NCBI GenBank assembly: GCA_963777315.1
Contig: CAVZQC010000002.1
Coordinates: 544,001 to 608,000, forward strand
Direction: 5' to 3'
From: Vulcanimicrobiota bacterium
Lineage (GTDB): Bacteria > Vulcanimicrobiota > Vulcanimicrobiia > Vulcanimicrobiales > Vulcanimicrobiaceae
DNA: 64,000 bases
Part shown: positions 1 to 64,000 of the stretch, in pieces
Layout: each line of letters starts with the position of its first letter
Position numbering within the stretch: the first letter of the stretch is position 1
Position numbers and translations under genes: made by a program
The notes under the pieces: model-generated
What the model was told of the DNA's origin: nothing
Databases searched by the model: none
Seen by the model: the letters and a program-made list of their open reading frames with translations, nothing else

Positions 1-345
1 GACGGGAAACGGCGGCACCAGCGCGCGGTTGATCACGTCGAGTTCCCGCGCCGCCACCTCAATCTCGCCGGTCGCGAGCTTGGGATTCTCGGTTCCCTGC
101 GGGCGCAGCCGCACGGTTCCCCGCACCGCGATGACGTCCTCATGCCGCAGATGTTCGGCTTGGGCGAACGATGGGCTGCCCGGATCGAACACGATCTGCG
201 TGATGCCGTCGCGATCGCGCAGATCCACGAATATCAGGCCGCCGTGGTCGCGCCGCCGGTTCACCCAGCCGCTCAACTCGACGGGCCGTTCCACATCGCC
301 GGCGCGCAGCGCGCCGCAGGGCCGTTTGATCGCCGGGCTATCCAC
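1..345 (-). CDS. aspS: Aspartate--tRNA ligase, N-terminal part (runs off window)
   Basis: Manual minus-strand translation from GTG at 345 (GGAG RBS): MDSPAIKRPCGALR...LSGWVNRRRDHGGLIFVDLRDRDGITQIVFDP...NPKLATGEIEV, the AspRS OB-fold. Not in the ORF track. Confidence 0.95.
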   Translation of the reverse strand, partial: MDSPAIKRPCGALRAGDVERPVELSGWVNRRRDHGGLIFVDLRDRDGITQIVFDPGSPSFAQAEHLRHEDVIAVRGTVRLRPQGTENPKLATGEIEVAARELDVINRALVPPFPV

Positions 346-1258
346 GGTGCTCTTCTCCTAACGCGGTTTTTATGCCGGAAACGTAGTGATATTGCCCGAG
401 CAGATCGCGCGCGAATTTGGAGCGCGCGGTACGCCGATCGAAAAACTCCAGCATCCACGGCATTTTGGTCAGCGCGCTGTGCAGTCCCAGCGACACCGGG
501 GTCATGCCCAAGTTGGCCATCACCGCAAAATGCGGATGCTTGCGGTAGAATCGCACCGTCGAGCGTCCCGCCAGCTTCATCTTTGCGATTTGATCGTCAT
601 GCGGCACGTCTTGGCAGTGGTAGTTGATCGCATCGGGCTCGTACACGATAGCGATTCCGGCTTGGTGCAGGCGATACCCCAACTCGAGATCTTCATGTCC
701 GTAGCCCGTAAAGCTCTCGTCGAAGCAGCCGACTCGCACCAGGTCCTCGCGCCGCACCGAAGCGTTGCCGGTCAGGAAATACAGCCAGCTCAAGCGCCTG
801 CGGCTGGGCGGATGCAAACTGCCGCGCTCCTGCGGCCGGTCGCGCTTGCGCTCGTAGTCCTCCAGGGAACGGACCTGCACTTCCCAGCCCACCACGGCAA
901 CGGATCGACCTGCAGCGCGTTCGCGCTCGCGCCGATGGCGCGTTAGATGCGCGCGCAGGAGATTCGGATCCGCGATGATGTCCGAATCGTTGAAGAGCAC
1001 CAGCTCTCCTTGCGCTTGCGCGATGCCCGCATTGCGCGCCATCGCCCGTCCGGTGTACGCCCCGGCAAGATGGCGAACGTTGGGGCGCGTCGCGTGCACC
1101 TGCGCCACATACTCGGCCGTACCGTCGGACGAATTCGAATCGCAGATCAGCAGTTCGTACGCGTCCGGTGCGATGCGCTGGTCCAGAAGCGACGGAACGA
1201 CGTGCCGCAGGGTTTCTATCCGGTTGTACGTCGGAATGACGACCGAGATTTCAAGCAT
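338..1258 (-). CDS. Glycosyltransferase family 2
   Basis: ISVVIPTYNR, DSNSSDGT, ARNAGI, FNDSD, FDESFTGYGHEDLELGYRL. Confidence 0.9.
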   Translation of the reverse strand: MLEISVVIPTYNRIETLRHVVPSLLDQRIAPDAYELLICDSNSSDGTAEYVAQVHATRPNVRHLAGAYTGRAMARNAGIAQAQGELVLFNDSDIIADPNLLRAHLTRHRRERERAAGRSVAVVGWEVQVRSLEDYERKRDRPQERGSLHPPSRRRLSWLYFLTGNASVRREDLVRVGCFDESFTGYGHEDLELGYRLHQAGIAIVYEPDAINYHCQDVPHDDQIAKMKLAGRSTVRFYRKHPHFAVMANLGMTPVSLGLHSALTKMPWMLEFFDRRTARSKFARDLLGQYHYVSGIKTALGEEHRG

Positions 1259-2237
1259 CGAGTAGTTGTGCTACGGCCGTTACGATTTCCCCGCGGAACC
1301 ACGCCAGCGAGCCGGGCGATTCATCGGCGGGCTTGCGGATCAGTTTGGACGGTACGCCGTACGGCGCCCATTCCTGCGAATTCAGGCGGAAATACCGGTG
1401 CTCGAACGCCACCACCGTCGGTGTGCGAACCGCGCTGGCGACGTGCGTGGCGCCGGTGTCCACGGTAACGACCACGCGAGCCCGCTCGAATACGGCGGCC
1501 CACCGGTGAAACGGCAGACCTCCCAGGACGACGTCCGCCGCGCGCTCGTCGGAAATCGCCTGCACGTAGCGCTCGCAATCGGGGGCGTACGTAACGACCA
1601 GCGCCACGCCGAACCCGCGTAATTTTCGAATGAGCTCTATCGTGGATTGCAAGGTGCTGCCTTGCGTGAACCAGCGCAACCCCAGGTGCAGCACGATTGG
1701 ATCTCGCGGCAGATAAGCAACTGATGCGCGGTCCTGGTCGGTGACGTCCAGCCGCAGCGCTTCCACGCGGCGGGCCGCACCCGCCAACGCTACGAGATCG
1801 ATCAGTTGATTGACTTCGTGGCGGACGCGACGATGCGGATTGCGTTCGCAAAGATCGGGGTCCGCTTCGGAAATCATCAGGCGATTGACGAATAGGCGCG
1901 CCGTCAGGCGGCTAACGTAGCGCCGAACGTAGGTGTATCCGACTCGCACCTTCGCGCCGGACGCGCCGATGAGCGCGAGATCGGTGCGACGCGGGGCCAG
2001 CGCGATAGCGATGTCGGCTTGGCCGCGAAAGCCCGCGCCGACGGCTTCGGGGCGCGTGCCCGGGGGCAGCTGGACGATTTCGTCTACGTCCGTGTTGCGT
2101 TCCATGACGACGCAATTGTACGGACTGCACACGATAGTGATGCGCGCGCCGGGAAAGGATGCGCGCACGGTCGCGATCGCCGCCGTCGACAGGACCAGGT
2201 CGCCGATTCTATCCGTGCGCGCGAGCAGAACGCGCAC
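1251..2237 (-). CDS. Glycosyltransferase family 9 (heptosyltransferase-like)
   Basis: RVLLARTDRIGDLVLST N-terminus and VTVDTGATHVASA motif; start trimmed to GTG at 2237. Confidence 0.85.
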   Translation of the reverse strand: MRVLLARTDRIGDLVLSTAAIATVRASFPGARITIVCSPYNCVVMERNTDVDEIVQLPPGTRPEAVGAGFRGQADIAIALAPRRTDLALIGASGAKVRVGYTYVRRYVSRLTARLFVNRLMISEADPDLCERNPHRRVRHEVNQLIDLVALAGAARRVEALRLDVTDQDRASVAYLPRDPIVLHLGLRWFTQGSTLQSTIELIRKLRGFGVALVVTYAPDCERYVQAISDERAADVVLGGLPFHRWAAVFERARVVVTVDTGATHVASAVRTPTVVAFEHRYFRLNSQEWAPYGVPSKLIRKPADESPGSLAWFRGEIVTAVAQLLDA

Positions 2238-3117
2238 GTTCCAACGCCTCGAAATACGCTTGGCGCGACAAGCCGCGTGCTGCACGCAGCTCCGCGTTGG
2301 AGAGCGGCCGGTCCGTCGATAGATCTCCCAGCGCGTAACGGTATGCCCGCGCCATTCCGATGCCGCGCAGCCACTTGTAAAGCAAACGCGCCGCGGCGTT
2401 GTCGCCCGTCGCCAAATACGTGCGCCACTGCGGATGCAGCTGCCCCAGCTGCACCGCGGTGCGCGCCTGCGCCTGCGCTTGGCGAATCATGCCCGCGACG
2501 CTGCCGCTGCGCGGACGCGGCTTGTAGTGATACGCGAGCGCGCGCTTGTTGAACACCGCCCGCGCGCCCGCTAAGCGCAGGCGCAGGCCCACGTCGACGT
2601 CTTCCCAGCCGTATTCGGCAAAGCTCTGATTGAAGCCGCCCACGGATCGAATCGTTTTCAGCGGCACCGATACGTTGGTCGTCCAAAAAAAATTGCCGCT
2701 GTAATCACGAATGGACCAAACCGGAGGAGGCAGATCGTCCAGGCTCTCCACCGTAATGGCGCCGCCGCGAACGATCGCCGCCGGATGGGCGGCGTGCGAG
2801 GCAAGATGCTGCTGCACGAAATTCGGCAACGGCAGCACGTCGTCGTCGATGAAAATGATTTGCTCGCCGGTCGCGCGCGCAATCCCCGCGTTGCGTCCTG
2901 CCGCAAGGCCCGAATTGGGCTGATCGATGACCTGAAAAGCGCAGGCCGCGCGCTCGCGCGCGCCCGCAATGGCGGCGGCGGTATCGTCGGTGGAACCGTC
3001 GTTGACGAGCACGACTTCATATGCGTCGGGCGGTACGGTTTGCTCGAAACAAGCATCGAGCACGCGCTCGAGCAGACGGGCGCGGTTGTACGTGCACAGT
3101 TGAATGGTGGCCCGCAT
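2209..3117 (-). CDS. Glycosyltransferase family 2
   Basis: CTYNR, VNDGSTDDT, GRNAGI, FIDDD, YGWEDVDVGLRL. Confidence 0.9.
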   Translation of the reverse strand: MRATIQLCTYNRARLLERVLDACFEQTVPPDAYEVVLVNDGSTDDTAAAIAGARERAACAFQVIDQPNSGLAAGRNAGIARATGEQIIFIDDDVLPLPNFVQQHLASHAAHPAAIVRGGAITVESLDDLPPPVWSIRDYSGNFFWTTNVSVPLKTIRSVGGFNQSFAEYGWEDVDVGLRLRLAGARAVFNKRALAYHYKPRPRSGSVAGMIRQAQAQARTAVQLGQLHPQWRTYLATGDNAAARLLYKWLRGIGMARAYRYALGDLSTDRPLSNAELRAARGLSRQAYFEALERARSARAHG

Positions 3118-3134
3118 CGACGCGGTGGATTCGC

Positions 3135-4136
3135 CTATCTCGAACGGTCGGCCTCGGGCGGCGACTGGGTAGGCGTCATCGCTCCTTTATCGAGGGGCGC
3201 CCCTGCGATGCGTACGGGCGGAAAACCGACGATGTCATAGGTGCTCGATGCGATGGTGATGTTTTCGCGGGCAAACGCCTGCAGGATGTCGCGATACATC
3301 GCGTCTTTGATCTCGCGGATTCCGCGGTCCGGCACGATGAACCGCAGCGCGAGCTCCACCCAGTTGGAGGTCATTTGGAAGTATACTCGCGGTTTGACGT
3401 CCGGAGGCCGCAGATTGTAGATCCGGTGCAGGTGCTCGCGCCCTTCCTGGCTCATGCGTTCGACGTCGAGCGTGTGCTTGCGCGCGACGTCGAGCAGAAT
3501 CTGCTCGGCACGGTCGTACCGGTCGTTGTAGCCGATGCCCACATGGATCTCTTCCCAGATGAACGGAAAGTCGCGCGAATAGTTGTATACCGGCTCGCTG
3601 AAGATTTGACCGTTGCTCACCGTTACGATGCGCCCGGTGTACTGGCGCGCGAGCACCCACACGGCCGGGTCGGTTTGGCTCTCTACCGAGGGCGGCTGAC
3701 CCATCTCGAGCACCGTGGTTTGTATGAAGTCCAGCGCGATCACCTCACCGCGCACGCCGGCGATGATGATCCGGTCGCCGATGCTGAAATGCTTGCCGCG
3801 CAGGATGACGAAATAGCCGGCGATGGCGATGATGAATTGCTGAAGCGCAAAAGCGATGCCCGCGCCGATCAGACCGCCGACCGTCGCCAAATGCGCGTTC
3901 GGGCCGACCCAAATCGAGATGACCCCGACGATGAAGAATGCCGCCGTAGCCAAATTGATGGCCTGATGAAGCCAGAAGCGCACGCGGTCGGCTTTGCGAA
4001 ACCGCCGGAATAGCCGTACCGCGTAGTGCAGTGAATACCGCACGATGACGATTACCACTATCAACGCGAGCGTGAGAAGGATCTTCTCGGCGTTGATCTG
4101 GTTCACGCCCACCAATGTGACGTGGTACAGCTTCAC
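3135..4136 (-). CDS. Mechanosensitive ion channel, MscS family
   Basis: Three N-terminal hydrophobic segments, GIAFALQ, FSIGDRI...GEVIAL, PVYNYS. Confidence 0.88.
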   Translation of the reverse strand: MKLYHVTLVGVNQINAEKILLTLALIVVIVIVRYSLHYAVRLFRRFRKADRVRFWLHQAINLATAAFFIVGVISIWVGPNAHLATVGGLIGAGIAFALQQFIIAIAGYFVILRGKHFSIGDRIIIAGVRGEVIALDFIQTTVLEMGQPPSVESQTDPAVWVLARQYTGRIVTVSNGQIFSEPVYNYSRDFPFIWEEIHVGIGYNDRYDRAEQILLDVARKHTLDVERMSQEGREHLHRIYNLRPPDVKPRVYFQMTSNWVELALRFIVPDRGIREIKDAMYRDILQAFARENITIASSTYDIVGFPPVRIAGAPLDKGAMTPTQSPPEADRSR

Positions 4137-4155
4137 CTTGGCCTGATTCCCGAGG

Positions 4156-5172
4156 TCACGCCAATCTAACGCCCGTTAAGAGCGATTGCGCGGCCGCGAG
4201 TATGCGCGGGAGGTCCAAATTCGCCACGCAGGCATAGTCCGGACAGGTTTCCTTGCGTTCACCGCGCCGGCACGGATAGCTTGCGCGCACGACCGCGGTG
4301 CAAGGACCGAGCGGCGCCCAACGTTCCGGCGTGTCGGTCTGAAACGGAAAAATCCCGATCGTCGGAGCTCCGACGGCCGCGCACACGTGCATCGAACCCG
4401 TGGTGATTCCCGCGAATAGGCGCGCGCGCTGCGCAAGCGCCGCAAAACCTCCGATCGATACACGGCCCGCGATCGCGATGCCGCAGCTCTCACGCGCGAG
4501 CCGCTGCACGATTTCGCGGTCGGCCGTTGCGCCGCTGAGCAGAACGGCGAGATCGAAGCGTCGCGCGATAGCGTCGACCAGTTGCGCCCATCCGCGCGTC
4601 GGCCAGCTCCCGCGCGCCGGTGCGATCGCGTTGGTCGAATGGACGATCGCAAACGGGCGATCGGCATTGCCGAGCGACTCCAGCAGCTCGCGCGCTTCTT
4701 GCAGATCGTCCGCCGTCGGTTCCATGCGCACGCGGTCGTCGGCACAGTCGCAATCCAATGCGCGCGCATAGTCCAGCAGGATTTGCGCCCAATGCGACGT
4801 CACGTCGCCGCGCTCGCTGCGCACGGTGACGCGATGGGTGAAGCGCCGCGAATACAGCCGGCGCGCTTGTCCTACGCGCGCCGGAATGCCCGCCAGCACG
4901 GGCACGCGCGCAGTGCGCGGCGTGGCCCACGTCACGACCGCTGCATCGTAACCGCGGGCTTTGAGATATTGCGCGAGCTCGCGCTCGTCTTGCCCGCGGT
5001 CGACCAGCACGCCGTCCACGTCCGGGACGCGCTCGAGCACCTGCGCGTGCGACGGCAAGGTGAGCGCATCGACGGTATGGTAGCGCGAATGCAGAGCGCG
5101 CGCGACGATGGAGGCGACCAGCGAGTCCCCGACGCCTCCGCCGGCACAATACAGGAGCGCCTTACCGGGCAC
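4156..5172 (-). CDS. Glycosyltransferase family 9 (heptosyltransferase-like)
   Basis: LLYCAGGGVGDSLV, TGSMHVCAAVGAPTIGIF, ERWAP, C-terminal Cys cluster; start trimmed to GTG at 5172 overlapping the upstream stop. Confidence 0.85.
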   Translation of the reverse strand: MPGKALLYCAGGGVGDSLVASIVARALHSRYHTVDALTLPSHAQVLERVPDVDGVLVDRGQDERELAQYLKARGYDAAVVTWATPRTARVPVLAGIPARVGQARRLYSRRFTHRVTVRSERGDVTSHWAQILLDYARALDCDCADDRVRMEPTADDLQEARELLESLGNADRPFAIVHSTNAIAPARGSWPTRGWAQLVDAIARRFDLAVLLSGATADREIVQRLARESCGIAIAGRVSIGGFAALAQRARLFAGITTGSMHVCAAVGAPTIGIFPFQTDTPERWAPLGPCTAVVRASYPCRRGERKETCPDYACVANLDLPRILAAAQSLLTGVRLA

Positions 5173-6031
5173 GAAGGGCGCGGGCCAGTTCGGTCGTGTA
5201 TGCGCCGTCGAGCAATTGCGCGCGTGCGATGCTGCGCAGTGCGCGCGGGAAACGTTCGTCGGTCGCGATGCCGGCAAACCACGGCAAGAGCCGCTCGAGG
5301 GCTCTGGCCCGCACAAGGTTTGCCGGGTACGCACCGGTTGCCGACCGGACGCGCGCGCTGGAGTTTTTTCGCACGAAGCGCACGGCCATGCGGGCCTTTT
5401 CCATCGTTTTCTGCAGCTCGGTCTCCAGCGTTGCGTCGTACGGCGGTTTGACGTGCCACAGATACGCGTCCCATGCAAACCGGCGGCGCAGGCCGTTTTC
5501 ACGCAGTCGAATGCCGAAGTCGGTGTCCTCCCAGCCGTACAGATGGAATCGCTCGTCGAAGCCTCCGGCGGCGTCAAGCGCCGCTTTCGGCGCAGAGACG
5601 TTGCACGTGCAGAAAAACGCGCGCGAATAATTCGCAAGCGTGGGTTTGGGCCGCTGGTCGTACGATGAAACGTTCAGAATGGGGCCGCTGACGACTACCC
5701 GTGCCTGGCCGTGCGCCCGTTCGTGCGCAGCCAGGAATCCGGGTGGAACGTAAACGTCGTCGTCGCAAAACAGCACTACCTCACCCAAAGCCGCCGCTAT
5801 ACCGCGATTGCGCGCTGCGCTGCGGTTGGGGCGTTCCTCGTAGACGTACGATATCTCGTAGGTCTGATGCGCCCGTGCGCGCTCGACGACCAGCGGCGTT
5901 GCGTCGGTCGAACCGTTGTCGACCACGATGACTTCAAACGCCGGCGGCGCCAGCTGCTTACCCAGCGAACCCAGCGCGCGGTCCAAATACTCGGCGCGGT
6001 CTTTGGTGGCGACGACGACGGAGATTCGCAT
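5162..6031 (-). CDS. Glycosyltransferase family 2
   Basis: ISVVVATKDR, VDNGSTDAT, ARNRGI, FCDDD, YGWEDTDFGIRL. Confidence 0.9.
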   Translation of the reverse strand: MRISVVVATKDRAEYLDRALGSLGKQLAPPAFEVIVVDNGSTDATPLVVERARAHQTYEISYVYEERPNRSAARNRGIAAALGEVVLFCDDDVYVPPGFLAAHERAHGQARVVVSGPILNVSSYDQRPKPTLANYSRAFFCTCNVSAPKAALDAAGGFDERFHLYGWEDTDFGIRLRENGLRRRFAWDAYLWHVKPPYDATLETELQKTMEKARMAVRFVRKNSSARVRSATGAYPANLVRARALERLLPWFAGIATDERFPRALRSIARAQLLDGAYTTELARALRAR

Positions 6032-6034
6032 GCG

Positions 6035-7258
6035 TTATTCCACCCGAGTTTGCAGGGAAAGAATGCTTGCCGCCATGCGTGCCGCGGCTCCCGCGTGTTC
6101 GCGGTACAGCGCACGCAACGTTTGCGCGGTGCGTGCGAGCCATTCGTCGTCGCGCAGGCGCTCCATCGCGCAGCGCGCGACGCGGCCGGGCGTGAGCGTG
6201 CCGTGCATCTCGGCAACGATATCCGCCTGCGCGTCGATGTTGGGCTGCGTGTGGTACCGGTGCGCGCGCGAATAGGCCGTGGCCACCGCGCGCTTGGCGC
6301 GCGATCCGATGACCGGAATGCGATCCAGGTACGTGAGCGGTCCATTGATTGCGGCCAGTTCCGGAGCGTTGAGCGGAGTACAGGCGATCACCGGCTTGCC
6401 GATTGCGGCCAGCTCGATGACCTTCGTGCCCGGAATCGTCACCACGAGGCGCGCGGTGAGCGCCGCCGCCAATGCGCTGCGCACGATCGGAAAACGCACG
6501 CTGCCGTCCGCGGTGCACAAGAACGCCTGTTCCTGCCGGAAGACCAGCGTTCCGCGACGGGCGAAAAACCGCTCGTCGCCGCCCGCTTCGATTGCTTCGC
6601 GAACGGACTCGATCCGCGTAAACGGCGATATCCCGAATGCGATGGGCACGCGCTCGTCTTCACGGCGCATTGCAAGCGCGGCCGTAAAAAAAAACGGTAC
6701 GAGATGGCGCACTTCGTAGGGGCGCGATCCCGGCATGATCAAAATGCCGCCGGCCGGTGAACCGGGTTCCGGTGCCTGCGCCGATTCGGCCAGCGCACCG
6801 TCGACCGCGAGGTTTCCGACGCACTCGATCCGCTGGGGCGGCACGCCCCAGCCGGCTAGCTGATCGGCGTTCGCGCGGTCGACGGCAAAGGCGCGCGTCG
6901 TCGATCGCGCGTAGCGCGGGCGTGAGAACTTGTATGTCGTAAACGCTCCGCCCAGACGTTTGCGCAGACGCGCCGCGTGCATCAAGTCGCCGCCCAGGTA
7001 GAGCACGGCGTCGGCACCGTCCTTAACGCCGTCCGATCGTCCGCCGAGTGCGATTCTTACGTAGTCCTTCGCGTCGTGCACGCGCGCGTCGGGAAAGAGC
7101 GCGCGAACCAGCGCAGGCTCCTGCCCGGTCGCGTATTCGTCCGGAACGAAGAACACCGACACGTCGGCGGCGCGGCACTGCGCGTACAGCGCGCGCAGCA
7201 ACGGGGCCAGCCAACCCGCGGTTTCGCCGGGACCGTTGCACGTGATCGCCAAACGCAT
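6035..7258 (-). CDS. Lipid-A-disaccharide synthase-related (LpxB-like) GT-B glycosyltransferase
   Basis: NGPGE N-terminus, VGNL, ILIMPGSRPYEV (LpxB LLPGSR-like), PGTKVIELA, PNI..AE; LPS-cluster context. Confidence 0.7.
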   Translation of the reverse strand: MRLAITCNGPGETAGWLAPLLRALYAQCRAADVSVFFVPDEYATGQEPALVRALFPDARVHDAKDYVRIALGGRSDGVKDGADAVLYLGGDLMHAARLRKRLGGAFTTYKFSRPRYARSTTRAFAVDRANADQLAGWGVPPQRIECVGNLAVDGALAESAQAPEPGSPAGGILIMPGSRPYEVRHLVPFFFTAALAMRREDERVPIAFGISPFTRIESVREAIEAGGDERFFARRGTLVFRQEQAFLCTADGSVRFPIVRSALAAALTARLVVTIPGTKVIELAAIGKPVIACTPLNAPELAAINGPLTYLDRIPVIGSRAKRAVATAYSRAHRYHTQPNIDAQADIVAEMHGTLTPGRVARCAMERLRDDEWLARTAQTLRALYREHAGAAARMAASILSLQTRVE

Positions 7259-7780
7259 CAGCCGGCCGGCGCGCTGCAGTAACGTCTGATGATGCTCGCG
7301 ATCGTATCGGTCGTGCCGGCGCCTTCGACGTGCGGAGCCAAGCGGATGACGCCGCCGCCGGCCAGCACCACGTCGCGCTCGGGCAGTTCGTCTTCGCGGT
7401 ACTGCGCGCTTTTGACGTGAACGTCGGGCTTGAGAGCATCGATGAGAACCTCCGGAGTGCGTTGCGCGAAGCCGACCACCGCGTCGACGCTGCGCAGCGC
7501 GCAGATTACCCGCGCGCGCTCGCTAAAGGGCACGATGGGCCGATTGGGACCCTTGAGCTTTCGTACCGAGTCGTCGGCGTTCAAACCGACGATCAGCGCG
7601 TCGCCTTGCTCGCGCGCCCAGCTCAAATCAGCTCACATGGCCGGCGTGCAGCAGGTCGAAGCAGCCGTTGGTGAAGACCACCCGCCGGTGCTGCGAGCGC
7701 ATGTCCTCACGCCAAGCGGCAGCGGCCTCGGAGTTCGGGAAAAACGTTGCGAAGAAAGGGCGGGGGCTATCCGGCGCCAT
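7258..7780 (-). pseudogene. rfaE2: D-glycero-beta-D-manno-heptose 1-phosphate adenylyltransferase (RfaE domain II), one-base frameshift near 7629, possibly an assembly error
   Basis: [21 protein letters not shown] in one frame, then LSWAREQGDALIVGLNADDSVRKLKGPNRP in the next; removing one G restores HVSYLSWARE. Confidence 0.88.
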
Positions 7781-8747
7781 GGTCGACCAGTGCGACGATC
7801 TCGTCCGCCGATGCCGTCGCCGTGCCGAACTTCTCCACGACGGCGCCCGCTGCATAATTGGCCAGCTGCATGGCGCGCTCTATCGGCGCACCCGCGGCCA
7901 TCGCCAGCGACAAAACCGCAACCACGGTATCGCCCGCGCCGCTCACGTCGAAAACCGTGCGCGCAACGGACGGAACGTGCAAAGGCGTTTCGCCGGCGCC
8001 GAACAGCGACATGCCGTGCTCTCCGCGAGTGATGACGACGTAGCGGCATTGCAGCGTTTCCAGCAGCCGGGCTCCGGCGCGTTCGAGGGAAGCGTCGTCG
8101 GTTATCGGGATGCCCGCAGCCTGCGCCGCTTCATTCACGTTGGGCGCAACGCACGTGACCCCGGTGAAGAGGCGGACGTTCTCGGGTTTCGGATCGGCCA
8201 GGACGATCGGGGACGCGAGCGCGGCTTCCACCACCTCGCGCGAAAACAGGCCTTTGGCGTAATCGCTGAGCACGACCGCGTCGGCATTTTGGGCGTACCG
8301 GCGCACTATCGCGCACAGGCTCGCGCGCGCGGCTCCGGGCAGCGGCGCGGTCGATTCCCAGTCCGCGCGCACGACTTGCTGGTTGTGCGCCACCACGCGC
8401 GTTTTGCGCGTCGTCGTGCGTCCATCGACGCGGACCAAACCGTCGGATGAAATGCCCGCGTCCACGAGCAGATCGCCGACGTAATGCGCGAACGGATCCG
8501 TGCCCGTGGCGCCCGCAACGTCGACGCGCGCGTGCAAAGCCCGCAGGTTGCTGGCCACGTTGCCCGCGCCGCCGAGGGTGAATGAATGGTCGCCGACCGC
8601 CACGACCGGTACGGGAGCTTCGGGCGAAATGCGCGTGACGGTTCCCCAAATCCATTCGTCCACCATCACGTCGCCGACGACCAGGACGCGCCGTTCGCGC
8701 ATGCGTTCGAAAAGCGACCGCGCGTCGACCGGAGTTAGCGTCTGCAC
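7767..8747 (-). CDS. rfaE1: D-glycero-beta-D-manno-heptose-7-phosphate kinase (RfaE domain I, PfkB family)
   Basis: [35 protein letters not shown]. Confidence 0.93.
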
Positions 8748-8754
8748 GGGCGAT

Positions 8755-9348
8755 TCACCATTCGAAGATCATGCGCTGTTCGACGAGATCGCAGATGATG
8801 TGCGCCATCGTCTCGTGCACTTCTTGTACGATTGCGGAGTAACCGTCCGGGCCGAGAAGCAGCAGATCGGCAATGCGCGCAACCGCTCCTCCGCCGTTGC
8901 CCGTGAAGGCGACCGTAACGCTCTCACGCCGTCTTGCCTCCTCCAGCGCTAGGACGATGTTTTGGGACGTGCCGCTGGTGGTGAGCGCAACCACGACGTC
9001 GCCCGCCTGCACGAACGCTTCGATTTGCCGGCGGAAAACATGCTCGTAGCCGTAGTCGTTGGCTACCGCAGTGAGGGTCGAGGCGTTCACCGTGAGCGCT
9101 TCGCTGTACAGACCCGCGCGTTCGCGCAGAAAACGTCCGCTCAGTTCGGCAGCCATGTGCTGGGCCTGCGCGGCGCTGCCGCCGTTGCCCATCCAGAGCA
9201 CCTTGTTGCCGCGGCGCAGCGCTTTGACCATCGCATCCGCGATCGCTTCGCATTGCGCTCGATAATGCGGCGCGTCGTAAATGCCTTTGCGATCCGCGAG
9301 CAGCTCGTCGAAGCCGCGGCGCGCCTTGACGTCTACGGTTCTATCCAA
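8755..9348 (-). CDS. gmhA: Phosphoheptose isomerase (SIS domain)
   Basis: GNGGSAAQAQHMAAEL, TAVANDYGYE, TSGTSQNI, QEVH; TTG start at 9348 with AGGAG. Confidence 0.92.
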   Translation of the reverse strand: MDRTVDVKARRGFDELLADRKGIYDAPHYRAQCEAIADAMVKALRRGNKVLWMGNGGSAAQAQHMAAELSGRFLRERAGLYSEALTVNASTLTAVANDYGYEHVFRRQIEAFVQAGDVVVALTTSGTSQNIVLALEEARRRESVTVAFTGNGGGAVARIADLLLLGPDGYSAIVQEVHETMAHIICDLVEQRMIFEW

Positions 9349-9809
9349 AACATCTCCTGACCCAGGGAGACCAGTTCGCCGTTTTCCGGGATGATGCGCG
9401 TCACCACGCCCGCGTAGTCGCTGGTGATTTCGTTGAACAGCTTCATCGCCTCCAGAATGCACAGCACCTGGCCGCGCTCGATCCGGTCGCCCAGCGTCAC
9501 GAAAGACTCGGCGTCGGGTGAAGCCGATCGGTAAAAGACGCCCACCAGCGGCGCGGTGACTTTTTTCACGGCGGCGGAAGCCGCCGGACTGCTCGCTGCA
9601 GGCGCGGCGGCGGGCTGGGCGCCCGGCGAAGAACCGGCTGCGGCCGGCGTGGCGGCGATCCCGCCTTCGCGCCGAACCAGTTCGTATATCTTGTCGCCCA
9701 CCTTGACTTTGATCGCGTCGAGATCGTGCTCGTGCATGATTTCGAGCAGGTCCTTGAGCGTTTGCGTTTCACTCGCTTCCCCCGCGAACTCGTCGAAATC
9801 AGGCTTCAT
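9333..9809 (-). CDS. accB: Acetyl-CoA carboxylase biotin carboxyl carrier protein
   Basis: Ala/Pro-rich linker, APLVGVFYR, EAMKLFNEI biotinylation motif. Confidence 0.95.
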   Translation of the reverse strand: MKPDFDEFAGEASETQTLKDLLEIMHEHDLDAIKVKVGDKIYELVRREGGIAATPAAAGSSPGAQPAAAPAASSPAASAAVKKVTAPLVGVFYRSASPDAESFVTLGDRIERGQVLCILEAMKLFNEITSDYAGVVTRIIPENGELVSLGQEMFWIEP

Positions 9810-11070
9810 CGCTGCACAGTTCCACGAGACCGGCCGGGAGGTCTTTTCCGATGGCGATCCGCCGGTCCGAGCGTTCGGTGAGATCGCGCAGAACGGCGTG
9901 TCCGGCCGCCAGCTCCTCGCTTCCGACGATCAGCGCAAAGCGGGCGCCGTTCTCGTCGGCGATTTTGAGCTGAGCGAGCAGTTTGCGTTCGCCGTAGTCC
10001 ATGAAGACGGGCACGCTGAGCGAGTACCGCAAAAGCGCGGCCAGGGTGACGAGCGCTTCGCGCGCCGGCTCGCCCAGCGCTATGAGCTGAATGCCGCTGC
10101 GGAGCACTTGAGCGCCCGCTCCGGATGCGGCGATGACCATGAGCAGGCGTTCCAGCCCCAAGGCAAAGCCGACCGACGGCACGTTCGGCCCGCCGAGCGC
10201 GCGAATGAGGTCGTCGTACCGGCCGCCCGCGCAGACCGTGCTTTGCGCTCCGAGCGCGTCGGATACGAATTCGAAAACCGTACGCGTGTAGTAGTCGAGA
10301 CCGCGAACAATACGCGGATTGACGGTGAACGGCAGCCCGATGCGTTCCAAATAGCGTTTGACCGCTTCGAAGTGCTCGCGGCACGGCTCGCACAGATACG
10401 CCTCGAAATGCGGCGCCGTTTCCACAAACGGCCGATCCTCGGGCGCTTTGCTGTCGAGCAGGCGCAGCGGATTACGCTCCAGTCGCCGCTGTGAATCCGC
10501 GCTGAGCTGCGCGGCATGCGGCCGGAAGTGCTCGAGCAGCGCCTGCCGATAGGCGGGGCGGCACGCCGCGTCGCCGATCGAATTCAGATTGAGCGTTGCA
10601 TCGATGCCGTAGGAGCGAAACAGATGCGTGGCCAGAGCAATGACTTCGACGTCCGCCTCGGGGCCTTTGAACCCCACGCATTCCACGCCGAATTGGTGCG
10701 ACTGCCGGTATCGTCCGGATTGCGGGCGCTCGTAGCGGAATATCGGGCCAATGTAATAGAGGCGGCGTGCGCCTTCGAACAAATTGTGCTGCAGCGCCGC
10801 ACGCACCACGGGCGCCGTCCATTCGGGGCGCAGCGCTATTCGACGGCCGCCCTTGTCTTCAAAGGCGTACATTTCTTTTTCCACGATATCCGTGGTCTCG
10901 CCCACGCCGCGCACGAATAATTCGGTCGCCTCGAACATCGGCGTACGGATTTCTCCGTAGCCGTATCGGCGCGCCAGCGCGTGGATTCGCGCTTCGACTT
11001 CTTGCCAGCGCGCGGTGTGCGGCGGGAAGAAATCTTGGGTGCCGCGCGGCGCGGCGATCTTAGCGGGCAT
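9799..11070 (-). CDS. hisS: Histidine--tRNA ligase
   Basis: PRGTQD, LRPEWTA, FRYERPQSGRYRQ, RGLDYYT, GGRYD. Confidence 0.97.
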   Translation of the reverse strand: MPAKIAAPRGTQDFFPPHTARWQEVEARIHALARRYGYGEIRTPMFEATELFVRGVGETTDIVEKEMYAFEDKGGRRIALRPEWTAPVVRAALQHNLFEGARRLYYIGPIFRYERPQSGRYRQSHQFGVECVGFKGPEADVEVIALATHLFRSYGIDATLNLNSIGDAACRPAYRQALLEHFRPHAAQLSADSQRRLERNPLRLLDSKAPEDRPFVETAPHFEAYLCEPCREHFEAVKRYLERIGLPFTVNPRIVRGLDYYTRTVFEFVSDALGAQSTVCAGGRYDDLIRALGGPNVPSVGFALGLERLLMVIAASGAGAQVLRSGIQLIALGEPAREALVTLAALLRYSLSVPVFMDYGERKLLAQLKIADENGARFALIVGSEELAAGHAVLRDLTERSDRRIAIGKDLPAGLVELCSDEA

Positions 11071-11159
11071 GGGTGCCGGAGGTGTTTACAGGGCGCTGTG
11101 CCCTCCCCTTTGCTGTCGCGCCGAAAAGAGTTGGACGGCGCGAGACGTAACCTGCCGCC

Positions 11160-12836
11160 ATGATACTGCGGGTTTTGGCCGCATCCGCGGCAGCGGCATT
11201 GGCTTTCGCAGCTTCGGGAGCACCTCTATCCGGAGTAGTCCCGGCCGCTGCGGTCGATCAGCTGCTCGCGCAGCGCATCAAGCACGTCTTCATCATCTAT
11301 CAAGAGAATCGCTCGTTCGACAGCGAGTTCGGTACGTTTCCCGGAGCGCAAGGCGTGTGGTCGCTTTCCGCTCGCACTCACGGATGGCAGCAGATCGATC
11401 CGATCACGCACCGCGCCGTAACGCCGTTTCTTCTGACCGATCCCGACGTATACTACGAGTCCAACGCTCGGGACGTGCAGCTGGCCGCGTTCGACGGCGG
11501 GCGCATGGACCGCTTCGTCGCGGCGCAGGAAGGGGCGCTGTCGAAATACGAGCCGCATGCGAACGCGCAGCAGCTGGCGTCGGTCGGTGCCGAATCGATG
11601 TATCACCTCGACTGCACGACCATTCCGTACCTCTGGGCGTACGCCAAGCGCTTCACGTTGTTCGACGATTTCTTCCAAGCGCTGCGCGGACCGTCTACGC
11701 CCAGCAACATCGAAATCATCGCCGCGCAAAACGGCTTGACGCAGTACGCGCGCAATCCCAAAACGCGCGCGAGCGCGGTAGGTAAAGCCGGCGACCCCAT
11801 CTTTTCGGATGCCGATCCGGCGTTCGGTCCGTATAACCCCGCCGACCCGCCCACCAAGACGCAGCCCGATCAAACGTATGCGAACGTGCTGCTGACCATG
11901 CAGCGGCGCGACGTGCACGGCGTCACCGCGGATGCAGACGACGTGCGTGAGGACAAAAGCGTGATCGGCCGCCTGGCGGGCAGCGCGATTCCGTGGCGCT
12001 GGTACGAAGAGGGTTACGGCGGCAGCCGGCACGTCGGCCTCGTCGCGCATCATTTGGCCCCGCAATATTTCGGCTACGTTGCGCAAAATCCGCAGATGGT
12101 CTCGGGCATGCGCGACGTTACCTCGTTCTACCGCGACCTCGCCGCCGGCGCTTTGCCCGACCGCGGGGTATTTTATCTCAAAGGCGGCTCGCACAACGCG
12201 CTCGGATTGACTCCGGCCAACAAGGATCCGTACGTGCAGGCCACGTTTCTGGGCGACGACGATCATCCCGGCTATACCGACTCGCAAATTTCGCAGGCGT
12301 TCGTCGCATCGCTGGTTTCCGCGATCGCAAAGAGCAAATACTGGAACGATTCGGCCATCGTCATAACGTGGGACGACCTGGGGGGATTCTGGGATCACGT
12401 CACGCCGCACGCCTTTGAGACGTGCCCTGACGGCAACCCCTGCGGCGACGGCGCACGCGTGCCCGCCATCGTGATCTCGCCGTATGCAAAGAGCGGGGTC
12501 ATCGTGCACGAGCTGAACGATCAGGACTCGGTCGTGAAGTTCGTTGAAACGGTGTTCGATTTGCCGGCGCTGGCATCGCTGCCCGACGAACAAAGATACC
12601 TGCCGCTCGGGCCGCGCGACGGCAACGCGCTGATTTCCAATCTGCGCGATGCGTTCGATTACGGCAGGCTGTCCGGAAAACGCGCGCCGCTGTCTGCATC
12701 GGGCGCTATTTTTTCCGATGCGACCATACGAACGATTCCGGCTCCGCTGTCGTGCCGCGACATCGGCGTAACGCCCGTCCCGCCGCCGCCGGGCGTGAGC
12801 GAGTCTGCGCCGCCTGGATTCGATCCTCGTCCCTAG
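11160..12836 (+). CDS. Secreted phosphoesterase (phospholipase C/AcpA family)
   Basis: Signal peptide; IKHVFIIYQENRSFD, GPSTPSN, DDHPG, ITWDDLGGFWDHV, GARVPAIVISPYAK. Confidence 0.88.
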   Translation: MILRVLAASAAAALAFAASGAPLSGVVPAAAVDQLLAQRIKHVFIIYQENRSFDSEFGTFPGAQGVWSLSARTHGWQQIDPITHRAVTPFLLTDPDVYYESNARDVQLAAFDGGRMDRFVAAQEGALSKYEPHANAQQLASVGAESMYHLDCTTIPYLWAYAKRFTLFDDFFQALRGPSTPSNIEIIAAQNGLTQYARNPKTRASAVGKAGDPIFSDADPAFGPYNPADPPTKTQPDQTYANVLLTMQRRDVHGVTADADDVREDKSVIGRLAGSAIPWRWYEEGYGGSRHVGLVAHHLAPQYFGYVAQNPQMVSGMRDVTSFYRDLAAGALPDRGVFYLKGGSHNALGLTPANKDPYVQATFLGDDDHPGYTDSQISQAFVASLVSAIAKSKYWNDSAIVITWDDLGGFWDHVTPHAFETCPDGNPCGDGARVPAIVISPYAKSGVIVHELNDQDSVVKFVETVFDLPALASLPDEQRYLPLGPRDGNALISNLRDAFDYGRLSGKRAPLSASGAIFSDATIRTIPAPLSCRDIGVTPVPPPPGVSESAPPGFDPRP

Positions 12837-12843
12837 CGCACGC

Positions 12844-15135
12844 CTAAGTCCCGGGTTGCCCTCCCGCCCGAAAGAGATATTTGATGATAAACCGGTCGAG
12901 CGTGTAGGGCGATGCCGGCGTACCGAAATTCACGAACAGTTCGTCGCCGCTGCGAAAACGGCGGTGATAGGCGGCGGCGAAATTCGTGCCGGGCAGCGCA
13001 AATCCGCCGTTGCCGTTGATGGCTCGCAGTGAGAAGGTGAGATTCTGATCGCGGCCGAGCAGCACGCCGACCGAAACGCGCCGCAGCCACTGCGAATCGT
13101 ACTGGCCGCCGGCAATTGCCCGCTCGAACGTGCCGTCGTATTCCAGCCCGAGCGAAAGAAGACGACCGATCGGACGCGACGTCGAGAGCGTGTACAAGTG
13201 CACGTAATCCGGTCCGTCGTCGGCTGCTCCCAGCAGACCGTACCCAAAGCGACCGTATGAGACCGACGCGTCGATCGGCGCAGGCGTTCCGTCGCCGTAG
13301 CCTACGGGTATCGCCATCAGATCGAACGTGTCGGTGCGGCCGCAAAAATATGTGGGGTAGCCGGTGAAGTACGAGCGCGGCAGCGACGGATCGGCGCAAT
13401 TGGTGCCGGTCGCTTGCGGATCGACCAGCGCGTAACTGCGCAGCTCCCCGATGACCGGCCCCAATCCATCTATCGAAAACCCGTTTCGCAGCGTGGCGGT
13501 GAGCGTCAGGTCGAAATCGGCTTGATGCGCTGCGCCCGACCGATCGACGTACCGATCGGCATTGAACTGCAGCTCGTAATTTTTGACGTACGGCGTGGCG
13601 CCGGCTCCCCAGGCGTAGAGCGACGGACCGCGCACGTCCGAGTCCGCGGTGAAACCATCGATCGGATTGTAGAACGGCGAAATGTCCTGGTATCCCGCGT
13701 TCCACTCATAGTTCTGTTTGTGCACGTCGATGAAACCGTTGGTGTTGTGTGCGGTGCGCACCGGATTCCACGAACCGCTCTCCGTTGCATCGTCGAGCGC
13801 CCAAACGAAGCCCGTTTTGAGATTTCGCCCGGCCACGCCGAATTCGCCGGTCGTGTCGTTTCCGGACACGCTGTGATGCGCGATGACGCCGTCGGCCCAG
13901 TACAGAAAAGTACGGTCCTGCAGCGCGTGCTTGTACCCGAACGCCGTATCGTCGAACGTGTTGCCGGTCAGACCGTCGAAGCCGCGAAAATTGAGAACGC
14001 CGAAGGATTGTTTTCCGAACGTGCCCTCGACTTTCTCGCCGCGGTCGAACGCGCCGATTCCGGGCGAATAGAACGCGACGTTGTTGTTCGTAGCTGCGGC
14101 ATTGGCATTGATGAAGCTCGCGCCTTGAGCAAAAAACGGACGGTACTCCTGCAGGCTGCGCCGAAACTCTTGCGGCGCAATCGTTTGCTGATCGATTTCG
14201 ACGTTCGAAAAATCCGGATTGAGCGTACCCACGAAGTTGATCGTCTGAGTCAGCGGATAACTGACGTCCAGGCCGGTAACGCGCACGTTCTGCGCTGCGA
14301 ACACGCCGCTACCTTGCTGAAAAACGTCGCGGTCGCGCCCCATGCTCTGCAAGGCGTACAACTCGGCTCGCGGCTTGGCGCGCGCCGCGCGCAGCATGTC
14401 GGCGCTCACGCGCACGCCGGTCCACGACGCCCAGTACCGCGTGTCGAAAAAATTCGGCCAGCCGTTGCCGATGGGGCCATCCTGCATCACGCCGTTGTAC
14501 GCCCACGTGTAGTGTTCGGCCGAAGCTGCGACGTTGCGGATGAAATTGATGCGCCAAGTCTGCGGCGAACCGGGATGGATGCGCATCACATCGAGCGGAA
14601 TGACGAAAACGGCGCTCCAGCTCGAGCCGCGAACCGCCGACGAGACTTTCCACGTGGGACGATAACGGCTGTTTTCGTTGGCCTGTTCGTAGCGCACACC
14701 GCGCGGGCTGGCTTCGAAGTAGTACGTTTGCGTGCCCACGCCGCTGGTGTCCACGCCCACGCCCACGAAATCGTCCAACCCGAATCCTACGTCGTCGGTC
14801 GTTTGGGTCGCGACGATGGGCGTACCGGCTTGCTCGCAGCTGAACGCGACGTAGAGATTGCGCGCATCGTAGAGCATGCGGACGGACGTGGCGTTCGGCG
14901 CTCGCGCGTGGGTCGTGAGATCGAAAAAACCGCCCGGTGCAGGAATGTCGCCGCCGTGCCAGCCCGGATCGTCCGGCGCCGGATCCATCGGCGGCGGTTT
15001 GAGCGCTTGAACCGCCGGCACGGAGAAATCCGTCGGCACCGCGGCCGTCGCCGGTGCCGTCAGCAGACCTGCGATCGCTGCCGCGAGCGCCAATAACGCC
15101 CGGGCCCGCGCCGATTCCGGGACACGATCGAGCAC
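12844..15135 (-). CDS. Secreted protein with CBM9-like sugar-binding domain and DUF5916-like outer-membrane barrel region
   Basis: Signal peptide; TSVRMLYDARNLYVAF, WSAVFVIPL, WRINFIRN; TLNPDFSNVEID...EYRPFFAQGA; beta-strand-rich C-terminus. Start uncertain (15135 fits a leaderless promoter). Confidence 0.7.
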   Translation of the reverse strand: MLDRVPESARARALLALAAAIAGLLTAPATAAVPTDFSVPAVQALKPPPMDPAPDDPGWHGGDIPAPGGFFDLTTHARAPNATSVRMLYDARNLYVAFSCEQAGTPIVATQTTDDVGFGLDDFVGVGVDTSGVGTQTYYFEASPRGVRYEQANENSRYRPTWKVSSAVRGSSWSAVFVIPLDVMRIHPGSPQTWRINFIRNVAASAEHYTWAYNGVMQDGPIGNGWPNFFDTRYWASWTGVRVSADMLRAARAKPRAELYALQSMGRDRDVFQQGSGVFAAQNVRVTGLDVSYPLTQTINFVGTLNPDFSNVEIDQQTIAPQEFRRSLQEYRPFFAQGASFINANAAATNNNVAFYSPGIGAFDRGEKVEGTFGKQSFGVLNFRGFDGLTGNTFDDTAFGYKHALQDRTFLYWADGVIAHHSVSGNDTTGEFGVAGRNLKTGFVWALDDATESGSWNPVRTAHNTNGFIDVHKQNYEWNAGYQDISPFYNPIDGFTADSDVRGPSLYAWGAGATPYVKNYELQFNADRYVDRSGAAHQADFDLTLTATLRNGFSIDGLGPVIGELRSYALVDPQATGTNCADPSLPRSYFTGYPTYFCGRTDTFDLMAIPVGYGDGTPAPIDASVSYGRFGYGLLGAADDGPDYVHLYTLSTSRPIGRLLSLGLEYDGTFERAIAGGQYDSQWLRRVSVGVLLGRDQNLTFSLRAINGNGGFALPGTNFAAAYHRRFRSGDELFVNFGTPASPYTLDRFIIKYLFRAGGQPGT

Positions 15136-15216
15136 GGATGTAAGCCTACCCCGGAGGCCGTGCGGCAAGTCTTGAGAAATCCATCAAATCGTTCGTGACG
15201 CGGCAAGGGAGCCATC

Positions 15217-16626
15217 ATGACACTGTACCGGTTCGGGCCGTTCAGCCTGGAGAAAACTTCGCTGCTGGTGTTTTTGGACGGCGCCCCGCTGTCGCTCGGG
15301 CCCAAAGTCGTCGAGACCCTGCTCGCGCTCGTCGAGCGTCCCGGTGAGGTCATTTCGAAAGCCGAACTGCTCGATCGGATTTGGCCCGAAGGCTACGTCG
15401 AAGAAGCCAATCTCGCGCAAAACATCTACGTCATTCGCAAAACGCTGCGCGCGCATTGGAAGCAGCGGGCCATCGAAACCGTTCCGCGGCGCGGCTACCG
15501 GTTTTCCGGTGAAGTCTGCGTGCAACGCTTGGAAAATTCGGCGCAGGATCGTTGGAGCGCAAAGCGGCGCTACTGGCCCGGCGCGGCTGCAGCGCTTGCG
15601 CTCGTGCTCGCGGTAGCCGGCGGCGGATGGCTAGGCATATCTCGCGCGCATGCCGGCCGCGGGCTTACCGAGGGCCTGCCGAACTCCGAAGCGCGGCTGT
15701 ATGCCATGGGCAAGTTCTATTGGAATCAGCGCACCGAATCCGGCGTAGCCAAAAGCCTGCGGTATTTCCGTGCGATGCTGGCGCGCAATCCTCGGGATGC
15801 GCGCGGCTATGCGGGCCTCGCGTGCGCGTACGCGATCCAAGGCGACTATGGATTTGGTTCGTCGGCGCCGCACGTGGCTTTCGCGCGCGCCGCTGCGAGC
15901 GCGCGCCGGGCACTGGCCATCGATCCGAGTTCATCGCAGGCGCATGCAGTTCTGGGACTGATTGCGGTCGATCGGCACGACATTACCGCAGGGCAAGTCG
16001 AATACCGGCGCGCGATCGCGCTGGATCCGAACAACGCTGCAGCGCACCAATGGTACGGCGCATCGATGCTGCTGGTCGGCAACACGGCCGCAGCCTTCGT
16101 CGAACTGCGGCGTGCTGCCGTGCTCGATCCCGAATCCGTTGCGACGGCCGCTTGGCTTTCCGAGGCGTCGTACGTGGGCCGCCGGTACAACGACGCCATC
16201 GCGTACGCGCGCCAGACGCTCGACCTGTCGCCGCAGCGGTACAGCGCTTATCAGATCATCGGAACGGCGTACGAAGCAATGGGCGATTATCGGCGAGCCG
16301 CTGCAGCGTACCGGACGTACGCGCGCACGTGCCGCGACTGCCGGTACGACGCGGCCGCTTTGCTCGCTCATGCCTACGCCGCAACCGGGCGGTACGAGCT
16401 CGCCACGCACGAGCTGCGGCAGGCTCAGCGAGGCGCGGCGACGGGCATGATTACATCCGACAATCTCGTGGCCGCGCTCATCGCGCTCGGCCGCAGAAAC
16501 GACGCTCTCGCCATGCTGCGCAAAGCGCAAGATTCGCGGCCCGGCGGTTTGCTCGCACTGGATCCGCGTATGGATCCGGTGCGCACGGATTCACGCTTTC
16601 GACGCTACACCCAAGGCCCGGGATAA
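15217..16626 (+). CDS. CadC/ToxR-like regulator: winged-helix DNA-binding domain, transmembrane helix, TPR repeats
   Basis: YRFGPF...LLALVERPGEVISKAELLDRIW...EANLAQNIYVIRK...IETVPRRGYRF; hydrophobic AAALALVLAVAGGGWLG; TPR-like repeats. Confidence 0.85.
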   Translation: MTLYRFGPFSLEKTSLLVFLDGAPLSLGPKVVETLLALVERPGEVISKAELLDRIWPEGYVEEANLAQNIYVIRKTLRAHWKQRAIETVPRRGYRFSGEVCVQRLENSAQDRWSAKRRYWPGAAAALALVLAVAGGGWLGISRAHAGRGLTEGLPNSEARLYAMGKFYWNQRTESGVAKSLRYFRAMLARNPRDARGYAGLACAYAIQGDYGFGSSAPHVAFARAAASARRALAIDPSSSQAHAVLGLIAVDRHDITAGQVEYRRAIALDPNNAAAHQWYGASMLLVGNTAAAFVELRRAAVLDPESVATAAWLSEASYVGRRYNDAIAYARQTLDLSPQRYSAYQIIGTAYEAMGDYRRAAAAYRTYARTCRDCRYDAAALLAHAYAATGRYELATHELRQAQRGAATGMITSDNLVAALIALGRRNDALAMLRKAQDSRPGGLLALDPRMDPVRTDSRFRRYTQGPG

Positions 16627-17097
16627 ATGCCGCGTCTGCCGGCGCTGGATGCGCAGTTCGCCGGCACGCAGGACGTTCTGCTGCGCACTCTAGCCGCCAG
16701 TCCGGCGATTGCGTCCAGCGCACTGGCGCACGCGCACGCCGTGATGGACGCCGGCGCCGTGCCTTCACTGACCAAGGAACTGTGCGCGGTCATGGTCGCG
16801 GGGATCGGCTTTTGCCGGCCTGCGCTGGTCGCGCATCGCAAACGCGCGCGTCGAGCCGGTGCGAGCGCAGATATGCTCAGCGCTCTGTGGAACTACGCGC
16901 GCAGCGATTGTTTTACCGCCGCGCAAAAAGCGGCGCTGGATGCGGCCGTCGCCCTCACTCGCGAGCCGCGTGGACTGCCGGAAACGATTTGGGGCGCTTT
17001 GCGCGATCACTACGACGACGCGCAGATCGTCGAACTGCTGTGCGCCGTCGGTTTGGCGAACTACTTCGACCGCGTGAGCAATGCGCTGTTGGTTTAA
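16627..17097 (+). CDS. Carboxymuconolactone decarboxylase/AhpD-like protein
   Basis: KELCAVMVA...C..ALVAH, ALRDHYDDAQIVEL...NYFDRV. Confidence 0.8.
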   Translation: MPRLPALDAQFAGTQDVLLRTLAASPAIASSALAHAHAVMDAGAVPSLTKELCAVMVAGIGFCRPALVAHRKRARRAGASADMLSALWNYARSDCFTAAQKAALDAAVALTREPRGLPETIWGALRDHYDDAQIVELLCAVGLANYFDRVSNALLV

Positions 17098-17105
17098 CGG
17101 TTGGT

Positions 17106-18512
17106 TTAGCCCGCGCCCGCGCGCGCGAGCACGCGCTCGGTTTTGATCAGGCGCGTTCCCGACAGCTTGTCGTGCAGAAACACGCGTGAAAATGGACTCA
17201 GGGGGATGATGATCCAACACAGCAGCAGTCCGAGCGCGTATCGCCACAGGCTTTGAACGATGCCCGGCCTGCCGAAGTCCAGCGTGACGACCTTCAAACC
17301 GATGACCATCATGCCCGGCGTCTGTCCGGCAAGACCGACGAGCAAACCGAAATACAAGCACACCTCCACGGGCAAAAGCGCGCCGGTCGCGCTCGCGCGC
17401 ACGTCGCTCCACTTGAGGGCCGTACGGCCGAATGCGATGCCGGCGCTATGGATCTGCCACGAACCGATTCCGAATATCTGATCGGATGCAAGTACTTGGG
17501 CGTCCCGCGGCGCGCTCGCCGTCGTTCGCGCGGATTTGTCGTCGACCACAACGGCGGTGTGACCCGAAACGCCGAGCAGCGTCGTGATGAGCGCCTGCAC
17601 GATGATCCAATCGATGACGACCGCGCTGACCCGTCGCCACCAGCCGGCACAGTCGCGGGTCGTCACCGTCGCGCCGCGCGACTGCGGTGCCGGCTGCGGG
17701 GGCTGCCGGCTTTCGCTCAAAAAGCGCGCTTCGTGCGCGCGATACAGTTCGGATGCAAAAAATTCGCGCATCGCCTCGATGCGCCGCGTCGCATAAGGCA
17801 TCGAGCCTAGCCATTCGCCCAAGCGCAAAACGGTGTCCGCCTGCACTTCGCGCGACTGCTCGGCGAATACGAGGTGATCGATTTTGCGCCCGAACGCATG
17901 AAACGATCCGATGATGATCGCCCGCATCGCAGCGTCGATCGAGCCGCAGCACAATAGCCCGACCCGATCGCAGGTGAGCTCGGTTTTGCGCAGCCACGCG
18001 CCGAAGATCAGCGAGACGAGGGGGTTCTCGTTGCCGTTGACGCTGAGCAGCGAGGTGAACCGCGCGTGTCCGGACGCGATGTGGCCCAGTTCGCGGCCGA
18101 CCATGAAAGACAACTCGTCGTCGCGGAAATGTTCGATCCAGTTGCTGGAAAGCACCAGCGAGTACGGCTCCCCCAAACCGACCGTGACGATTGGTACGAA
18201 GGGATCGTCGCGCACGAACACCATCGGCACGGGCAGATCCAGACCGGCGGCGCAGCGCTCGACGATCGCAAACACGCGTGGATACTGCGCTTGGTGAATG
18301 CGCACGCTGCTGCCGACCAGACGGCCCCGCGCCAACGTCACGTAGACCATTGCGATCACCAGCAGAACCGCGATTTGCGAGGGGTGGATGTCTTCCCGAA
18401 GCACGAAACCGATGGCCGCTGCCGCCGGGAATGCAAACAGCAGGGTGAGATAAAACGCGGGGCGCTCCCCCCGGTACGTCAGCGATAGCGGCCCCCGGAA
18501 AAGGTCTTGCAT
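17106..18512 (-). CDS. M48-peptidase-like domain fused to RDD domain (zinc motif reads RELGH)
   Basis: DELSFMVGRELGH, WLRKTELTCDRVGLL, PYATRRI; RDD motifs AGWWRRVSAVVID, GQTPGMMVIGLKVV, LHDKLSGT. Confidence 0.8.
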   Translation of the reverse strand: MQDLFRGPLSLTYRGERPAFYLTLLFAFPAAAAIGFVLREDIHPSQIAVLLVIAMVYVTLARGRLVGSSVRIHQAQYPRVFAIVERCAAGLDLPVPMVFVRDDPFVPIVTVGLGEPYSLVLSSNWIEHFRDDELSFMVGRELGHIASGHARFTSLLSVNGNENPLVSLIFGAWLRKTELTCDRVGLLCCGSIDAAMRAIIIGSFHAFGRKIDHLVFAEQSREVQADTVLRLGEWLGSMPYATRRIEAMREFFASELYRAHEARFLSESRQPPQPAPQSRGATVTTRDCAGWWRRVSAVVIDWIIVQALITTLLGVSGHTAVVVDDKSARTTASAPRDAQVLASDQIFGIGSWQIHSAGIAFGRTALKWSDVRASATGALLPVEVCLYFGLLVGLAGQTPGMMVIGLKVVTLDFGRPGIVQSLWRYALGLLLCWIIIPLSPFSRVFLHDKLSGTRLIKTERVLARAGAG

Positions 18513-18563
18513 GTTCGTGCGGGCGGGTTTCGCTGGTCGATGAACGGGCCCCGTCGCGCCCCC

Positions 18564-18607
18564 TTGACATCCCCGAATTCCGTGCTATCGTACTAGTACG
18601 CTAGTAC
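18564..18607 (+). promoter_or_regulatory. Sigma70-type promoter with overlapping palindromic YtrA-type operator
   Basis: TTGACA 18564-18569, TGc-TATCGT 18586-18591; perfect inverted repeat GTACTAG-N4-CTAGTAC 18590-18607. Confidence 0.75.
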
Positions 18608-18650
18608 AACAGAATATTGGTGTACGGGCAAGAGAGCGAGGAAAATACCC

Positions 18651-18767
18651 ATGGTCACGCGTCTACATCGTCACCTTCCCGACAACGCGGCCGAGCGCCC
18701 CCGGCCCACGTTTCCGAGCGAGCGCCAGACAACCGGCCTGTTCTTAGGCTGGGGCCCGAAGATTTAA
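18651..18767 (+). CDS. Putative 38-aa small protein leading the ytrA-like operon
   Basis: GAGGAAA RBS, then ATG: MVTRLHRHLPDNAAERPRPTFPSERQTTGLFLGWGPKI-stop, ending 12 nt before the GntR start. Confidence 0.45.
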   Translation: MVTRLHRHLPDNAAERPRPTFPSERQTTGLFLGWGPKI

Positions 18768-18779
18768 CGGCCCGCGGGC

Positions 18780-19181
18780 ATGCCTGCAGTCTTAACGGTC
18801 GACACGCGCAGCGGCGTCCCGATTTACCTGCAAATCGTCGAGCAGGTAAAGCGCTCGGTCGCTCTGGGCGTGCTGGCCCCGGGCGAACAGCTGCCCACGG
18901 TAAAGCAATTGGCGCTGGATCTCACCGTCAACCCGAATACCGTGGGCCGCGCATACCGCGAACTCGAGCGCGATGAAGTGATTCAGACCGCTCCCGGCCG
19001 CGGATCGTTCGTCCGCGCCAACGGGACGGCGGTTTCGCCCGCCCGTGCGGCGGCGAGCGACGTCGCCGCCGAAGCGCTAGCGCAGGCGGTGCGCGAGGTC
19101 AAATCCCTGGGCTTGACGCCCGCACAAGCTCGCGAACATTTTGAAGCCGCGCTCGCGCGGTGGTTTCCGGAGGAAGCATGA
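18780..19181 (+). CDS. GntR family regulator, YtrA subfamily
   Basis: VPIYLQIVEQ, GEQLPTVKQLA, VNPNTVGRAYRELE, GRGSFV; short C-terminus; ABC genes follow. Confidence 0.92.
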   Translation: MPAVLTVDTRSGVPIYLQIVEQVKRSVALGVLAPGEQLPTVKQLALDLTVNPNTVGRAYRELERDEVIQTAPGRGSFVRANGTAVSPARAAASDVAAEALAQAVREVKSLGLTPAQAREHFEAALARWFPEEA

Positions 19182-20077
19182 GCATTTCGATCGAGCATTT
19201 GAGCAAAGCATACGGCACGCTGATCGCAGTCGATGATCTGAGCATCGAGATTCCCGGCGGCTCGGTTTTTGGTCTGCTCGGGCCCAACGGCGCGGGCAAA
19301 ACGACGACGTTCAAGTGCATGCTGGGGCTGGCATCGAGCTGGTCGGGAAGCGTTCGTTTCGACGGCAAGCCGTTGACGCCGCAGACGTTCGAGCGGCTCG
19401 CGTACGTGCCGGAACGAAGCGTGCTCTACGATTGGATGAGCGCCGCGGACCATCTGCAGATGCAAAAGCGAGCGTTTGCGCGCTACAGCGAAAAGCGCGC
19501 GCTCGAGCTGATGGAACTGTTTTCACTGGACCGGCGCAAGCGCGTACGCGCGATGTCCAAAGGAATGCGCACGGCGCTGTCGGTGGTGATGGCGTTTGCC
19601 ATCGAACCCGAGATCATGATTCTGGACGAACCCACCAGCGGCTTGGATCCGGTCAACCAGCGGTCGGTGCTCAAGCTCGTCATCGACGCCTCGGCGCAAG
19701 GCTGCACGATCGTGCTGTCATCGCACCAGATCGGCCAAGTAGAGCGCGCGGCGGATCACATCGTCGTGCTGCGGGACGGTAAGGCCGTTCTCGCCGGCGC
19801 CGTCGACGATCTCAAGGCCGGTTCCAAGATCGTCGAAGGCATCTTCCCGTCCGACGCGATCGCCCTCAACGGTCTGAGCGGCGATACACGCGTGCGCCGC
19901 GTCGAAAAAACGGGCCGGATCGTGCGTGTGACCGTCAGCGACGCCGGCGAGACGTTCGCTCGCGAATTGAGCGCTCTGGGTGCCCAAAGCGTACGCATCG
20001 TCGATTTGAATCTCGAGGATATTTTCTTGAACGCGGTGGACGCGGGTCAAACCGCCGACCTCGTGGAGGCAGGCTGA
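19178..20077 (+). CDS. ABC transporter ATP-binding protein (YtrB-like)
   Basis: GPNGAGKTT, MSKGM, ILDEPTSGLD, SSH. Confidence 0.93.
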   Translation: MSISIEHLSKAYGTLIAVDDLSIEIPGGSVFGLLGPNGAGKTTTFKCMLGLASSWSGSVRFDGKPLTPQTFERLAYVPERSVLYDWMSAADHLQMQKRAFARYSEKRALELMELFSLDRRKRVRAMSKGMRTALSVVMAFAIEPEIMILDEPTSGLDPVNQRSVLKLVIDASAQGCTIVLSSHQIGQVERAADHIVVLRDGKAVLAGAVDDLKAGSKIVEGIFPSDAIALNGLSGDTRVRRVEKTGRIVRVTVSDAGETFARELSALGAQSVRIVDLNLEDIFLNAVDAGQTADLVEAG

Positions 20078-21102
20078 TGTTGTATTTCGTCGAGTATTTG
20101 CGCGCCCGCAATGCCGTTCGCGTAGCGTTGATCCTGCTGGGCATATTTCTGGTGATCGCCATCGTGCTGCGGATCGCGCTGCACGCGCCCAGCGCGCAGG
20201 ACTGGGCGATTGGCTTGCAGAGTTCGCCTACGGCCCACGTTTCCAAAACGCGGCTGCCGAACGGCGCCACCCGCATCGTCGTCGACGATCCTCGCAAGCA
20301 TACGCACGCGGTCATCGTGCAGCGCGGCAGCACTACCCATATGGTCATTACCGAACCGCAAGGAACGCAGCGCAGCCGATCGCGCGACGGCGTTTCGATG
20401 GGCAGCATGAGCGTGAACGAGAGCTCCAGCCGCGGGGTCTCGCGCACCACGGTCGACTACACGCGCGGCTTCACTTACGATCTAGGACTATTGTTTGCGA
20501 TCACGATTCCCATAGGCCTGATCGTCGCCACGATGCTGGGCGGCGCGCTGGCAAAGGAGAACGACGGCCATTTGGAACTCGCGTGGACGAAACCCGTTTC
20601 GCGCGAACGCTATGCGTTGGCCGCGGTCGGCGTGGACGTCGCAGCGATCCTGCTCTCGCAGCTGCTCACCATGGCGTTCGCGCTGGGGGCTACGCTGCTG
20701 TTCGTCGTGCCGTCCATCGGCTATGCAAGGGCCGGCTGGGAGATTCCGCTCGCGCTGCTCGCGCCTATTGCGTGGTACGCGCTGCTCACCGCCTTTAGCG
20801 CCTCGCTCAAGCGGGGACCGGGTTTGGTCGTCGGATTGGGCTGGGTGTTCGCCATCATCGTTCCCAACGTGGCGGTGGGGCTCGCGCACGTGGCAGGCGT
20901 CAATCGGATCGCGGCGTGGTTCTACGCAATCTTCCACGGATTGGCATTCCTGGACCCGCTGGCATATCTGAGCTACGGCAGCAGCAATGCGAGCGCGCCG
21001 GTTTTACAACTCTCTGCGCAGGCTGCGGTCGGCGCGCTCGCAGCCCTGTCGATCGGATACATTGCGTTGTCGGTGCTGCAATGGCGCCGTTTGGAGGCTT
21101 AA
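20077..21102 (+). CDS. ABC-2 type permease with large extracytoplasmic loop
   Basis: Multiple TM segments, KENDGHLELAWTKPVSR; coupled to the ATPase. Confidence 0.8.
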   Translation: MLYFVEYLRARNAVRVALILLGIFLVIAIVLRIALHAPSAQDWAIGLQSSPTAHVSKTRLPNGATRIVVDDPRKHTHAVIVQRGSTTHMVITEPQGTQRSRSRDGVSMGSMSVNESSSRGVSRTTVDYTRGFTYDLGLLFAITIPIGLIVATMLGGALAKENDGHLELAWTKPVSRERYALAAVGVDVAAILLSQLLTMAFALGATLLFVVPSIGYARAGWEIPLALLAPIAWYALLTAFSASLKRGPGLVVGLGWVFAIIVPNVAVGLAHVAGVNRIAAWFYAIFHGLAFLDPLAYLSYGSSNASAPVLQLSAQAAVGALAALSIGYIALSVLQWRRLEA

Positions 21103-21106
21103 CGTC

Positions 21107-21238
21107 ATGGAACTGTTCGGTGCGAAATTTTCGATTGCTCTGGGCGCATGGAGGGTGCGGTTCGTGCTGATGCTCGAGGATCCGCAGGAAGAGCTCACAG
21201 CACGAAGGACGTCGCATGCGAAGGTGCGAGGTACTTGA
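21107..21238 (+). CDS. Putative 43-aa small protein closing the ytr-like operon
   Basis: GGAGG RBS and ATG 4 nt after the permease stop: MELFGAKFSIALGAWRVRFVLMLEDPQEELTARRTSHAKVRGT. Confidence 0.4.
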   Translation: MELFGAKFSIALGAWRVRFVLMLEDPQEELTARRTSHAKVRGT

Positions 21239-22355
21239 ACTTTCCGTCCGCCACGGTGTAGAAGTACACCAGCGGATCGATCGCGTCGCCGGTGGGCAAA
21301 AATTGAAACTGGCCCACGACGGTGCTGTACGATGACGGCGCTTGCAGGGCCGCCATCGTCGATAAGCGATTGTTCGCGCCCGTCCGCCGCACCGCGCTCA
21401 TGACGACCTGCGCGGCCGCGTAAGAGAATGCGGAAAGCGCCGTCAGCGGATAGCGCGAACGGAAATCGCCCAGCGCGTTGGCGATGTCGGGCGCCAGATC
21501 GAGCGGCGGCAGCGACGTGGAAACGATGCTGCCCGCCAATGCATCGGCGTAATTGCGCAGGGCCGTTTGGTTGAAAAATCCTTGCGATGCGCCGAGCTTT
21601 CCGGAGTAGCCGGCCGAATGCAGCGCGGGAACGAGCGGTCCCATTGCGGTTGCTTCCCCGCAAAGGTAGACGAAGTCCGCCTTCTTTGCCGCAATGGCCG
21701 CCGCCGCTGCACCGTAGTCCGGCTTGTCGTACGGAAAGAGGTACGCGAACGCAGCCATGCCGCTGGGTTTGGCCTGGTTGAGAAACCCTTGCGCGACGTC
21801 TTGACCGTAATCGCCGTCTTGCGAAACCGCGATTGCCAGTTTGGGTTTGTCGCGTTTCGCCACGAACTGCGCGGCCAGTCTGCCTTCAGTGGAATCCTTG
21901 ACGGGCAGACGCCAAACGCTGCGGTACCCGCGCGCGGTGATGCTGTCCGCGGTGGAGGCCGAGACCAGCAACGGCATCTGCGCGTTTTGATACGTCGTCA
22001 GAGCCGCGCTGATGAGCGGTCCGTCGAAGCCGCCGACTATCGCGATGACGGTGGGATCCGCGGCGGCAAACTGGACGTTGACCATCGCCTGTGCGAGCGC
22101 GTCGAGATCGTCGAACGTGCGCACGGCAAAGGCGCTGGAAAACGTACCGCTCAACCGGTTGGCATAGTCGATCGCCCCCTGCACGCCGGCGACGATCTCG
22201 CGCCCGGCCGCCGCGCGATCGCCCGAAAGCGGTGCGTTGACGCCGATCGTCAGCTGCTGCTGGAACGGGCGGTTGAGCACTTGCGCGCGCGCGGCCAAAG
22301 GCAGTGACGCCGCACCGGCTGCCCCGGCAGCGAGCAAAAAACGGCGGCGGTCCAT
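21195..22355 (-). CDS. Branched-chain amino acid ABC substrate-binding protein (LivJ-like), Tat signal
   Basis: MDRRRFLLAAG twin-arginine signal; IGVNAPLSGD; DYGQDVA. Confidence 0.88.
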   Translation of the reverse strand: MDRRRFLLAAGAAGAASLPLAARAQVLNRPFQQQLTIGVNAPLSGDRAAAGREIVAGVQGAIDYANRLSGTFSSAFAVRTFDDLDALAQAMVNVQFAAADPTVIAIVGGFDGPLISAALTTYQNAQMPLLVSASTADSITARGYRSVWRLPVKDSTEGRLAAQFVAKRDKPKLAIAVSQDGDYGQDVAQGFLNQAKPSGMAAFAYLFPYDKPDYGAAAAAIAAKKADFVYLCGEATAMGPLVPALHSAGYSGKLGASQGFFNQTALRNYADALAGSIVSTSLPPLDLAPDIANALGDFRSRYPLTALSAFSYAAAQVVMSAVRRTGANNRLSTMAALQAPSSYSTVVGQFQFLPTGDAIDPLVYFYTVADGKFKYLAPSHATSFVL

Positions 22356-22357
22356 CT

Positions 22358-23236
22358 TCACCTCAACGCAAATCCGGCAACGGTGGTTAGCGCGAAAACC
22401 ACCGAAAACGCCATGTTCGCGGTAAACACCCGTTCGTTGAGCGTAAACACGTTTTGGGCAATTCCAAAGATGCGATCCTCATAGAGGACCAGTGCTGCGG
22501 CGGCAGCCGCGCCGATCGCATACGGCCACGCGGCGCCGGCGAGAATGCCGGCTGCCGTCAGCAATGCGGCCATGGCTGCATGCAGCGCAAGCGGCAGCCT
22601 GCGCGCGCTTCCCGCGCCGAAGCGGGCCGGCAAGGAGCGAATGCCCTGCTGCAGATCGACCGGCAAATCCATCAACGCGTAGATGATGTCGAAGCCGGCG
22701 ACCCATACGGTGACTGCGGCGAACAGCAGCATCGCGGGCCACGTCACCGTGCCGGCAACGCCGATGAACGCGCCCAGCGGCGCAAGCGCGTCCACGCCCC
22801 CCAAGACGAAGTGCGTGAGCCAGGTAAACCGTTTGCACAGCGGATACAGCAGCACGCCGAGCGCTGCAATCGGCAGCAGCTTCACGCACAGCGGATTGAG
22901 CTGCCAGGCCGAAACGACCAGCAAAACGATGCCCAGAACGGTCGCCCAAAGCATTACGGGCGCGGCGATCTTCCCGCTGACCAGCGCGCGCCGGGCGGTA
23001 CGCGGATTGCGCGCATCCAAATCGCGATCGAAATATCTGTTGGCGGCCATTGCGGCGGTGCGGGCGCCGAATACCGCAAGCGTGATCCACAGAAGCTGGT
23101 ACGGCGAGGGCGATCCGGCGAAAACTGCGCCGACGTAGGCGAACGGAAGCGCGAAGAGGGTATGCTCGATGCGGATCTCTTTGAGAAAAACGCCGACGGT
23201 ATTGCGAGCTTCGAGCAATGGGGCGGCCATGCTCAC
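22358..23236 (-). CDS. UbiA-family polyprenyltransferase (MqnP-like)
   Basis: EHTLFALPFAY, ARTAAMAANRYFDRDLDARNPRT, AGFDIIYALMD; GTGA overlap with the decarboxylase. Confidence 0.9.
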   Translation of the reverse strand: MSMAAPLLEARNTVGVFLKEIRIEHTLFALPFAYVGAVFAGSPSPYQLLWITLAVFGARTAAMAANRYFDRDLDARNPRTARRALVSGKIAAPVMLWATVLGIVLLVVSAWQLNPLCVKLLPIAALGVLLYPLCKRFTWLTHFVLGGVDALAPLGAFIGVAGTVTWPAMLLFAAVTVWVAGFDIIYALMDLPVDLQQGIRSLPARFGAGSARRLPLALHAAMAALLTAAGILAGAAWPYAIGAAAAAALVLYEDRIFGIAQNVFTLNERVFTANMAFSVVFALTTVAGFALR

Positions 23237-24744
23237 GATAGTAGGCGGCGCACCGCATCCGGACCTTGTCCCGACCAGCGGTCGGGGCGCAGGCTGCGGC
23301 CGATGCGATCCAACCCGTATTCTTTCCAGCGCGCGGCCACCAGATCGCGCGTCTGCTCGTCCATCACCATGTCGGGCGGCCAGCCACGCGTATACCCCTC
23401 GGCCGCGCTCTTGCGCGTCGCATCGATGCCGATCTTCATGCCGACGGCCGGCTCGAACGATGCGTGGTCCAAATCGTCGACCGGGCCGGGCATCATGACG
23501 ACGTCGCGCTGCGCGTCCAAATTGTTCAGCACGAACCATGCGGCTGCGCGTGCGTCCTGCACGTCCACGTCGTCGTCGACGATCACCAGCAGCCGCGTGA
23601 GCATCAGCATGTGGCCGAGCCCCCAGAGCGCGTTCATCACCTTCTTGGCTTGTCCGGGGTAGGATTTGCGGATCGAAACGATCGCCAGATTGTGAAAGCC
23701 GCCTTCAACGGGCAAATTCATGTCGGTGATCTCGGGAACGACCATCTGCAGCAGCGGCAAAAAGATGCGTTCGGTGGCTTTGCCCAGCCACGCGTCTTCC
23801 ATCGGCGGTTTGCCCACGATGGTCGCCGGATAGATCGGGTTGCGCCGATGCGACATGTGCTGAACGTGAAATGTCGGATAGCGGTCGGCAAGACTGTAGA
23901 CGCCGGTGTGATCGCCGAACGGTCCTTCGGTCCGAAGGTCGGTATTGTCGACGTAACCTTCGAGAACGAATTCGGCATCGGCCGGCACTTTGAGGTCGAC
24001 CGTTTTGCACTGCACGAGTTTGACGGCTTTGCCGCGCAGCAAGCCTGCGAATGAAAATTCGTCGACCACCGGAGGGAGCGGCGCGGTGGCCGCATACGTG
24101 ATCGCCGGGTCGGCGCCGATTGCAACCGCAGCGGGAATGCTGTCGCCCCACGCTTTTGCGTGCGCGCGTCCGTGCTTGTGGCGCTGCCAGTGCATGCCGG
24201 CTTCCCGCGCGCCGTACACTTGCATGCGATACATGCCCACGTTGGAACGGCCGGTCTTGGGATCTTTTGTGATCACGAGCGGCAAGGTGATGAACGGTCC
24301 GGCATCGAGCGGCCACGTCGTCAGAACCGGCAGCTGCGCGAGATCGGGCTGCTCGACGGATACCTCTTGGCAGCTGCCGTCGGCAACCGTTTTGGCAATC
24401 GCTCCCGCCAGGGGCGCCAGCGAGAGAAATTTGCCGATTCGATCGATCGCGCTTGCCGGAATCGAAAGGTCGAACAGGCGGCGAATGCGATCCGATGCTT
24501 CGTCCAACGTCTTTACGCCCAAGGCCATCGCCATGCGCCTTTGCGTTCCGAACTGATTGGTGATTACCGGAAACTGCGATCCTTTCACGTCGGTGAAGAG
24601 CAGTGCCGGGCCGCCGGCTTTGACGACCCGGTCCGTAATCGCGCTGATTTCCAGACGCGGATCTACGGGTGCGTCGATGCGGTGCAGCTCGCCGGCGCGG
24701 TCGAGCGCTTCGACGAACGCGCGAAGTGAATCAAAAGCCGCCAC
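23233..24744 (-). CDS. UbiD-family menaquinone biosynthesis decarboxylase (MqnL-like)
   Basis: NVGMYRMQ, MHWQRHKHG, EGPFGDHTG, GKPPMED, GIDATRK; adjacent to the UbiA-like gene. Confidence 0.9.
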   Translation of the reverse strand: MAAFDSLRAFVEALDRAGELHRIDAPVDPRLEISAITDRVVKAGGPALLFTDVKGSQFPVITNQFGTQRRMAMALGVKTLDEASDRIRRLFDLSIPASAIDRIGKFLSLAPLAGAIAKTVADGSCQEVSVEQPDLAQLPVLTTWPLDAGPFITLPLVITKDPKTGRSNVGMYRMQVYGAREAGMHWQRHKHGRAHAKAWGDSIPAAVAIGADPAITYAATAPLPPVVDEFSFAGLLRGKAVKLVQCKTVDLKVPADAEFVLEGYVDNTDLRTEGPFGDHTGVYSLADRYPTFHVQHMSHRRNPIYPATIVGKPPMEDAWLGKATERIFLPLLQMVVPEITDMNLPVEGGFHNLAIVSIRKSYPGQAKKVMNALWGLGHMLMLTRLLVIVDDDVDVQDARAAAWFVLNNLDAQRDVVMMPGPVDDLDHASFEPAVGMKIGIDATRKSAAEGYTRGWPPDMVMDEQTRDLVAARWKEYGLDRIGRSLRPDRWSGQGPDAVRRLLS

Positions 24745-24789
24745 ACGCCACTCTATCATGCCGGTTCGGCGCGGGACAACGGCCGTTCA

Positions 24790-25632
24790 TCAACCGCGAG
24801 ACATCGTGCGCAGGATCAAACGATCCCGCAGCCGTTCCGGCAGCGAAGCGGCGATGCGGCGCTGCCAGGACGGCGGATTGCCCACGGCATACCGGGCACG
24901 CGGATTGGCCGCGCGTAACGCGGTAAGCACCGTCTGCGCCACTTTGCCGGGTTCGATTCCGGTACGCTCTTCATGTTCGGTCAATCGTACGAGAGCTTCG
25001 ATTGCAGGGCCGTAATATTGTGCCGCGCCGGCGGGCATGCGCGCGGCAATCTCGTCTTTTTCGCTGCGGCCTTTTTGCCAGATGGGGGTACGCACGTTGC
25101 CCGGCTGAACGACGCAGACGCTGATGCCGAACGGCGCGAGCTCCATGCGCAGCGAGTCGGCCAGCGCTTCCAGCGCAAACTTCGAGCTGGCGTACGGTCC
25201 GACGAGCGGCGAGGCGATTTGTCCGGAAACCGAGCTCATGAACACGACCCGGCCGCGCGTTCGGCGCAGCAGCGGAAGCGCGGCCTGCGTTACCGCCAGC
25301 GCGCCGAAGACGTTGACCTCGAACTGGCGCCGAAGATCTTCGATCGAAAGAAATTCCAGGGGACCGGCGACGGCGATCCCGGCATTATTCACGACCGCAT
25401 CCAGGCCCGCTCCGCTGCGCTCGATGGAGTCCGCCGCCCGCGCAATTTCTTGCGCGTTGCGCACGTCGAGCGCGACGGGGCGGATGCCGGCATGATTGCG
25501 TTGCAGGCGCAAGGCGTCCGCGTCACTGCGCACGCCGGCAAATACGGTGTACCCTTCACGCGCGAGCAAAGCCGCCGTCGCATATCCTATGCCCGTCGAA
25601 GCGCCGGTGACGAGCGCGCTGCGCGCGTGCAG
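24790..25632 (-). CDS. SDR family oxidoreductase (probable CTG start)
   Basis: ALVTGASTGIG lies upstream of the ORF-track start; VNNAGI, YASSKF. Confidence 0.88.
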   Translation of the reverse strand: MHARSALVTGASTGIGYATAALLAREGYTVFAGVRSDADALRLQRNHAGIRPVALDVRNAQEIARAADSIERSGAGLDAVVNNAGIAVAGPLEFLSIEDLRRQFEVNVFGALAVTQAALPLLRRTRGRVVFMSSVSGQIASPLVGPYASSKFALEALADSLRMELAPFGISVCVVQPGNVRTPIWQKGRSEKDEIAARMPAGAAQYYGPAIEALVRLTEHEERTGIEPGKVAQTVLTALRAANPRARYAVGNPPSWQRRIAASLPERLRDRLILRTMSRG

Positions 25633-25634
25633 CG

Positions 25635-27851
25635 CTACTCCATGCGGCGCCGCGGACGGCGCGGACGCCGGCTTTCGCCGCCGCCCGTTCGAGCGGATTC
25701 TTGATGGTCGGGCGAGCCGTTGCCGGACGGAGCGGACGTGCCGGCCAGAACGGCTTTGCGCGAAAGATTCACGCGCCCTTGACCGTCGATCTCCATCACT
25801 TTGACCATCACTTCGTCGCCGACTTTGACGACGTCCTCGACGCGTTCGACCCGCGTGGGCGCGAGTTGGCTGATGTGCACCAGCCCTTCTTTGCCCGGCA
25901 GGATCTTCACGAATGCGCCGATGTTGATGATTCGCGTGACCTCGCCCATGTACGTTTCGCCGACGACGACGTCTTTGGTGATCGCTTCGACCATTGCGCG
26001 CGCCTTTTCACCGGATTCGCCGTCGAGCGAGGTGATGAACACCTTGCCGTCGTCTTCGATGTCGATCTTCTCGACGCCGGTTTCCTCGATGATCTTGTTG
26101 ATGATCTTTCCGCCGGGGCCGATGACGTCTTTGATTTTGTCCGGATTGATCTGGACCACGATCATCCGCGGGGCAAACTTGCTCAATTCCGTGCGCGGCT
26201 GCGCGATCGTCTCGGCGAGCTTGTCGATGATGAACAGGCGCGACTTCTTGGCCTCTTCCATCGCTTCGCGCATGATCTGCACCGTGACGCCCTGCACTTT
26301 GATGTCCATTTGAATGGCGGTGATTCCCTTTCGCGTGCCCGCTACTTTGAAATCCATCTCGCCCAATGCATCTTCCAAGCCCTGGATGTCGGTGAGCACC
26401 GCGTACTTGTCGCCTTTGAGGATGAGCCCCATCGCCACGCCGGCAACGTGGTCCGCGATCGGAACGCCCGCGTCCATGAGCGCGAGCGTGCTCCCGCAAA
26501 CGGAAGCCATCGACGACGAACCGTTCGACTCGAGCACTTCGCTCATCAAGCGAAGCGTGTACGGGAACTCTTCCTTGGGAGGAAGCACCGGCAGCAGCGC
26601 GCGTTCGGCCAGATGTCCGTGGCCGATTTCGCGGCGTCCCGGGCCGCGCATGGGGCGCGTCTCGCCGACCGAGAACGGCGGGAAGTTGTAAAAGTGCATG
26701 TAGCGTTTGTTCGGCAAAGCGACGATGCCGTCCAAACGCTGTGCGTCGCTGGTCGACCCCAACGTGGCCGCCGTGAAGACTTGCGTCTGCCCGCGCGTAA
26801 AAACGCCGGATCCGTGCACGCGCGGCACGTAGTGCACTTTCGACCAGATCGGCCGGATGTCGCCGGCTTTTCGGCCGTCGGGACGGATCTTCTCGTCGAC
26901 GACCATGACGCGCAGCTCGTCCTCTTCCATCGCCTTGACGATCTTGTTGAAGTCCTTGGCGAGCACGGGATCTTCGAGCATTGCTTTGACTTTCGTATCG
27001 CCGCCGGCGCGCGCCAGCCCCTCTTGCGGCGTGAGCTTGTCGAACTCCGACTCGCGCTCGAGCTTATCGACGACGCGCATGGCTTTGGCCACGTCTTTTT
27101 TGAACGTCTTGCGCACCCACGCATCGAGATCGGAGTCGACTTTTTGCACGGGATACTCGCGCTTGGCTTTACCAACTTTCTTTGCCAGCTGCTCTATCGC
27201 CGCGACGATTTTCTTTATCTCAGCGTGCGCGAACTCGACGGCTCCTAAAAAATCTTCCTCGCCGATCTCGTTGCCGCCGCCTTCGACCATCATGACGGCG
27301 TCGGCCGTACCGGCAATGACGATATCCATTCCACCGGTTTCGTATTGGGGTAAGGTGGGATTGCAGATGTAGCCGCCGTCTTCGTCGCGCCCCACCCGCA
27401 CGGCCGCGACGGTTTTATCGAACGGAATGTCGGAAAGCGCCAGCGCGGCGCCCGCAGCGCACACGCCCAATACGTCCGCATCCAATTCCGGATCGATCGA
27501 GAACACCGTCGCAACGACTTGCACGTCGTTGCGAAAGCCGTCGGGGAACAGCGGACGGATAGGCCGGTCGATTTGACGGGAACTGAGCACGGCGTGTTCG
27601 GGCGGACGGCCTTCACGCTTGATGTAGCCGCCCGGTATCTTGCCGGCGGCATACATTTTCTCTTCGAAGTCGCACGTCAGCGGGAAGAAGTCGATGCCTT
27701 CACGAGGTTTCTCGGAGGCGGTGACGGCGCAGAGCACGACGTTTTGATCACCATAGCGCACCAGAGCGGAGCCGTTTGCTTGCTTCGCGAGTTCGCCGGT
27801 TTCGATGACCATCGTGCGCCCGCCGATCTCAAGTGAGACGGACTCTGGCAC
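25635..27851 (-). CDS. pnp: Polyribonucleotide nucleotidyltransferase
   Basis: GTG with AGGAGA RBS; IETGELAKQANG, DFFPLTCD, FTRGQTQ, RREIGHG, SNGSSSMAS, DFKVAGT, KH and S1 domains. Confidence 0.98.
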   Translation of the reverse strand: MPESVSLEIGGRTMVIETGELAKQANGSALVRYGDQNVVLCAVTASEKPREGIDFFPLTCDFEEKMYAAGKIPGGYIKREGRPPEHAVLSSRQIDRPIRPLFPDGFRNDVQVVATVFSIDPELDADVLGVCAAGAALALSDIPFDKTVAAVRVGRDEDGGYICNPTLPQYETGGMDIVIAGTADAVMMVEGGGNEIGEEDFLGAVEFAHAEIKKIVAAIEQLAKKVGKAKREYPVQKVDSDLDAWVRKTFKKDVAKAMRVVDKLERESEFDKLTPQEGLARAGGDTKVKAMLEDPVLAKDFNKIVKAMEEDELRVMVVDEKIRPDGRKAGDIRPIWSKVHYVPRVHGSGVFTRGQTQVFTAATLGSTSDAQRLDGIVALPNKRYMHFYNFPPFSVGETRPMRGPGRREIGHGHLAERALLPVLPPKEEFPYTLRLMSEVLESNGSSSMASVCGSTLALMDAGVPIADHVAGVAMGLILKGDKYAVLTDIQGLEDALGEMDFKVAGTRKGITAIQMDIKVQGVTVQIMREAMEEAKKSRLFIIDKLAETIAQPRTELSKFAPRMIVVQINPDKIKDVIGPGGKIINKIIEETGVEKIDIEDDGKVFITSLDGESGEKARAMVEAITKDVVVGETYMGEVTRIINIGAFVKILPGKEGLVHISQLAPTRVERVEDVVKVGDEVMVKVMEIDGQGRVNLSRKAVLAGTSAPSGNGSPDHQESARTGGGESRRPRRPRRRME

Positions 27852-27941
27852 GGTATCTCCTATTTCGTTATGTATTGAACCGTGCCGGGTTCGGGGAGCG
27901 CAACGGGATGCCCTGGCCGGCGCTGGTGCGAATGACCTGCC

Positions 27942-29672
27942 ATGCTCGTCCGATCGCTCGCCGTAGCATGCTTGCTCGGACTCATTGGGACGACTTCGCC
28001 CGCTGTACCGGCTTGGCGTCAAGGCTCGCCGGCCGTCGCCGCGCACGCCATGGTCGCCGCCGAGCAGCATTACGCCACGCGCGCCGGCGTCGCGGTTTTG
28101 CAGCGCGGCGGCAATGCGGTGGATGCGGCCGTGGCGACGGCTTACGCGCTCGCCGTCGTCGATCCGTGTTGCGGCAACATCGGGGGCGGAGGGTTCATGC
28201 TCGTGCGCATGCACGACGGGCGCGAGCGCTTCATCGATTTTCGCGAAGAAGCGCCGCTGCGCGCACGCCCCGACATGTATTTGGACAAAGCCGGCAACGT
28301 GATCGCGCACGCCAGCACGAAGGGATATCTTGCAGTCGGCGTTCCCGGAACCGTCATGGGGTTGGAGCGCGCGCGAGAAGAATTCGGCACGCAGCCGCGC
28401 GCGGCGCTCATGGCGCCCGCGATCGCTCTGGCGCAGAACGGTTGGATACTGCAGCCGGGCGATGCTGCAGTCTTTCAAGGCGCGGCAAGCCAAGGAGCCG
28501 GCGGCGCCTATACGTTCGCAAATCAGCCCAACGTGCGCGCAATTTTCCTGAAAAACGGACGCTTGCCGCGCGCCGGCGACCGCCTGCGCCAGCCCGAGCT
28601 CGCGGCAACGCTGCGCGCTATCGCTAAAGACGGAGCCAAAGCATTTTACGAAGGGCCGATAGCGGCCGCAATCGTTCGCGCCGCTCACGAGCACGGCGGC
28701 ATGCTCGCGCCCGACGACTTCACGCATTATCGCGTGCGCGAGCGCACTCCGGTGCACTGCGCGTATCGTGGTTACGTCGTCGTGTCGGCGCCCCCGCCCA
28801 GTTCAGGCGGCGTAACGCTGTGCGAAACGCTCAACATCGTGTCGGCGTATCCGCTGCGATCCTGGGGCTGGCACTCCGCGCAAAGCGCGCACTACACGAT
28901 CGAAGCCGAGCGCCGCGCATATGCCGATCGCAACACGTATTTAGGAGATCCGGCCTTCGTCCCCAATCCGGTGGCGCAATTGCTTTCCGGCCGGTACGCC
29001 GATATGCTGCGCGCGTCGATTCGGACCAGCGAGGCGACCCCGTCCGCGCAGGTGCGTCCGGGTCTCGGCCCGATTGCGCACGAAAACGACGACACCACGC
29101 ATTTTTCGATCGTGGACGCGCAAGGCAACGCCGTCGCCCTGACGTTCACGATCAACGATTGGTTCGGCGCGGGCGTCATCGCCGCAAACACCGGATTTTT
29201 TCTCAACGATGAAATGGACGACTTCACGAGCAAACCCGGGGTGGCCAACATGTTCGGTTTGGTGCAGGGCGTGCGCAACGACATCCGGCCCGGCAAACGG
29301 CCGCTGTCGTCGATGGCGCCGACGATTCTCACCAAAGACGGAAAGGTGTTCATGGTTACCGGAAGCCCGGGCGGAGCGCGCATCATCACCGTCGTGCTCT
29401 CGACGATTCAAAACGTTCTCGACTACGGGATGAACGTTCAGCAGGCCGTAAACGCGCCGCGAATTCACATGCAATGGCTGCCGGACCGGCTGCAATACGA
29501 ACCGGGCGCACTGAGCGATTCGGCGATAAAGCGGCTCGAGTCGATGGGCTACTCGCTCGAGGAGATTGCGTCGTGGGGTTCCGCGCAAGCCGTGGTCGTG
29601 GATGCGCGCACCCACGAACGCTACGGGGGAACGGATCGCCGCGGCCCGTCGGGATTGGCCGCGGGCTACTAG
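27942..29672 (+). CDS. ggt: Gamma-glutamyltransferase
   Basis: Signal peptide; GGNAVDAA, IDFREEAP, PPPSSGG, DTTHFSIVD, NDEMDDF, PLSSMAP, GSPGG. Confidence 0.96.
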   Translation: MLVRSLAVACLLGLIGTTSPAVPAWRQGSPAVAAHAMVAAEQHYATRAGVAVLQRGGNAVDAAVATAYALAVVDPCCGNIGGGGFMLVRMHDGRERFIDFREEAPLRARPDMYLDKAGNVIAHASTKGYLAVGVPGTVMGLERAREEFGTQPRAALMAPAIALAQNGWILQPGDAAVFQGAASQGAGGAYTFANQPNVRAIFLKNGRLPRAGDRLRQPELAATLRAIAKDGAKAFYEGPIAAAIVRAAHEHGGMLAPDDFTHYRVRERTPVHCAYRGYVVVSAPPPSSGGVTLCETLNIVSAYPLRSWGWHSAQSAHYTIEAERRAYADRNTYLGDPAFVPNPVAQLLSGRYADMLRASIRTSEATPSAQVRPGLGPIAHENDDTTHFSIVDAQGNAVALTFTINDWFGAGVIAANTGFFLNDEMDDFTSKPGVANMFGLVQGVRNDIRPGKRPLSSMAPTILTKDGKVFMVTGSPGGARIITVVLSTIQNVLDYGMNVQQAVNAPRIHMQWLPDRLQYEPGALSDSAIKRLESMGYSLEEIASWGSAQAVVVDARTHERYGGTDRRGPSGLAAGY

Positions 29673-31477
29673 CGCTGCTGCAGGCGTAGGCCGAACTCGA
29701 TGCTGCGCCGCCCGAGCCGGCGCTCCGTAGCGGCAAACCAGCGCACGCCGTCATCCAGCGGCGCGCTTATCGATGCGTCCACGTGCGGATCGGGCCGGTA
29801 ATCGATGAGATCGTTGCGCCAAATTGCGTCGGCGCGCAAGCCTCGCGGACTTTCGTACGTCACCCATACGCTGGCCGGCGTAGCGGGAACGGGCGCAGCG
29901 CCGAAACGCTGCAGATCGGCGTACGGGCGCGTGGTATCGTCGAAATGCATCGTCCACGCTCGCAGCGACACGCTGGGTGCGATTTGCCAAGCCAGTGACG
30001 CTCCGACGGCAGCGACGTCGCCTTCGTCCAAATCCGAAACGTGCGCCTTCAGCCCCGTAACGGATGCGCGAAGCCTGTGCCGATCGGTGAATTCCAAAGT
30101 CGCACTGCGCTGCGAATAGCGGTCGTACGCCAGTGCGTACTCGTCCGCCTCAGACGCGTACGCTTCCAGCAGCGAGGGCAAGCGAAACGATTCGCTGACG
30201 CCGGCGGACAGATTCCACTGCGGCGAAACGCCGTACGAAACCCAGGCCGAAGGCGTCGCCATGCGCGCGCTCAGCGGCGTGGAAACCCCAAGCGTTCCTC
30301 CCGAGTACGCGGCCTCAAACGCGCCGATGCCGGCGCTCCACGCGAACCGATCGCCGTGGTACTGCGCGCCGGCATCCACATGCGTTTCCAATGCGGTGCC
30401 TGCGATGCGAGGCTGCGTACCGGTCGTATCGTAATACCCCGACGAAAACCGGGCGCTCAGATCGGCGAAAGCCGATATCGGGCCATTCGAACTCACGCCC
30501 GTCGTCAGCGTCGTATCGCTCCAGCCGCCGGAAGCGCCGAACGCATGCAATGCCGCCCCATACGCGGACCGGTCCGCAGTGAGATCGGCGTATGCATGCG
30601 TCGCGCTCGCGCGATCCCAGTGAACCCGCAACGCGCTCGTGCTGCCCGCAAAGGTCTGGTCTGCAAAGGACAGATCGCGATCGCGCGCCGCGATTGCCGT
30701 TGCGCTGAACGTATCCGCTCCGTCGACGGTATCTGCGGCCACAACGGCGCGCGCGCGCGAATCCAAATCGCCGGCCGAATCGGCAAGCGAGTACGACGCG
30801 CGCGATCCGGCGCGGCCGAAAACAACGGTCTGCTGCGTTCCGGCAAGTGCAGCACCCGCGCCACCCGCCTGCGGCGTGGTTTGCACGAAGAATGTGCCGG
30901 CGCCGGCGAGATCGCCATATCGAAACGCCTGCGAAGGATCGCCCGGCTGCGCACTCCACGCGCCGAATTCCGGCAACTGCCGCAGCGGCGTTATGCCGGC
31001 TGCGAAATCGTACGGCGGAATGCCGTCGGCCGCCGGCAGGCCGCCCAATCCTAAGAGGCCGTAGAGCGCGAGGCGCGGTCCGGGAAGCACGTTCGAACTG
31101 TCGTCGAGCACGACGAAGGGCGTCAGCGCCAGCACGGATTCGACGTGCGCGTAGGGTAAAGCGGCGAGATCGCGCGGCGACGGAGCCTGCGAAACCAGCG
31201 CGTGATAGCGTTCGACTATGGCAGCGACGGTACCGTCGGCTGCAACGGCCGCTTGGGTGGGCCGGCAGTACGCGCAGGTGATGCGAACCTGACGCGCTTG
31301 CGCCGGCAAAGCAAAGGTGCCGTCCGGGCCGGTGGTCGTCCGTGCGGCGCCGGCGCGTACCGTCGCTGCTGCTATCGGTTCCCCGAACTGGTCGCGAACG
31401 GCTCCGGCGACGAGCGGCGCTGGCGCGGCGCCGCCGAGCGCGGCGGCCAACCACAAGAGCGCGAGCCGGTTTTTCAC
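29669..31477 (-). CDS. TonB-dependent receptor-like outer membrane protein with N-terminal carboxypeptidase-regulatory-like domain
   Basis: Signal peptide; GAVRDQFGEPIAAATV...TGPDGTF; plug-like DGIPPYD and FRYGDLAGAGTF; SESFRLPSL; C-terminal GRRSIEFGLRL. Confidence 0.65.
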   Translation of the reverse strand: MKNRLALLWLAAALGGAAPAPLVAGAVRDQFGEPIAAATVRAGAARTTTGPDGTFALPAQARQVRITCAYCRPTQAAVAADGTVAAIVERYHALVSQAPSPRDLAALPYAHVESVLALTPFVVLDDSSNVLPGPRLALYGLLGLGGLPAADGIPPYDFAAGITPLRQLPEFGAWSAQPGDPSQAFRYGDLAGAGTFFVQTTPQAGGAGAALAGTQQTVVFGRAGSRASYSLADSAGDLDSRARAVVAADTVDGADTFSATAIAARDRDLSFADQTFAGSTSALRVHWDRASATHAYADLTADRSAYGAALHAFGASGGWSDTTLTTGVSSNGPISAFADLSARFSSGYYDTTGTQPRIAGTALETHVDAGAQYHGDRFAWSAGIGAFEAAYSGGTLGVSTPLSARMATPSAWVSYGVSPQWNLSAGVSESFRLPSLLEAYASEADEYALAYDRYSQRSATLEFTDRHRLRASVTGLKAHVSDLDEGDVAAVGASLAWQIAPSVSLRAWTMHFDDTTRPYADLQRFGAAPVPATPASVWVTYESPRGLRADAIWRNDLIDYRPDPHVDASISAPLDDGVRWFAATERRLGRRSIEFGLRLQQR

Positions 31478-31503
31478 GGATTCTTCACAGATTCGGCTAT
31501 ACT
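31473..31503 (+). promoter_or_regulatory. 11-bp tandem direct repeat plus -10 box (OmpR-family site, leaderless promoter)
   Basis: TTCACGGATTC/TTCACAGATTC at 31473-31494; TATACT at 31498-31503, 7 nt before ATG 31511. Confidence 0.6.
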
Positions 31504-31510
31504 GGAAGTA

Positions 31511-31768
31511 ATGTCAAGGCGCCCCGTCCGTTCGTGGTTTTACGCGGTGCTGGCCGGGGCGCTCGTGCTCGCCGGCGCAGCGGGTTTCGCGGGGGCGGCT
31601 TCCGTGGAGTCGATGCTCGAGGGCTCGCTCCAGGCCTCGGGCGCTCCCTCGCTGCTGGGCCCAATTACCGAAGCCGGCCGCACGGGATGGGCGTGCAAAC
31701 CCGAGCAGGCCGCCGCTGCGGCCTCGGCTCGCGCAGCCGAATTGCCTTCTGCCGACGATACGCACTGA
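31511..31768 (+). CDS. Small secreted or membrane-anchored hypothetical protein
   Basis: MSRRPVRSWFYAVLAGALVLAGAAGFAGAA signal-like N-terminus; stop abuts the TPR gene ATG. Confidence 0.6.
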   Translation: MSRRPVRSWFYAVLAGALVLAGAAGFAGAASVESMLEGSLQASGAPSLLGPITEAGRTGWACKPEQAAAAASARAAELPSADDTH

Positions 31769-32587
31769 ATGCGGGCAGACGTACCGGCGCTCGCACTGTG
31801 TTTGCTCGCGGCGGGGAATGCAGCAGCCCCCGCACAGGATTATCCGACGGCCGTCCCGGCGCCGCAAACGACGTCGATCCCACAATTGCACGCCATCGCG
31901 CGTTCGCGCGAAGTGCACGAACGGTTTGCGCTGGGATTAGCGGCCGAGCAGCGCGGCGATTGGGCGCAAGGCGCGTCGGAATTCGAACGCATCGTGCAGC
32001 TTCATCCGGCTGAACCGCAGTATTCGACGGCGCATTACGATCTCGCAATCGCCTATGCCAACCTCAAACGGCTCGACGACTCCGCGCGCGAATTCGGAGC
32101 TGCAATCCAAGGCGATCCGGGCTTTTTGGCAGCGATGGCCAACCTGATTGCCGTCGATATTGCGCGCGGCAAGCTGGGGCAAGCGCGCCGCACGGCGGAT
32201 CTTTTCGTCGCCGCCGCGCCCGACTCCGCACGCGCGCTCTATTCGCGCGGCCTGGTGGCACTGCGCACCGGTGATTTTGCGGTCGCGCAGCGCGATTTCT
32301 CGCAGCTGCTGCGCAACGATCCGCAATACGCGCTCGCGCACTACAACTTGGGCATCGCGCAGACCAAACTCGGGGATTACGGCTCGGCGCAGCGCGAGCT
32401 GAGCATCGCACTGGATTTGGCGCCCGGATACGCTCGCGCGCGCTTTGCGCTGGGGACGGTGCTGCTGCGCGAAGGAAAACGCGCGCAGGCTCGCCAGGCA
32501 TTCGATCGCGTCGTTCGCGATGCGAACGGGGATCCGGCACTTGCGAATCTCGCGCTTGCCATGCGCGACGCAATTCACGCGCCCTAA
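31769..32587 (+). CDS. Secreted tetratricopeptide repeat protein
   Basis: Signal-like N-terminus; AHYDLAIAY, ALYSRGLV, AHYNLGIA, ARFALGTV repeats. Confidence 0.85.
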   Translation: MRADVPALALCLLAAGNAAAPAQDYPTAVPAPQTTSIPQLHAIARSREVHERFALGLAAEQRGDWAQGASEFERIVQLHPAEPQYSTAHYDLAIAYANLKRLDDSAREFGAAIQGDPGFLAAMANLIAVDIARGKLGQARRTADLFVAAAPDSARALYSRGLVALRTGDFAVAQRDFSQLLRNDPQYALAHYNLGIAQTKLGDYGSAQRELSIALDLAPGYARARFALGTVLLREGKRAQARQAFDRVVRDANGDPALANLALAMRDAIHAP

Positions 32588-32588
32588 C

Positions 32589-32621
32589 TTTCAGTCTTTT
32601 TTCACGACTGTTCCATACGCT
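32589..32621 (+). promoter_or_regulatory. 11-bp-period direct repeat plus -10 box upstream of the cupredoxin-SCO-cytochrome operon
   Basis: TTTCA at 32589 and 32600; TACGCT at 32616-32621; strong AGGAGG RBS before GTG 32650. Confidence 0.5.
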
Positions 32622-32649
32622 CTCCTCAACATACGTTAGGAGGGACATC

Positions 32650-33246
32650 GTGAACATACAGTACGCAGCTCTGCTTTTTGCCGGCATCGCATCGCTGAGC
32701 GCCTGCGGCGCAGGCGGAGGCGGCGGCGTGAATCCGCCGCCGAATTCCAACCCGGGCGGCAACGTACCGCCGCCTACGGTGGGTGCGCAGACGATCGGTA
32801 TCGCGCTGCCCGACGGAAACATCGGAAGCGTCGACACTGCGCCCTACGGCCGCGTGGGCGGATACACGCAATCGGTCTACTCGCAGGTGCTGGCCTTCGC
32901 TCCGGGCACGACGATCACGCTCAAAAATCTGTCGTCCACCACGCCGCACACGCTCAACGTGCTCGGTACGAGCGGATTCCCCACCAATCCCACGCTTTCA
33001 ACCGCCGCTTCCGGCGGCACGGCGCTCGCGGCCGGATTTCAAAGCGGCTCGATCGCACCGGGGGCAACGATGAGCGTCACGCTGTCGACGCCGGGCACCT
33101 ATTACATCGGGTGCGCGTATCATTTCAACGACGCGCTCAGCATGCGCGACGTGCTGCTCGTGAGTTCGAGCGCGACGCCGGGACCGCAAGCAACGCCCCA
33201 GCCTTCAGGCGGCGGCAGCGGCGGTTGCGTGGGGCCGTACTGCTAA
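32650..33246 (+). CDS. Lipoprotein with cupredoxin (type-1 copper) domain
   Basis: Lipobox LSAC; PHTLNV and PGTYYIGCAYHFNDALSM (H...C-x2-H-x6-M). Confidence 0.85.
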   Translation: MNIQYAALLFAGIASLSACGAGGGGGVNPPPNSNPGGNVPPPTVGAQTIGIALPDGNIGSVDTAPYGRVGGYTQSVYSQVLAFAPGTTITLKNLSSTTPHTLNVLGTSGFPTNPTLSTAASGGTALAAGFQSGSIAPGATMSVTLSTPGTYYIGCAYHFNDALSMRDVLLVSSSATPGPQATPQPSGGGSGGCVGPYC

Positions 33247-33803
33247 TGGGTTACTGCAAAGCGAGTGCGGCGATGCTGCTGGCGGCTGTTTTCGCACTCG
33301 CTCCTGCGGCTTGCTCAGCCGCTCCGGTTCACTTGGTCGATCAAACGGGGCACACTTTCACGTTTGCATCCCTGCGCGGCGAGCCGCTGATCGTTACGTT
33401 CGTTGCCGCCCACTGCACGGATGCATGCCCGCTGATCGACGCGCAGTTTTCGCAGGCCCAGCGGCTGTTCGCGCGGGCGCACCTTGCGGTGCGGCTGCTC
33501 ACGATCACGCTGGATCCCGAACACGATCCGCCCGCAGTCATGCGCGAACTCGCTCGCAGGTTCGGCGCGGACGCGCACCGCTGGCTGGTTGCGAGCGGAA
33601 GCGTGCGCGACGTCCACAATATCATGACCGCGTTCGGCGTGCGAGCCCAGCGCGGACGCGACGGTTATGCGGACGTCCATACGACGTTCGTGTACGTCTT
33701 CGATAAGCGCGGCGCGCTGCGCACGACGATCTTGGCTTCGACGGTATTGGGAACGCAGCTCGCGCGCGACGTTCGCACGCAGTGGCCGGTACTGGGACGA
33801 TGA
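33246..33803 (+). CDS. SCO family copper chaperone
   Basis: LVDQTG, HCTDACP (CxxxC), ITLDPEHD, DVHTT conserved His; TAATG coupling. Confidence 0.9.
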   Translation: MGYCKASAAMLLAAVFALAPAACSAAPVHLVDQTGHTFTFASLRGEPLIVTFVAAHCTDACPLIDAQFSQAQRLFARAHLAVRLLTITLDPEHDPPAVMRELARRFGADAHRWLVASGSVRDVHNIMTAFGVRAQRGRDGYADVHTTFVYVFDKRGALRTTILASTVLGTQLARDVRTQWPVLGR

Positions 33804-34231
33804 AAGCGCTCGCGCCGCTGCTTCTCATGGTGCTGGCCGCCTGCACGCCGGGCGGAATCGCGCCCCCGGCAGGCGGTCAGGCCGTCGGCGCCGTGACGAC
33901 TATCGACGTCAACCTCACGCTGCACCCCGACGGCTACGCGCCCGACACGGTCAACGTTCCGGTCGGGAGCAGCATTCGTTTTTTCAATAGCGACGGTTTC
34001 GCGCATACGGCTACGCTGATTGCCGGCGCGACGACGTTCCCGAACGGCTCGCCGTTCGACGCGTCGGCGCAGACGCGCGCCGGCAGCGCGATTGCCGCGC
34101 CTTGGAGTTCGGGAACGCTGCCGTCCCAAAGCGCGTCGCAGATCATCGTCGCCGATACGCCGGGCACGTATTTCTTCGGATGCTTTTTCCACTACGGGGC
34201 ACCCATGAGGGGGAAGATCGTTGTTCGCTAA
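33800..34231 (+). CDS. Lipoprotein with plastocyanin-like cupredoxin domain
   Basis: Lipobox LAAC; NSDGFAHTAT and PGTYFFGCFFHYGAPMRG (H...C-x2-H-x4-M). Confidence 0.87.
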   Translation: MKALAPLLLMVLAACTPGGIAPPAGGQAVGAVTTIDVNLTLHPDGYAPDTVNVPVGSSIRFFNSDGFAHTATLIAGATTFPNGSPFDASAQTRAGSAIAAPWSSGTLPSQSASQIIVADTPGTYFFGCFFHYGAPMRGKIVVR

Positions 34232-34235
34232 ATGC

Positions 34236-35354
34236 ATGCGCGCCGTCGCGCCCGTTCTCATGAGCGCGTTCGCGTTATCGCAAACCTGCGGCAGTGCGCA
34301 GGCGATACCGCTTTTTGCCCAGCGCTATCATCTGCAGTGCGGAGCCTGTCACAGCGTGCTTCCCGAACTCAACTCGTTCGGCCAATACTTTCGCCGGCAC
34401 GGTTACCGCCTGGCGCTTGCCAAACACGGCACCACCGGCGTGGCGCTGCGGTACCAAATGGAGTACGAACGCGATCCCGCGCCCGGAAGCCGGCGTTTTT
34501 CACCCGGCGGGGTGCTGCTTTCGAATGCGGACATCGGCGCGGTAACCGCGTTCGTGCATTACAATCTGGGAGCGGGCGGAGGGCCGTCCGGGCTGTTCTT
34601 GGGATACCTGAACACGTACGACGCGCACACGCAATCGTCGTATCGTGCCGGATTATTCGAGCTGCCGCTCGCGCAATCACCCGGACAGCGTCTGGACGAT
34701 CTCGCGCCGTACGGATATTACGGCACGCACGTCGGCTTGAACGATCTGTCGCTGGCTTCGCCGCGCTGGGGCCTGCAAATCGAACGAACCGTCGGGTCGG
34801 CCCGCTTGGATTTGACCGTTTCGACCGGCGAGTTCAAAGGCGCAGCATACGGCGGAAAGCCGATCGACACCGGGGAAACGACCTCGGCCGATAGTCCGGA
34901 AACGGGGCTGTTCGCCGCCGTGCCGCTTGCCGACGGTACGGAGCTCGGCGGTGAAGCCATCGTGGGTTCGCGGCGCATCGTTCCGACGGGCAGGTCGGCA
35001 TTCGCCGACGCGTACCGGCGCACCGGACTGTTCGCGCACGCGACTATGCGCAAGCTGGACGTTCAAGCCGAACAATGGTGGGGCTTCGACGCGAATGCCG
35101 ACGGTTTCGGTTCGGGTATCGCCAGCAGCGGCGGCTATCTGCGCTTGAAGTACTATCCCAGCGCGCATTTCTATCTCGGCGTGCGGTACGATGCTGCGGC
35201 CAACCCCTTTTTGCAGCGCGACTTCGTGTACTACTTCGCATTTCACGTCACGCCCCACGCACGATTGCTTTTCCAAGAGGTGCAGACGGTGGGCGGCCGC
35301 GCAAGTCTGGGCGGAGCCCTAACGGTGGGAGCGCCCTGGCCGCCGAACGTGTAG
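34236..35354 (+). CDS. Cyc2-like monoheme c-type cytochrome fused to a putative beta-barrel porin
   Basis: Signal peptide ending AQA, then IPLFAQRYHLQCGACHSVLPELNSFGQYFRRHGY; remainder Gly/aromatic-rich amphipathic strands. Confidence 0.7.
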   Translation: MRAVAPVLMSAFALSQTCGSAQAIPLFAQRYHLQCGACHSVLPELNSFGQYFRRHGYRLALAKHGTTGVALRYQMEYERDPAPGSRRFSPGGVLLSNADIGAVTAFVHYNLGAGGGPSGLFLGYLNTYDAHTQSSYRAGLFELPLAQSPGQRLDDLAPYGYYGTHVGLNDLSLASPRWGLQIERTVGSARLDLTVSTGEFKGAAYGGKPIDTGETTSADSPETGLFAAVPLADGTELGGEAIVGSRRIVPTGRSAFADAYRRTGLFAHATMRKLDVQAEQWWGFDANADGFGSGIASSGGYLRLKYYPSAHFYLGVRYDAAANPFLQRDFVYYFAFHVTPHARLLFQEVQTVGGRASLGGALTVGAPWPPNV

Positions 35355-35373
35355 ACCGGCAAGGGAGACGCTC

Positions 35374-36042
35374 ATGCGCATACTGATCGTCGAGGACAAC
35401 GTCAGCGTTGCCGCTGCGGTGCGGACGATGCTCGAACGCCGCAAGTATGCCGTGGACGTGGCCGGCGACGGCGACGAGGCGCTGGCGCAGCTGGTGCAGC
35501 GAACGTATGACGCGGCGATCGTCGACGTCATGCTTCCCGGACGCGACGGATTCGAGGTCGCGTTTGCCGCGCGTTCGCAGGGCGTGCAGACGCCGCTGCT
35601 CATGCTCACCGCTCGGGACGCCGTCGAGGATCGCGTGCGCGGCCTGGACTGCGGTGCCGACGACTACTTGGTCAAGCCGTTCGTCGAAGAAGAGCTGGCG
35701 GCGCGGTTGCGCGCCCTCGTGCGCCGCGCGGATCGGCCGGTTCAAGACGTTCTGGAAGCCGGCACGATCGCCATCGACGCCAGCGCGCGCCAGGCCACTT
35801 GCATGGGCAAACCGCTGCGATTGGGCGCGACCGAGTTTCGCATGCTGGAATTCTTCGTGCGCAATGCCGGCATCGCGCTCAGCCGCGATCTGCTGCTGGA
35901 ACGACTGTGGGAGTACGATTTCGAGGGTTCCAGCAATATCGTCGACGTGTACGTCAGTCAGCTGCGCCGCAAGCTCAAACGCGCGGGCGGCGGCAATCCC
36001 ATCGCCACGGTATGGGGTATGGGATACAAATTCGTTTCGTGA
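35374..36042 (+). CDS. OmpR/PhoB-family response regulator (CusR/MprA-like)
   Basis: ILIVEDN, DVMLPG, LTARD, GADDYLVKPF, NIVDVYVSQLRRK, TVWGMGY. Confidence 0.95.
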   Translation: MRILIVEDNVSVAAAVRTMLERRKYAVDVAGDGDEALAQLVQRTYDAAIVDVMLPGRDGFEVAFAARSQGVQTPLLMLTARDAVEDRVRGLDCGADDYLVKPFVEEELAARLRALVRRADRPVQDVLEAGTIAIDASARQATCMGKPLRLGATEFRMLEFFVRNAGIALSRDLLLERLWEYDFEGSSNIVDVYVSQLRRKLKRAGGGNPIATVWGMGYKFVS

Positions 36043-36950
36043 CCGTCCGCCTCGCGCTGCGGTATTTGGCGATTTTCGCGCTCGTGCTTGCCGCGTTGAG
36101 TGCGGGCGCGTACGAATTTTTGGGACGCGAATACGCGACCTTGCTGCAGCCCGCGCTGGGCACGCCGGAAGGAATGCGCGCGTACGGAACGGCGATGCGC
36201 CGCATCGCACTGACGATCGTCGCATTCGACCTTCCCCTGCTCGCGCTGTTCGGCGCAGCGTCATGGCTGCTCGCGCGCGCTTCGCTGCTGCCGCTGCTGC
36301 AGGCGCGCGAACGCGAACGCGCGTTTGCCGTGGACGCCGCTCATGCGTTGCGCTCTCCGCTGGCGACGATTGCTTCGGTCGCGCAGGCTTCGCGCGACGG
36401 TCAGCCCGCGGCGATCTCGGGCGCATTCGATACGATTGCGCGCGCGGCGCTGGACGCATCGGCGGTCGTAGGAGATCTGCTCACGCTCGCGCGCAGTGCG
36501 CGGCCGGAACGCCTGCTTCGCGAGCCGCTCGACTTGAGCGCCGTCGTCGCCGACACGTCCAAAGAGTTCGTTCCGCTGGCGCGCGAGCTGCGCATCGAGA
36601 TCGAGCGCGATCTGACCGGCGCGGTCGTCGATGCGGACGAACGGCGGCTGCGCGAACTCACGCGCAATTTGCTCGACAACGCTCTGCGCCACGCGCGCGG
36701 ACGCGTCGCCGTCACTGCGCGTCCGGCGGGGCGGTGGGTGGAACTGATCGTCGGCAACGACGGCGAAGCGATCGCTCCGGAAAATCGCGAACGGATCTTT
36801 CAACGCTTTTTCAGCGCGAACGGGCAGGGCGGAAGCGGTTTGGGGCTTGCCATCGTGCGATGGATCGCGCAGGCGCACGGCGGATCGGCGTTCGTGCGCG
36901 ACGGCCCGGCAGGCGGTCCCGAGTTCGTCGTTCGTTTCCCGCCGGCATGA
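36039..36950 (+). CDS. Sensor histidine kinase (two TMs, short loop)
   Basis: GTGA overlap; DAAHALRSPL H-box, NLLDNALRH, IFQRFF, GSGLGLAI. Confidence 0.9.
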   Translation: MTVRLALRYLAIFALVLAALSAGAYEFLGREYATLLQPALGTPEGMRAYGTAMRRIALTIVAFDLPLLALFGAASWLLARASLLPLLQARERERAFAVDAAHALRSPLATIASVAQASRDGQPAAISGAFDTIARAALDASAVVGDLLTLARSARPERLLREPLDLSAVVADTSKEFVPLARELRIEIERDLTGAVVDADERRLRELTRNLLDNALRHARGRVAVTARPAGRWVELIVGNDGEAIAPENRERIFQRFFSANGQGGSGLGLAIVRWIAQAHGGSAFVRDGPAGGPEFVVRFPPA

Positions 36951-36996
36951 CGGCGCCAGGGCTCCGGCGCGAGATTCGGGTAAGTAGCTTGCCGGT

Positions 36997-37853
36997 ATGC
37001 AAGCTCTCACGTCCAAGCGCCTGACCGAGCTGCAGGTGCAGGCCAACGCGTGCCGCCAAGGCATCATTCGGTCGCTGCTCGCCGCGGGCTCGGGACACTC
37101 GGCCGGTTCGCTCGACATGGCCGATATTTTTACCGCTCTGTACCAGCATATTTTGCGGCACGATCCCGGCAATCCGCAGTGGCCAGATCGCGATCGCCTG
37201 CTGCTCTCGTGCGGCCACATCGCGCCGGTGCGCTACAGCGCGATGGCGTATGCGGGATACTTTCCCGTAGAGGAACTCCTCACGCTGCGCAAGTTCGGCA
37301 CGCGGCTGCAAGGTCACCCCGAGCGGGTGCGCATGCCCGCGCTCGAAACGACGTCCGGTCCGCTGGGCGAGGGCCTCGCGCAAGGCGTGGGCATGGCGCT
37401 GGGCGCGAAGATGGACGAAAAAGCTGGCGCGTGTACGTCGTTACGTCCGATGCCGAACATCAATGCGGTTTGCACTGGGAGGCCGTACTCACCGGCGCTA
37501 AGTTCAATCTCGACAATCTGATCAACATCGTCGACCGCAACTTCATTCAGATCGACGGCGGCACCGAGGAGATCATGCCGCTCCAACCGCTGGCGGACAA
37601 ATACCGCGCGTTCAACTGGAACGTGCTAGAGTGCGACGGCAACGATATCGAAGAATTCGTTTCGACCGTTGAAAAGGCGCAAGGCTGCCGCGGCAAGCCC
37701 AGCGTCATCATCGCTCATACGGTGCCCGGCAAAGGCGTAGCGTACATGGAAGGCGATTACACCTGGCACGGCAAGCCTCCGAACGCCGATCAGGCCGACA
37801 AAGCGCTGCGCGAACTGCAGGAGCAGCGCGAAAGGCTCGTCGCGCATGGCTAA
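36997..37853 (+). pseudogene. Transketolase N-terminal (TPP-binding) subunit, one base missing in the A-run at 37418-37422, probably an assembly error
   Basis: GSGHSAGS, DRLLLSCGH, LQGHP, GPLGEG in frame 1; SWRVYVVTSDAE...DRNFIQIDG...PGKGV...WHG in the shifted frame. Confidence 0.88.
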
Positions 37854-38853
37854 TGCGAACGTTCTCAACGGCGTGGGCGCAATGCACTTGTCCGCATTGG
37901 ACGATCCCAAAACCATCAAGCAGGTTCCTACGCGCAATGGCTTCGGCGAAGGGCTCATCGAAGCCGGGAAGCGCAACGCCAACGTCATCGGAATCTGCGC
38001 GGACCTTTCCGAGTCGACGCGCATGCTGGGCTTCAGGGATGCGTTTCCCACCCGGTACATCGAGATCGGCGTTTCGGAACAGCTGCTGGTGGCGATGGCC
38101 GGCGGTTTGGCGGCGATGGGGAAAATTCCATGGATCGCCAGCTACGCGATGTTCAATCCCGGCCGATCGTGGGAGCAAGTGCGTACGATCATGGCGCTCA
38201 ACGAAACCAACGTGAAGATCGCCGGCGCGCACGCGGGCGTCTCCGTCGGTCCCGACGGCGCCACGCATCAGGCGATCGAAGACATAGCCATCATGCGCGT
38301 CCTGCCGCACATGACCGTCGTGGTTCCGTGCGATTCCACCCAAACGAAAAAAGCGACCCTGGCGCTGAGCGAGATGGATGGGCCCGCGTACCTGCGGTTC
38401 GCGCGCGAGAAATCGCCCGTCATCACGACCGAGGACACTCCGTTCGAGATCGGCAAAGCGCAAACGTTCCGCGAGGGCGGCGACGTGGCGATCGTCGCCT
38501 GCGGCATACTGCTGTACAACGCGCTCATCGCCGCGCGCGAACTGGCCAAAGCCGGCATCGAGTGCATGGTCGTCAACAATCACACGATCAAGCCGATGGG
38601 CGAGCCGGCGATCGTGCAAGCCGCGCAGCGCTGCGGCGCCGTGGTGACGGTCGAAGAGCATCAGGTGCACGGCGGCATGGGTTCGCGCGTGGCCGAGATA
38701 CTCGCGCAGCGCCATCCGGTGCCCATCGAGTTCGTCGGCGTGAACGATCGGTTCGGCCAATCCGGCGATCCGGCCGAACTGATCGAGTACTACGGCATGG
38801 GAAGCAGCGCGATCGCGGCCGCGGTGCGGCGCGCGCTAAAGCGCAAGAGCTAA
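37846..38853 (+). CDS. Transketolase C-terminal subunit
   Basis: ADLSEST, IGVSEQ, GPDGATHQAIED, TIKP, VTVEEH. Confidence 0.94.
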   Translation: MANANVLNGVGAMHLSALDDPKTIKQVPTRNGFGEGLIEAGKRNANVIGICADLSESTRMLGFRDAFPTRYIEIGVSEQLLVAMAGGLAAMGKIPWIASYAMFNPGRSWEQVRTIMALNETNVKIAGAHAGVSVGPDGATHQAIEDIAIMRVLPHMTVVVPCDSTQTKKATLALSEMDGPAYLRFAREKSPVITTEDTPFEIGKAQTFREGGDVAIVACGILLYNALIAARELAKAGIECMVVNNHTIKPMGEPAIVQAAQRCGAVVTVEEHQVHGGMGSRVAEILAQRHPVPIEFVGVNDRFGQSGDPAELIEYYGMGSSAIAAAVRRALKRKS

Positions 38854-39143
38854 ACCGGAACCGCGACGCGTAGGTTGGCGCTCTCGATGAGCGCCAAATC
38901 GGCGAATTCCGCCACCAAATGCGCGACCTCGCCGGCAACGCCGTCCTGGGCGGTGCGGCTCTGCAGCGCGAGCCTTTGGGCGATCTGCGCGCAGGAACGC
39001 GTTCCGTCGCAGTGCTCGAGTACGGCTGCGGCGCGATGGTTCAAGATATGCACGTAATCGCGCTGCTTGTCGTGCACGATGACCTTGTGCGGCAGCTTGA
39101 TGATTTCCAGACTGCGTTGACGGCGGGGAAGCGAGAGGACCAT
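38850..39143 (-). CDS. PqqD family / RiPP recognition element protein
   Basis: VHILNHRAAAVLEHCDGTRSCAQIAQRL...EVAHLVAEFADLALI pattern; AGGAG RBS. Confidence 0.8.
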   Translation of the reverse strand: MVLSLPRRQRSLEIIKLPHKVIVHDKQRDYVHILNHRAAAVLEHCDGTRSCAQIAQRLALQSRTAQDGVAGEVAHLVAEFADLALIESANLRVAVPV

Positions 39144-39247
39144 GTTCCGGCTCCTATGGCGGCGGCTCTGCTCCTATACTAGCGAGCAGCCCCCCATTTG
39201 GTATAGGGACTGATGGCCCGGTTGGTTAGGAGGCCGGCAGGCTTACA

Positions 39248-39517
39248 TCAGCGGCGCAGGCCCAAGTCCGCGATCAATTTGCGATACCGCTCCAGGTCTT
39301 TGTTCTGAAGGTAGCTGAGCAGACGGCGGCGCTGCCCGACCTGCAGCAGCAGGCCGCGGCGGCTGTGGTGGTCCTTCTTGTGCACCTTCAAGTGCTCGGT
39401 GAGCTGGTTGATCGAAGCGGTGAGGATGGCGATCTGCACGTCGGCGGAGCCGGTGTCGCCGGCGGAGCGGCCATATTTGGCGGCCAGCTCGGCCTTGTGT
39501 TCTTTGCTCAGGGGCAC
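39248..39517 (-). CDS. rpsO: 30S ribosomal protein S15
   Basis: [30 protein letters not shown]. Confidence 0.98.
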
Positions 39518-39598
39518 TTGGTGGTCTCCTCGTTCAAGGATGGGCTCGCTGCGGATGCAGGCACTGGTGTCCGCTCCGGCGACCGGGGAATCATACCA
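39518..39598 (-). promoter_or_regulatory. rpsO promoter and structured 5' leader
   Basis: Extended -10 TGgTATGAT (39590-39598); nested stems TCGC/GCGA and GCGGA/TCCGC ahead of the GAGGAG RBS. Confidence 0.45.
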
Positions 39599-39633
39599 AG
39601 GCGGGTCGCGGGACGCAACCGTATCTCCACTGG

Positions 39634-41226
39634 ATGCTCGCTTGCCGTTTGCGCCCGCTGCTCGCCCTAGTCGTCCTGGTGCTCTCCGCCTGCGGGCGCG
39701 GCGGCGCGCACTGGCGGCCGGCGCGCCAGACGTTCGTTTTCACCGGGCTTGCGGGCGAGCCGGATTCGCTCAACCCGCTGCTCTCCGCGTCGGCGGATCT
39801 GTATGAGTTCAGCCACTTGTACATGTCGTATCTGGTCGAGAGCAACGATCGCGGCGAACTGATCCCGGAAATCGCAACGCAGGTGCCCACGCGCGAGAAC
39901 GGCGGCATCTCCGCGGACCAACGCACGATCGTCTATCACCTGCGCGCGAACGTACGCTGGCAGGATGGAGCGCCGCTCACGGCGCGAGACGTCGTCTTTT
40001 CGTATCATGCGGTAATGAACCCGGCAAACGACGTGGTCACGCGCGTCGGATACGATCGCGTCGCCGGCATCAGCGCTCCCGACGACCGCACGGTGATCGT
40101 GCGTCTGAAGGCACCGTTTTCGCCGTTCACCGCGTACTTTTTCGGACCGCAAGGCAGTCCCGGCGTGCTGCTCCCCGCGCACCTGCTCGCCCGCTACCCG
40201 AATCTCAACCGCGTTGCGTACAACGCGCTGCCGGTGGGATCGGGACCGTTTCGCGTGGTTTCCTGGCAGCACGGCGACCGCGTCGTGCTGCAAAGCAATC
40301 CGCTGTACTGGCGCGGAGCACCGGCGATACAAAAGATCGTCTACCGGATCATTCCAGATCCGAACACGCGCTTGGAACAGCTGCGTACCGGTGAGACGGA
40401 TGCGTATCTCGACGTCGACCCGCAGCTGCTGCCGCAGGTGCGATCGATCCCGCGCGTGCACGTCTATCTGACGCCGATTGCCGATATCCACGTGCTGCGC
40501 TTCAATTTGCGCGATCCTGCACTCCAGGACGTGCGCGTTCGGCGCGCGATAGCGCAGGCAATCGATCGCAAACAACTGCTCGCCGCCGCCACGCATGGCT
40601 CGGGTATTATCGTCAACGGCGATCAACCGACGTCCGGTTGGGCGTACAATCCCAAAACGCCCGCAATTCCATACGATCCGGCAGCTGCGCGCCGCCTTCT
40701 GCGAAAGGCGCATCCCGGGCCGGTCGAACTTACCCTGGTCATTTCGCCGGCAGGCAACAACGGCTCCACGCTGGTTGCCACCGTGCTGCAGCGCGATCTT
40801 CAACAGATCGGCGTCGCCGTCACGATCAAGACCTTTCCACCGGGTGCGTTTTGGGGCCCATCGACGGCCGGCGGCATTCTGTCGTCCGGAAAGTATCAGC
40901 TCGCATACGATGCGTGGTGGGTCCTGGGGCCGGACCCGGACGACACGTTCAACCTCGCATGCGATCAGCGGCCGCCGCAGGGCGTCAACTACGATTACTG
41001 GTGCGACCCCGCGGCCGACTCGGCGATGCACGATGCGCTGCGTACGATCGATCGATCGGTGCGCAAGCGCGACTACGCGATCGTGCAGAGGCGGCGCGCG
41101 AAAGAGTTGCCGGAGTTCACGCTCTGGCAAGTGCGGATGCCGGACGCCCTTGCCGACGGCATAACGGGCGTTGCGCCATCCGTCGCCGGGTCGATCTTCT
41201 GGAACGCCTGGAGTTGGAAGCTATGA
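39634..41226 (+). CDS. Peptide/nickel ABC substrate-binding lipoprotein (family 5)
   Basis: LSAC lipobox, [40 protein letters not shown]. Confidence 0.92.
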
Positions 41227-41604
41227 TGACTTGACGGGAGTCGGGCGGCCGTCGCGGTCGACGGCGACCAGCACGAATTTTCCGACGGTCGAAAGCGTAC
41301 GTTTGCCGGTGACGGGCACTTCTCCCCAGAGTTCGACTTGAACGGCGATCGACGTGCGCCCGATTGCGACGACGCGCGCTATCGTTTCCGCGAAATCGCC
41401 TTCGCGGATGGGCGCCTTGAAGTCGACGCGATCGATCGAAGCCGTTACGACGGGCTTGTGCGCCGCGCGCATCGCGGCTATCGAAGCAACGACGTCCATC
41501 ATGGCGACGGCTTTGCCTCCGAAGAGCGTGCCGTAATGGTTGACGTCGGTAGGAAACACGATTTCGGTTCGCCGTTCGACGATCCGTTCGGGTTCTTGGC
41601 TCAT
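41221..41604 (-). CDS. Acyl-CoA thioesterase (hotdog fold)
   Basis: VFPTDVNHYGTLFGG, VVTASID, GRTSI, VAVD. Confidence 0.92.
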   Translation of the reverse strand: MSQEPERIVERRTEIVFPTDVNHYGTLFGGKAVAMMDVVASIAAMRAAHKPVVTASIDRVDFKAPIREGDFAETIARVVAIGRTSIAVQVELWGEVPVTGKRTLSTVGKFVLVAVDRDGRPTPVKSS

Positions 41605-41643
41605 CCCGGCGGTGATTCAACCGCGCAGCGCGAAGTTCCGCGC

Positions 41644-42414
41644 GTGGATTTAGGTATACGCAACCGAGTGGCGCTCGTAACCGGATCGAGTTCGGGGCTT
41701 GGCAAAGCGTGCGCGCTCGCGCTCGCCGCCGAGGGCGCGAATCTCGCCGTCGCCGCACGGCGCCGCGAAGAGCTGGAGCGTGTCGCCGAGCAAGCCCGGC
41801 AATGCGGCGCTCCGCGAGCGCAGGCATTTAGCGTCGATCTTTCCCGGAGCGAATCGATCGCCGAGCTGATCGACCGCGTGCGCGCAACGTTCGGAAGCAT
41901 CCACATCTGCATCGCCAACGGCGGCGGTCCGCCGGCCGGGACGTTCACCCAAATGCCGTTCGGCCGCTGGGACGATGCATACCGCAGTTTGCTGCGCTCG
42001 ATCGTGCAGCTCGTTCAAGGCGTGTTGCCCGGCATGCGGGACAAACGCTGGGGTCGCATCGTCGCGCTTACGTCGACGTCCGTGAAACAACCCATCGACA
42101 CGCTGGTGCTTTCCAACGCATTTCGGACTGCACTGGTCTCCGCGCTCAAAACGCTGTCGAACGAAGTCGCGCGCGACGGCATCACCGTCAACGCCATCGC
42201 CACCGGACGGATTGAAACCGATCGCCTGCGTTCGCTCTACGGCGACGATCGCGCCGAGCTCGAGCGCGCCGGCAGCGAGGTGCCACTCGGGCGCATCGCG
42301 CAGCCGGCCGAATTTGCCGGCCTCGTCGCGTTTCTGTGTGGTGAGCCGGCGCGGTACATCACCGGACAGACGATAGCGATCGACGGCGGTCTGGTCGCCG
42401 GATTGTTCGGGTGA
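41644..42414 (+). CDS. SDR family oxidoreductase (FabG-like)
   Basis: DLGIRNRVALVTGSSSGLG, NGGGPP, LSNAFR, ITGQTIAIDGG. Confidence 0.9.
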   Translation: MDLGIRNRVALVTGSSSGLGKACALALAAEGANLAVAARRREELERVAEQARQCGAPRAQAFSVDLSRSESIAELIDRVRATFGSIHICIANGGGPPAGTFTQMPFGRWDDAYRSLLRSIVQLVQGVLPGMRDKRWGRIVALTSTSVKQPIDTLVLSNAFRTALVSALKTLSNEVARDGITVNAIATGRIETDRLRSLYGDDRAELERAGSEVPLGRIAQPAEFAGLVAFLCGEPARYITGQTIAIDGGLVAGLFG

Positions 42415-42756
42415 TCGAAACCGATGCACCCGAAGGTTTCATGCGCGTTCGCGGCGCCGGTACGCTGCCTTTTCGCGGTGCGCGCAGTTTTCGCGTGGGC
42501 CGATACGAGGTTGCGGTGTTCGCCGTGAACGGCGAACTGCACGCGCTGGAAAACAGTCTGCCCGCACCAAGGTGGTCCGCTCGCCGACGGCTGGCTCGAA
42601 GGTTCGCTGATCACGTGCCCCTGGCACGGCTGGTGCTTCGACGTGCGCACCGGGCGCATGACGTTGGGCGACTTCGCGCGGGTCGCGCGTTTTATCGTGC
42701 TGCGCGACGGGCGCGATCTGCTCATCAGCACGGACCCCGTGGAGGAGTCGACATGA
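42411..42756 (+). pseudogene. Rieske [2Fe-2S] ferredoxin, one extra base near 42555, possibly an assembly error
   Basis: ELHALEN then, in the shifted frame, CPHQGGPLADG...ITCPWHGWCFDVRTG...EEST-stop at 42756. Confidence 0.85.
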
Positions 42757-43259
42757 ACGCCGGTACCTCGGCTTGGGACGGAACGCTCGGCAGCGCCGGC
42801 GGAGCGGCGTTCGGCGCGGCGCTGCAGACGCTGGCGCGCGAGCGTGAGATCGGCGATGCCGCCCTAGCGCAATCCTGTGGATTTTCCACGGCCGAGCTGG
42901 GCGAAGTTTACGCCGGAAAGCGGCGCCTGGGCGTGAGCGCTCTGGCGCGAATGGCGCAGACCTTGCGCGCGCGTCCGATCGAGTTCATGCAGCGCTGCGG
43001 AATGCTTTCGCTGGAAGTGTATGCGTTCGGTTTGGACCCGCTGTACTTTTTGCCCGATGGACCGATCCGGTACGAAGCCCGCATCTACATGCGCGAAATC
43101 AATCCGCGCCATCAGGTTCCCGAAGCGGACATGACCAAGCGCAACCCGGCCATCAAGGCGATCATGGACGACTCCCTGCTCGACGCGCTCGGCAAAATCG
43201 AGTTGGAACTGGCTTACTTGCTCCGCACCGCCGTCCAGCGAACGGGCGGAACGCTCTAG
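42753..43259 (+). CDS. XRE-like helix-turn-helix protein with uncharacterised C-terminal domain
   Basis: GGAGGAG RBS and ATGA overlap; FGAALQTLARER...LAQSCGFSTAELGEVYAGKRR...ARMAQTL. Confidence 0.6.
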   Translation: MNAGTSAWDGTLGSAGGAAFGAALQTLAREREIGDAALAQSCGFSTAELGEVYAGKRRLGVSALARMAQTLRARPIEFMQRCGMLSLEVYAFGLDPLYFLPDGPIRYEARIYMREINPRHQVPEADMTKRNPAIKAIMDDSLLDALGKIELELAYLLRTAVQRTGGTL

Positions 43260-43320
43260 TTTCTGCCCCGCGGCAAGAGCCGCGAGGGAGGGACAGATTC
43301 ATGGGGAGAATGCGACGCGC

Positions 43321-43884
43321 ATGCAATCAGTCGAAGGAAAACGCATCGCCGCGCTCGTCGGCGACGGGTTCGAGGAATTAGAACTGACCGAGCCGCGCCG
43401 CGCGCTCGAGGACGCCGGCGCGATCGTCACGATCGTCGGAATCGACGAAAAGTCGCGCCAAAAGATTCGCGGCAAACGCGGGCTCGATGACGGCGCGAGC
43501 GCCCGCGCCGAAGAGCTGGTGGCCGACTGCACCGCCGAGGATTTCGATGCGCTGCTCGTTCCGGGCGGCACGTCGCCCGATCGCATCCGCACCAATAAAG
43601 AGGTCCAACGCCTCGTGCGCGAGTTCGATGCCGCGAAAAAGCCGATGTTCGTGATTTGCCACGGCCCGCAGGTGCTAATTTCCGCCCAGGTGGTTCGCGG
43701 ACGCCAGCTCACCGGCGCGCACGCGATCGCCGACGATATCCGCAACGCCGGAGGCTTGTATCGGGATCAGCCCGTCGTGCAGGACAGCAATTGGGTCAGT
43801 TCGCGCAATCCCGACGACTTGCCGCACTTCAATAGAGCGGTTCTGGAGAAACTGGCGGCGGCGGTGCCGGCGCCCACGGCGTAA
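43321..43884 (+). CDS. DJ-1/PfpI family protein
   Basis: DGFEELEL, DALLVPGG, ICHGPQ, SSRNPDDL. Confidence 0.93.
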   Translation: MQSVEGKRIAALVGDGFEELELTEPRRALEDAGAIVTIVGIDEKSRQKIRGKRGLDDGASARAEELVADCTAEDFDALLVPGGTSPDRIRTNKEVQRLVREFDAAKKPMFVICHGPQVLISAQVVRGRQLTGAHAIADDIRNAGGLYRDQPVVQDSNWVSSRNPDDLPHFNRAVLEKLAAAVPAPTA

Positions 43885-44467
43885 CCGGATCGTATCGCGC
43901 GAGAGCTTCCCCGTACTGGCGAAGCGCTACGAATCCGCACGCCGCGCACAGCAGCGGCGGCAGCGCGGGCCATTGCATCAAAGCAAACGCCGTCGCCGAG
44001 ACGGCGCATGCGAGAACCACGTAGACCAGTCGTGAAGCGCCGGTGCGCACCGTAGCGCTCATTGCGACCAGCGTTGCGGCATACGAAGCGTACGCGCACA
44101 GCGCAATCGCCGCTCCATCCGCCCGTGCGTAGAAAAGCGCCACGGCCCAGTAGGCGGCCTGCGCGGCGGTCGCGATGACGCATGGAACCAACGCCGTCGC
44201 GCGAGCCAGTTCGCGTCCGTACAGCGGGGCGCTCTGCTCGCACAGCTCGAGCTCGCGACAGCGGCCCGCGCCGCGCTGCAGAAGCGAAACGACGATGCCG
44301 GTAAGCGTCGAGAACACCAGGCAGCCTGCAGTGCGCGCAGCGGCGTCATCGTAGCGCTGAAGGTACGCCAGCAGCGCGCACGCGCAAGCGGCCAGCAACG
44401 TGATTCGGCTTTCGCTGCGCAGCCGCGCCGTAACGATGGCAACCGTAGCAGCTCCGCGCATCAGCAT
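43829..44467 (-). CDS. Hypothetical polytopic membrane protein (permease-like)
   Basis: Several hydrophobic segments; ELCEQSAPLYGRELARA loop; overlaps the end of the ABC-like gene. Confidence 0.6.
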   Translation of the reverse strand: MLMRGAATVAIVTARLRSESRITLLAACACALLAYLQRYDDAAARTAGCLVFSTLTGIVVSLLQRGAGRCRELELCEQSAPLYGRELARATALVPCVIATAAQAAYWAVALFYARADGAAIALCAYASYAATLVAMSATVRTGASRLVYVVLACAVSATAFALMQWPALPPLLCAACGFVALRQYGEALARYDPVTPWAPAPPPPVSPEPLY

Positions 44468-45024
44468 CCGACCCGCGCGCGCCGGCTGAAACGCTGCGTT
44501 TCGCGCTCGGACACGTGCGTCGAAAATACGGCGCAGCCGTTCGCGCACTCGAGAATTTGTCCGGCGTAAGCCGCCTGAGGCCGATCGAGCACGAGCAGAC
44601 GCGGCTGCGCGAGCAGCGCGCCTACGAGCGGATAGGCGAAGGCTTCGTGAACGCCGTCGAGGCGCTCGAGCAACCGGCGCGCGCGCACAACGGTTTGCGC
44701 ACGCGGCAATCCCCACAGCGCGGCCCGGTATTCCACGTATTGCCCGAACGAAGAAAATTCGTGCGGCACGGCTTCGTGCGGAACGTACGCCGCAAGCCGC
44801 TTGACCTGCACCGGCTGTATGCGCGGATCGAAAGCGCCGATGAACACGCTGCCCGCGTTGGCTCGAACGATCCCGGCCGCCATCAGCGCAAGCACCGCGG
44901 CGCTGCGTTCGCTCGCGCAGGCGTAGGCGAGCGTTTCCGCTTCGTCGAGTGAAAGCGTGACCGGCGCGACGGTGAAGCACCCGCGTTCGACGAATGCCGC
45001 TGCGCGCAGTTCCAGCAGCGCCAT
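44461..45024 (-). CDS. Degenerate ABC ATPase-like protein
   Basis: TAATG coupling to the upstream gene; ABC-like AGIVRANAGSVFI, AYVPHE, PRLLVLDRP, VFSTH but no Walker A or LSGGQ. Confidence 0.6.
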   Translation of the reverse strand: MALLELRAAAFVERGCFTVAPVTLSLDEAETLAYACASERSAAVLALMAAGIVRANAGSVFIGAFDPRIQPVQVKRLAAYVPHEAVPHEFSSFGQYVEYRAALWGLPRAQTVVRARRLLERLDGVHEAFAYPLVGALLAQPRLLVLDRPQAAYAGQILECANGCAVFSTHVSERETQRFSRRARVGC

Positions 45025-46106
45025 TAATAGTCCGGATCGACGAGCTGCAGCGCGGGGTTGGGACGTTCGGGCCGTCCGGCTTTGTGACACTCTCGCCACC
45101 GGCCGTCGACGTTGATCGCAACGATGTCGGCCGTAAAGTCGAACTCTCCCGACCGGTCGAAGAACGCGCTTCCGACGGCGTAGGCGTCGACCGGGACGCC
45201 GTCGCGCTCGAATTCGCGAATTTTCCCCGGATTGAAGCCGCCGCTCACTACGATTCGCACGTGCGCAAAGCCGTGGGCATCCAACGCCGTGCGCACGTTG
45301 AACACCAGCTGCGGAATGACGCCCGTCGGTTTGAACGTGCCCATCATGTTCCAGATCGAACGGTCCACCAGCGTACCCGACGTGTCCAAACGCACGCCCC
45401 ACAGCCGTTTGCCCAGCGCGCGCGCCACCGCCAAACTCGTTGCGACGCAATCGTTGTCGAAATCGACCAGCGCGATGACGTTGACTTCCGCATCGGTATA
45501 TTCGGCGAATTTTTGCGTCGCGAGCACGGTATCGCCGCCGTATGCCGCAATGAGCGCGTGCGGGACGGTTCCCATTCCGCGCGCTCCCCACCATTCCGCA
45601 TTCGCGTCGGTGGAGACGCCCAACGCTCCGGAGATGTAGGCTGCATACCCGTCGCCCGTCTGCAGCAAATGATGATCGAAGCGCGCCGGAAAGAACAGCA
45701 CTTGCTTTCCACCGGCTGCGTCGACGATGGCGCGCGCATTGGTGGCAATGCGGGTGCGGCGCGAAAGTACGCCCAGGTACGGCGTTTCCAAGTGGGCGAA
45801 CGCGGCATAATCGCCCTCTATCGTCAAAGCCGTTTCGTACGGTCGGATGCGGTCGCCGTCGAAGAGCGCGCGTACCGCCAGCGCGCTCCAGTTTCCCGAA
45901 CACAGCCGCAGAATGGCGAGCGCTTCGTCCATGCCGCACAGCACGGCATCGTTGCGCTGAAAGACCTGCATCCGCACGATCGGATGGCAGCCGTCGCTTT
46001 CCAAAATTTGGCGCGCACGGTTGAAGTAGGTGTCGGAGTAATATCCCTCCCGCATTTTTTCCACGGGCAGATTGAATATCTGCGGGCGAAGTCTGGACTT
46101 GGACAC
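45024..46106 (-). CDS. Nicotinate/quinolinate phosphoribosyltransferase family protein
   Basis: YSDTYF, GTVPHALI, LVDFDND, GVRLDTSG, IVVSGGF. Confidence 0.85.
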   Translation of the reverse strand: MSKSRLRPQIFNLPVEKMREGYYSDTYFNRARQILESDGCHPIVRMQVFQRNDAVLCGMDEALAILRLCSGNWSALAVRALFDGDRIRPYETALTIEGDYAAFAHLETPYLGVLSRRTRIATNARAIVDAAGGKQVLFFPARFDHHLLQTGDGYAAYISGALGVSTDANAEWWGARGMGTVPHALIAAYGGDTVLATQKFAEYTDAEVNVIALVDFDNDCVATSLAVARALGKRLWGVRLDTSGTLVDRSIWNMMGTFKPTGVIPQLVFNVRTALDAHGFAHVRIVVSGGFNPGKIREFERDGVPVDAYAVGSAFFDRSGEFDFTADIVAINVDGRWRECHKAGRPERPNPALQLVDPDY

Positions 46107-46198
46107 GCTGGGCTACTAATAGCACGCCCGCACGGGCGGCGCCTTGTCGTTGCCGGCCCGTTGAGGACCGTTTGCGCACGGCCGCGAAGCGTACCGGC

Positions 46199-47929
46199 AT
46201 GCCGTCCAACGCCCAGGTTGCTCAATGCCTCACGCAGATCCGTCAACTCATGGAATTCGCCGGCGAGCCGTTTTATAAATTCATGGCGTACGAACGCGCC
46301 GCGTCGGCGGTCGAAAACGCCCCGCCCGTTAGCGATTTGGCCGCAGCCGGCGAGTTGACGTCGCTGCCCGGAGTGGGGAAATCGATAGCCGCAACGATCG
46401 ACGAGATCGTACGAACGGGAACGTGCCTGCAAATCGAAGCGCTCACCGAGCGATATCCGCCCACCATCTTCGAATTGCTCGGCGTTTCGGGCATCGGCAT
46501 CAAGACCGCGGCGATGCTCTTCGAGCAGTTCGGCATCGGTTCGCTGGCCGATCTCGAGAAGGCTATCGACTCCGGCGCCCTCGATGCGGCGCCGCGCATG
46601 GGCGCAAAAACCATCGGGAACATTCGCCGCGGGATCCTGGCGTATCGCGGCCGGCAGCGCCGCACGCCGCTGGCGCGAGCGCTGGCATGCGCGCGGGAAG
46701 TGATGGCGCATCTGCAATCGGGCCCGCCGCTGCACCGCTTGACCTACGCGGGAAGCTTGCGGCGCGCCGAGGCCACCGTCGGCGATATCGATATCGTGTG
46801 CACGAGCGAGCATGCCGGCCGCGCGATCGAACATTTCGTTGCATGGGAACGCGCGCGCGCGGTTCTGGCCGAAGGGCCCACCAAGGCCAGCCTGTGGCTG
46901 GAGAACGGCCTGCAGATCGATCTCCGCGTGCTGCCCGACCATCTGTACGGCAATCTGCTGCAGCACTTTACGGGAAGCCGCGAACACAACATTCAGCTGC
47001 GCGAGTACGCGGTCCGCAAAGGGCTGCGAGTGAGCGAAAACGGCATCTTGAACGTGGAAACCGGCGACGTCGTCGCCTGCGATGAGGAAGCGGGGGTGTA
47101 TGCTGCGCTGGGTATGGATTACATTGCGCCGGAGCTGCGAAACGGCATGGGCGAGATCGACTTGGCCCTGCGCGGCGAATTGCCGCAGCTGCTCGACCTA
47201 GGCGACGTGCGCGGCGACTTTCACATGCACTGCACGTGGAGCGATGGAAACCATTCGCTCGAGGAAATGATTGCTGCAGCCGCGCAGCGCGGCTACGAAT
47301 ATCATTCGATCTCGGATCATTCGTGGGGACGAGGGCCCAAATACGGTCTCACGCCCGGAGAACTGCGCGAGCAACGCGAGCGCGTGCGCGCGATCGGCGA
47401 TCGCTTCGGCGTGCGCACGCTGTGCAGCAGCGAAGTCGACATTTTGCCCGACGGATCGATGGACTATCCGGACGAGTTGCTGGCGGAGCTGGACATTGCC
47501 GTGGGCAGCGTGCATTCGGCCTTCAACATCTCACGCGAGCAAATGACGCAGCGCCTCATCCGCGCCTGTGAGAATCCATACGTTTCGATCATCGGTCACC
47601 CGACGGGACGGATGCTCGAGGGATTTCCCGGATACGAGTTCGATTACGATGCGGTATTTGCCGCCGCGGCGCGCACCGGCACGGCGCTGGAGATCGACGG
47701 GCAGGCGCTGCGCTTGGATTTACCGTCCGCGCTAGCGCAGCGCGCCAAGACGTTCGGCGTTACCTTTACCGTCGACAGCGACGCGCACGATGCCGGCCAA
47801 TTGAGAAACGTCGAACTGGCCGTCAGCCAAGCACGGCGCGCCGGGCTGACGCCGCAGGACGTTCTCAACACGCGGGGCCTGCAGGAGGTGCTTGCGTTCG
47901 TGCGCCGCAAGCGTGTGCCGGCGGCATGA
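46199..47929 (+). CDS. polX: DNA polymerase X with PHP domain
   Basis: AGSLRR, GDIDI, QIDLR, HFTGSREHN; PHP motifs DFHMHCTWSDG, SDHS, GHPTGR, DSDAH. Confidence 0.95.
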   Translation: MPSNAQVAQCLTQIRQLMEFAGEPFYKFMAYERAASAVENAPPVSDLAAAGELTSLPGVGKSIAATIDEIVRTGTCLQIEALTERYPPTIFELLGVSGIGIKTAAMLFEQFGIGSLADLEKAIDSGALDAAPRMGAKTIGNIRRGILAYRGRQRRTPLARALACAREVMAHLQSGPPLHRLTYAGSLRRAEATVGDIDIVCTSEHAGRAIEHFVAWERARAVLAEGPTKASLWLENGLQIDLRVLPDHLYGNLLQHFTGSREHNIQLREYAVRKGLRVSENGILNVETGDVVACDEEAGVYAALGMDYIAPELRNGMGEIDLALRGELPQLLDLGDVRGDFHMHCTWSDGNHSLEEMIAAAAQRGYEYHSISDHSWGRGPKYGLTPGELREQRERVRAIGDRFGVRTLCSSEVDILPDGSMDYPDELLAELDIAVGSVHSAFNISREQMTQRLIRACENPYVSIIGHPTGRMLEGFPGYEFDYDAVFAAAARTGTALEIDGQALRLDLPSALAQRAKTFGVTFTVDSDAHDAGQLRNVELAVSQARRAGLTPQDVLNTRGLQEVLAFVRRKRVPAA

Positions 47930-48693
47930 AGACGGCCGTCGCCGGCGCGCGCATGAGCGGCGATGCAGGCGATGCCGTTCTTTTCGTGCACGGCGTCGGC
48001 TCGACTGCCGCGATTTGGGATTATCAACTCACCGCGTTGCGCGAGCGGTATCGCTGTTTTTCCGTCGAGCTGCGCGGCAACGGCGCTTCCCATCCCGACC
48101 CCGCATCCGACACCATTACGCGCGACGGATTCGTGGACGACGTGCTGACCGTCGCGGGCACGGCGGGAGCCGCGCGTTTTCATTTCGTCGGCTGCAGTTT
48201 AGGCGGCGTCGTGGGCTTTGAGCTGTGGAAGCGCGCGCCGGCGCGCGTGCGGTCGCTTACGTTTGCGGGAAGCTTCGCCTGGTACCCCGCGGCCTCTACG
48301 TACGTGCGCGACGTCATCGCCGCCGTCCGCGCGGCGGGAACCATGGAGCGCTTTGCGCACGAACGCATTGGCAAGTTGGGCATGCCGGCCGGCCCGCGAA
48401 CGGATGAAACCATCGCGCAGATGGCGTGCAAGTCCGTGGAGTCCTACATTGCAGCCACGCAAGCGACCTGGACCGGCGACTATCGCGGGATTCTGGCCGG
48501 CATCACCGTACCCGTGCTGGTCCTTTGCGGCGAGAACGACTCCGTCGCGCCGCCTGCATTCTCGCATGAGATCGCGCAGGGCGTTCCGGGCGCGCATTTC
48601 GCAACCGTGCCGGGCGCCGGCCACGTATGCAATGCCGACGCACCGCTGGCCTTTAACGATCTGCTGCGGGATTTTCTGAGGCGCGTCTCATGA
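47926..48693 (+). CDS. Alpha/beta hydrolase
   Basis: FVHGVG, ELRGNG, GCSLGG nucleophile elbow, GEND, AGH. Confidence 0.9.
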   Translation: MKTAVAGARMSGDAGDAVLFVHGVGSTAAIWDYQLTALRERYRCFSVELRGNGASHPDPASDTITRDGFVDDVLTVAGTAGAARFHFVGCSLGGVVGFELWKRAPARVRSLTFAGSFAWYPAASTYVRDVIAAVRAAGTMERFAHERIGKLGMPAGPRTDETIAQMACKSVESYIAATQATWTGDYRGILAGITVPVLVLCGENDSVAPPAFSHEIAQGVPGAHFATVPGAGHVCNADAPLAFNDLLRDFLRRVS

Positions 48694-49554
48694 GCCGGTG
48701 ATGCGTTCGCGTCCGCAGTATACGTTGGCGCGGTTTTCGCGCACGAAGCCCACGAGCGTCATGCCGAATGCTTGCGCGAGTTCCACCGCCAGGCTGCTCG
48801 GCGCGGAAACGGCGCAGAACAGCGGGATGCCCGCCGTAACGCTCTTTTGCACGAGTTCGTAACTGGCCCGCCCGCTCACGAGCAGCGCACAGCCGCGCAG
48901 GGGAATGCGCGCGTTCATCAGCGCCCAGCCGGCGATCTTGTCGAGCGCGTTATGCCGGCCGACGTCCTCGCGCAGCGCCAGCAACCGCCCCGACCCATCG
49001 AAAAGTGCCGCTGCGTGCAAGCCGCCGGTCGAGGCGAATATGCGCTGCGCGTCGCGCATTTTCTGGGGCAGAGCGCAGATGAAGCCGAAGTCCACGCTCA
49101 GGTCGTCTTCGATGCGCGCGGCGCGCGTACTCAAAGATTCGATGCTGGCCTTTCCGCACACCCCGCACGCGCTGTTCATCGTGAAATGGCGTTCCAGGCG
49201 ATCGAGCTGCGGAAGCGCCGGCGCGCTGAGCACAACGTTGAGGATGTTGTAACGCTGAGCTGCATCGACGTGCGGATCGATGCAGTACGACATGCCAGCA
49301 ACGTCCTGCGCGCAGCTCACGATGCCTTCGGACAGCAAAAACCCGGCGGCCAGTTCGAAATCGTTACCGGGCGTGCGCATCGTGACCGCAACGTTTTGCC
49401 TTCGAGCTCCGGCGACCAGGCGTATCTCGAGCGGTTCTTCGGTCGCCAGATCGTCGGCGACCTCGCGCGCGGTTCCGGAATCGATGGCGACCACGCGAGC
49501 CGGCGTCGTCAAGCCCGCTCGCGTTTGTTCCAACCCGCTCACGATGTCGCTCAC
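48688..49554 (-). CDS. fdhD: Formate dehydrogenase accessory sulfurtransferase
   Basis: EEPLEI, MRTPGNDFELAAGFL, SACGVCG, TGGLHAA, REDVGRHNALDK, SGRASYEL. Confidence 0.96.
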   Translation of the reverse strand: MSDIVSGLEQTRAGLTTPARVVAIDSGTAREVADDLATEEPLEIRLVAGARRQNVAVTMRTPGNDFELAAGFLLSEGIVSCAQDVAGMSYCIDPHVDAAQRYNILNVVLSAPALPQLDRLERHFTMNSACGVCGKASIESLSTRAARIEDDLSVDFGFICALPQKMRDAQRIFASTGGLHAAALFDGSGRLLALREDVGRHNALDKIAGWALMNARIPLRGCALLVSGRASYELVQKSVTAGIPLFCAVSAPSSLAVELAQAFGMTLVGFVRENRANVYCGRERITGS

Positions 49555-49727
49555 TGGACCCGTTCCAGCGTGCTCGCAGCCAGGGTCGCGAGCAAAACGC
49601 CGGCATAGAGCGGCGCGATCCACCAGCCTAAAGTATGGCGCAGCGTGAGAGCCAGCGCCGCCGCCAGCGCGATACCGGCCGGCGTGACCAGCGAATTTCC
49701 CGCCACAAAGGCATGAATGCGTTTCAC
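49551..49727 (-). CDS. Small two-TM membrane protein
   Basis: GTGA overlaps on both ends; MKRIHAFVAGNSLVTPAGIALAAALAL... Confidence 0.6.
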   Translation of the reverse strand: MKRIHAFVAGNSLVTPAGIALAAALALTLRHTLGWWIAPLYAGVLLATLAASTLERVQ

Positions 49728-50440
49728 GCGCGTACCGCGGGACGCCGCCAAAGCGCGATCAGCAGCAGCGCGGCCACAACGTACAGTGCGATGAGCCACG
49801 CGAGCGTCGCTTCACCCCACCACCACGGCACGCCCAAACCTTCGCCGCTCCAAAAGGTGCCGAACGAGAGCAGCATGATGCCCACGATGAAAGCCAGCGC
49901 GTTTTCCGGCACGCGCGAAAAAGGCCGTCGCGCAATCGCGGCCGCGCATAAAACGATTACGCCGGCAATCAACGCTCCCGCCGCCGCCCACAAGAACGTG
50001 CCGGCGCGCGCGGCGGAAAAGGTCACCACGATGACGGCGACTTCGAGTCCTTCGAGCAAGACGCCGTTGAACGCGGTCGCGAAAGCAAAGCGCTGTTCGT
50101 GCGCGCGAAGCCGCTCGACTTCGGAACTGAACTTCGCGTTCTCGTTGCGCATCGGCTTGCGGCCCGCATACCTCCAAATCGCTTTGCGAAGCCACGTGTA
50201 GCCCATGAAGGTCAAGAAAATTCCGATGCCGATCTGCAGCGCCCGCAGCGGCACGTAAGCGGCCAGAGCCGGGCCCAATACGCCGGCGATCACGACCAGC
50301 ACCGCTACCGCCCATGCAGTCGCGCGCAGCGCGACGCGCCAGCCTGCGGTATACGCGACCGCAAGCACGATCGTCGCTGCTTCGACGAACTCGAGCAGCG
50401 AGGCCAGAAAAGTCGTTCCGGCCGCGATCCAAGGGCTCAC
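49724..50440 (-). CDS. COG4280-like membrane protein with duplicated ExxE motifs
   Basis: FLASLLEFVEAATIVLA and FNGVLLEGLEVAVIV; RVPENAL, SFGTFWSGEG. Confidence 0.75.
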   Translation of the reverse strand: MSPWIAAGTTFLASLLEFVEAATIVLAVAYTAGWRVALRATAWAVAVLVVIAGVLGPALAAYVPLRALQIGIGIFLTFMGYTWLRKAIWRYAGRKPMRNENAKFSSEVERLRAHEQRFAFATAFNGVLLEGLEVAVIVVTFSAARAGTFLWAAAGALIAGVIVLCAAAIARRPFSRVPENALAFIVGIMLLSFGTFWSGEGLGVPWWWGEATLAWLIALYVVAALLLIALWRRPAVRA

Positions 50441-52677
50441 CGGCGTACCGCATGAGCCAGAATGTCGTTGAGCACGCGCGGATCCGCTCGATCGGGATGC
50501 GAGAAATCGAGTTTGGCGCTGATCGCCGAGCCGTATGCGGCTTTTGAGTTTACCGCGTGCATGTCGATTCCGGGCCGGATCGCGGTGAACGCGCTCGCAT
50601 TGACCGCAGAGGTGGAGAACGCGTCGTACAGCGGGCGCGCGGTCGCGTCGTAGATGGAAAGCGGCGGCAGCCCGAGCATCAATTCGATCGTATGCACGAA
50701 CGAGGCCGTCGAGTAGTGATCGTGCTGGACGCCGCCGCGAGCGTACGGGCTGGCGATGTAAAACGTCGAGCGTTGATCGTTCACGTGATCCGGGCCGTTT
50801 TGCGCATCGTCTTCCAAAATGAAGATGGCGGTCGAGTTCCAATACGGCGATCGCGAAACGGTTTGGACGAGCCGCCCCACGGCCCAGTCGTTGATGGCGA
50901 CGTACGCCTGCGGCGTCGGCTTGCCGGGCGCTGTGCCCGAAGTGTGGTCGTTGGGAAGATACACGATCTCCAGCTGCGGCAAGCTGCGCGAAGCGGTGAA
51001 TGCTTGGAACTCCCTGCTCCATTCTGCTAAACGCGCGTCGTCGCTGGTCGATAGGTCCCAACCGACGTACCTGAGATCGAAATGGCCGGCCAGACCCGGG
51101 AACGTGTTCAAGCCCAGTTTGAGCTTCGGACTGAAATCGATGTCTTCGCCGTAATCGCGATACGTCAGGTGCGCGCGCTTAGCCGCGTCCCACAGATATC
51201 CGCCGTGCGGGACGTCCGGGGCGCCCCCGGCTTGAAAGTCGTACAGATCGCGCCGTCCGCCATAGTTGGGCGGCCAGAACCGTTCCACGTAGTCGTTTGC
51301 GAACGCCGCGTCGGTCCAGTTGTGTCCGTTTGCGCTGACTTGCGCGTCGACGTACGCGTTGTCGAAGATGCCGAATCGCTGCGCAAGCGCATGCTGGTTG
51401 GGCGTATTCGCACGACCGAACATCACCAACTTCGGATCGCCGTCGGCTTGCGCGATATCGCCGAGCACTTGATCGTAAGAGCGGTTTTCCTTGATGACGT
51501 AAATGACGTGCCGGATGGGCCCGTGCGCCCGTACGATCGTTTGGGCCGGCGGGGCGGGCGTCCATTGCGGTGCGGCGTCGTCGATCGCTTCCCGCGTGAG
51601 CCCGCCAGCATGCTCGTATGCTGCGCGGGCAATCACGCGCAGCGAACCCACCGTTATGTCGCCGACGTAACCGCCGGAATTGCGTTCGAGCGGATTGAAC
51701 TGCGGATTTGCCGGCGCAGATTCGCCTTTTCCGTTCACCACGTACAGCGTCGCATCGTTGCCGAGCGCGACCCCGGTGGGATACCAGCCCACCGGTATGC
51801 GTTCGATGACGCGGCCTGCGCGCACGATCGCCACGGCGTTCTCGGCACCCAGGCTGACGAACAAATCCGTGCCGTGCACCGCGAGCGCATTGGGAGACGC
51901 GCCGTATCCATTCATGCGCCCCTGGTGCAAGCCGACCGGGATGCGCGCGGCCAGCACGTTGGTACGCGTGTCGATCACGCCGACGCTGTCGTTGTCGCTT
52001 TCGGCGACGTAGAGCTTGGAACCGTCCGGCGAAAGAGCCAGCGCCGAGGGATTGGACGCCACCGGAATAGCTGCGACGATTCTGCGCGAGGCCGCATCGA
52101 GCGCAAGCACGCGGCTGGGGCGGCGCACCGCGACGTACAGCAGCTTGCCGTCGCGCGCGAAAACAAGATCGGACGGATGCTCGCCCACGACGATCGTGCG
52201 CGTTCCGATCGTGACGGTGCCGTTTGCATCGTTCGCGTCGGCTAACGATCTGCCGGGGGCGACGGCCAGTGCGGCGGGCCAGGTGCCGCGCCCCACCGGT
52301 ATCTTCAGAACCGCGCCCGACGCCGCGTCGACGACGAACAGCGCGTTCGCATTCGCGCCCGCAACGCCGACGTGCGTTGCGTCCACCCATACGGGCTTGC
52401 CGAACGCGCCGGCGAGCGCGATGGCGCGCTGGTGCCGCGTCGCGACGTCGACCAGCCGTAACGCGGCGGGCGCAACGCCGGACTCCACGATGGCCAGCGT
52501 CGAGCCGTCGGGCGACAAGGCAACGCCTTGCGGCATCGTTCCGAGCGTCGCAACGGCGCCTTGCGGCGGCGTAAGCCTCCATCCGGACGGAAGCAATACG
52601 CCGAGATCGCTCGCGGCGGCGAAGGCGCCGGCGCAGAGCGCGCCGAGCACAAGAAGAATTGCAGCAAGTCGCAGCAT
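50437..52677 (-). CDS. Secreted YncE-like beta-propeller fused to a phosphoesterase domain
   Basis: Signal peptide; YVTN-like repeats (LSPDGSKLYVA, IPVGWYP); IRHVIYVIKENRSYD, LPNDHT, EDDAQNGPDHV. Confidence 0.88.
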   Translation of the reverse strand: MLRLAAILLVLGALCAGAFAAASDLGVLLPSGWRLTPPQGAVATLGTMPQGVALSPDGSTLAIVESGVAPAALRLVDVATRHQRAIALAGAFGKPVWVDATHVGVAGANANALFVVDAASGAVLKIPVGRGTWPAALAVAPGRSLADANDANGTVTIGTRTIVVGEHPSDLVFARDGKLLYVAVRRPSRVLALDAASRRIVAAIPVASNPSALALSPDGSKLYVAESDNDSVGVIDTRTNVLAARIPVGLHQGRMNGYGASPNALAVHGTDLFVSLGAENAVAIVRAGRVIERIPVGWYPTGVALGNDATLYVVNGKGESAPANPQFNPLERNSGGYVGDITVGSLRVIARAAYEHAGGLTREAIDDAAPQWTPAPPAQTIVRAHGPIRHVIYVIKENRSYDQVLGDIAQADGDPKLVMFGRANTPNQHALAQRFGIFDNAYVDAQVSANGHNWTDAAFANDYVERFWPPNYGGRRDLYDFQAGGAPDVPHGGYLWDAAKRAHLTYRDYGEDIDFSPKLKLGLNTFPGLAGHFDLRYVGWDLSTSDDARLAEWSREFQAFTASRSLPQLEIVYLPNDHTSGTAPGKPTPQAYVAINDWAVGRLVQTVSRSPYWNSTAIFILEDDAQNGPDHVNDQRSTFYIASPYARGGVQHDHYSTASFVHTIELMLGLPPLSIYDATARPLYDAFSTSAVNASAFTAIRPGIDMHAVNSKAAYGSAISAKLDFSHPDRADPRVLNDILAHAVRR

Positions 52678-52764
52678 GCCGGTTCGTTTTCTAGCGCCGC
52701 AAAGAGCCCGCCTCGTTTTGGGGAATACGAAGCGGACAACCGGCGACGTACAGGAGTTTGAATC

Positions 52765-53712
52765 GTGGATCTGGGCCGAACGACCGTTTACGCCCGCGGC
52801 GGCTTTTGCGCATACGAGGACGCCAAGGTGGGCTTGCTCACGCATGGGCTGCAGTACGGAACCGGCTGCTTTGAGGGCATTCGGGGTTACTGGGTACCGG
52901 GCGATCGCGAACTGTATCTGATGCAGCTGCGCGAACACTACGAACGCCTGGAGATCTCGGCAAAGATTTTGATGATGAAGTTGCCGCACTCCACCGGAGA
53001 ACTGGCCGAGATAACCGCCGAACTGGTTGCGCGCAACCGCTTTGAGACCGACGTCTACATTCGCCCTTGCTTGTTCAAGTCGGCTGAGGACGTCGGCGTG
53101 CGCTTACACGACGTTCCCGATGCGCTGGCAATCGTGCCCGTTCCGTTCGTGCGATATTTGGATGCGTCGGGCGGATTGCGCGCCGGCGTGAGTTCTTGGC
53201 GGCGTGCAGACGATTCGGCGGCGCCGCCGCGCGCGAAGATCACCGGCCTGTACGTGAACAGCGCGCTGGCGAAAAGCGAGGCGATCGGCAATGGATTCGA
53301 CGAAGCGATCATGCTCTCGCACGATGGACACGTCGCCGAAGGCTCGGCCGAGAACATCTTTTTGGTCAAGGACGGCGTGCTCTACACGCCGGACCCTTCG
53401 CAGAACATATTGGAGGGCTGCACCCGGCGCTCGATCATCGAGATCGCCCGTCGCGAATTCGCCCTCGACGTCATCGAACGTTCGATCGATCGCAGCGAGC
53501 TGTACGGCGCGCAGGAAATCTTCTTCACCGGAACCGCCGCCGGCGTCGCGTATGTTTCGTCCGTCGATCGACGTACGATCGGCGAGGGCTCAATCGGTCC
53601 GCTCACGCAGCGAATCGCGGCGTTTTACGAGCGCGTGGTGCGCGGCAGAGAACCCAAATACGGCCACTGGCTCACGCGCGCGTACGCCGGACGCACCGTA
53701 GCGGCCGGCTGA
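52765..53712 (+). CDS. ilvE: Branched-chain amino acid aminotransferase
   Basis: HGLQYGTGCFEGIR, AKITGLYVNS, EGSAENIF, ILEGCTR, FFTGTAA. Confidence 0.93.
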   Translation: MDLGRTTVYARGGFCAYEDAKVGLLTHGLQYGTGCFEGIRGYWVPGDRELYLMQLREHYERLEISAKILMMKLPHSTGELAEITAELVARNRFETDVYIRPCLFKSAEDVGVRLHDVPDALAIVPVPFVRYLDASGGLRAGVSSWRRADDSAAPPRAKITGLYVNSALAKSEAIGNGFDEAIMLSHDGHVAEGSAENIFLVKDGVLYTPDPSQNILEGCTRRSIIEIARREFALDVIERSIDRSELYGAQEIFFTGTAAGVAYVSSVDRRTIGEGSIGPLTQRIAAFYERVVRGREPKYGHWLTRAYAGRTVAAG

Positions 53713-53721
53713 AAAGGAAAG

Positions 53722-54702
53722 TTACGGCGTAGGACTGGGGCTTGGATCGGGCGTCGCCCACATCGGCACGTCCGCATCGGGGTCGTCGGTCGGGGACGGC
53801 GCAGGCGCGCTGTCGTCCAGGGTGTTGGCCGCGCGCCATTTCGCCAGCTCTTCGAAGTGCGAGTATGCGACGCGCGATATGCGGTGAATGAACTGCCGTC
53901 CGGCGGGAAGCGACGGTAAATCGGTCGTCAGGACGGCGATCACGTACGGTGAATCGGCGTAGACGATTCCCACGTCGTTGAGCGTGTCGTCGAACGAACC
54001 GGTCTTGTGCGCGATTGGGATTTGCGGCAGCGGTTCGGGCAGCAGCGTGTTGATCTCTTGATGCTCCAGAATGGCGATCATCTGCCTGGACGACCACTGG
54101 TCGATCAGTTTATTCCTGGCCATGTCGCTGAGCAGCCCCACCATGTCCGACGGCGTCGTGCGCAACGTCGTGCGCACGCTCCATTCGGCCGTGCGGATAT
54201 AGTCGGCCAGATGCGTATGATGCAAGCCCAGTTCGGCCATCGTGGCATTGATTCTGGCACGCCCCACCAACCGAATGAGCATGTTGGCGGCGGTATTGTC
54301 GCTCACCGTGATCATCTGCAGCAGCAGGGTGGAGACCGGGAAGGTTGACCCAACGGGCGATTCCGCGATGTCGCCGGATCCCCAGTCGCGATCGCCCGGC
54401 AGCAGCTCGACGCGACGGTTCAGATCGAATTTGCCCGCGGCCATCTGACGAAAGACTTCGACCATGATCGGAATTTTGATCGTCGAAGCCGCCGGCATGA
54501 CTTCGTTCATGTTGTAGCCGGAAGTATATCCGCTGTCCAGGTCTTTCACGGCGAATGCGGCGCGTCCGGGCGCGCGCTGACCCGCGAGCGCCAGCGTCGT
54601 TTGCAGTTGCGCGAGCGGAGCGGGCAACTCCAGCGCGTTCGCGCGAGCGGCCACGGACGCCAGGAGCGCCGACAATACCAGCACGGCAACGATCTGTCGC
54701 AT
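53722..54702 (-). CDS. Serine hydrolase, class A beta-lactamase-like family
   Basis: Signal peptide; AASTIK, SDN, HKTG. Confidence 0.85.
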   Translation of the reverse strand: MRQIVAVLVLSALLASVAARANALELPAPLAQLQTTLALAGQRAPGRAAFAVKDLDSGYTSGYNMNEVMPAASTIKIPIMVEVFRQMAAGKFDLNRRVELLPGDRDWGSGDIAESPVGSTFPVSTLLLQMITVSDNTAANMLIRLVGRARINATMAELGLHHTHLADYIRTAEWSVRTTLRTTPSDMVGLLSDMARNKLIDQWSSRQMIAILEHQEINTLLPEPLPQIPIAHKTGSFDDTLNDVGIVYADSPYVIAVLTTDLPSLPAGRQFIHRISRVAYSHFEELAKWRAANTLDDSAPAPSPTDDPDADVPMWATPDPSPSPTP

Positions 54703-54758
54703 AGTGATGTTGTCGGCACTTCAGCCGGGACTTTTATCCCACCTTTAACGGAAGTTGC

Positions 54759-55628
54759 CTAAAACGGCACGCCGTCGGCGGCCGGAGCGCGAACCTTTCC
54801 GACCAGGCCCGCGATCGCGAACAGCGCCGCGACATAGGGAACGGCCTGCATCGCGTCGCTGGGCAGCCATCCCACGCGGCCCTGCAGCACGTACTGCAGC
54901 GCTTCGAAAAAACCGAAGAAGACGGCTGCGCCCGTTGCGCCCCATGGCGTCCACCGTCCGAAGATCACGGCCGCCAGCGCGATGAATCCTCGGCCCGCGG
55001 TCATGCCGTCGGAGTACAAATTGACTTCGCCGATCGACAAAAACGCACCGCCCAAGCCCGCCAGCGCGCCGCCGATGACGACGGCGTTCAAGCGCAGCGA
55101 GAGCGGCCGAAGCGATGCATCGAGCACCGCGCGCGGATTTTCCCCGCAGGCGCGCACGCGCAGTCCCCACGGCGTGTAGTACAGCACGGCGTGCAGCAGG
55201 AACGCACACGCAAACGCAAATCCGACCAAGATCCAAAAGCCGTTTCCCAGCGCGTTGACTTGCGGGCTCGCGCCGGGCTGGTTATAGATCAACGTGAGTG
55301 CGTAGGCGGCGCCGCCGGCCGCGACCAAATTGATGCCGGTGCCCGCGACGATCTGGTCGACTTTGAAGACCGTGGCGGCAAAGCCGAGAATGAATCCGAA
55401 AAACGCGCCCGCGGCGATACCCGCAACCAGTCCGGCGACCGGGCTTCCCGTCAATCCCGACAGCAGCACCGCCGTAAAAGCGCCGGCAATCATCATGCCT
55501 TCCAGTCCGATGTTCACCACCCCGGATCGTTCGCACACCACGCCGCCGAGCGCAGCGAAAATGATCGGCGTGGATTTGACGAGCGTGAGTATTGCCAGCG
55601 CTGCGATCAGCTCGCCACCGCCGTTCAT
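54759..55628 (-). CDS. Nucleoside/sugar ABC permease
   Basis: ERSGVVNIGLEG, GENP, GRGFIALAAVIFG. Confidence 0.9.
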   Translation of the reverse strand: MNGGGELIAALAILTLVKSTPIIFAALGGVVCERSGVVNIGLEGMMIAGAFTAVLLSGLTGSPVAGLVAGIAAGAFFGFILGFAATVFKVDQIVAGTGINLVAAGGAAYALTLIYNQPGASPQVNALGNGFWILVGFAFACAFLLHAVLYYTPWGLRVRACGENPRAVLDASLRPLSLRLNAVVIGGALAGLGGAFLSIGEVNLYSDGMTAGRGFIALAAVIFGRWTPWGATGAAVFFGFFEALQYVLQGRVGWLPSDAMQAVPYVAALFAIAGLVGKVRAPAADGVPF

Positions 55629-56650
55629 ATCGGCGCCCCTTGAGCGCGCGTGGCGATGTACCGCCGGGCCGCAAGCACCAAAATGATCAATCCTTCGATC
55701 ACATGGATCGCGTCTTTGGGCACGTCGGCCAGCGCCTGCATCGCAAGGCCCCCCGCTTCCAAAATGCCGAAGCCGAACGCTGCAACGCATACCCAGAGCG
55801 GATTGAGATCGCCGACCAGCGCGACGGCGATTGCCGTGTATCCGTAGCCCGGAGAAAGCTGCGTGTTGAAGCGGTGCAGCACTCCGGTCACAAGCGTCGC
55901 GCCGCCCAAGCCGGCAGTTGCGCCCGACAGCGTAAGCGCCAGCACGGTGATGCGCGGCATGTTGACGCCGCCCCGCCGGGCCGCTTCGGGCGCATCGCCC
56001 GCCGCCCGCAAATCGTAACCGAATACCGTTCGCACGAAAAGCCAGCGCAGCACGATCGCTGCGCCGATCGCGATAACCAGAGCGATCGACAACCGCGTGT
56101 CGGGAATGAGCGTAGGCAGCCACGACGTTGCCGGAAGCGGCGCGGTTTCCGCGCCGGTGGCCAGCGGGCTTTTGAGCGGACCGGAAACCAGATATCCCGC
56201 CAGCGACAGTGCTATGAAATTGAGCATCAGCGTGGAGATGATTTCGCTGGCGTGAAAGCGCGCGCGCAGCCATCCGGCGATCGCGCCCCACGCTCCGCCC
56301 GCGACGAAACCCGCCGCCAGCAGAACGAAGATCGCCGCCGGCATGGGAGCGATGAGATGAGCGCCGATTGCGCCGGCCGCAAGACCGCCGATGACCAGTT
56401 GCCCTTCCGCCCCGATGTTGAACAAGCCCGCGCGAAATGCCAGCGCGATGCCGAGCGCAGGAAAAAGCAGCGCGGTCGTCTGCACCAGCGTTTCGGCGAT
56501 TTGTGCGCGCCCGCCGAGCGAACCCACGAACAGCGCCCAAAAGCCGTCCGCCGGGCTGACTCCCGCAACCAGCATGGCGCACGCGGCCAAAAAGAACGCG
56601 AACACAATGGCGCCGATCGGACCGCCTGCGATGCGCGCGAACTTGGTCAC
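55625..56650 (-). CDS. Nucleoside/sugar ABC permease
   Basis: FRAGLFNIGAEGQ, EIISTLMLN, GYGYTAIAVAL. Confidence 0.9.
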   Translation of the reverse strand: MTKFARIAGGPIGAIVFAFFLAACAMLVAGVSPADGFWALFVGSLGGRAQIAETLVQTTALLFPALGIALAFRAGLFNIGAEGQLVIGGLAAGAIGAHLIAPMPAAIFVLLAAGFVAGGAWGAIAGWLRARFHASEIISTLMLNFIALSLAGYLVSGPLKSPLATGAETAPLPATSWLPTLIPDTRLSIALVIAIGAAIVLRWLFVRTVFGYDLRAAGDAPEAARRGGVNMPRITVLALTLSGATAGLGGATLVTGVLHRFNTQLSPGYGYTAIAVALVGDLNPLWVCVAAFGFGILEAGGLAMQALADVPKDAIHVIEGLIILVLAARRYIATRAQGAPI

Positions 56651-58065
56651 GTGCCCGCTCCGGCCATCAGTTCGCCGATCCGGCCGCGGTCGATGCGTTC
56701 ACCGTCGAACCGTCCGGCGATCCTTCCGCGATACATGACCAGCACGCGGTCGGCGAGCGCGAGGATCTCGTCGAGCTCGAACGAGATCAGCAAAATCGCG
56801 GTGCCGGCATTGCGGGCTTCGATCAAGCGCGATTGGACGAGCGCTGCCGCTCCCACGTCGATGCCCCGCGTGGGCTGATAGGCCAGCACGAAAGCGGGAT
56901 CGCCGGACAGCGCGCGCCCGACCACGACTTTCTGCTGGTTTCCGCCCGAAAGCGTCTGCACCGGCACGTCGATCGACGCGGCGCGAACGTCGAAGCGCCG
57001 CACTATCGTTTTCGCATCGGCGCGAGCTGCCGGCCGGTCGAGCAGCATGCCGCGCCGGAACTTGGCTTGATGCTGGCGCCCCAGAACCGCGTTGTCGGCC
57101 AACGACCAGCTCAGCACCAGGCCTTCGTGCCGTCGATCCTGCGGAATGACGCCGATTGCGCCGTCGACGGTGATTACACCGCGGTAGGGAATCATGCCGG
57201 CGATCGCGTCGGCAAGCGTGGTTTGCCCGTTGCCTTCAACTCCCGCGATGCCGACGATTTCGCCGGAACGAACCGCGAACCCCAGGTCGCGAATCGCGGT
57301 TGAACCGGTTCCGGCTTCCAGGCGTTCGACTCGAACGCAAGGCGCGAGTTCCGTTGCAACGCGCTGCGCAACGCGCGGAAGCGCTCCGCCCACCATTGCG
57401 CGCGCGACTTCGTCCGTGCTGGTAGCTTGCGTGTCGAAGTGCGCAACGATTTTGCCTTGACGCATCACGCTCACACGCTTGCTGTACGTGATGACTTCAT
57501 GCAGTTTGTGCGTGATGATCAGCACGCCCGTTCCTTGCCGCGCGAGCTCTTCGACCGTCGCAAAGAACGATGCGATCTCCGTGGGCGCAAGCGCCGCAGT
57601 GGGCTCGTCGAGCAGCAGCACGGCCGGCGCGCGATCCAGCTCGCGCAGCAACTCGACGCGCTGCTGCACGCCGATGGGCAGTTCGTCGACCAGCGCGTCG
57701 GGATCGATTGCCAAGCCGTAGCTCTGCGCGAGCGCCCGCACGCGCGCGCGCCCGGCGGCCGCGTCCAGCAGCCAGCCTCTGCGCGGTTCGCGCCCCAGCA
57801 GTACGTTTTGCCATACCGAGAGCCGGCCCACCAGCTGAAAATGCTGATGGACCAGTCCGACGGTGCCGGCGGCAGCGATCGTTCCGGCGTCGGCCGCAAG
57901 CGTGCCGAACGCGATCGTGGCCAGCGTCGATTTGCCTGCGCCGTTTTCGCCGACGAGCGCGTGAATCTCACCCGCACGTACGTCCAAGTCCACGCCGTCG
58001 ACGGCGACGACGCCCGGATACGTCTTGCGGATCCCGCGCAGTTCTAAAGCGCTGCCGGTTTCCAG
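56647..58065 (-). CDS. Nucleoside/sugar ABC ATP-binding protein, tandem domains (probable CTG start)
   Basis: LELRGIRKTYPG upstream of the ORF-track start; GENGAGKST, LDEPT, LSGGNQQK, QPTRGID. Confidence 0.9.
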   Translation of the reverse strand: METGSALELRGIRKTYPGVVAVDGVDLDVRAGEIHALVGENGAGKSTLATIAFGTLAADAGTIAAAGTVGLVHQHFQLVGRLSVWQNVLLGREPRRGWLLDAAAGRARVRALAQSYGLAIDPDALVDELPIGVQQRVELLRELDRAPAVLLLDEPTAALAPTEIASFFATVEELARQGTGVLIITHKLHEVITYSKRVSVMRQGKIVAHFDTQATSTDEVARAMVGGALPRVAQRVATELAPCVRVERLEAGTGSTAIRDLGFAVRSGEIVGIAGVEGNGQTTLADAIAGMIPYRGVITVDGAIGVIPQDRRHEGLVLSWSLADNAVLGRQHQAKFRRGMLLDRPAARADAKTIVRRFDVRAASIDVPVQTLSGGNQQKVVVGRALSGDPAFVLAYQPTRGIDVGAAALVQSRLIEARNAGTAILLISFELDEILALADRVLVMYRGRIAGRFDGERIDRGRIGELMAGAGT

Positions 58066-59075
58066 CTGGCCAAAGCCTCACGGGTATTGGGAACCGTCAA
58101 ACGGCCGGCGACGATTGCGCGCTCGAGCTGCCGCAGGCGCGCGATGTCGGAAGGCGTTACAACGTCGCGCGTGTAGCGAAAATTCGTGAGTGAAATGCCG
58201 CCGTCTTTGAGGCCGAGAATGACGTGGCCCGTCATCGGGCGGCGATCGCGAATCGCGCGCGCGACCTCGAAAACCGCAACGTCGACGTGCTTGACCATCG
58301 ACGTGAGAATCTTGCCCGGAGCCAGCGCGTCCTGATCGTTGTCGACGCCGATGATGTAGTAACCGCGCGCGCGTGCTTTGGCGGCGTCGATGGCGCCTAA
58401 GCCGACCTTGCCCGCAGCGGTGTAGATGATGTCCGCTCCGCCGTTGAAGAGCAGATTGGCCAGCTCTTTGCCGGCTGCGACGTCGTCGAACGAACCGGCA
58501 TATTTCACGTCGACCTTATCGGAGGGATCGATCTCTCGAACGCCGGCCACGTAGCCCGCTTCGAATTTGCGGATCAGCGGAATGTCCTGTCCGCCGATGA
58601 AGGCCAGATGATGGGTGTGCGTGACCATCGCGGCCAGCGCGCCGGCCAAAAACGATCCATCCTCCTCCTTGAACGTCACCGAAACGACGTTGGGCTCGGG
58701 AACGACCGCGTCGATGATCGCGTAGTGCTGGTACTCGAATTGGTGCGCGACTTGCGTGAGATCGTCGCTCATCAAAAAACCGATGGCATAGATCATGTCG
58801 AAGTGCGCTTCGCTCAGAACGGTGAGGTTGGGCTGATAGTCCGCTGCCGACTTGGACTGCAGCACTTTGATGTACGCACGCAGATCTTGACGCGAATGGA
58901 GCAATCCCCGGTACGCGGAATCGTTGAACGACTTGTCCCCCAGGCCGCCCACGTCGGTGACCATTGCCAGCGTCAGCTGACCCGGGCGAGGGCGTGGATG
59001 CGAACGCACGCATCCGCCCAGCGCCATCGCGCACGCGGCCGCGGCAAACGCCACGAGCGCCGCTCTACGCACCAT
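58044..59075 (-). CDS. BMP family ABC substrate-binding lipoprotein
   Basis: LGGC lipobox; DVGGLGDKSFN, GSFLAG, IGVDNDQ, SMVKHVD. Confidence 0.92.
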   Translation of the reverse strand: MVRRAALVAFAAAACAMALGGCVRSHPRPRPGQLTLAMVTDVGGLGDKSFNDSAYRGLLHSRQDLRAYIKVLQSKSAADYQPNLTVLSEAHFDMIYAIGFLMSDDLTQVAHQFEYQHYAIIDAVVPEPNVVSVTFKEEDGSFLAGALAAMVTHTHHLAFIGGQDIPLIRKFEAGYVAGVREIDPSDKVDVKYAGSFDDVAAGKELANLLFNGGADIIYTAAGKVGLGAIDAAKARARGYYIIGVDNDQDALAPGKILTSMVKHVDVAVFEVARAIRDRRPMTGHVILGLKDGGISLTNFRYTRDVVTPSDIARLRQLERAIVAGRLTVPNTREALASWKPAAL

Positions 59076-59156
59076 CGAACGATTGTACGCAAAAACGATG
59101 CCGAAGCCTTGTTACAAGGTTCCATGACCGAGCGCGGCGCAGGGTAAAGTGTGAGT

Positions 59157-60818
59157 GTGCCAGAGACGCAAGCCAAGGACCTCCGCGTTATACCGCCCCG
59201 CCGTTGGTCCGAGGAATTGGGCGGTATCCGTTGGCTGCCGCGTTTGATCGACAAGGCTCGCGCCGCGATGAAAGGCACGCTGGGCGACTACTTGTACGGG
59301 CAAAGCCCGATGGATCGCAGTCTGCTGCGGGCGCTCGGCCTTTCCTATAAAGAATTCACGCAGATCGTGCGCCAAGCGGGTGACGACGACGAAAAGGTGC
59401 TCGCGCTGCTCGACCAGCGCGCGCCCGAGGGCATGGAGCTGGCGCGGCGCTGGAGCCAGCGCCTGGGAAACCGGCACAAACCGTTTTTGTATTTGGTCGA
59501 TCTGGACGACGGCTACATCGGCGGCCCGATGCAGGCGATTCGATCGATCATACGCGTTTTTGCCGGCGCGCTTACGCGCTACGTGCGTTACCGGTGGCCC
59601 GCCCGAGGCTCGCTCATCGGGCTGGAGATCGAAGCCGAACACGCGGGCGCTAAAGCCGAAGCCGCTCGCGGTGCCGAGGAAGAGCCCTACCGCTGGCTGA
59701 CCGCGCAGAACGTGGATCTGAGCTGGAAGATGCTGCTGTCGGTCGTGCTGATCTTTTTGATATTCAGCTATGTGATCCGCTTCATCGAACGAATCGGCCT
59801 TATCTTCATCATCATCATCGGCGCAATTTTTTTCGCCTATTTGGTCTATCCGGTCGTGCGCTGGCTCAACAAGAAGTTGCCGCTGATCCTGGCAATCCTG
59901 CTGGTGTATGCCGTGATCGCGGGCCTGATCGCCTTTGGATTGTTTTATCTGATCCCGGCCATTATGTCCGAGGTGACGACGTTGATCCACGACTGGCCCA
60001 CGATTCAGGGCAAAATCGTCACGGTCATCAACGATCCCAACAATCCGGCGCTCAAGCACGTTCCCGGGGTGCTTCGCACGGAACTGGCCAGGCTGCCGCA
60101 AGAGATACCGCTATGGATTCACCAGCACGGGGCCGCGACCGTCGGAAATGCCATCGTGGTTCTGCTCGGTACGGCCGCTTTCATCGGGGCGTGCGTGGCG
60201 ATTCCGGTGCTGGGAGCGTACCTGCTGTACGATTCGGAAACGATAAAACGGTTCTTCATCGGATTCATACCGGGACGCAAGCGCGACTCCACGCTAATGC
60301 TGCTGGGCGAACTCGAGCAAGTCATCGGGGGATTCATTCGCGGGCAACTGATGGTGGGCGCGTCGGTGGGAGCGCTGATTGCCATTGGGCTTTCTTTGGT
60401 GGGAGAACCGTACGCGATCCTCATCGGAGCGATCGCGGGCGTGCTCGATCTAATACCGTACATCGGTCCGGTGATCGCGGCGATTCCGGCGCTGATCATC
60501 GCGTTCGTTGCGGGCGGCTTCCCGCTGGCGATCAAAGTGGGCATCGTGTTCCTGCTGGCAAATCAAGCCGAAGGGCACATCATCGCGCCCAATATCGTCA
60601 GCCGCACGATCCAGCTCAGTCCCAGCGCAGTCGTCATCGCGATCCTCATCGGCGGAGAGCTGTACGGCGTGCTCGGCATGTTCATCGCCGTCCCGGTTGC
60701 GGGCATCATCCGCGTGCTCTTGCTGCACATCATTCCCGGTTCGGTCAGCCGCGACGAGGCTAAGCCCGTGCTGACCAAGGACGCTCACGATACGGCCGAA
60801 GAGGCGGCCCTCCAATGA
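59157..60818 (+). CDS. AI-2E family transporter with N-terminal DUF5069-like domain
   Basis: N-terminal ELGGIRWLPRLIDKARA...GTLGDY...MD; C-terminal FIRGQL, IPYIGP, EGHIIAP, GMFIAVP. Start 59151 or 59157. Confidence 0.85.
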   Translation: MPETQAKDLRVIPPRRWSEELGGIRWLPRLIDKARAAMKGTLGDYLYGQSPMDRSLLRALGLSYKEFTQIVRQAGDDDEKVLALLDQRAPEGMELARRWSQRLGNRHKPFLYLVDLDDGYIGGPMQAIRSIIRVFAGALTRYVRYRWPARGSLIGLEIEAEHAGAKAEAARGAEEEPYRWLTAQNVDLSWKMLLSVVLIFLIFSYVIRFIERIGLIFIIIIGAIFFAYLVYPVVRWLNKKLPLILAILLVYAVIAGLIAFGLFYLIPAIMSEVTTLIHDWPTIQGKIVTVINDPNNPALKHVPGVLRTELARLPQEIPLWIHQHGAATVGNAIVVLLGTAAFIGACVAIPVLGAYLLYDSETIKRFFIGFIPGRKRDSTLMLLGELEQVIGGFIRGQLMVGASVGALIAIGLSLVGEPYAILIGAIAGVLDLIPYIGPVIAAIPALIIAFVAGGFPLAIKVGIVFLLANQAEGHIIAPNIVSRTIQLSPSAVVIAILIGGELYGVLGMFIAVPVAGIIRVLLLHIIPGSVSRDEAKPVLTKDAHDTAEEAALQ

Positions 60819-61708
60819 GCACCGGCGCAATTGCGCGCAATTTGCAGCGCGTCGACATCGTTGGCGTGCCGATGGATTTAGGGGCCAGCCGGCGCGGTGT
60901 CGACATGGGTCCGTACGCGGTTCGCTATGCCAAGCTCAACGAGCGACTGCACAAACTCAAAGTGGCCGAGATCGTGGATCACGGCAACTTAGCGGTACCG
61001 CTGCGCGAGGAGTACGCGCAGGGCGATCATCGCGCCAAATACTACGACATCATCGACGAAGTGTGCAACCGGCTTGCCGACGAGGTGCAGCACATCGTCG
61101 AAAGCAACGGCTTTCCCATCGTGCTCGGTGGCGACCATTCCATTGCGATGGGCACGCTTGCCGGACTGACGAAAGCGCGCGGCGCGCCGCCGGGATTAGT
61201 ATGGGTCGACGCTCACAGCGACATCAACAGCCCCGAAAGTTCGCCGTCGGGAAACGTGCACGGTATGCCGCTGTGGTTTGCGCTGCAAAGAGGCTATGCT
61301 CAGCCGCATCGCACGGTGCAAATCGGGCTTCGCGACGTCGACGTTACGGAAAAAGAGAACCTGCGCGCTTCGGGCGTGCGAGCGTTTACGATGAGCGACG
61401 TCGACAAGCTGGGAATGACGCACGTCATGGAGCAGACGATTGCAATCGCCGGTGCCGACGGGCGGCCGATTCACATGTCGTTCGACATGGACGGCATCGA
61501 CCCCAGCGAAGCACCCGGAACGGGCACGCCGGTCAAAGGCGGATTGAGCTTTCGCGAAGCGCATCTGGCCATGGAGATGCTGGCCGAATCAGGCTTGCTG
61601 GGGTCGATCGAAATGGTGGAGATCAATCCGATCCTCGATACGCGCAATCAGACGGCCATACTCGCCGTGGGACTGATCTGCTCGGGTTTGGGCAAGTCCA
61701 TTTTGTAG
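60815..61708 (+). CDS. rocF: Arginase
   Basis: [44 protein letters not shown]. Confidence 0.95.
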
Positions 61709-61771
61709 ACGTCGCGCTATGGCAAACGCAATGCGCTGCCCTAATACATGCTGGTACACGGCAGGGGACCC

Positions 61772-62239
61772 ATGCCCACTAACACGGTAAAGACGCTCGT
61801 TTCAGGGATCGTCATATTTCGAGAGACTACCTGCGACGATACGGAAGCCAAAAAGGAAGACGTACAAAGCGGCCTTATGCGTGCCATGGACGGTAAACGA
61901 TGCAGTAATAGGGCCGCGCTTCACGAAGAATGGGCGGCGAAGTTGGGATTTCCCGACTACGCCGTCCACGGGCGTTGGGACTCGTTCGAACAATGCGTTT
62001 ACGATCTTGATTGGGAGCCGTTCATTTTCGCTTGCCGTATCCTGCTGATTCAGAAAAATGCGGAATGTGTGCTGGAAGATGAGCCGAACGCGCGTGCCAT
62101 ATTTTTGGATATTTTACGCAACGCTCCAGCAGAATTTACATCAAGGCGAACGGAAGTGCAGGCGGCCACTGATGATCAAAAGGCTAGGTTGACTATTGCG
62201 TTCCAGGCCGGTGCCGGCGGTGACGAAAAGCTGAAATGA
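61772..62239 (+). CDS. Barstar-family (RNase inhibitor-like) protein
   Basis: MDGKRC...ALHEEWAAKLGFPDY...WDSFEQCVYDLDW resembles barstar FP.Y.G.NWDAL.DCL.DL.W; lower GC. Confidence 0.7.
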   Translation: MPTNTVKTLVSGIVIFRETTCDDTEAKKEDVQSGLMRAMDGKRCSNRAALHEEWAAKLGFPDYAVHGRWDSFEQCVYDLDWEPFIFACRILLIQKNAECVLEDEPNARAIFLDILRNAPAEFTSRRTEVQAATDDQKARLTIAFQAGAGGDEKLK

Positions 62240-62330
62240 TATGCTAGGGCTTGCAGGCCTCATTTAGCCGGCGTCTCAATAAGTGGGCGCGCAGCGGCCA
62301 AAAGGATCCTTATGTCAAGAAGCTAACGCT

Positions 62331-62757
62331 ATGTCTCAGCAGATCAAGGTAGTATTTCCGATAGAAGAGGGTGCGGAGACAATGTGGGCCGACATATTGC
62401 CAGACGGCAGTTTGAGGCTGGACAATATTCCGCTATTTACCTATGGCTTAAACTACGGTGATGTATTCATCGCTTCGTCTACGGAACACGATCCGAGGCC
62501 AACCTTTCAAAACGTGGTGACGCCGTCGGGAAATGCAACCTATCGCCTAACGATTTTGGAACGAGTTCTCGATGAACGAGCGGATGAGCTGACTTCCATT
62601 GTTGGATAAAATTGACGAATTCGCTGACCAGAAGGCACGCTATGGTCGTGATTATATCGCCTATAATGTGCCTTCCGATCGTGATAGGCAGGCACTGGAA
62701 AGGCTTCTGGACGATGGCGAAGACGCAGGATATTGGGAATGGGAAGTGGCCTCGTGA
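62331..62757 (+). pseudogene. DUF4265-like protein, one extra base near 62591
   Basis: ETMWA...LDNIPLFTYGLNYGDV...SGNATYRL; shifted frame continues PLLDKID...AYNVPSD...GYWEWEVAS-stop; length 427 nt = 3n+1. Confidence 0.7.
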
Positions 62758-62849
62758 AGTGACGTGAGGTCGTTGTGACAGCCGCCGATGTGATGGAGGC
62801 CGGTTGTCAGAATGAACTGTCGGCTATTACAATTCATAACGTGCGCGCC

Positions 62850-63611
62850 CTACAACTTAATCGTCGCAACGCCTTCACAACTCACGCCCCCGCCGCAAAC
62901 GGCTGCATCCCAATTTGCATCGGCCAGTATTTGTTCGATTTGGCGTTCCAACTGCGCGTCTATCGGCGGCTGAAAGTCAACGTGTTTCAGGTGGCCGTCT
63001 TCGCCCACCGTTACTTTGAGCGTCACGTGAACGCTGACGCGCTTTTGCAGCAGTTGCAGCGCGCTCGGGTCCAGCACGGGGTCTTGCGCCGCGCCCAGTG
63101 GCAGCACGCCTCCGCGGTCGGCTACGCCGGCGCCCTCCATTGCATGGCTGCTGATGGTCGCTTCAGGCTGGGGCGTACGCTGCGAAGCACTCTGCGTGGT
63201 GGCCACAGGTACGGAAGTGGCAGGCGCTTGCGCGAGCAGCGGCGCGGGACGGTGCGCGGCAATGTGGTGCGGAGCCGAAGCGACCGTGCCTAAGGGGCCG
63301 TTGACCGCGGTCGGACGCACGAGCGGCTTATGCGTATTGGCCGTCAATTCGTGCCTTCTGCGCGCAAAGCTCACTTTGGCTGCGCGTTTGGTCGTGTCGG
63401 GTACGGCGGTAGGACGACTGGCCGGGGCAAGACGCTCGGTCTGAACGCGGATGACCCGCGCGAACGTGAGCGCTTCCACGGGTTGTGGCCCGCCGGATTG
63501 CGCGGGCATCCATTTGGGAAGTACAAGTGCTAAGAGCAGGTGCAAACCAAGCGACGCCACGAGCGCGCCCCGCAAAAGCCGGTTGCCGTCCCATGCCCGC
63601 GTTATGGCCAT
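62850..63611 (-). CDS. TonB-like membrane-anchored protein
   Basis: N-terminal TM ASLGLHLLL (S-x3-H), Pro/Ala-rich linker, C-terminal VTLKVTVGEDG domain. Confidence 0.55.
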   Translation of the reverse strand: MAITRAWDGNRLLRGALVASLGLHLLLALVLPKWMPAQSGGPQPVEALTFARVIRVQTERLAPASRPTAVPDTTKRAAKVSFARRRHELTANTHKPLVRPTAVNGPLGTVASAPHHIAAHRPAPLLAQAPATSVPVATTQSASQRTPQPEATISSHAMEGAGVADRGGVLPLGAAQDPVLDPSALQLLQKRVSVHVTLKVTVGEDGHLKHVDFQPPIDAQLERQIEQILADANWDAAVCGGGVSCEGVATIKL

Positions 63612-63682
63612 TGCTACCTTGAAAACGAGACTACGGCGGGTGCCGTGACCTGCACCTTTCGCGACCTATCGGGAGAGCCGCC

Positions 63683-63934
63683 TTGCGAGACACCAATATC
63701 GTTTTGTACCAAGCCGAGTGGTGCATGTACTGCGCTCGCGTTCGAGCCAAGATGACGCAGCTGCTGCTCGATTACAAAGTGGTCAACATGCCCACGGATC
63801 ATTCCGAGCGCGGCATACTGAAAGAGATTTCCGGTCAAACCGGCATCCCGGTCATGGTAGATGGGGACGTCGTGCTCGACGACGATGACGAGATCGTACC
63901 GTATCTAGAGAAGAAGTATCCGCTCAACGCGTGA
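63683..63934 (+). CDS. Glutaredoxin-like protein
   Basis: LYQAEWCMYC, SGQTGIPVMVD. Confidence 0.88.
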   Translation: MRDTNIVLYQAEWCMYCARVRAKMTQLLLDYKVVNMPTDHSERGILKEISGQTGIPVMVDGDVVLDDDDEIVPYLEKKYPLNA

Positions 63935-64000
63935 GGGCGACCAGCGCAGCGGCTACTCCGGCGCCCGTGAGGGTGGCGCACGCGTTCACCGCATCGTTGT
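63924..64000 (-). CDS. C-terminus of a probable DUF92 (TMEM19-like) membrane protein (partial)
   Basis: Manual translation NDAVNACATLTGAGVAAALVALTR-stop. Confidence 0.5.
   Translation of the reverse strand, partial: NDAVNACATLTGAGVAAALVALTR

Follow-up and report, generated by a model that had tools for sequence, protein, structure and literature searches.

A Divergent Cyc2-like Cytochrome-Porin Coupled to Blue-Copper Lipoproteins in a Candidate Electron-Uptake Operon of Vulcanimicrobiota

Introduction

In the window, a 64,000-nucleotide stretch of the genome of a Vulcanimicrobiota bacterium that belongs to the Baltobacteraceae, the gene for a divergent Cyc2-like cytochrome-porin lies in an operon with two blue-copper lipoproteins, an SCO protein and a two-component system. 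Throughout a whole class of this common soil phylum, the genes for the Cyc2-like protein and for a blue-copper lipoprotein are kept together. We put at about even the chance that the operon is self-regulated and that its core, the heme porin and the blue-copper lipoprotein, is an electron path leading from an external reduced metal, most probably Fe(II), to the respiratory chain. Among the genetic markers of microbial iron oxidation, Cyc2 is the principal one, and the exit of the electron from the outer membrane after Cyc2 is unsettled beyond Acidithiobacillus. A cultivable relative in the phylum and a clear candidate operator make several questions testable, as follows: whether cupredoxins stand in place of cytochromes as partners of Cyc2, whether Fe(II) is a supplementary fuel for non-autotrophs, and whether screens with the strict motif PXFAR[Q/K][T/Y] overlook entire branches of the Cyc2 family.

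Organization of the Operon

The sequence-only reading described six tightly coupled genes, and the ORF calls place them as it said, all on the plus strand. They are cupA (32650..33246), the SCO1/SenC gene (33246..33803), cupB (33800..34231), the gene for the Cyc2-like fused monoheme cytochrome-porin (34236..35354), and the genes for an OmpR/PhoB-family response regulator of 222 aa (35374..36042) and a sensor histidine kinase of 303 aa (36039..36950). The junctions from cupA to the kinase gene have overlaps of 1 nt and 4 nt and gaps of 4 and 19 nt. These six genes stand, but the module extends beyond them: a small ORF, a TPR gene, a divergent TonB-dependent transporter gene and a candidate operator also belong.

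The operon's first gene (31511..31768, plus strand) encodes a small conserved secreted or membrane protein of 85 aa with a hydrophobic N-terminus and the motif LLGPITEAGRxGWACKPEQAA. A search of Pfam gave no family for it; in 64 of the 67 loci, an ORF of 81–89 aa follows the promoter. Its stop codon abuts the start of the TPR gene (TGAATG; 31769..32587, plus strand), whose product is a periplasmic TPR-repeat protein of 272 aa (TPR_16, E 6.5e-24, with matches to other TPR families too). The TPR gene is present in 70 of the 80 related loci compared and is retained in the rearranged order-level locus L218.

Divergent from the operon is the gene for a 602-aa outer-membrane protein (29669..31477, minus strand), which adjoins the operon in 67/80 loci. 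The protein is predicted to be a TonB-dependent transporter with a 22-strand barrel and a plug. It has an N-terminal CarboxypepD_reg domain (E 1.2e-5), and its AlphaFold model (pLDDT 85.6) is matched by Foldseek to PqqU, BtuB, FauA, FoxA and OprC, with E from 1e-16 to 1e-12 and TM 0.6–0.68. At E 0.1, no match to Pfam Plug or TonB_dep_Rec was found, and BLASTP against the C5 TonB-dependent receptor gave no significant match (E 0.17).

Between the two transcription units is a candidate operator and promoter (31473..31503, plus strand), read in the sequence and in aligned loci. It consists of two 11-bp direct repeats, TTCACGGATTC TTCACAGATTC, followed by GGC and a TATACT −10 box that sits 7 nt 5′ of the small ORF's ATG. 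The start codon of the transporter gene, on the other strand, shares bases with the first of these repeats. An exact repeat, TTCAC-N6-TTCAC, was rejected as the consensus since it fits only 2 of 67 loci; the aligned regions gave TTCAy-N6-yTyAG, which is found in 60 of 68 regions, the remaining 8 having clear variants. The pattern is absent elsewhere in 1.55 Mb of loci and occurs a single time in the 2.83-Mb genome. A related repeat lies 5′ of cupB in 3/4 class-level loci. We infer that the candidate repeats are bound by the operon's own regulator.

The response regulator (Response_reg, E 1.2e-27; Trans_reg_C, E 1.2e-24) falls below every NCBIfam cut-off. Its best NCBIfam model is RppA, with 207 bits under a cut-off of 250; the heavy-metal model cztR_silR_copR gives it 182.6 bits. 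The kinase has HisKA and HATPase_c domains; its sequence suggests two membrane helices flanking a loop of ~35 residues, without a large periplasmic sensor domain. The regulator gene is found in 73/80 loci and the kinase gene in 70/80.

The Cyc2-like Porin-Cytochrome

The nearest known proteins are the Cyc2 fused cytochrome-porins, such as Cyc2 of Acidithiobacillus ferrooxidans, Cyc2PV-1 of Mariprofundus ferrooxydans, Cyt572 of Leptospirillum and Cyc2TAG1_1 of Ghiorsea bivora. In the available portion of Keffer et al. 2021, Cyc2 is characterized by a signal peptide, a single N-terminal CXXCH, the strict motif [A-x-]P-x-F-A-R-[Q/K]-[T/Y] upstream of it, PXL four residues past it, a length of at least 365 residues and a 16-strand porin domain (PMC8406198). 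The Cyc2 homologues assayed so far all oxidize Fe(II), as far as the consulted parts of three reports go (PMC8406198, PMC13692758, PMC13647500).

The porin-cytochrome shares with Cyc2 a signal peptide, a short N-terminal domain with one CxxCH and a predicted fusion to a 16-strand porin. Its N-terminus is a hydrophobic leader ending in AQA, from which the signal peptide was judged in the alignment, followed by IPLFAQRYHLQCGACHSVLPELNSFGQYFRRHGY, as quoted in the sequence-only reading. The protein has 372 aa from the ATG at 34236, or 377 aa from a TTG at 34221, which is above the limit of Keffer et al. and near the small end of Cyc2; the G. bivora protein has 389 aa in the excerpt consulted (PMC13692758). 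The residues C40, C43 and H44 of the CxxCH (CGACH) are invariant in 24/24 aligned homologues, so that the conservation on which the Cyc2 proposal depended holds, and P48-E49-L50, a PxL at the position given by Keffer et al., is invariant in the family. Also shared is the A-x-P-x-F-A...Y segment that ends three residues before the first Cys, the same spacing as in 117 strict-motif matches. Unlike in Cyc2, this segment reads AIPLFAQRY, invariant in 24/24 homologues, and the strict motif is not found, since Q-R replaces R-[Q/K] at two positions.

An HMM was built from 51 metagenome proteins with P.FAR[QK][TY]-x3-CxxCH-x3-PxL, a reference set chosen by motif from metagenome contigs and not from proven iron oxidases. 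Against 18,678 ORFs of the genome it gave two matches, and the porin-cytochrome was matched with E 4e-16 over HMM positions 9–69 (domain 10–70 in the protein). Profile–profile comparison (hhalign) of the porin-cytochrome family with the strict-motif set gave 99.6% and E 5.9e-24 over 311 columns. No match was found in Pfam, NCBIfam or PDB sequences. The heme domain, of ~45 residues, is the lowest-confidence part of the predicted model (pLDDT 43–54).

The remainder of the protein, residues 74–373, is predicted to form a 16-strand β-barrel porin (pLDDT 70.4), in agreement with the barrel expected of a Cyc2 protein in the sequence-only reading. Foldseek aligns the predicted barrel with the 16-strand porins OmpC, OmpF, Omp36 and OmpM1 (E 1e-8, TM ~0.5), and a structural look-alike in the Atlas groups with Porin_O_P members. 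By sequence the barrel is not recognizable as that of Cyc2: when profiles of the barrel alone are compared with the strict-motif set, the match is weak, with 33% and E 4.6e-4 against E 0.22 for the reversed control. Within its own family it is unusually conserved, with a mean column identity of 70% across the whole barrel. It is also shorter, the strict-motif set having a median length of 479 aa. The claim of Cyc2 identity thus stands for the homology of the cytochrome domain, while the published strict motif is present only as a variant. Since the heme domain is homologous but the motif is a variant and the barrel lacks detectable sequence similarity, the protein is, as judged from its sequence, a divergent Cyc2-like branch.

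Cupredoxins and SCO

Both cupredoxins appear to have all the ligands of a type-1 copper site, and both have lipoprotein signals. CupB (~143 aa from the ATG at 33800; lipobox LAAC) matches PF00127 Copper-bind with 25.4 bits (cut-off 21.2) and Cupredoxin_1 with E 5.8e-6. Its ligands H75, C134, H137 and M142 are invariant in 41 sequences, and the pattern C..H....M is present in 77/79. The cupB profile is nearest to plastocyanin, pseudoazurin, amicyanin and auracyanin (auracyanin B, E 3.2e-4). CupA (198 aa; lipobox LSAC) is the variable member, found in 53/80 loci. It falls under the cut-off of Copper-bind (E 0.079, 13.8 bits) and aligns with cupB-type genes from distant loci (E 1e-10). The Cys, His and Met of its copper site, CAYH-x6-M, are kept in 44/44 aligned homologues, the upstream ligand His was identified by eye in NLSxxxHTLNV, and 44 of 46 homologues have a lipobox-like sequence. 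Inspection of the two translations found no His/Met-rich copper-capture regions; the linkers are Gly/Pro-rich.

The SCO protein, a copper chaperone or thiol-disulfide oxidoreductase of 185 aa, matches PF02630 with 76.5 bits (E 2.5e-21) and has a CTDAC motif and a downstream His in ADVHTTF. CxxxC is present in 73/74 homologues, and the nearest solved structure is Bradyrhizobium Blr1131 (E 1.5e-16). Three SCO genes, including that of the operon, are found in the genome; given these further copies, the operon SCO is taken to be a dedicated copy.

Conservation of the Module

The conservation of gene order on which the sequence-only reading relied is borne out among the 80 loci, 63 of which contain the TPR, SCO, cupB, porin, regulator and kinase genes together. 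The downstream housekeeping neighbors are rarely kept (transketolase, 10/80; S15, 4/80). Since the arrangement recurs over the 80 loci while these neighbors vary, it is far beyond chance, and frozen synteny is ruled out as the cause of the gene order. In the window's family, 274 of the 296 genomes searched match.

CupB lies directly upstream of the porin in 79/80 loci, with a gap within ~100 nt in 76 of the 79, and in 5/5 deeper relatives. At 36–39% identity, only the cupB–porin pair is left, among unrelated genes, and in 4/4 class-level genomes the pair has no adjacent regulator genes. In the rearranged locus L218, the two-component genes are still with the pair. As the sole part surviving in more distant relatives, cupB and the porin are the core, so the composition first proposed for the operon holds for this pair, but one family has added SCO, cupA and the two-component system to it. 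The pairing with a cupredoxin is not a general trait of Cyc2, since of 120 loci with the strict motif only 4 have a cupB-like gene next to them, with weak matches.

Genome Context

The sequence-only reading asked for cytochrome c maturation and heme-copper oxidase genes; a cytochrome c assembly gene is present outside the operon, and caa3, aa3 and cbb3 oxidases are encoded elsewhere in the genome. BamA is encoded, and the cell is diderm; a Gram-negative envelope is described for a cultured relative in the phylum in the available part of PMC9758169. RuBisCO, a reaction centre and LolA were not found in the genome, which is 89.9% complete. Since RuBisCO was not found, autotrophic iron oxidation is unlikely here; this reading and a phototrophic one were both dropped for the present genome, where neither RuBisCO nor a reaction centre turned up.

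Another Cyc2-like gene, the second in the genome, lies beside two SCO genes and genes for a multicopper oxidase, a protein with a YtkA-like domain and a further TonB-dependent receptor. A second Cyc2-like gene is within 5 kb in only 6/80 loci; here the operon has one. The copper-rich setting, with the SCO, a transporter fold matching OprC and a paralogue beside a multicopper oxidase, is also compatible with copper handling.

Comparison with Known Systems

The rus operon of A. ferrooxidans has the order cyc2-cyc1-orf-coxBACD-rus and, as here, co-encodes an outer-membrane Cyc2-type cytochrome with a type-1 copper protein. That operon has a c4-type cytochrome and an oxidase, whereas the interval 29669–36950 has no periplasmic cytochrome c or oxidase gene, as the sequence-only reading held for the operon. 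Rusticyanin is soluble; the cupredoxins here are lipoproteins of the plastocyanin/amicyanin kind. SCO, the TPR and small proteins, the operon's own two-component system and the divergent TonB-dependent transporter also set it apart. The auracyanins of Chloroflexus are membrane-tethered blue-copper carriers between alternative complex III and an oxidase or reaction centre. They share with the present proteins the use of membrane-anchored type-1 copper carriers in place of soluble cytochromes, but they have no outer-membrane porin partner, and the present genome has no reaction centre that we found. With the CopRS/CopI and Pco modules the operon shares a copper theme and a two-component system beside periplasmic cupredoxin-like protein(s). 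Unlike them, it has no His/Met-rich capture regions and no multicopper oxidase, a heme porin rather than PcoB, and a kinase without a large sensor domain.

Within the literature searched, the architecture of the operon appears undescribed, as had been claimed. The novelty is confined to that architecture, since the portions of two reports consulted already have Cyc2 in Eremiobacterota (PMC8357290, PMC13594681).

Proposed Function and Alternatives

We propose that, as in the model put forward for Cyc2, the heme domain would occupy the mouth of the barrel on its periplasmic side, and that the metal would be oxidized inside the pore. The electron would pass to cupB and then perhaps to cupA, both tethered to a membrane, and onward to a heme-copper oxidase encoded elsewhere, for which the aa3-type enzyme with a plain CuA subunit would be the obvious candidate. 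SCO would load the copper sites or keep them reduced, and the divergent transporter may supply metal. The OmpR-type regulator would bind the 11-bp direct repeats and switch on both transcription units. As the genome search turned up neither RuBisCO nor a reaction centre, the path would provide a heterotroph with supplementary energy or metal detoxification and not with autotrophic growth. It is tempting, if somewhat doubtful, to extend this to the greater part of a soil phylum that is abundant worldwide, whose heterotrophs would gain extra fuel by burning Fe(II) or other reduced metals through a compact, copper-wired outer-membrane electron-uptake line. Were that so, iron oxidation in soil would be far commoner than marker counts based on autotrophs suggest. 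That line would run from the Cyc2-like porin to a lipid-anchored blue-copper protein and an oxidase, without a periplasmic cytochrome, under a dedicated regulator with a single genomic operator.

The module might instead import, oxidize or buffer copper under a copper-sensing two-component system, which we think rather unlikely. The transporter would then import copper, Cu(I) oxidation or Cu(II) reduction would be the work of the heme porin at the outer membrane, and the copper would be bound or handed on by SCO and the cupredoxins. This would fit the SCO within the operon, the OprC match (one among many TonB-dependent transporters), the neighbors of the second Cyc2-like gene, the regulator's score on cztR_silR_copR and the role of the cupredoxin-like CopI in copper tolerance, reported in the excerpt of PMC13308877 consulted. 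It fits poorly with cupA and cupB, which have classic His-Cys-His-Met electron-transfer sites without the His/Met-rich stretches of CopI, with a regulator under all the NCBIfam cut-offs and with a transporter closer to those of cobalamin, PQQ and siderophores than to OprC. Both SCO and the transporter, moreover, are missing from the conserved core pair. CusS and CopS kinases have a large periplasmic domain, which the kinase here lacks, and we know of no role in copper traffic for the heme of a Cyc2-type domain.

That the kinase has almost no sensor domain, that the two-component genes remained with the pair in L218 and that the whole genome has one operator would suit a sensing role, in which the kinase learns of iron or the redox state outside the cell from the porin and cupredoxin, with the small secreted and TPR proteins as go-betweens. 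We regard this as unlikely: the pair has no neighboring regulator genes in the class-level genomes, an operon encoding its own regulator is ordinary autoregulation, and a barrel so highly conserved along its entire length points to catalysis or transport. Hardly probable at all, in our estimation, is a reverse flow, in which electrons from respiration would leave the cell for Fe(III), Cu(II) or humic acceptors where soil is acidic and poor in oxygen. In principle, electron-transfer proteins can work in both directions, but type-1 copper potentials, about +200 to +700 mV, are too high for the reduction of Fe(III) minerals near neutral pH, and the operon has no quinol-oxidizing module. Many Eremiobacterota live in acid soils or peat, a setting in which Fe(III) is strongly oxidizing (potentials in the part of PMC8406198 consulted), yet none of the acceptors tested gave anaerobic growth of the cultured relative, according to the available portion of PMC9758169.

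Many Eremiobacterota records come from acid soils and peat. In favor of the electron path from Fe(II), Baltobacteraceae MAGs in mine tailings were called iron oxidizers by FeGenie in the excerpt of PMC13594681 consulted.

Organization of the Gene Cluster

Eight close-packed genes occupy 31511–36950 of the window, all on the + strand, as follows. A small ORF of 85 aa with a hydrophobic N-terminus (31511–31768) ends in a TGA that abuts the ATG of a TPR-protein gene (31769–32587). After a gap of 62 nt containing an AGGAGG site comes cupA (32650–33246), a cupredoxin lipoprotein gene with the lipobox LSAC, which overlaps by 1 nt the SCO1/SenC gene (33246–33803; PF02630, E = 2.5e-21). The second cupredoxin lipoprotein gene, cupB, begins at ATG 33800 in an ATGA overlap with the SCO gene and extends to 34231; its lipobox is LAAC, and its Copper-bind score of 25.4 bits is above the cut-off. 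The porin-cytochrome gene starts 4 nt past cupB (ATG 34236 to 35354) and is followed, 19 nt on, by the gene of an OmpR-type regulator (35374–36042), which shares a GTGA overlap with a histidine kinase gene (36039–36950). Gene calls and family models bear out the content that the sequence-only reading gave for 32650–36950, including the porin N-terminus that it quoted. The cluster is real, conserved and was correctly seen, with the small ORF, the candidate operator/promoter and a divergent transporter gene overlooked. Housekeeping genes make up the remainder of the window. A small PqqD-like ORF (96 aa; PF05402, E = 9.1e-6) stands alone past the transketolase genes, at 38850–39140 on the − strand.

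A Divergent Cyc2-Like Porin-Cytochrome

Under the Cyc2 criteria in the available text of Keffer et al. 2021 (PMC8406198), a protein of 365 residues or more has a signal peptide, one CXXCH with AXPXFAR[Q/K][T/Y] upstream and PXL downstream, and a 16-strand porin. The 372-aa porin has, in order, a leader ending in AQA, AIPLFAQRY, three residues, CGACH, three residues and PEL. It departs from the strict motif at two positions, having Q-R where R-[Q/K] is required. This AIPLFAQRY variant is invariant in the porin alignment (24/24 homologues), and so are C40, C43 and H44 of the CxxCH by which the sequence-only reading had recognized the protein.

The porin has no sequence match in Pfam, NCBIfam or PDB. 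As a reference, metagenome contigs were scanned for the strict motif, giving 120 loci from 2 of the 64 parts of the collection; 117 have the motif in frame, 55 have a complete C-terminus, and an HMM was built from the 51 that are full-length and of at least 365 aa. All strict-motif proteins share with the porin a spacing of three residues between motif and Cys. Run against the window's genome, where ORFs of 80 aa or more number 18,678, the HMM has only two matches: the porin (E = 4e-16, restricted to HMM positions 9–69) and a paralogue on another contig, C5 (E = 2.9e-23, positions 13–384). Profile-profile comparison of the porin family with the strict-motif set scores 99.6% (E = 5.9e-24, 311 columns); with the cytochrome domains removed, the score is just 33% (E = 4.6e-4; reversed control, E = 0.22). 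By these sequence comparisons, the porin's heme domain is truly homologous to that of Cyc2. The earlier assignment of a Cyc2 N-terminus therefore stands as to heme-domain homology and falls short as to the strict motif.

An AlphaFold2 model from the 24-row alignment (pLDDT 70.4, pTM 0.70) has 16 predicted strands in residues 74–373, the heme domain being its low-confidence part. Foldseek matches the model to the 16-strand porins Omp36, OmpC, OmpF and OmpM1 (E ~1e-8, TM ~0.5), so the barrel suspected from the sequence is also predicted from the model. The modeled architecture is the same as that of Cyc2, a heme domain plus a predicted 16-strand barrel. We thus place the porin, on its sequence, in a divergent Cyc2-like branch, whose members a strict motif screen would discard. 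A protein atlas offers a lead only: in the nearest named cluster, 12% of members have Porin_O_P.

The barrel is strikingly conserved for a porin, with a mean column identity of 70%. Invariant stretches such as ELPLxQSPxxRxDDL are present, as are invariant histidines H69, H113, H136 and H316, among which a distal heme ligand could be found.

Conservation and the cupB–Porin Pair

The porin family comprises 653 clusters at E ≤ 1e-3 among 8,000 scored candidates, and species-representative genomes hold 205 relatives. The taxon names attached to homologues assign the organism to Baltobacteraceae, in the phylum Eremiobacterota/Vulcanimicrobiota. A profile search covered 401 genomes of the phylum, including the window's own and 13 unpublished ones that are counted in these tallies only. 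Matches at E ≤ 1e-5, weaker paralogue-type matches included, occur in 317 of the 401: in 274/296 of the window's family, in 5/5 and 30/30 of two related families, and weakly in 7/69 elsewhere.

Neighbors were sought by tblastn in the 80 best loci, which have 54–75% identity to the porin. We find cupB in 79, SCO in 74, the regulator in 73, the kinase and the TPR gene in 70 each, the divergent 602-aa gene in 67 and cupA in 53. The TPR, SCO, cupB, porin, regulator and kinase genes occur together in 63 of the 80 loci and all eight genes in 43, several others stopping at contig edges; the synteny expected by the sequence-only reading is thus borne out. Since the window's downstream housekeeping genes recur in few of these loci (transketolase in 10/80, S15 in 4/80; the upstream side was covered to 5 kb), the cluster is a module, and frozen synteny is ruled out as the cause of its gene order.

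The extrapolated cupB–porin gap is at most ~100 nt in 76 of 79 loci. In L070, L079 and L087, it is ~450 nt, as against a few nt elsewhere, and may hold an additional small gene. The comparison was deepened with five more distant genomes. The order-level relative has regulator-kinase-TPR-cupB-porin without SCO. In the four class-level relatives (36–39% identity), just cupB-porin is kept, amid peptidase, ABC-transporter and other unrelated genes; because only this pair survives there, we regard it as the core. Of the 120 strict-motif loci, many of them truncated, just 4 have a cupB-like ORF nearby (up to 1.7 kb away), all weak.

Six of the 80 loci (L010, L011, L023, L025, L074 and L076) have a second, distant Cyc2-like gene (24–42% identity) 3–6 kb from the main one. 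In L031, L055 and L081, an Eremiobacterota-type porin gene (57–64% identity) is on contigs filed as Verrucomicrobiia, Candidatus Acidoferrum and Acidiferrales MAGs, by mis-binning or transfer. In genomes G169, G383, G115 and G055, the porin-gene match contains one in-frame stop codon, a TGA in the three that belong to one genus and otherwise a TAG; it may merely be the upstream gene's stop within an overlapping leader region.

The Copper Proteins

In cupB, H75, C134, H137 and M142 are invariant (n = 41). The C..H....M arrangement is present in 77/79 loci, the remaining two having a longer loop; a lipobox-like site is present in 70/79, with Thr following the Cys in 68. When the cupB profile is compared with solved structures, its hits include plastocyanin (7.6e-7), pseudoazurin, amicyanin and auracyanin B. 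While cupA is below the Pfam cut-off, it aligns with cupB-type genes at E = 1e-10, with Cys/His/Met kept in 44/44 and a lipobox-like site in 44/46. Neither cupA nor cupB has His/Met-rich stretches. The Gly/Ser-rich C-terminal tail of cupA (33190–33246) has two cysteines, GGCVGPYC, with a similar GGCTGIYC in locus L019; a disulfide or an additional metal site is possible. SCO carries CTDAC, with CxxxC in 73/74 loci, and its nearest match is Bradyrhizobium Blr1131. Since the window's genome has three SCO genes, that of the operon is an extra, local copy.

A Candidate Operator and a Divergent Transporter

The two divergent start codons are 35 bp apart, and the intervening sequence is TTCACGGATTC TTCACAGATTC GGC TATACT, with an ATG 7 nt further on. 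Two 11-bp repeats plus a −10 box fit 60 of 68 regions, and the remaining eight, including that of the window, are obvious variants. The pattern has no match beyond those 60 in 1.55 Mb of loci; when relaxed, it has a single match in the 2.83-Mb genome. A related TTCAy-N6-TTCAG is upstream of cupB in 3/4 class-level loci, for which we estimate ~1.4 chance matches over all the sequence searched. Since OmpR/PhoB regulators usually bind tandem repeats spaced one helical turn apart, the operon's own regulator probably binds the candidate 11-bp repeats. The operator would give a clean regulatory handle on the operon.

In 64 of 67 loci, the promoter is followed by an ORF of 81–89 aa with the conserved motif LLGPITEAGRxGWACKPEQAA; the window's 85-aa version has no Pfam family. 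On the other side, Pfam finds only a CarboxypepD_reg domain in the 602-aa protein. Its predicted fold (pLDDT 85.6) matches PqqU, BtuB, FauA, YncD, FoxA, FepA and OprC (E 1e-16 to 1e-12, TM 0.6–0.68), by which it is a TonB-dependent transporter.

A Proposed Electron Path

The comparisons directly support the components with their cofactor-binding residues, as well as the linkage of the genes and the conservation of the operator. From here, we infer an electron path with its substrate and direction, together with the regulator–operator link. The outer-membrane porin would oxidize Fe(II) or another reduced metal, with cupB, a blue-copper carrier tethered to a membrane, taking up the electrons and passing them on to an oxidase. 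SCO would serve the copper sites, the transporter, small protein and TPR protein would be accessories, and the two-component system would drive both promoters through one operator. We give this path, from outer-membrane oxidation through cupB to an oxidase, about an even chance.

The genome encodes BamA, and the envelope of a cultured relative is of the usual Gram-negative kind, according to the available text of PMC9758169. Of the cytochrome c maturation and heme-copper oxidase genes that the sequence-only reading proposed to look for, the genome has a single gene for cytochrome c assembly, 11 kb outside the window, and oxidases of the caa3, cbb3 and aa3 types, the last with a plain CuA subunit. 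Two further COX1 genes are orphans. In this genome, which is 89.9% complete, reaction-centre, RuBisCO large-subunit and LolA searches gave no match; because no RuBisCO was found, the activity would not be autotrophic iron oxidation. The module might instead handle copper, which we consider unlikely, or act in sensing, which seems to us improbable; that electrons flow outward through it is very improbable.

According to the available text, Eremiobacterota MAGs of acid mine drainage encode Cyc2-like proteins (PMC8357290), and Baltobacteraceae are predicted iron oxidizers in Cu/Ni tailings (PMC13594681), with cupredoxins unmentioned in those portions of either paper. In the literature searched, where subscription journals are thinly covered, there is no description of this operon. 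The operon is a variant of the Cyc2-plus-cupredoxin theme, of an architecture undescribed in that literature and with a putative function.

A Second Cyc2-Like Gene

The C5 paralogue lies in a region on the minus strand of contig C5 of the window's genome, G000 (223903–229981, equal to 5903–11981 of locus L217). The 592-aa protein has AIPVFANGQGVSCQTCH and a barrel, with a cytochrome c and a YtkA-like domain added C-terminally. It resembles strict-motif Cyc2 more than the window's porin does, the likeness continuing through the barrel. After it come genes for a multicopper oxidase, a 200-aa hypothetical protein and a TonB-dependent receptor, with two SCO genes ~8 kb off.
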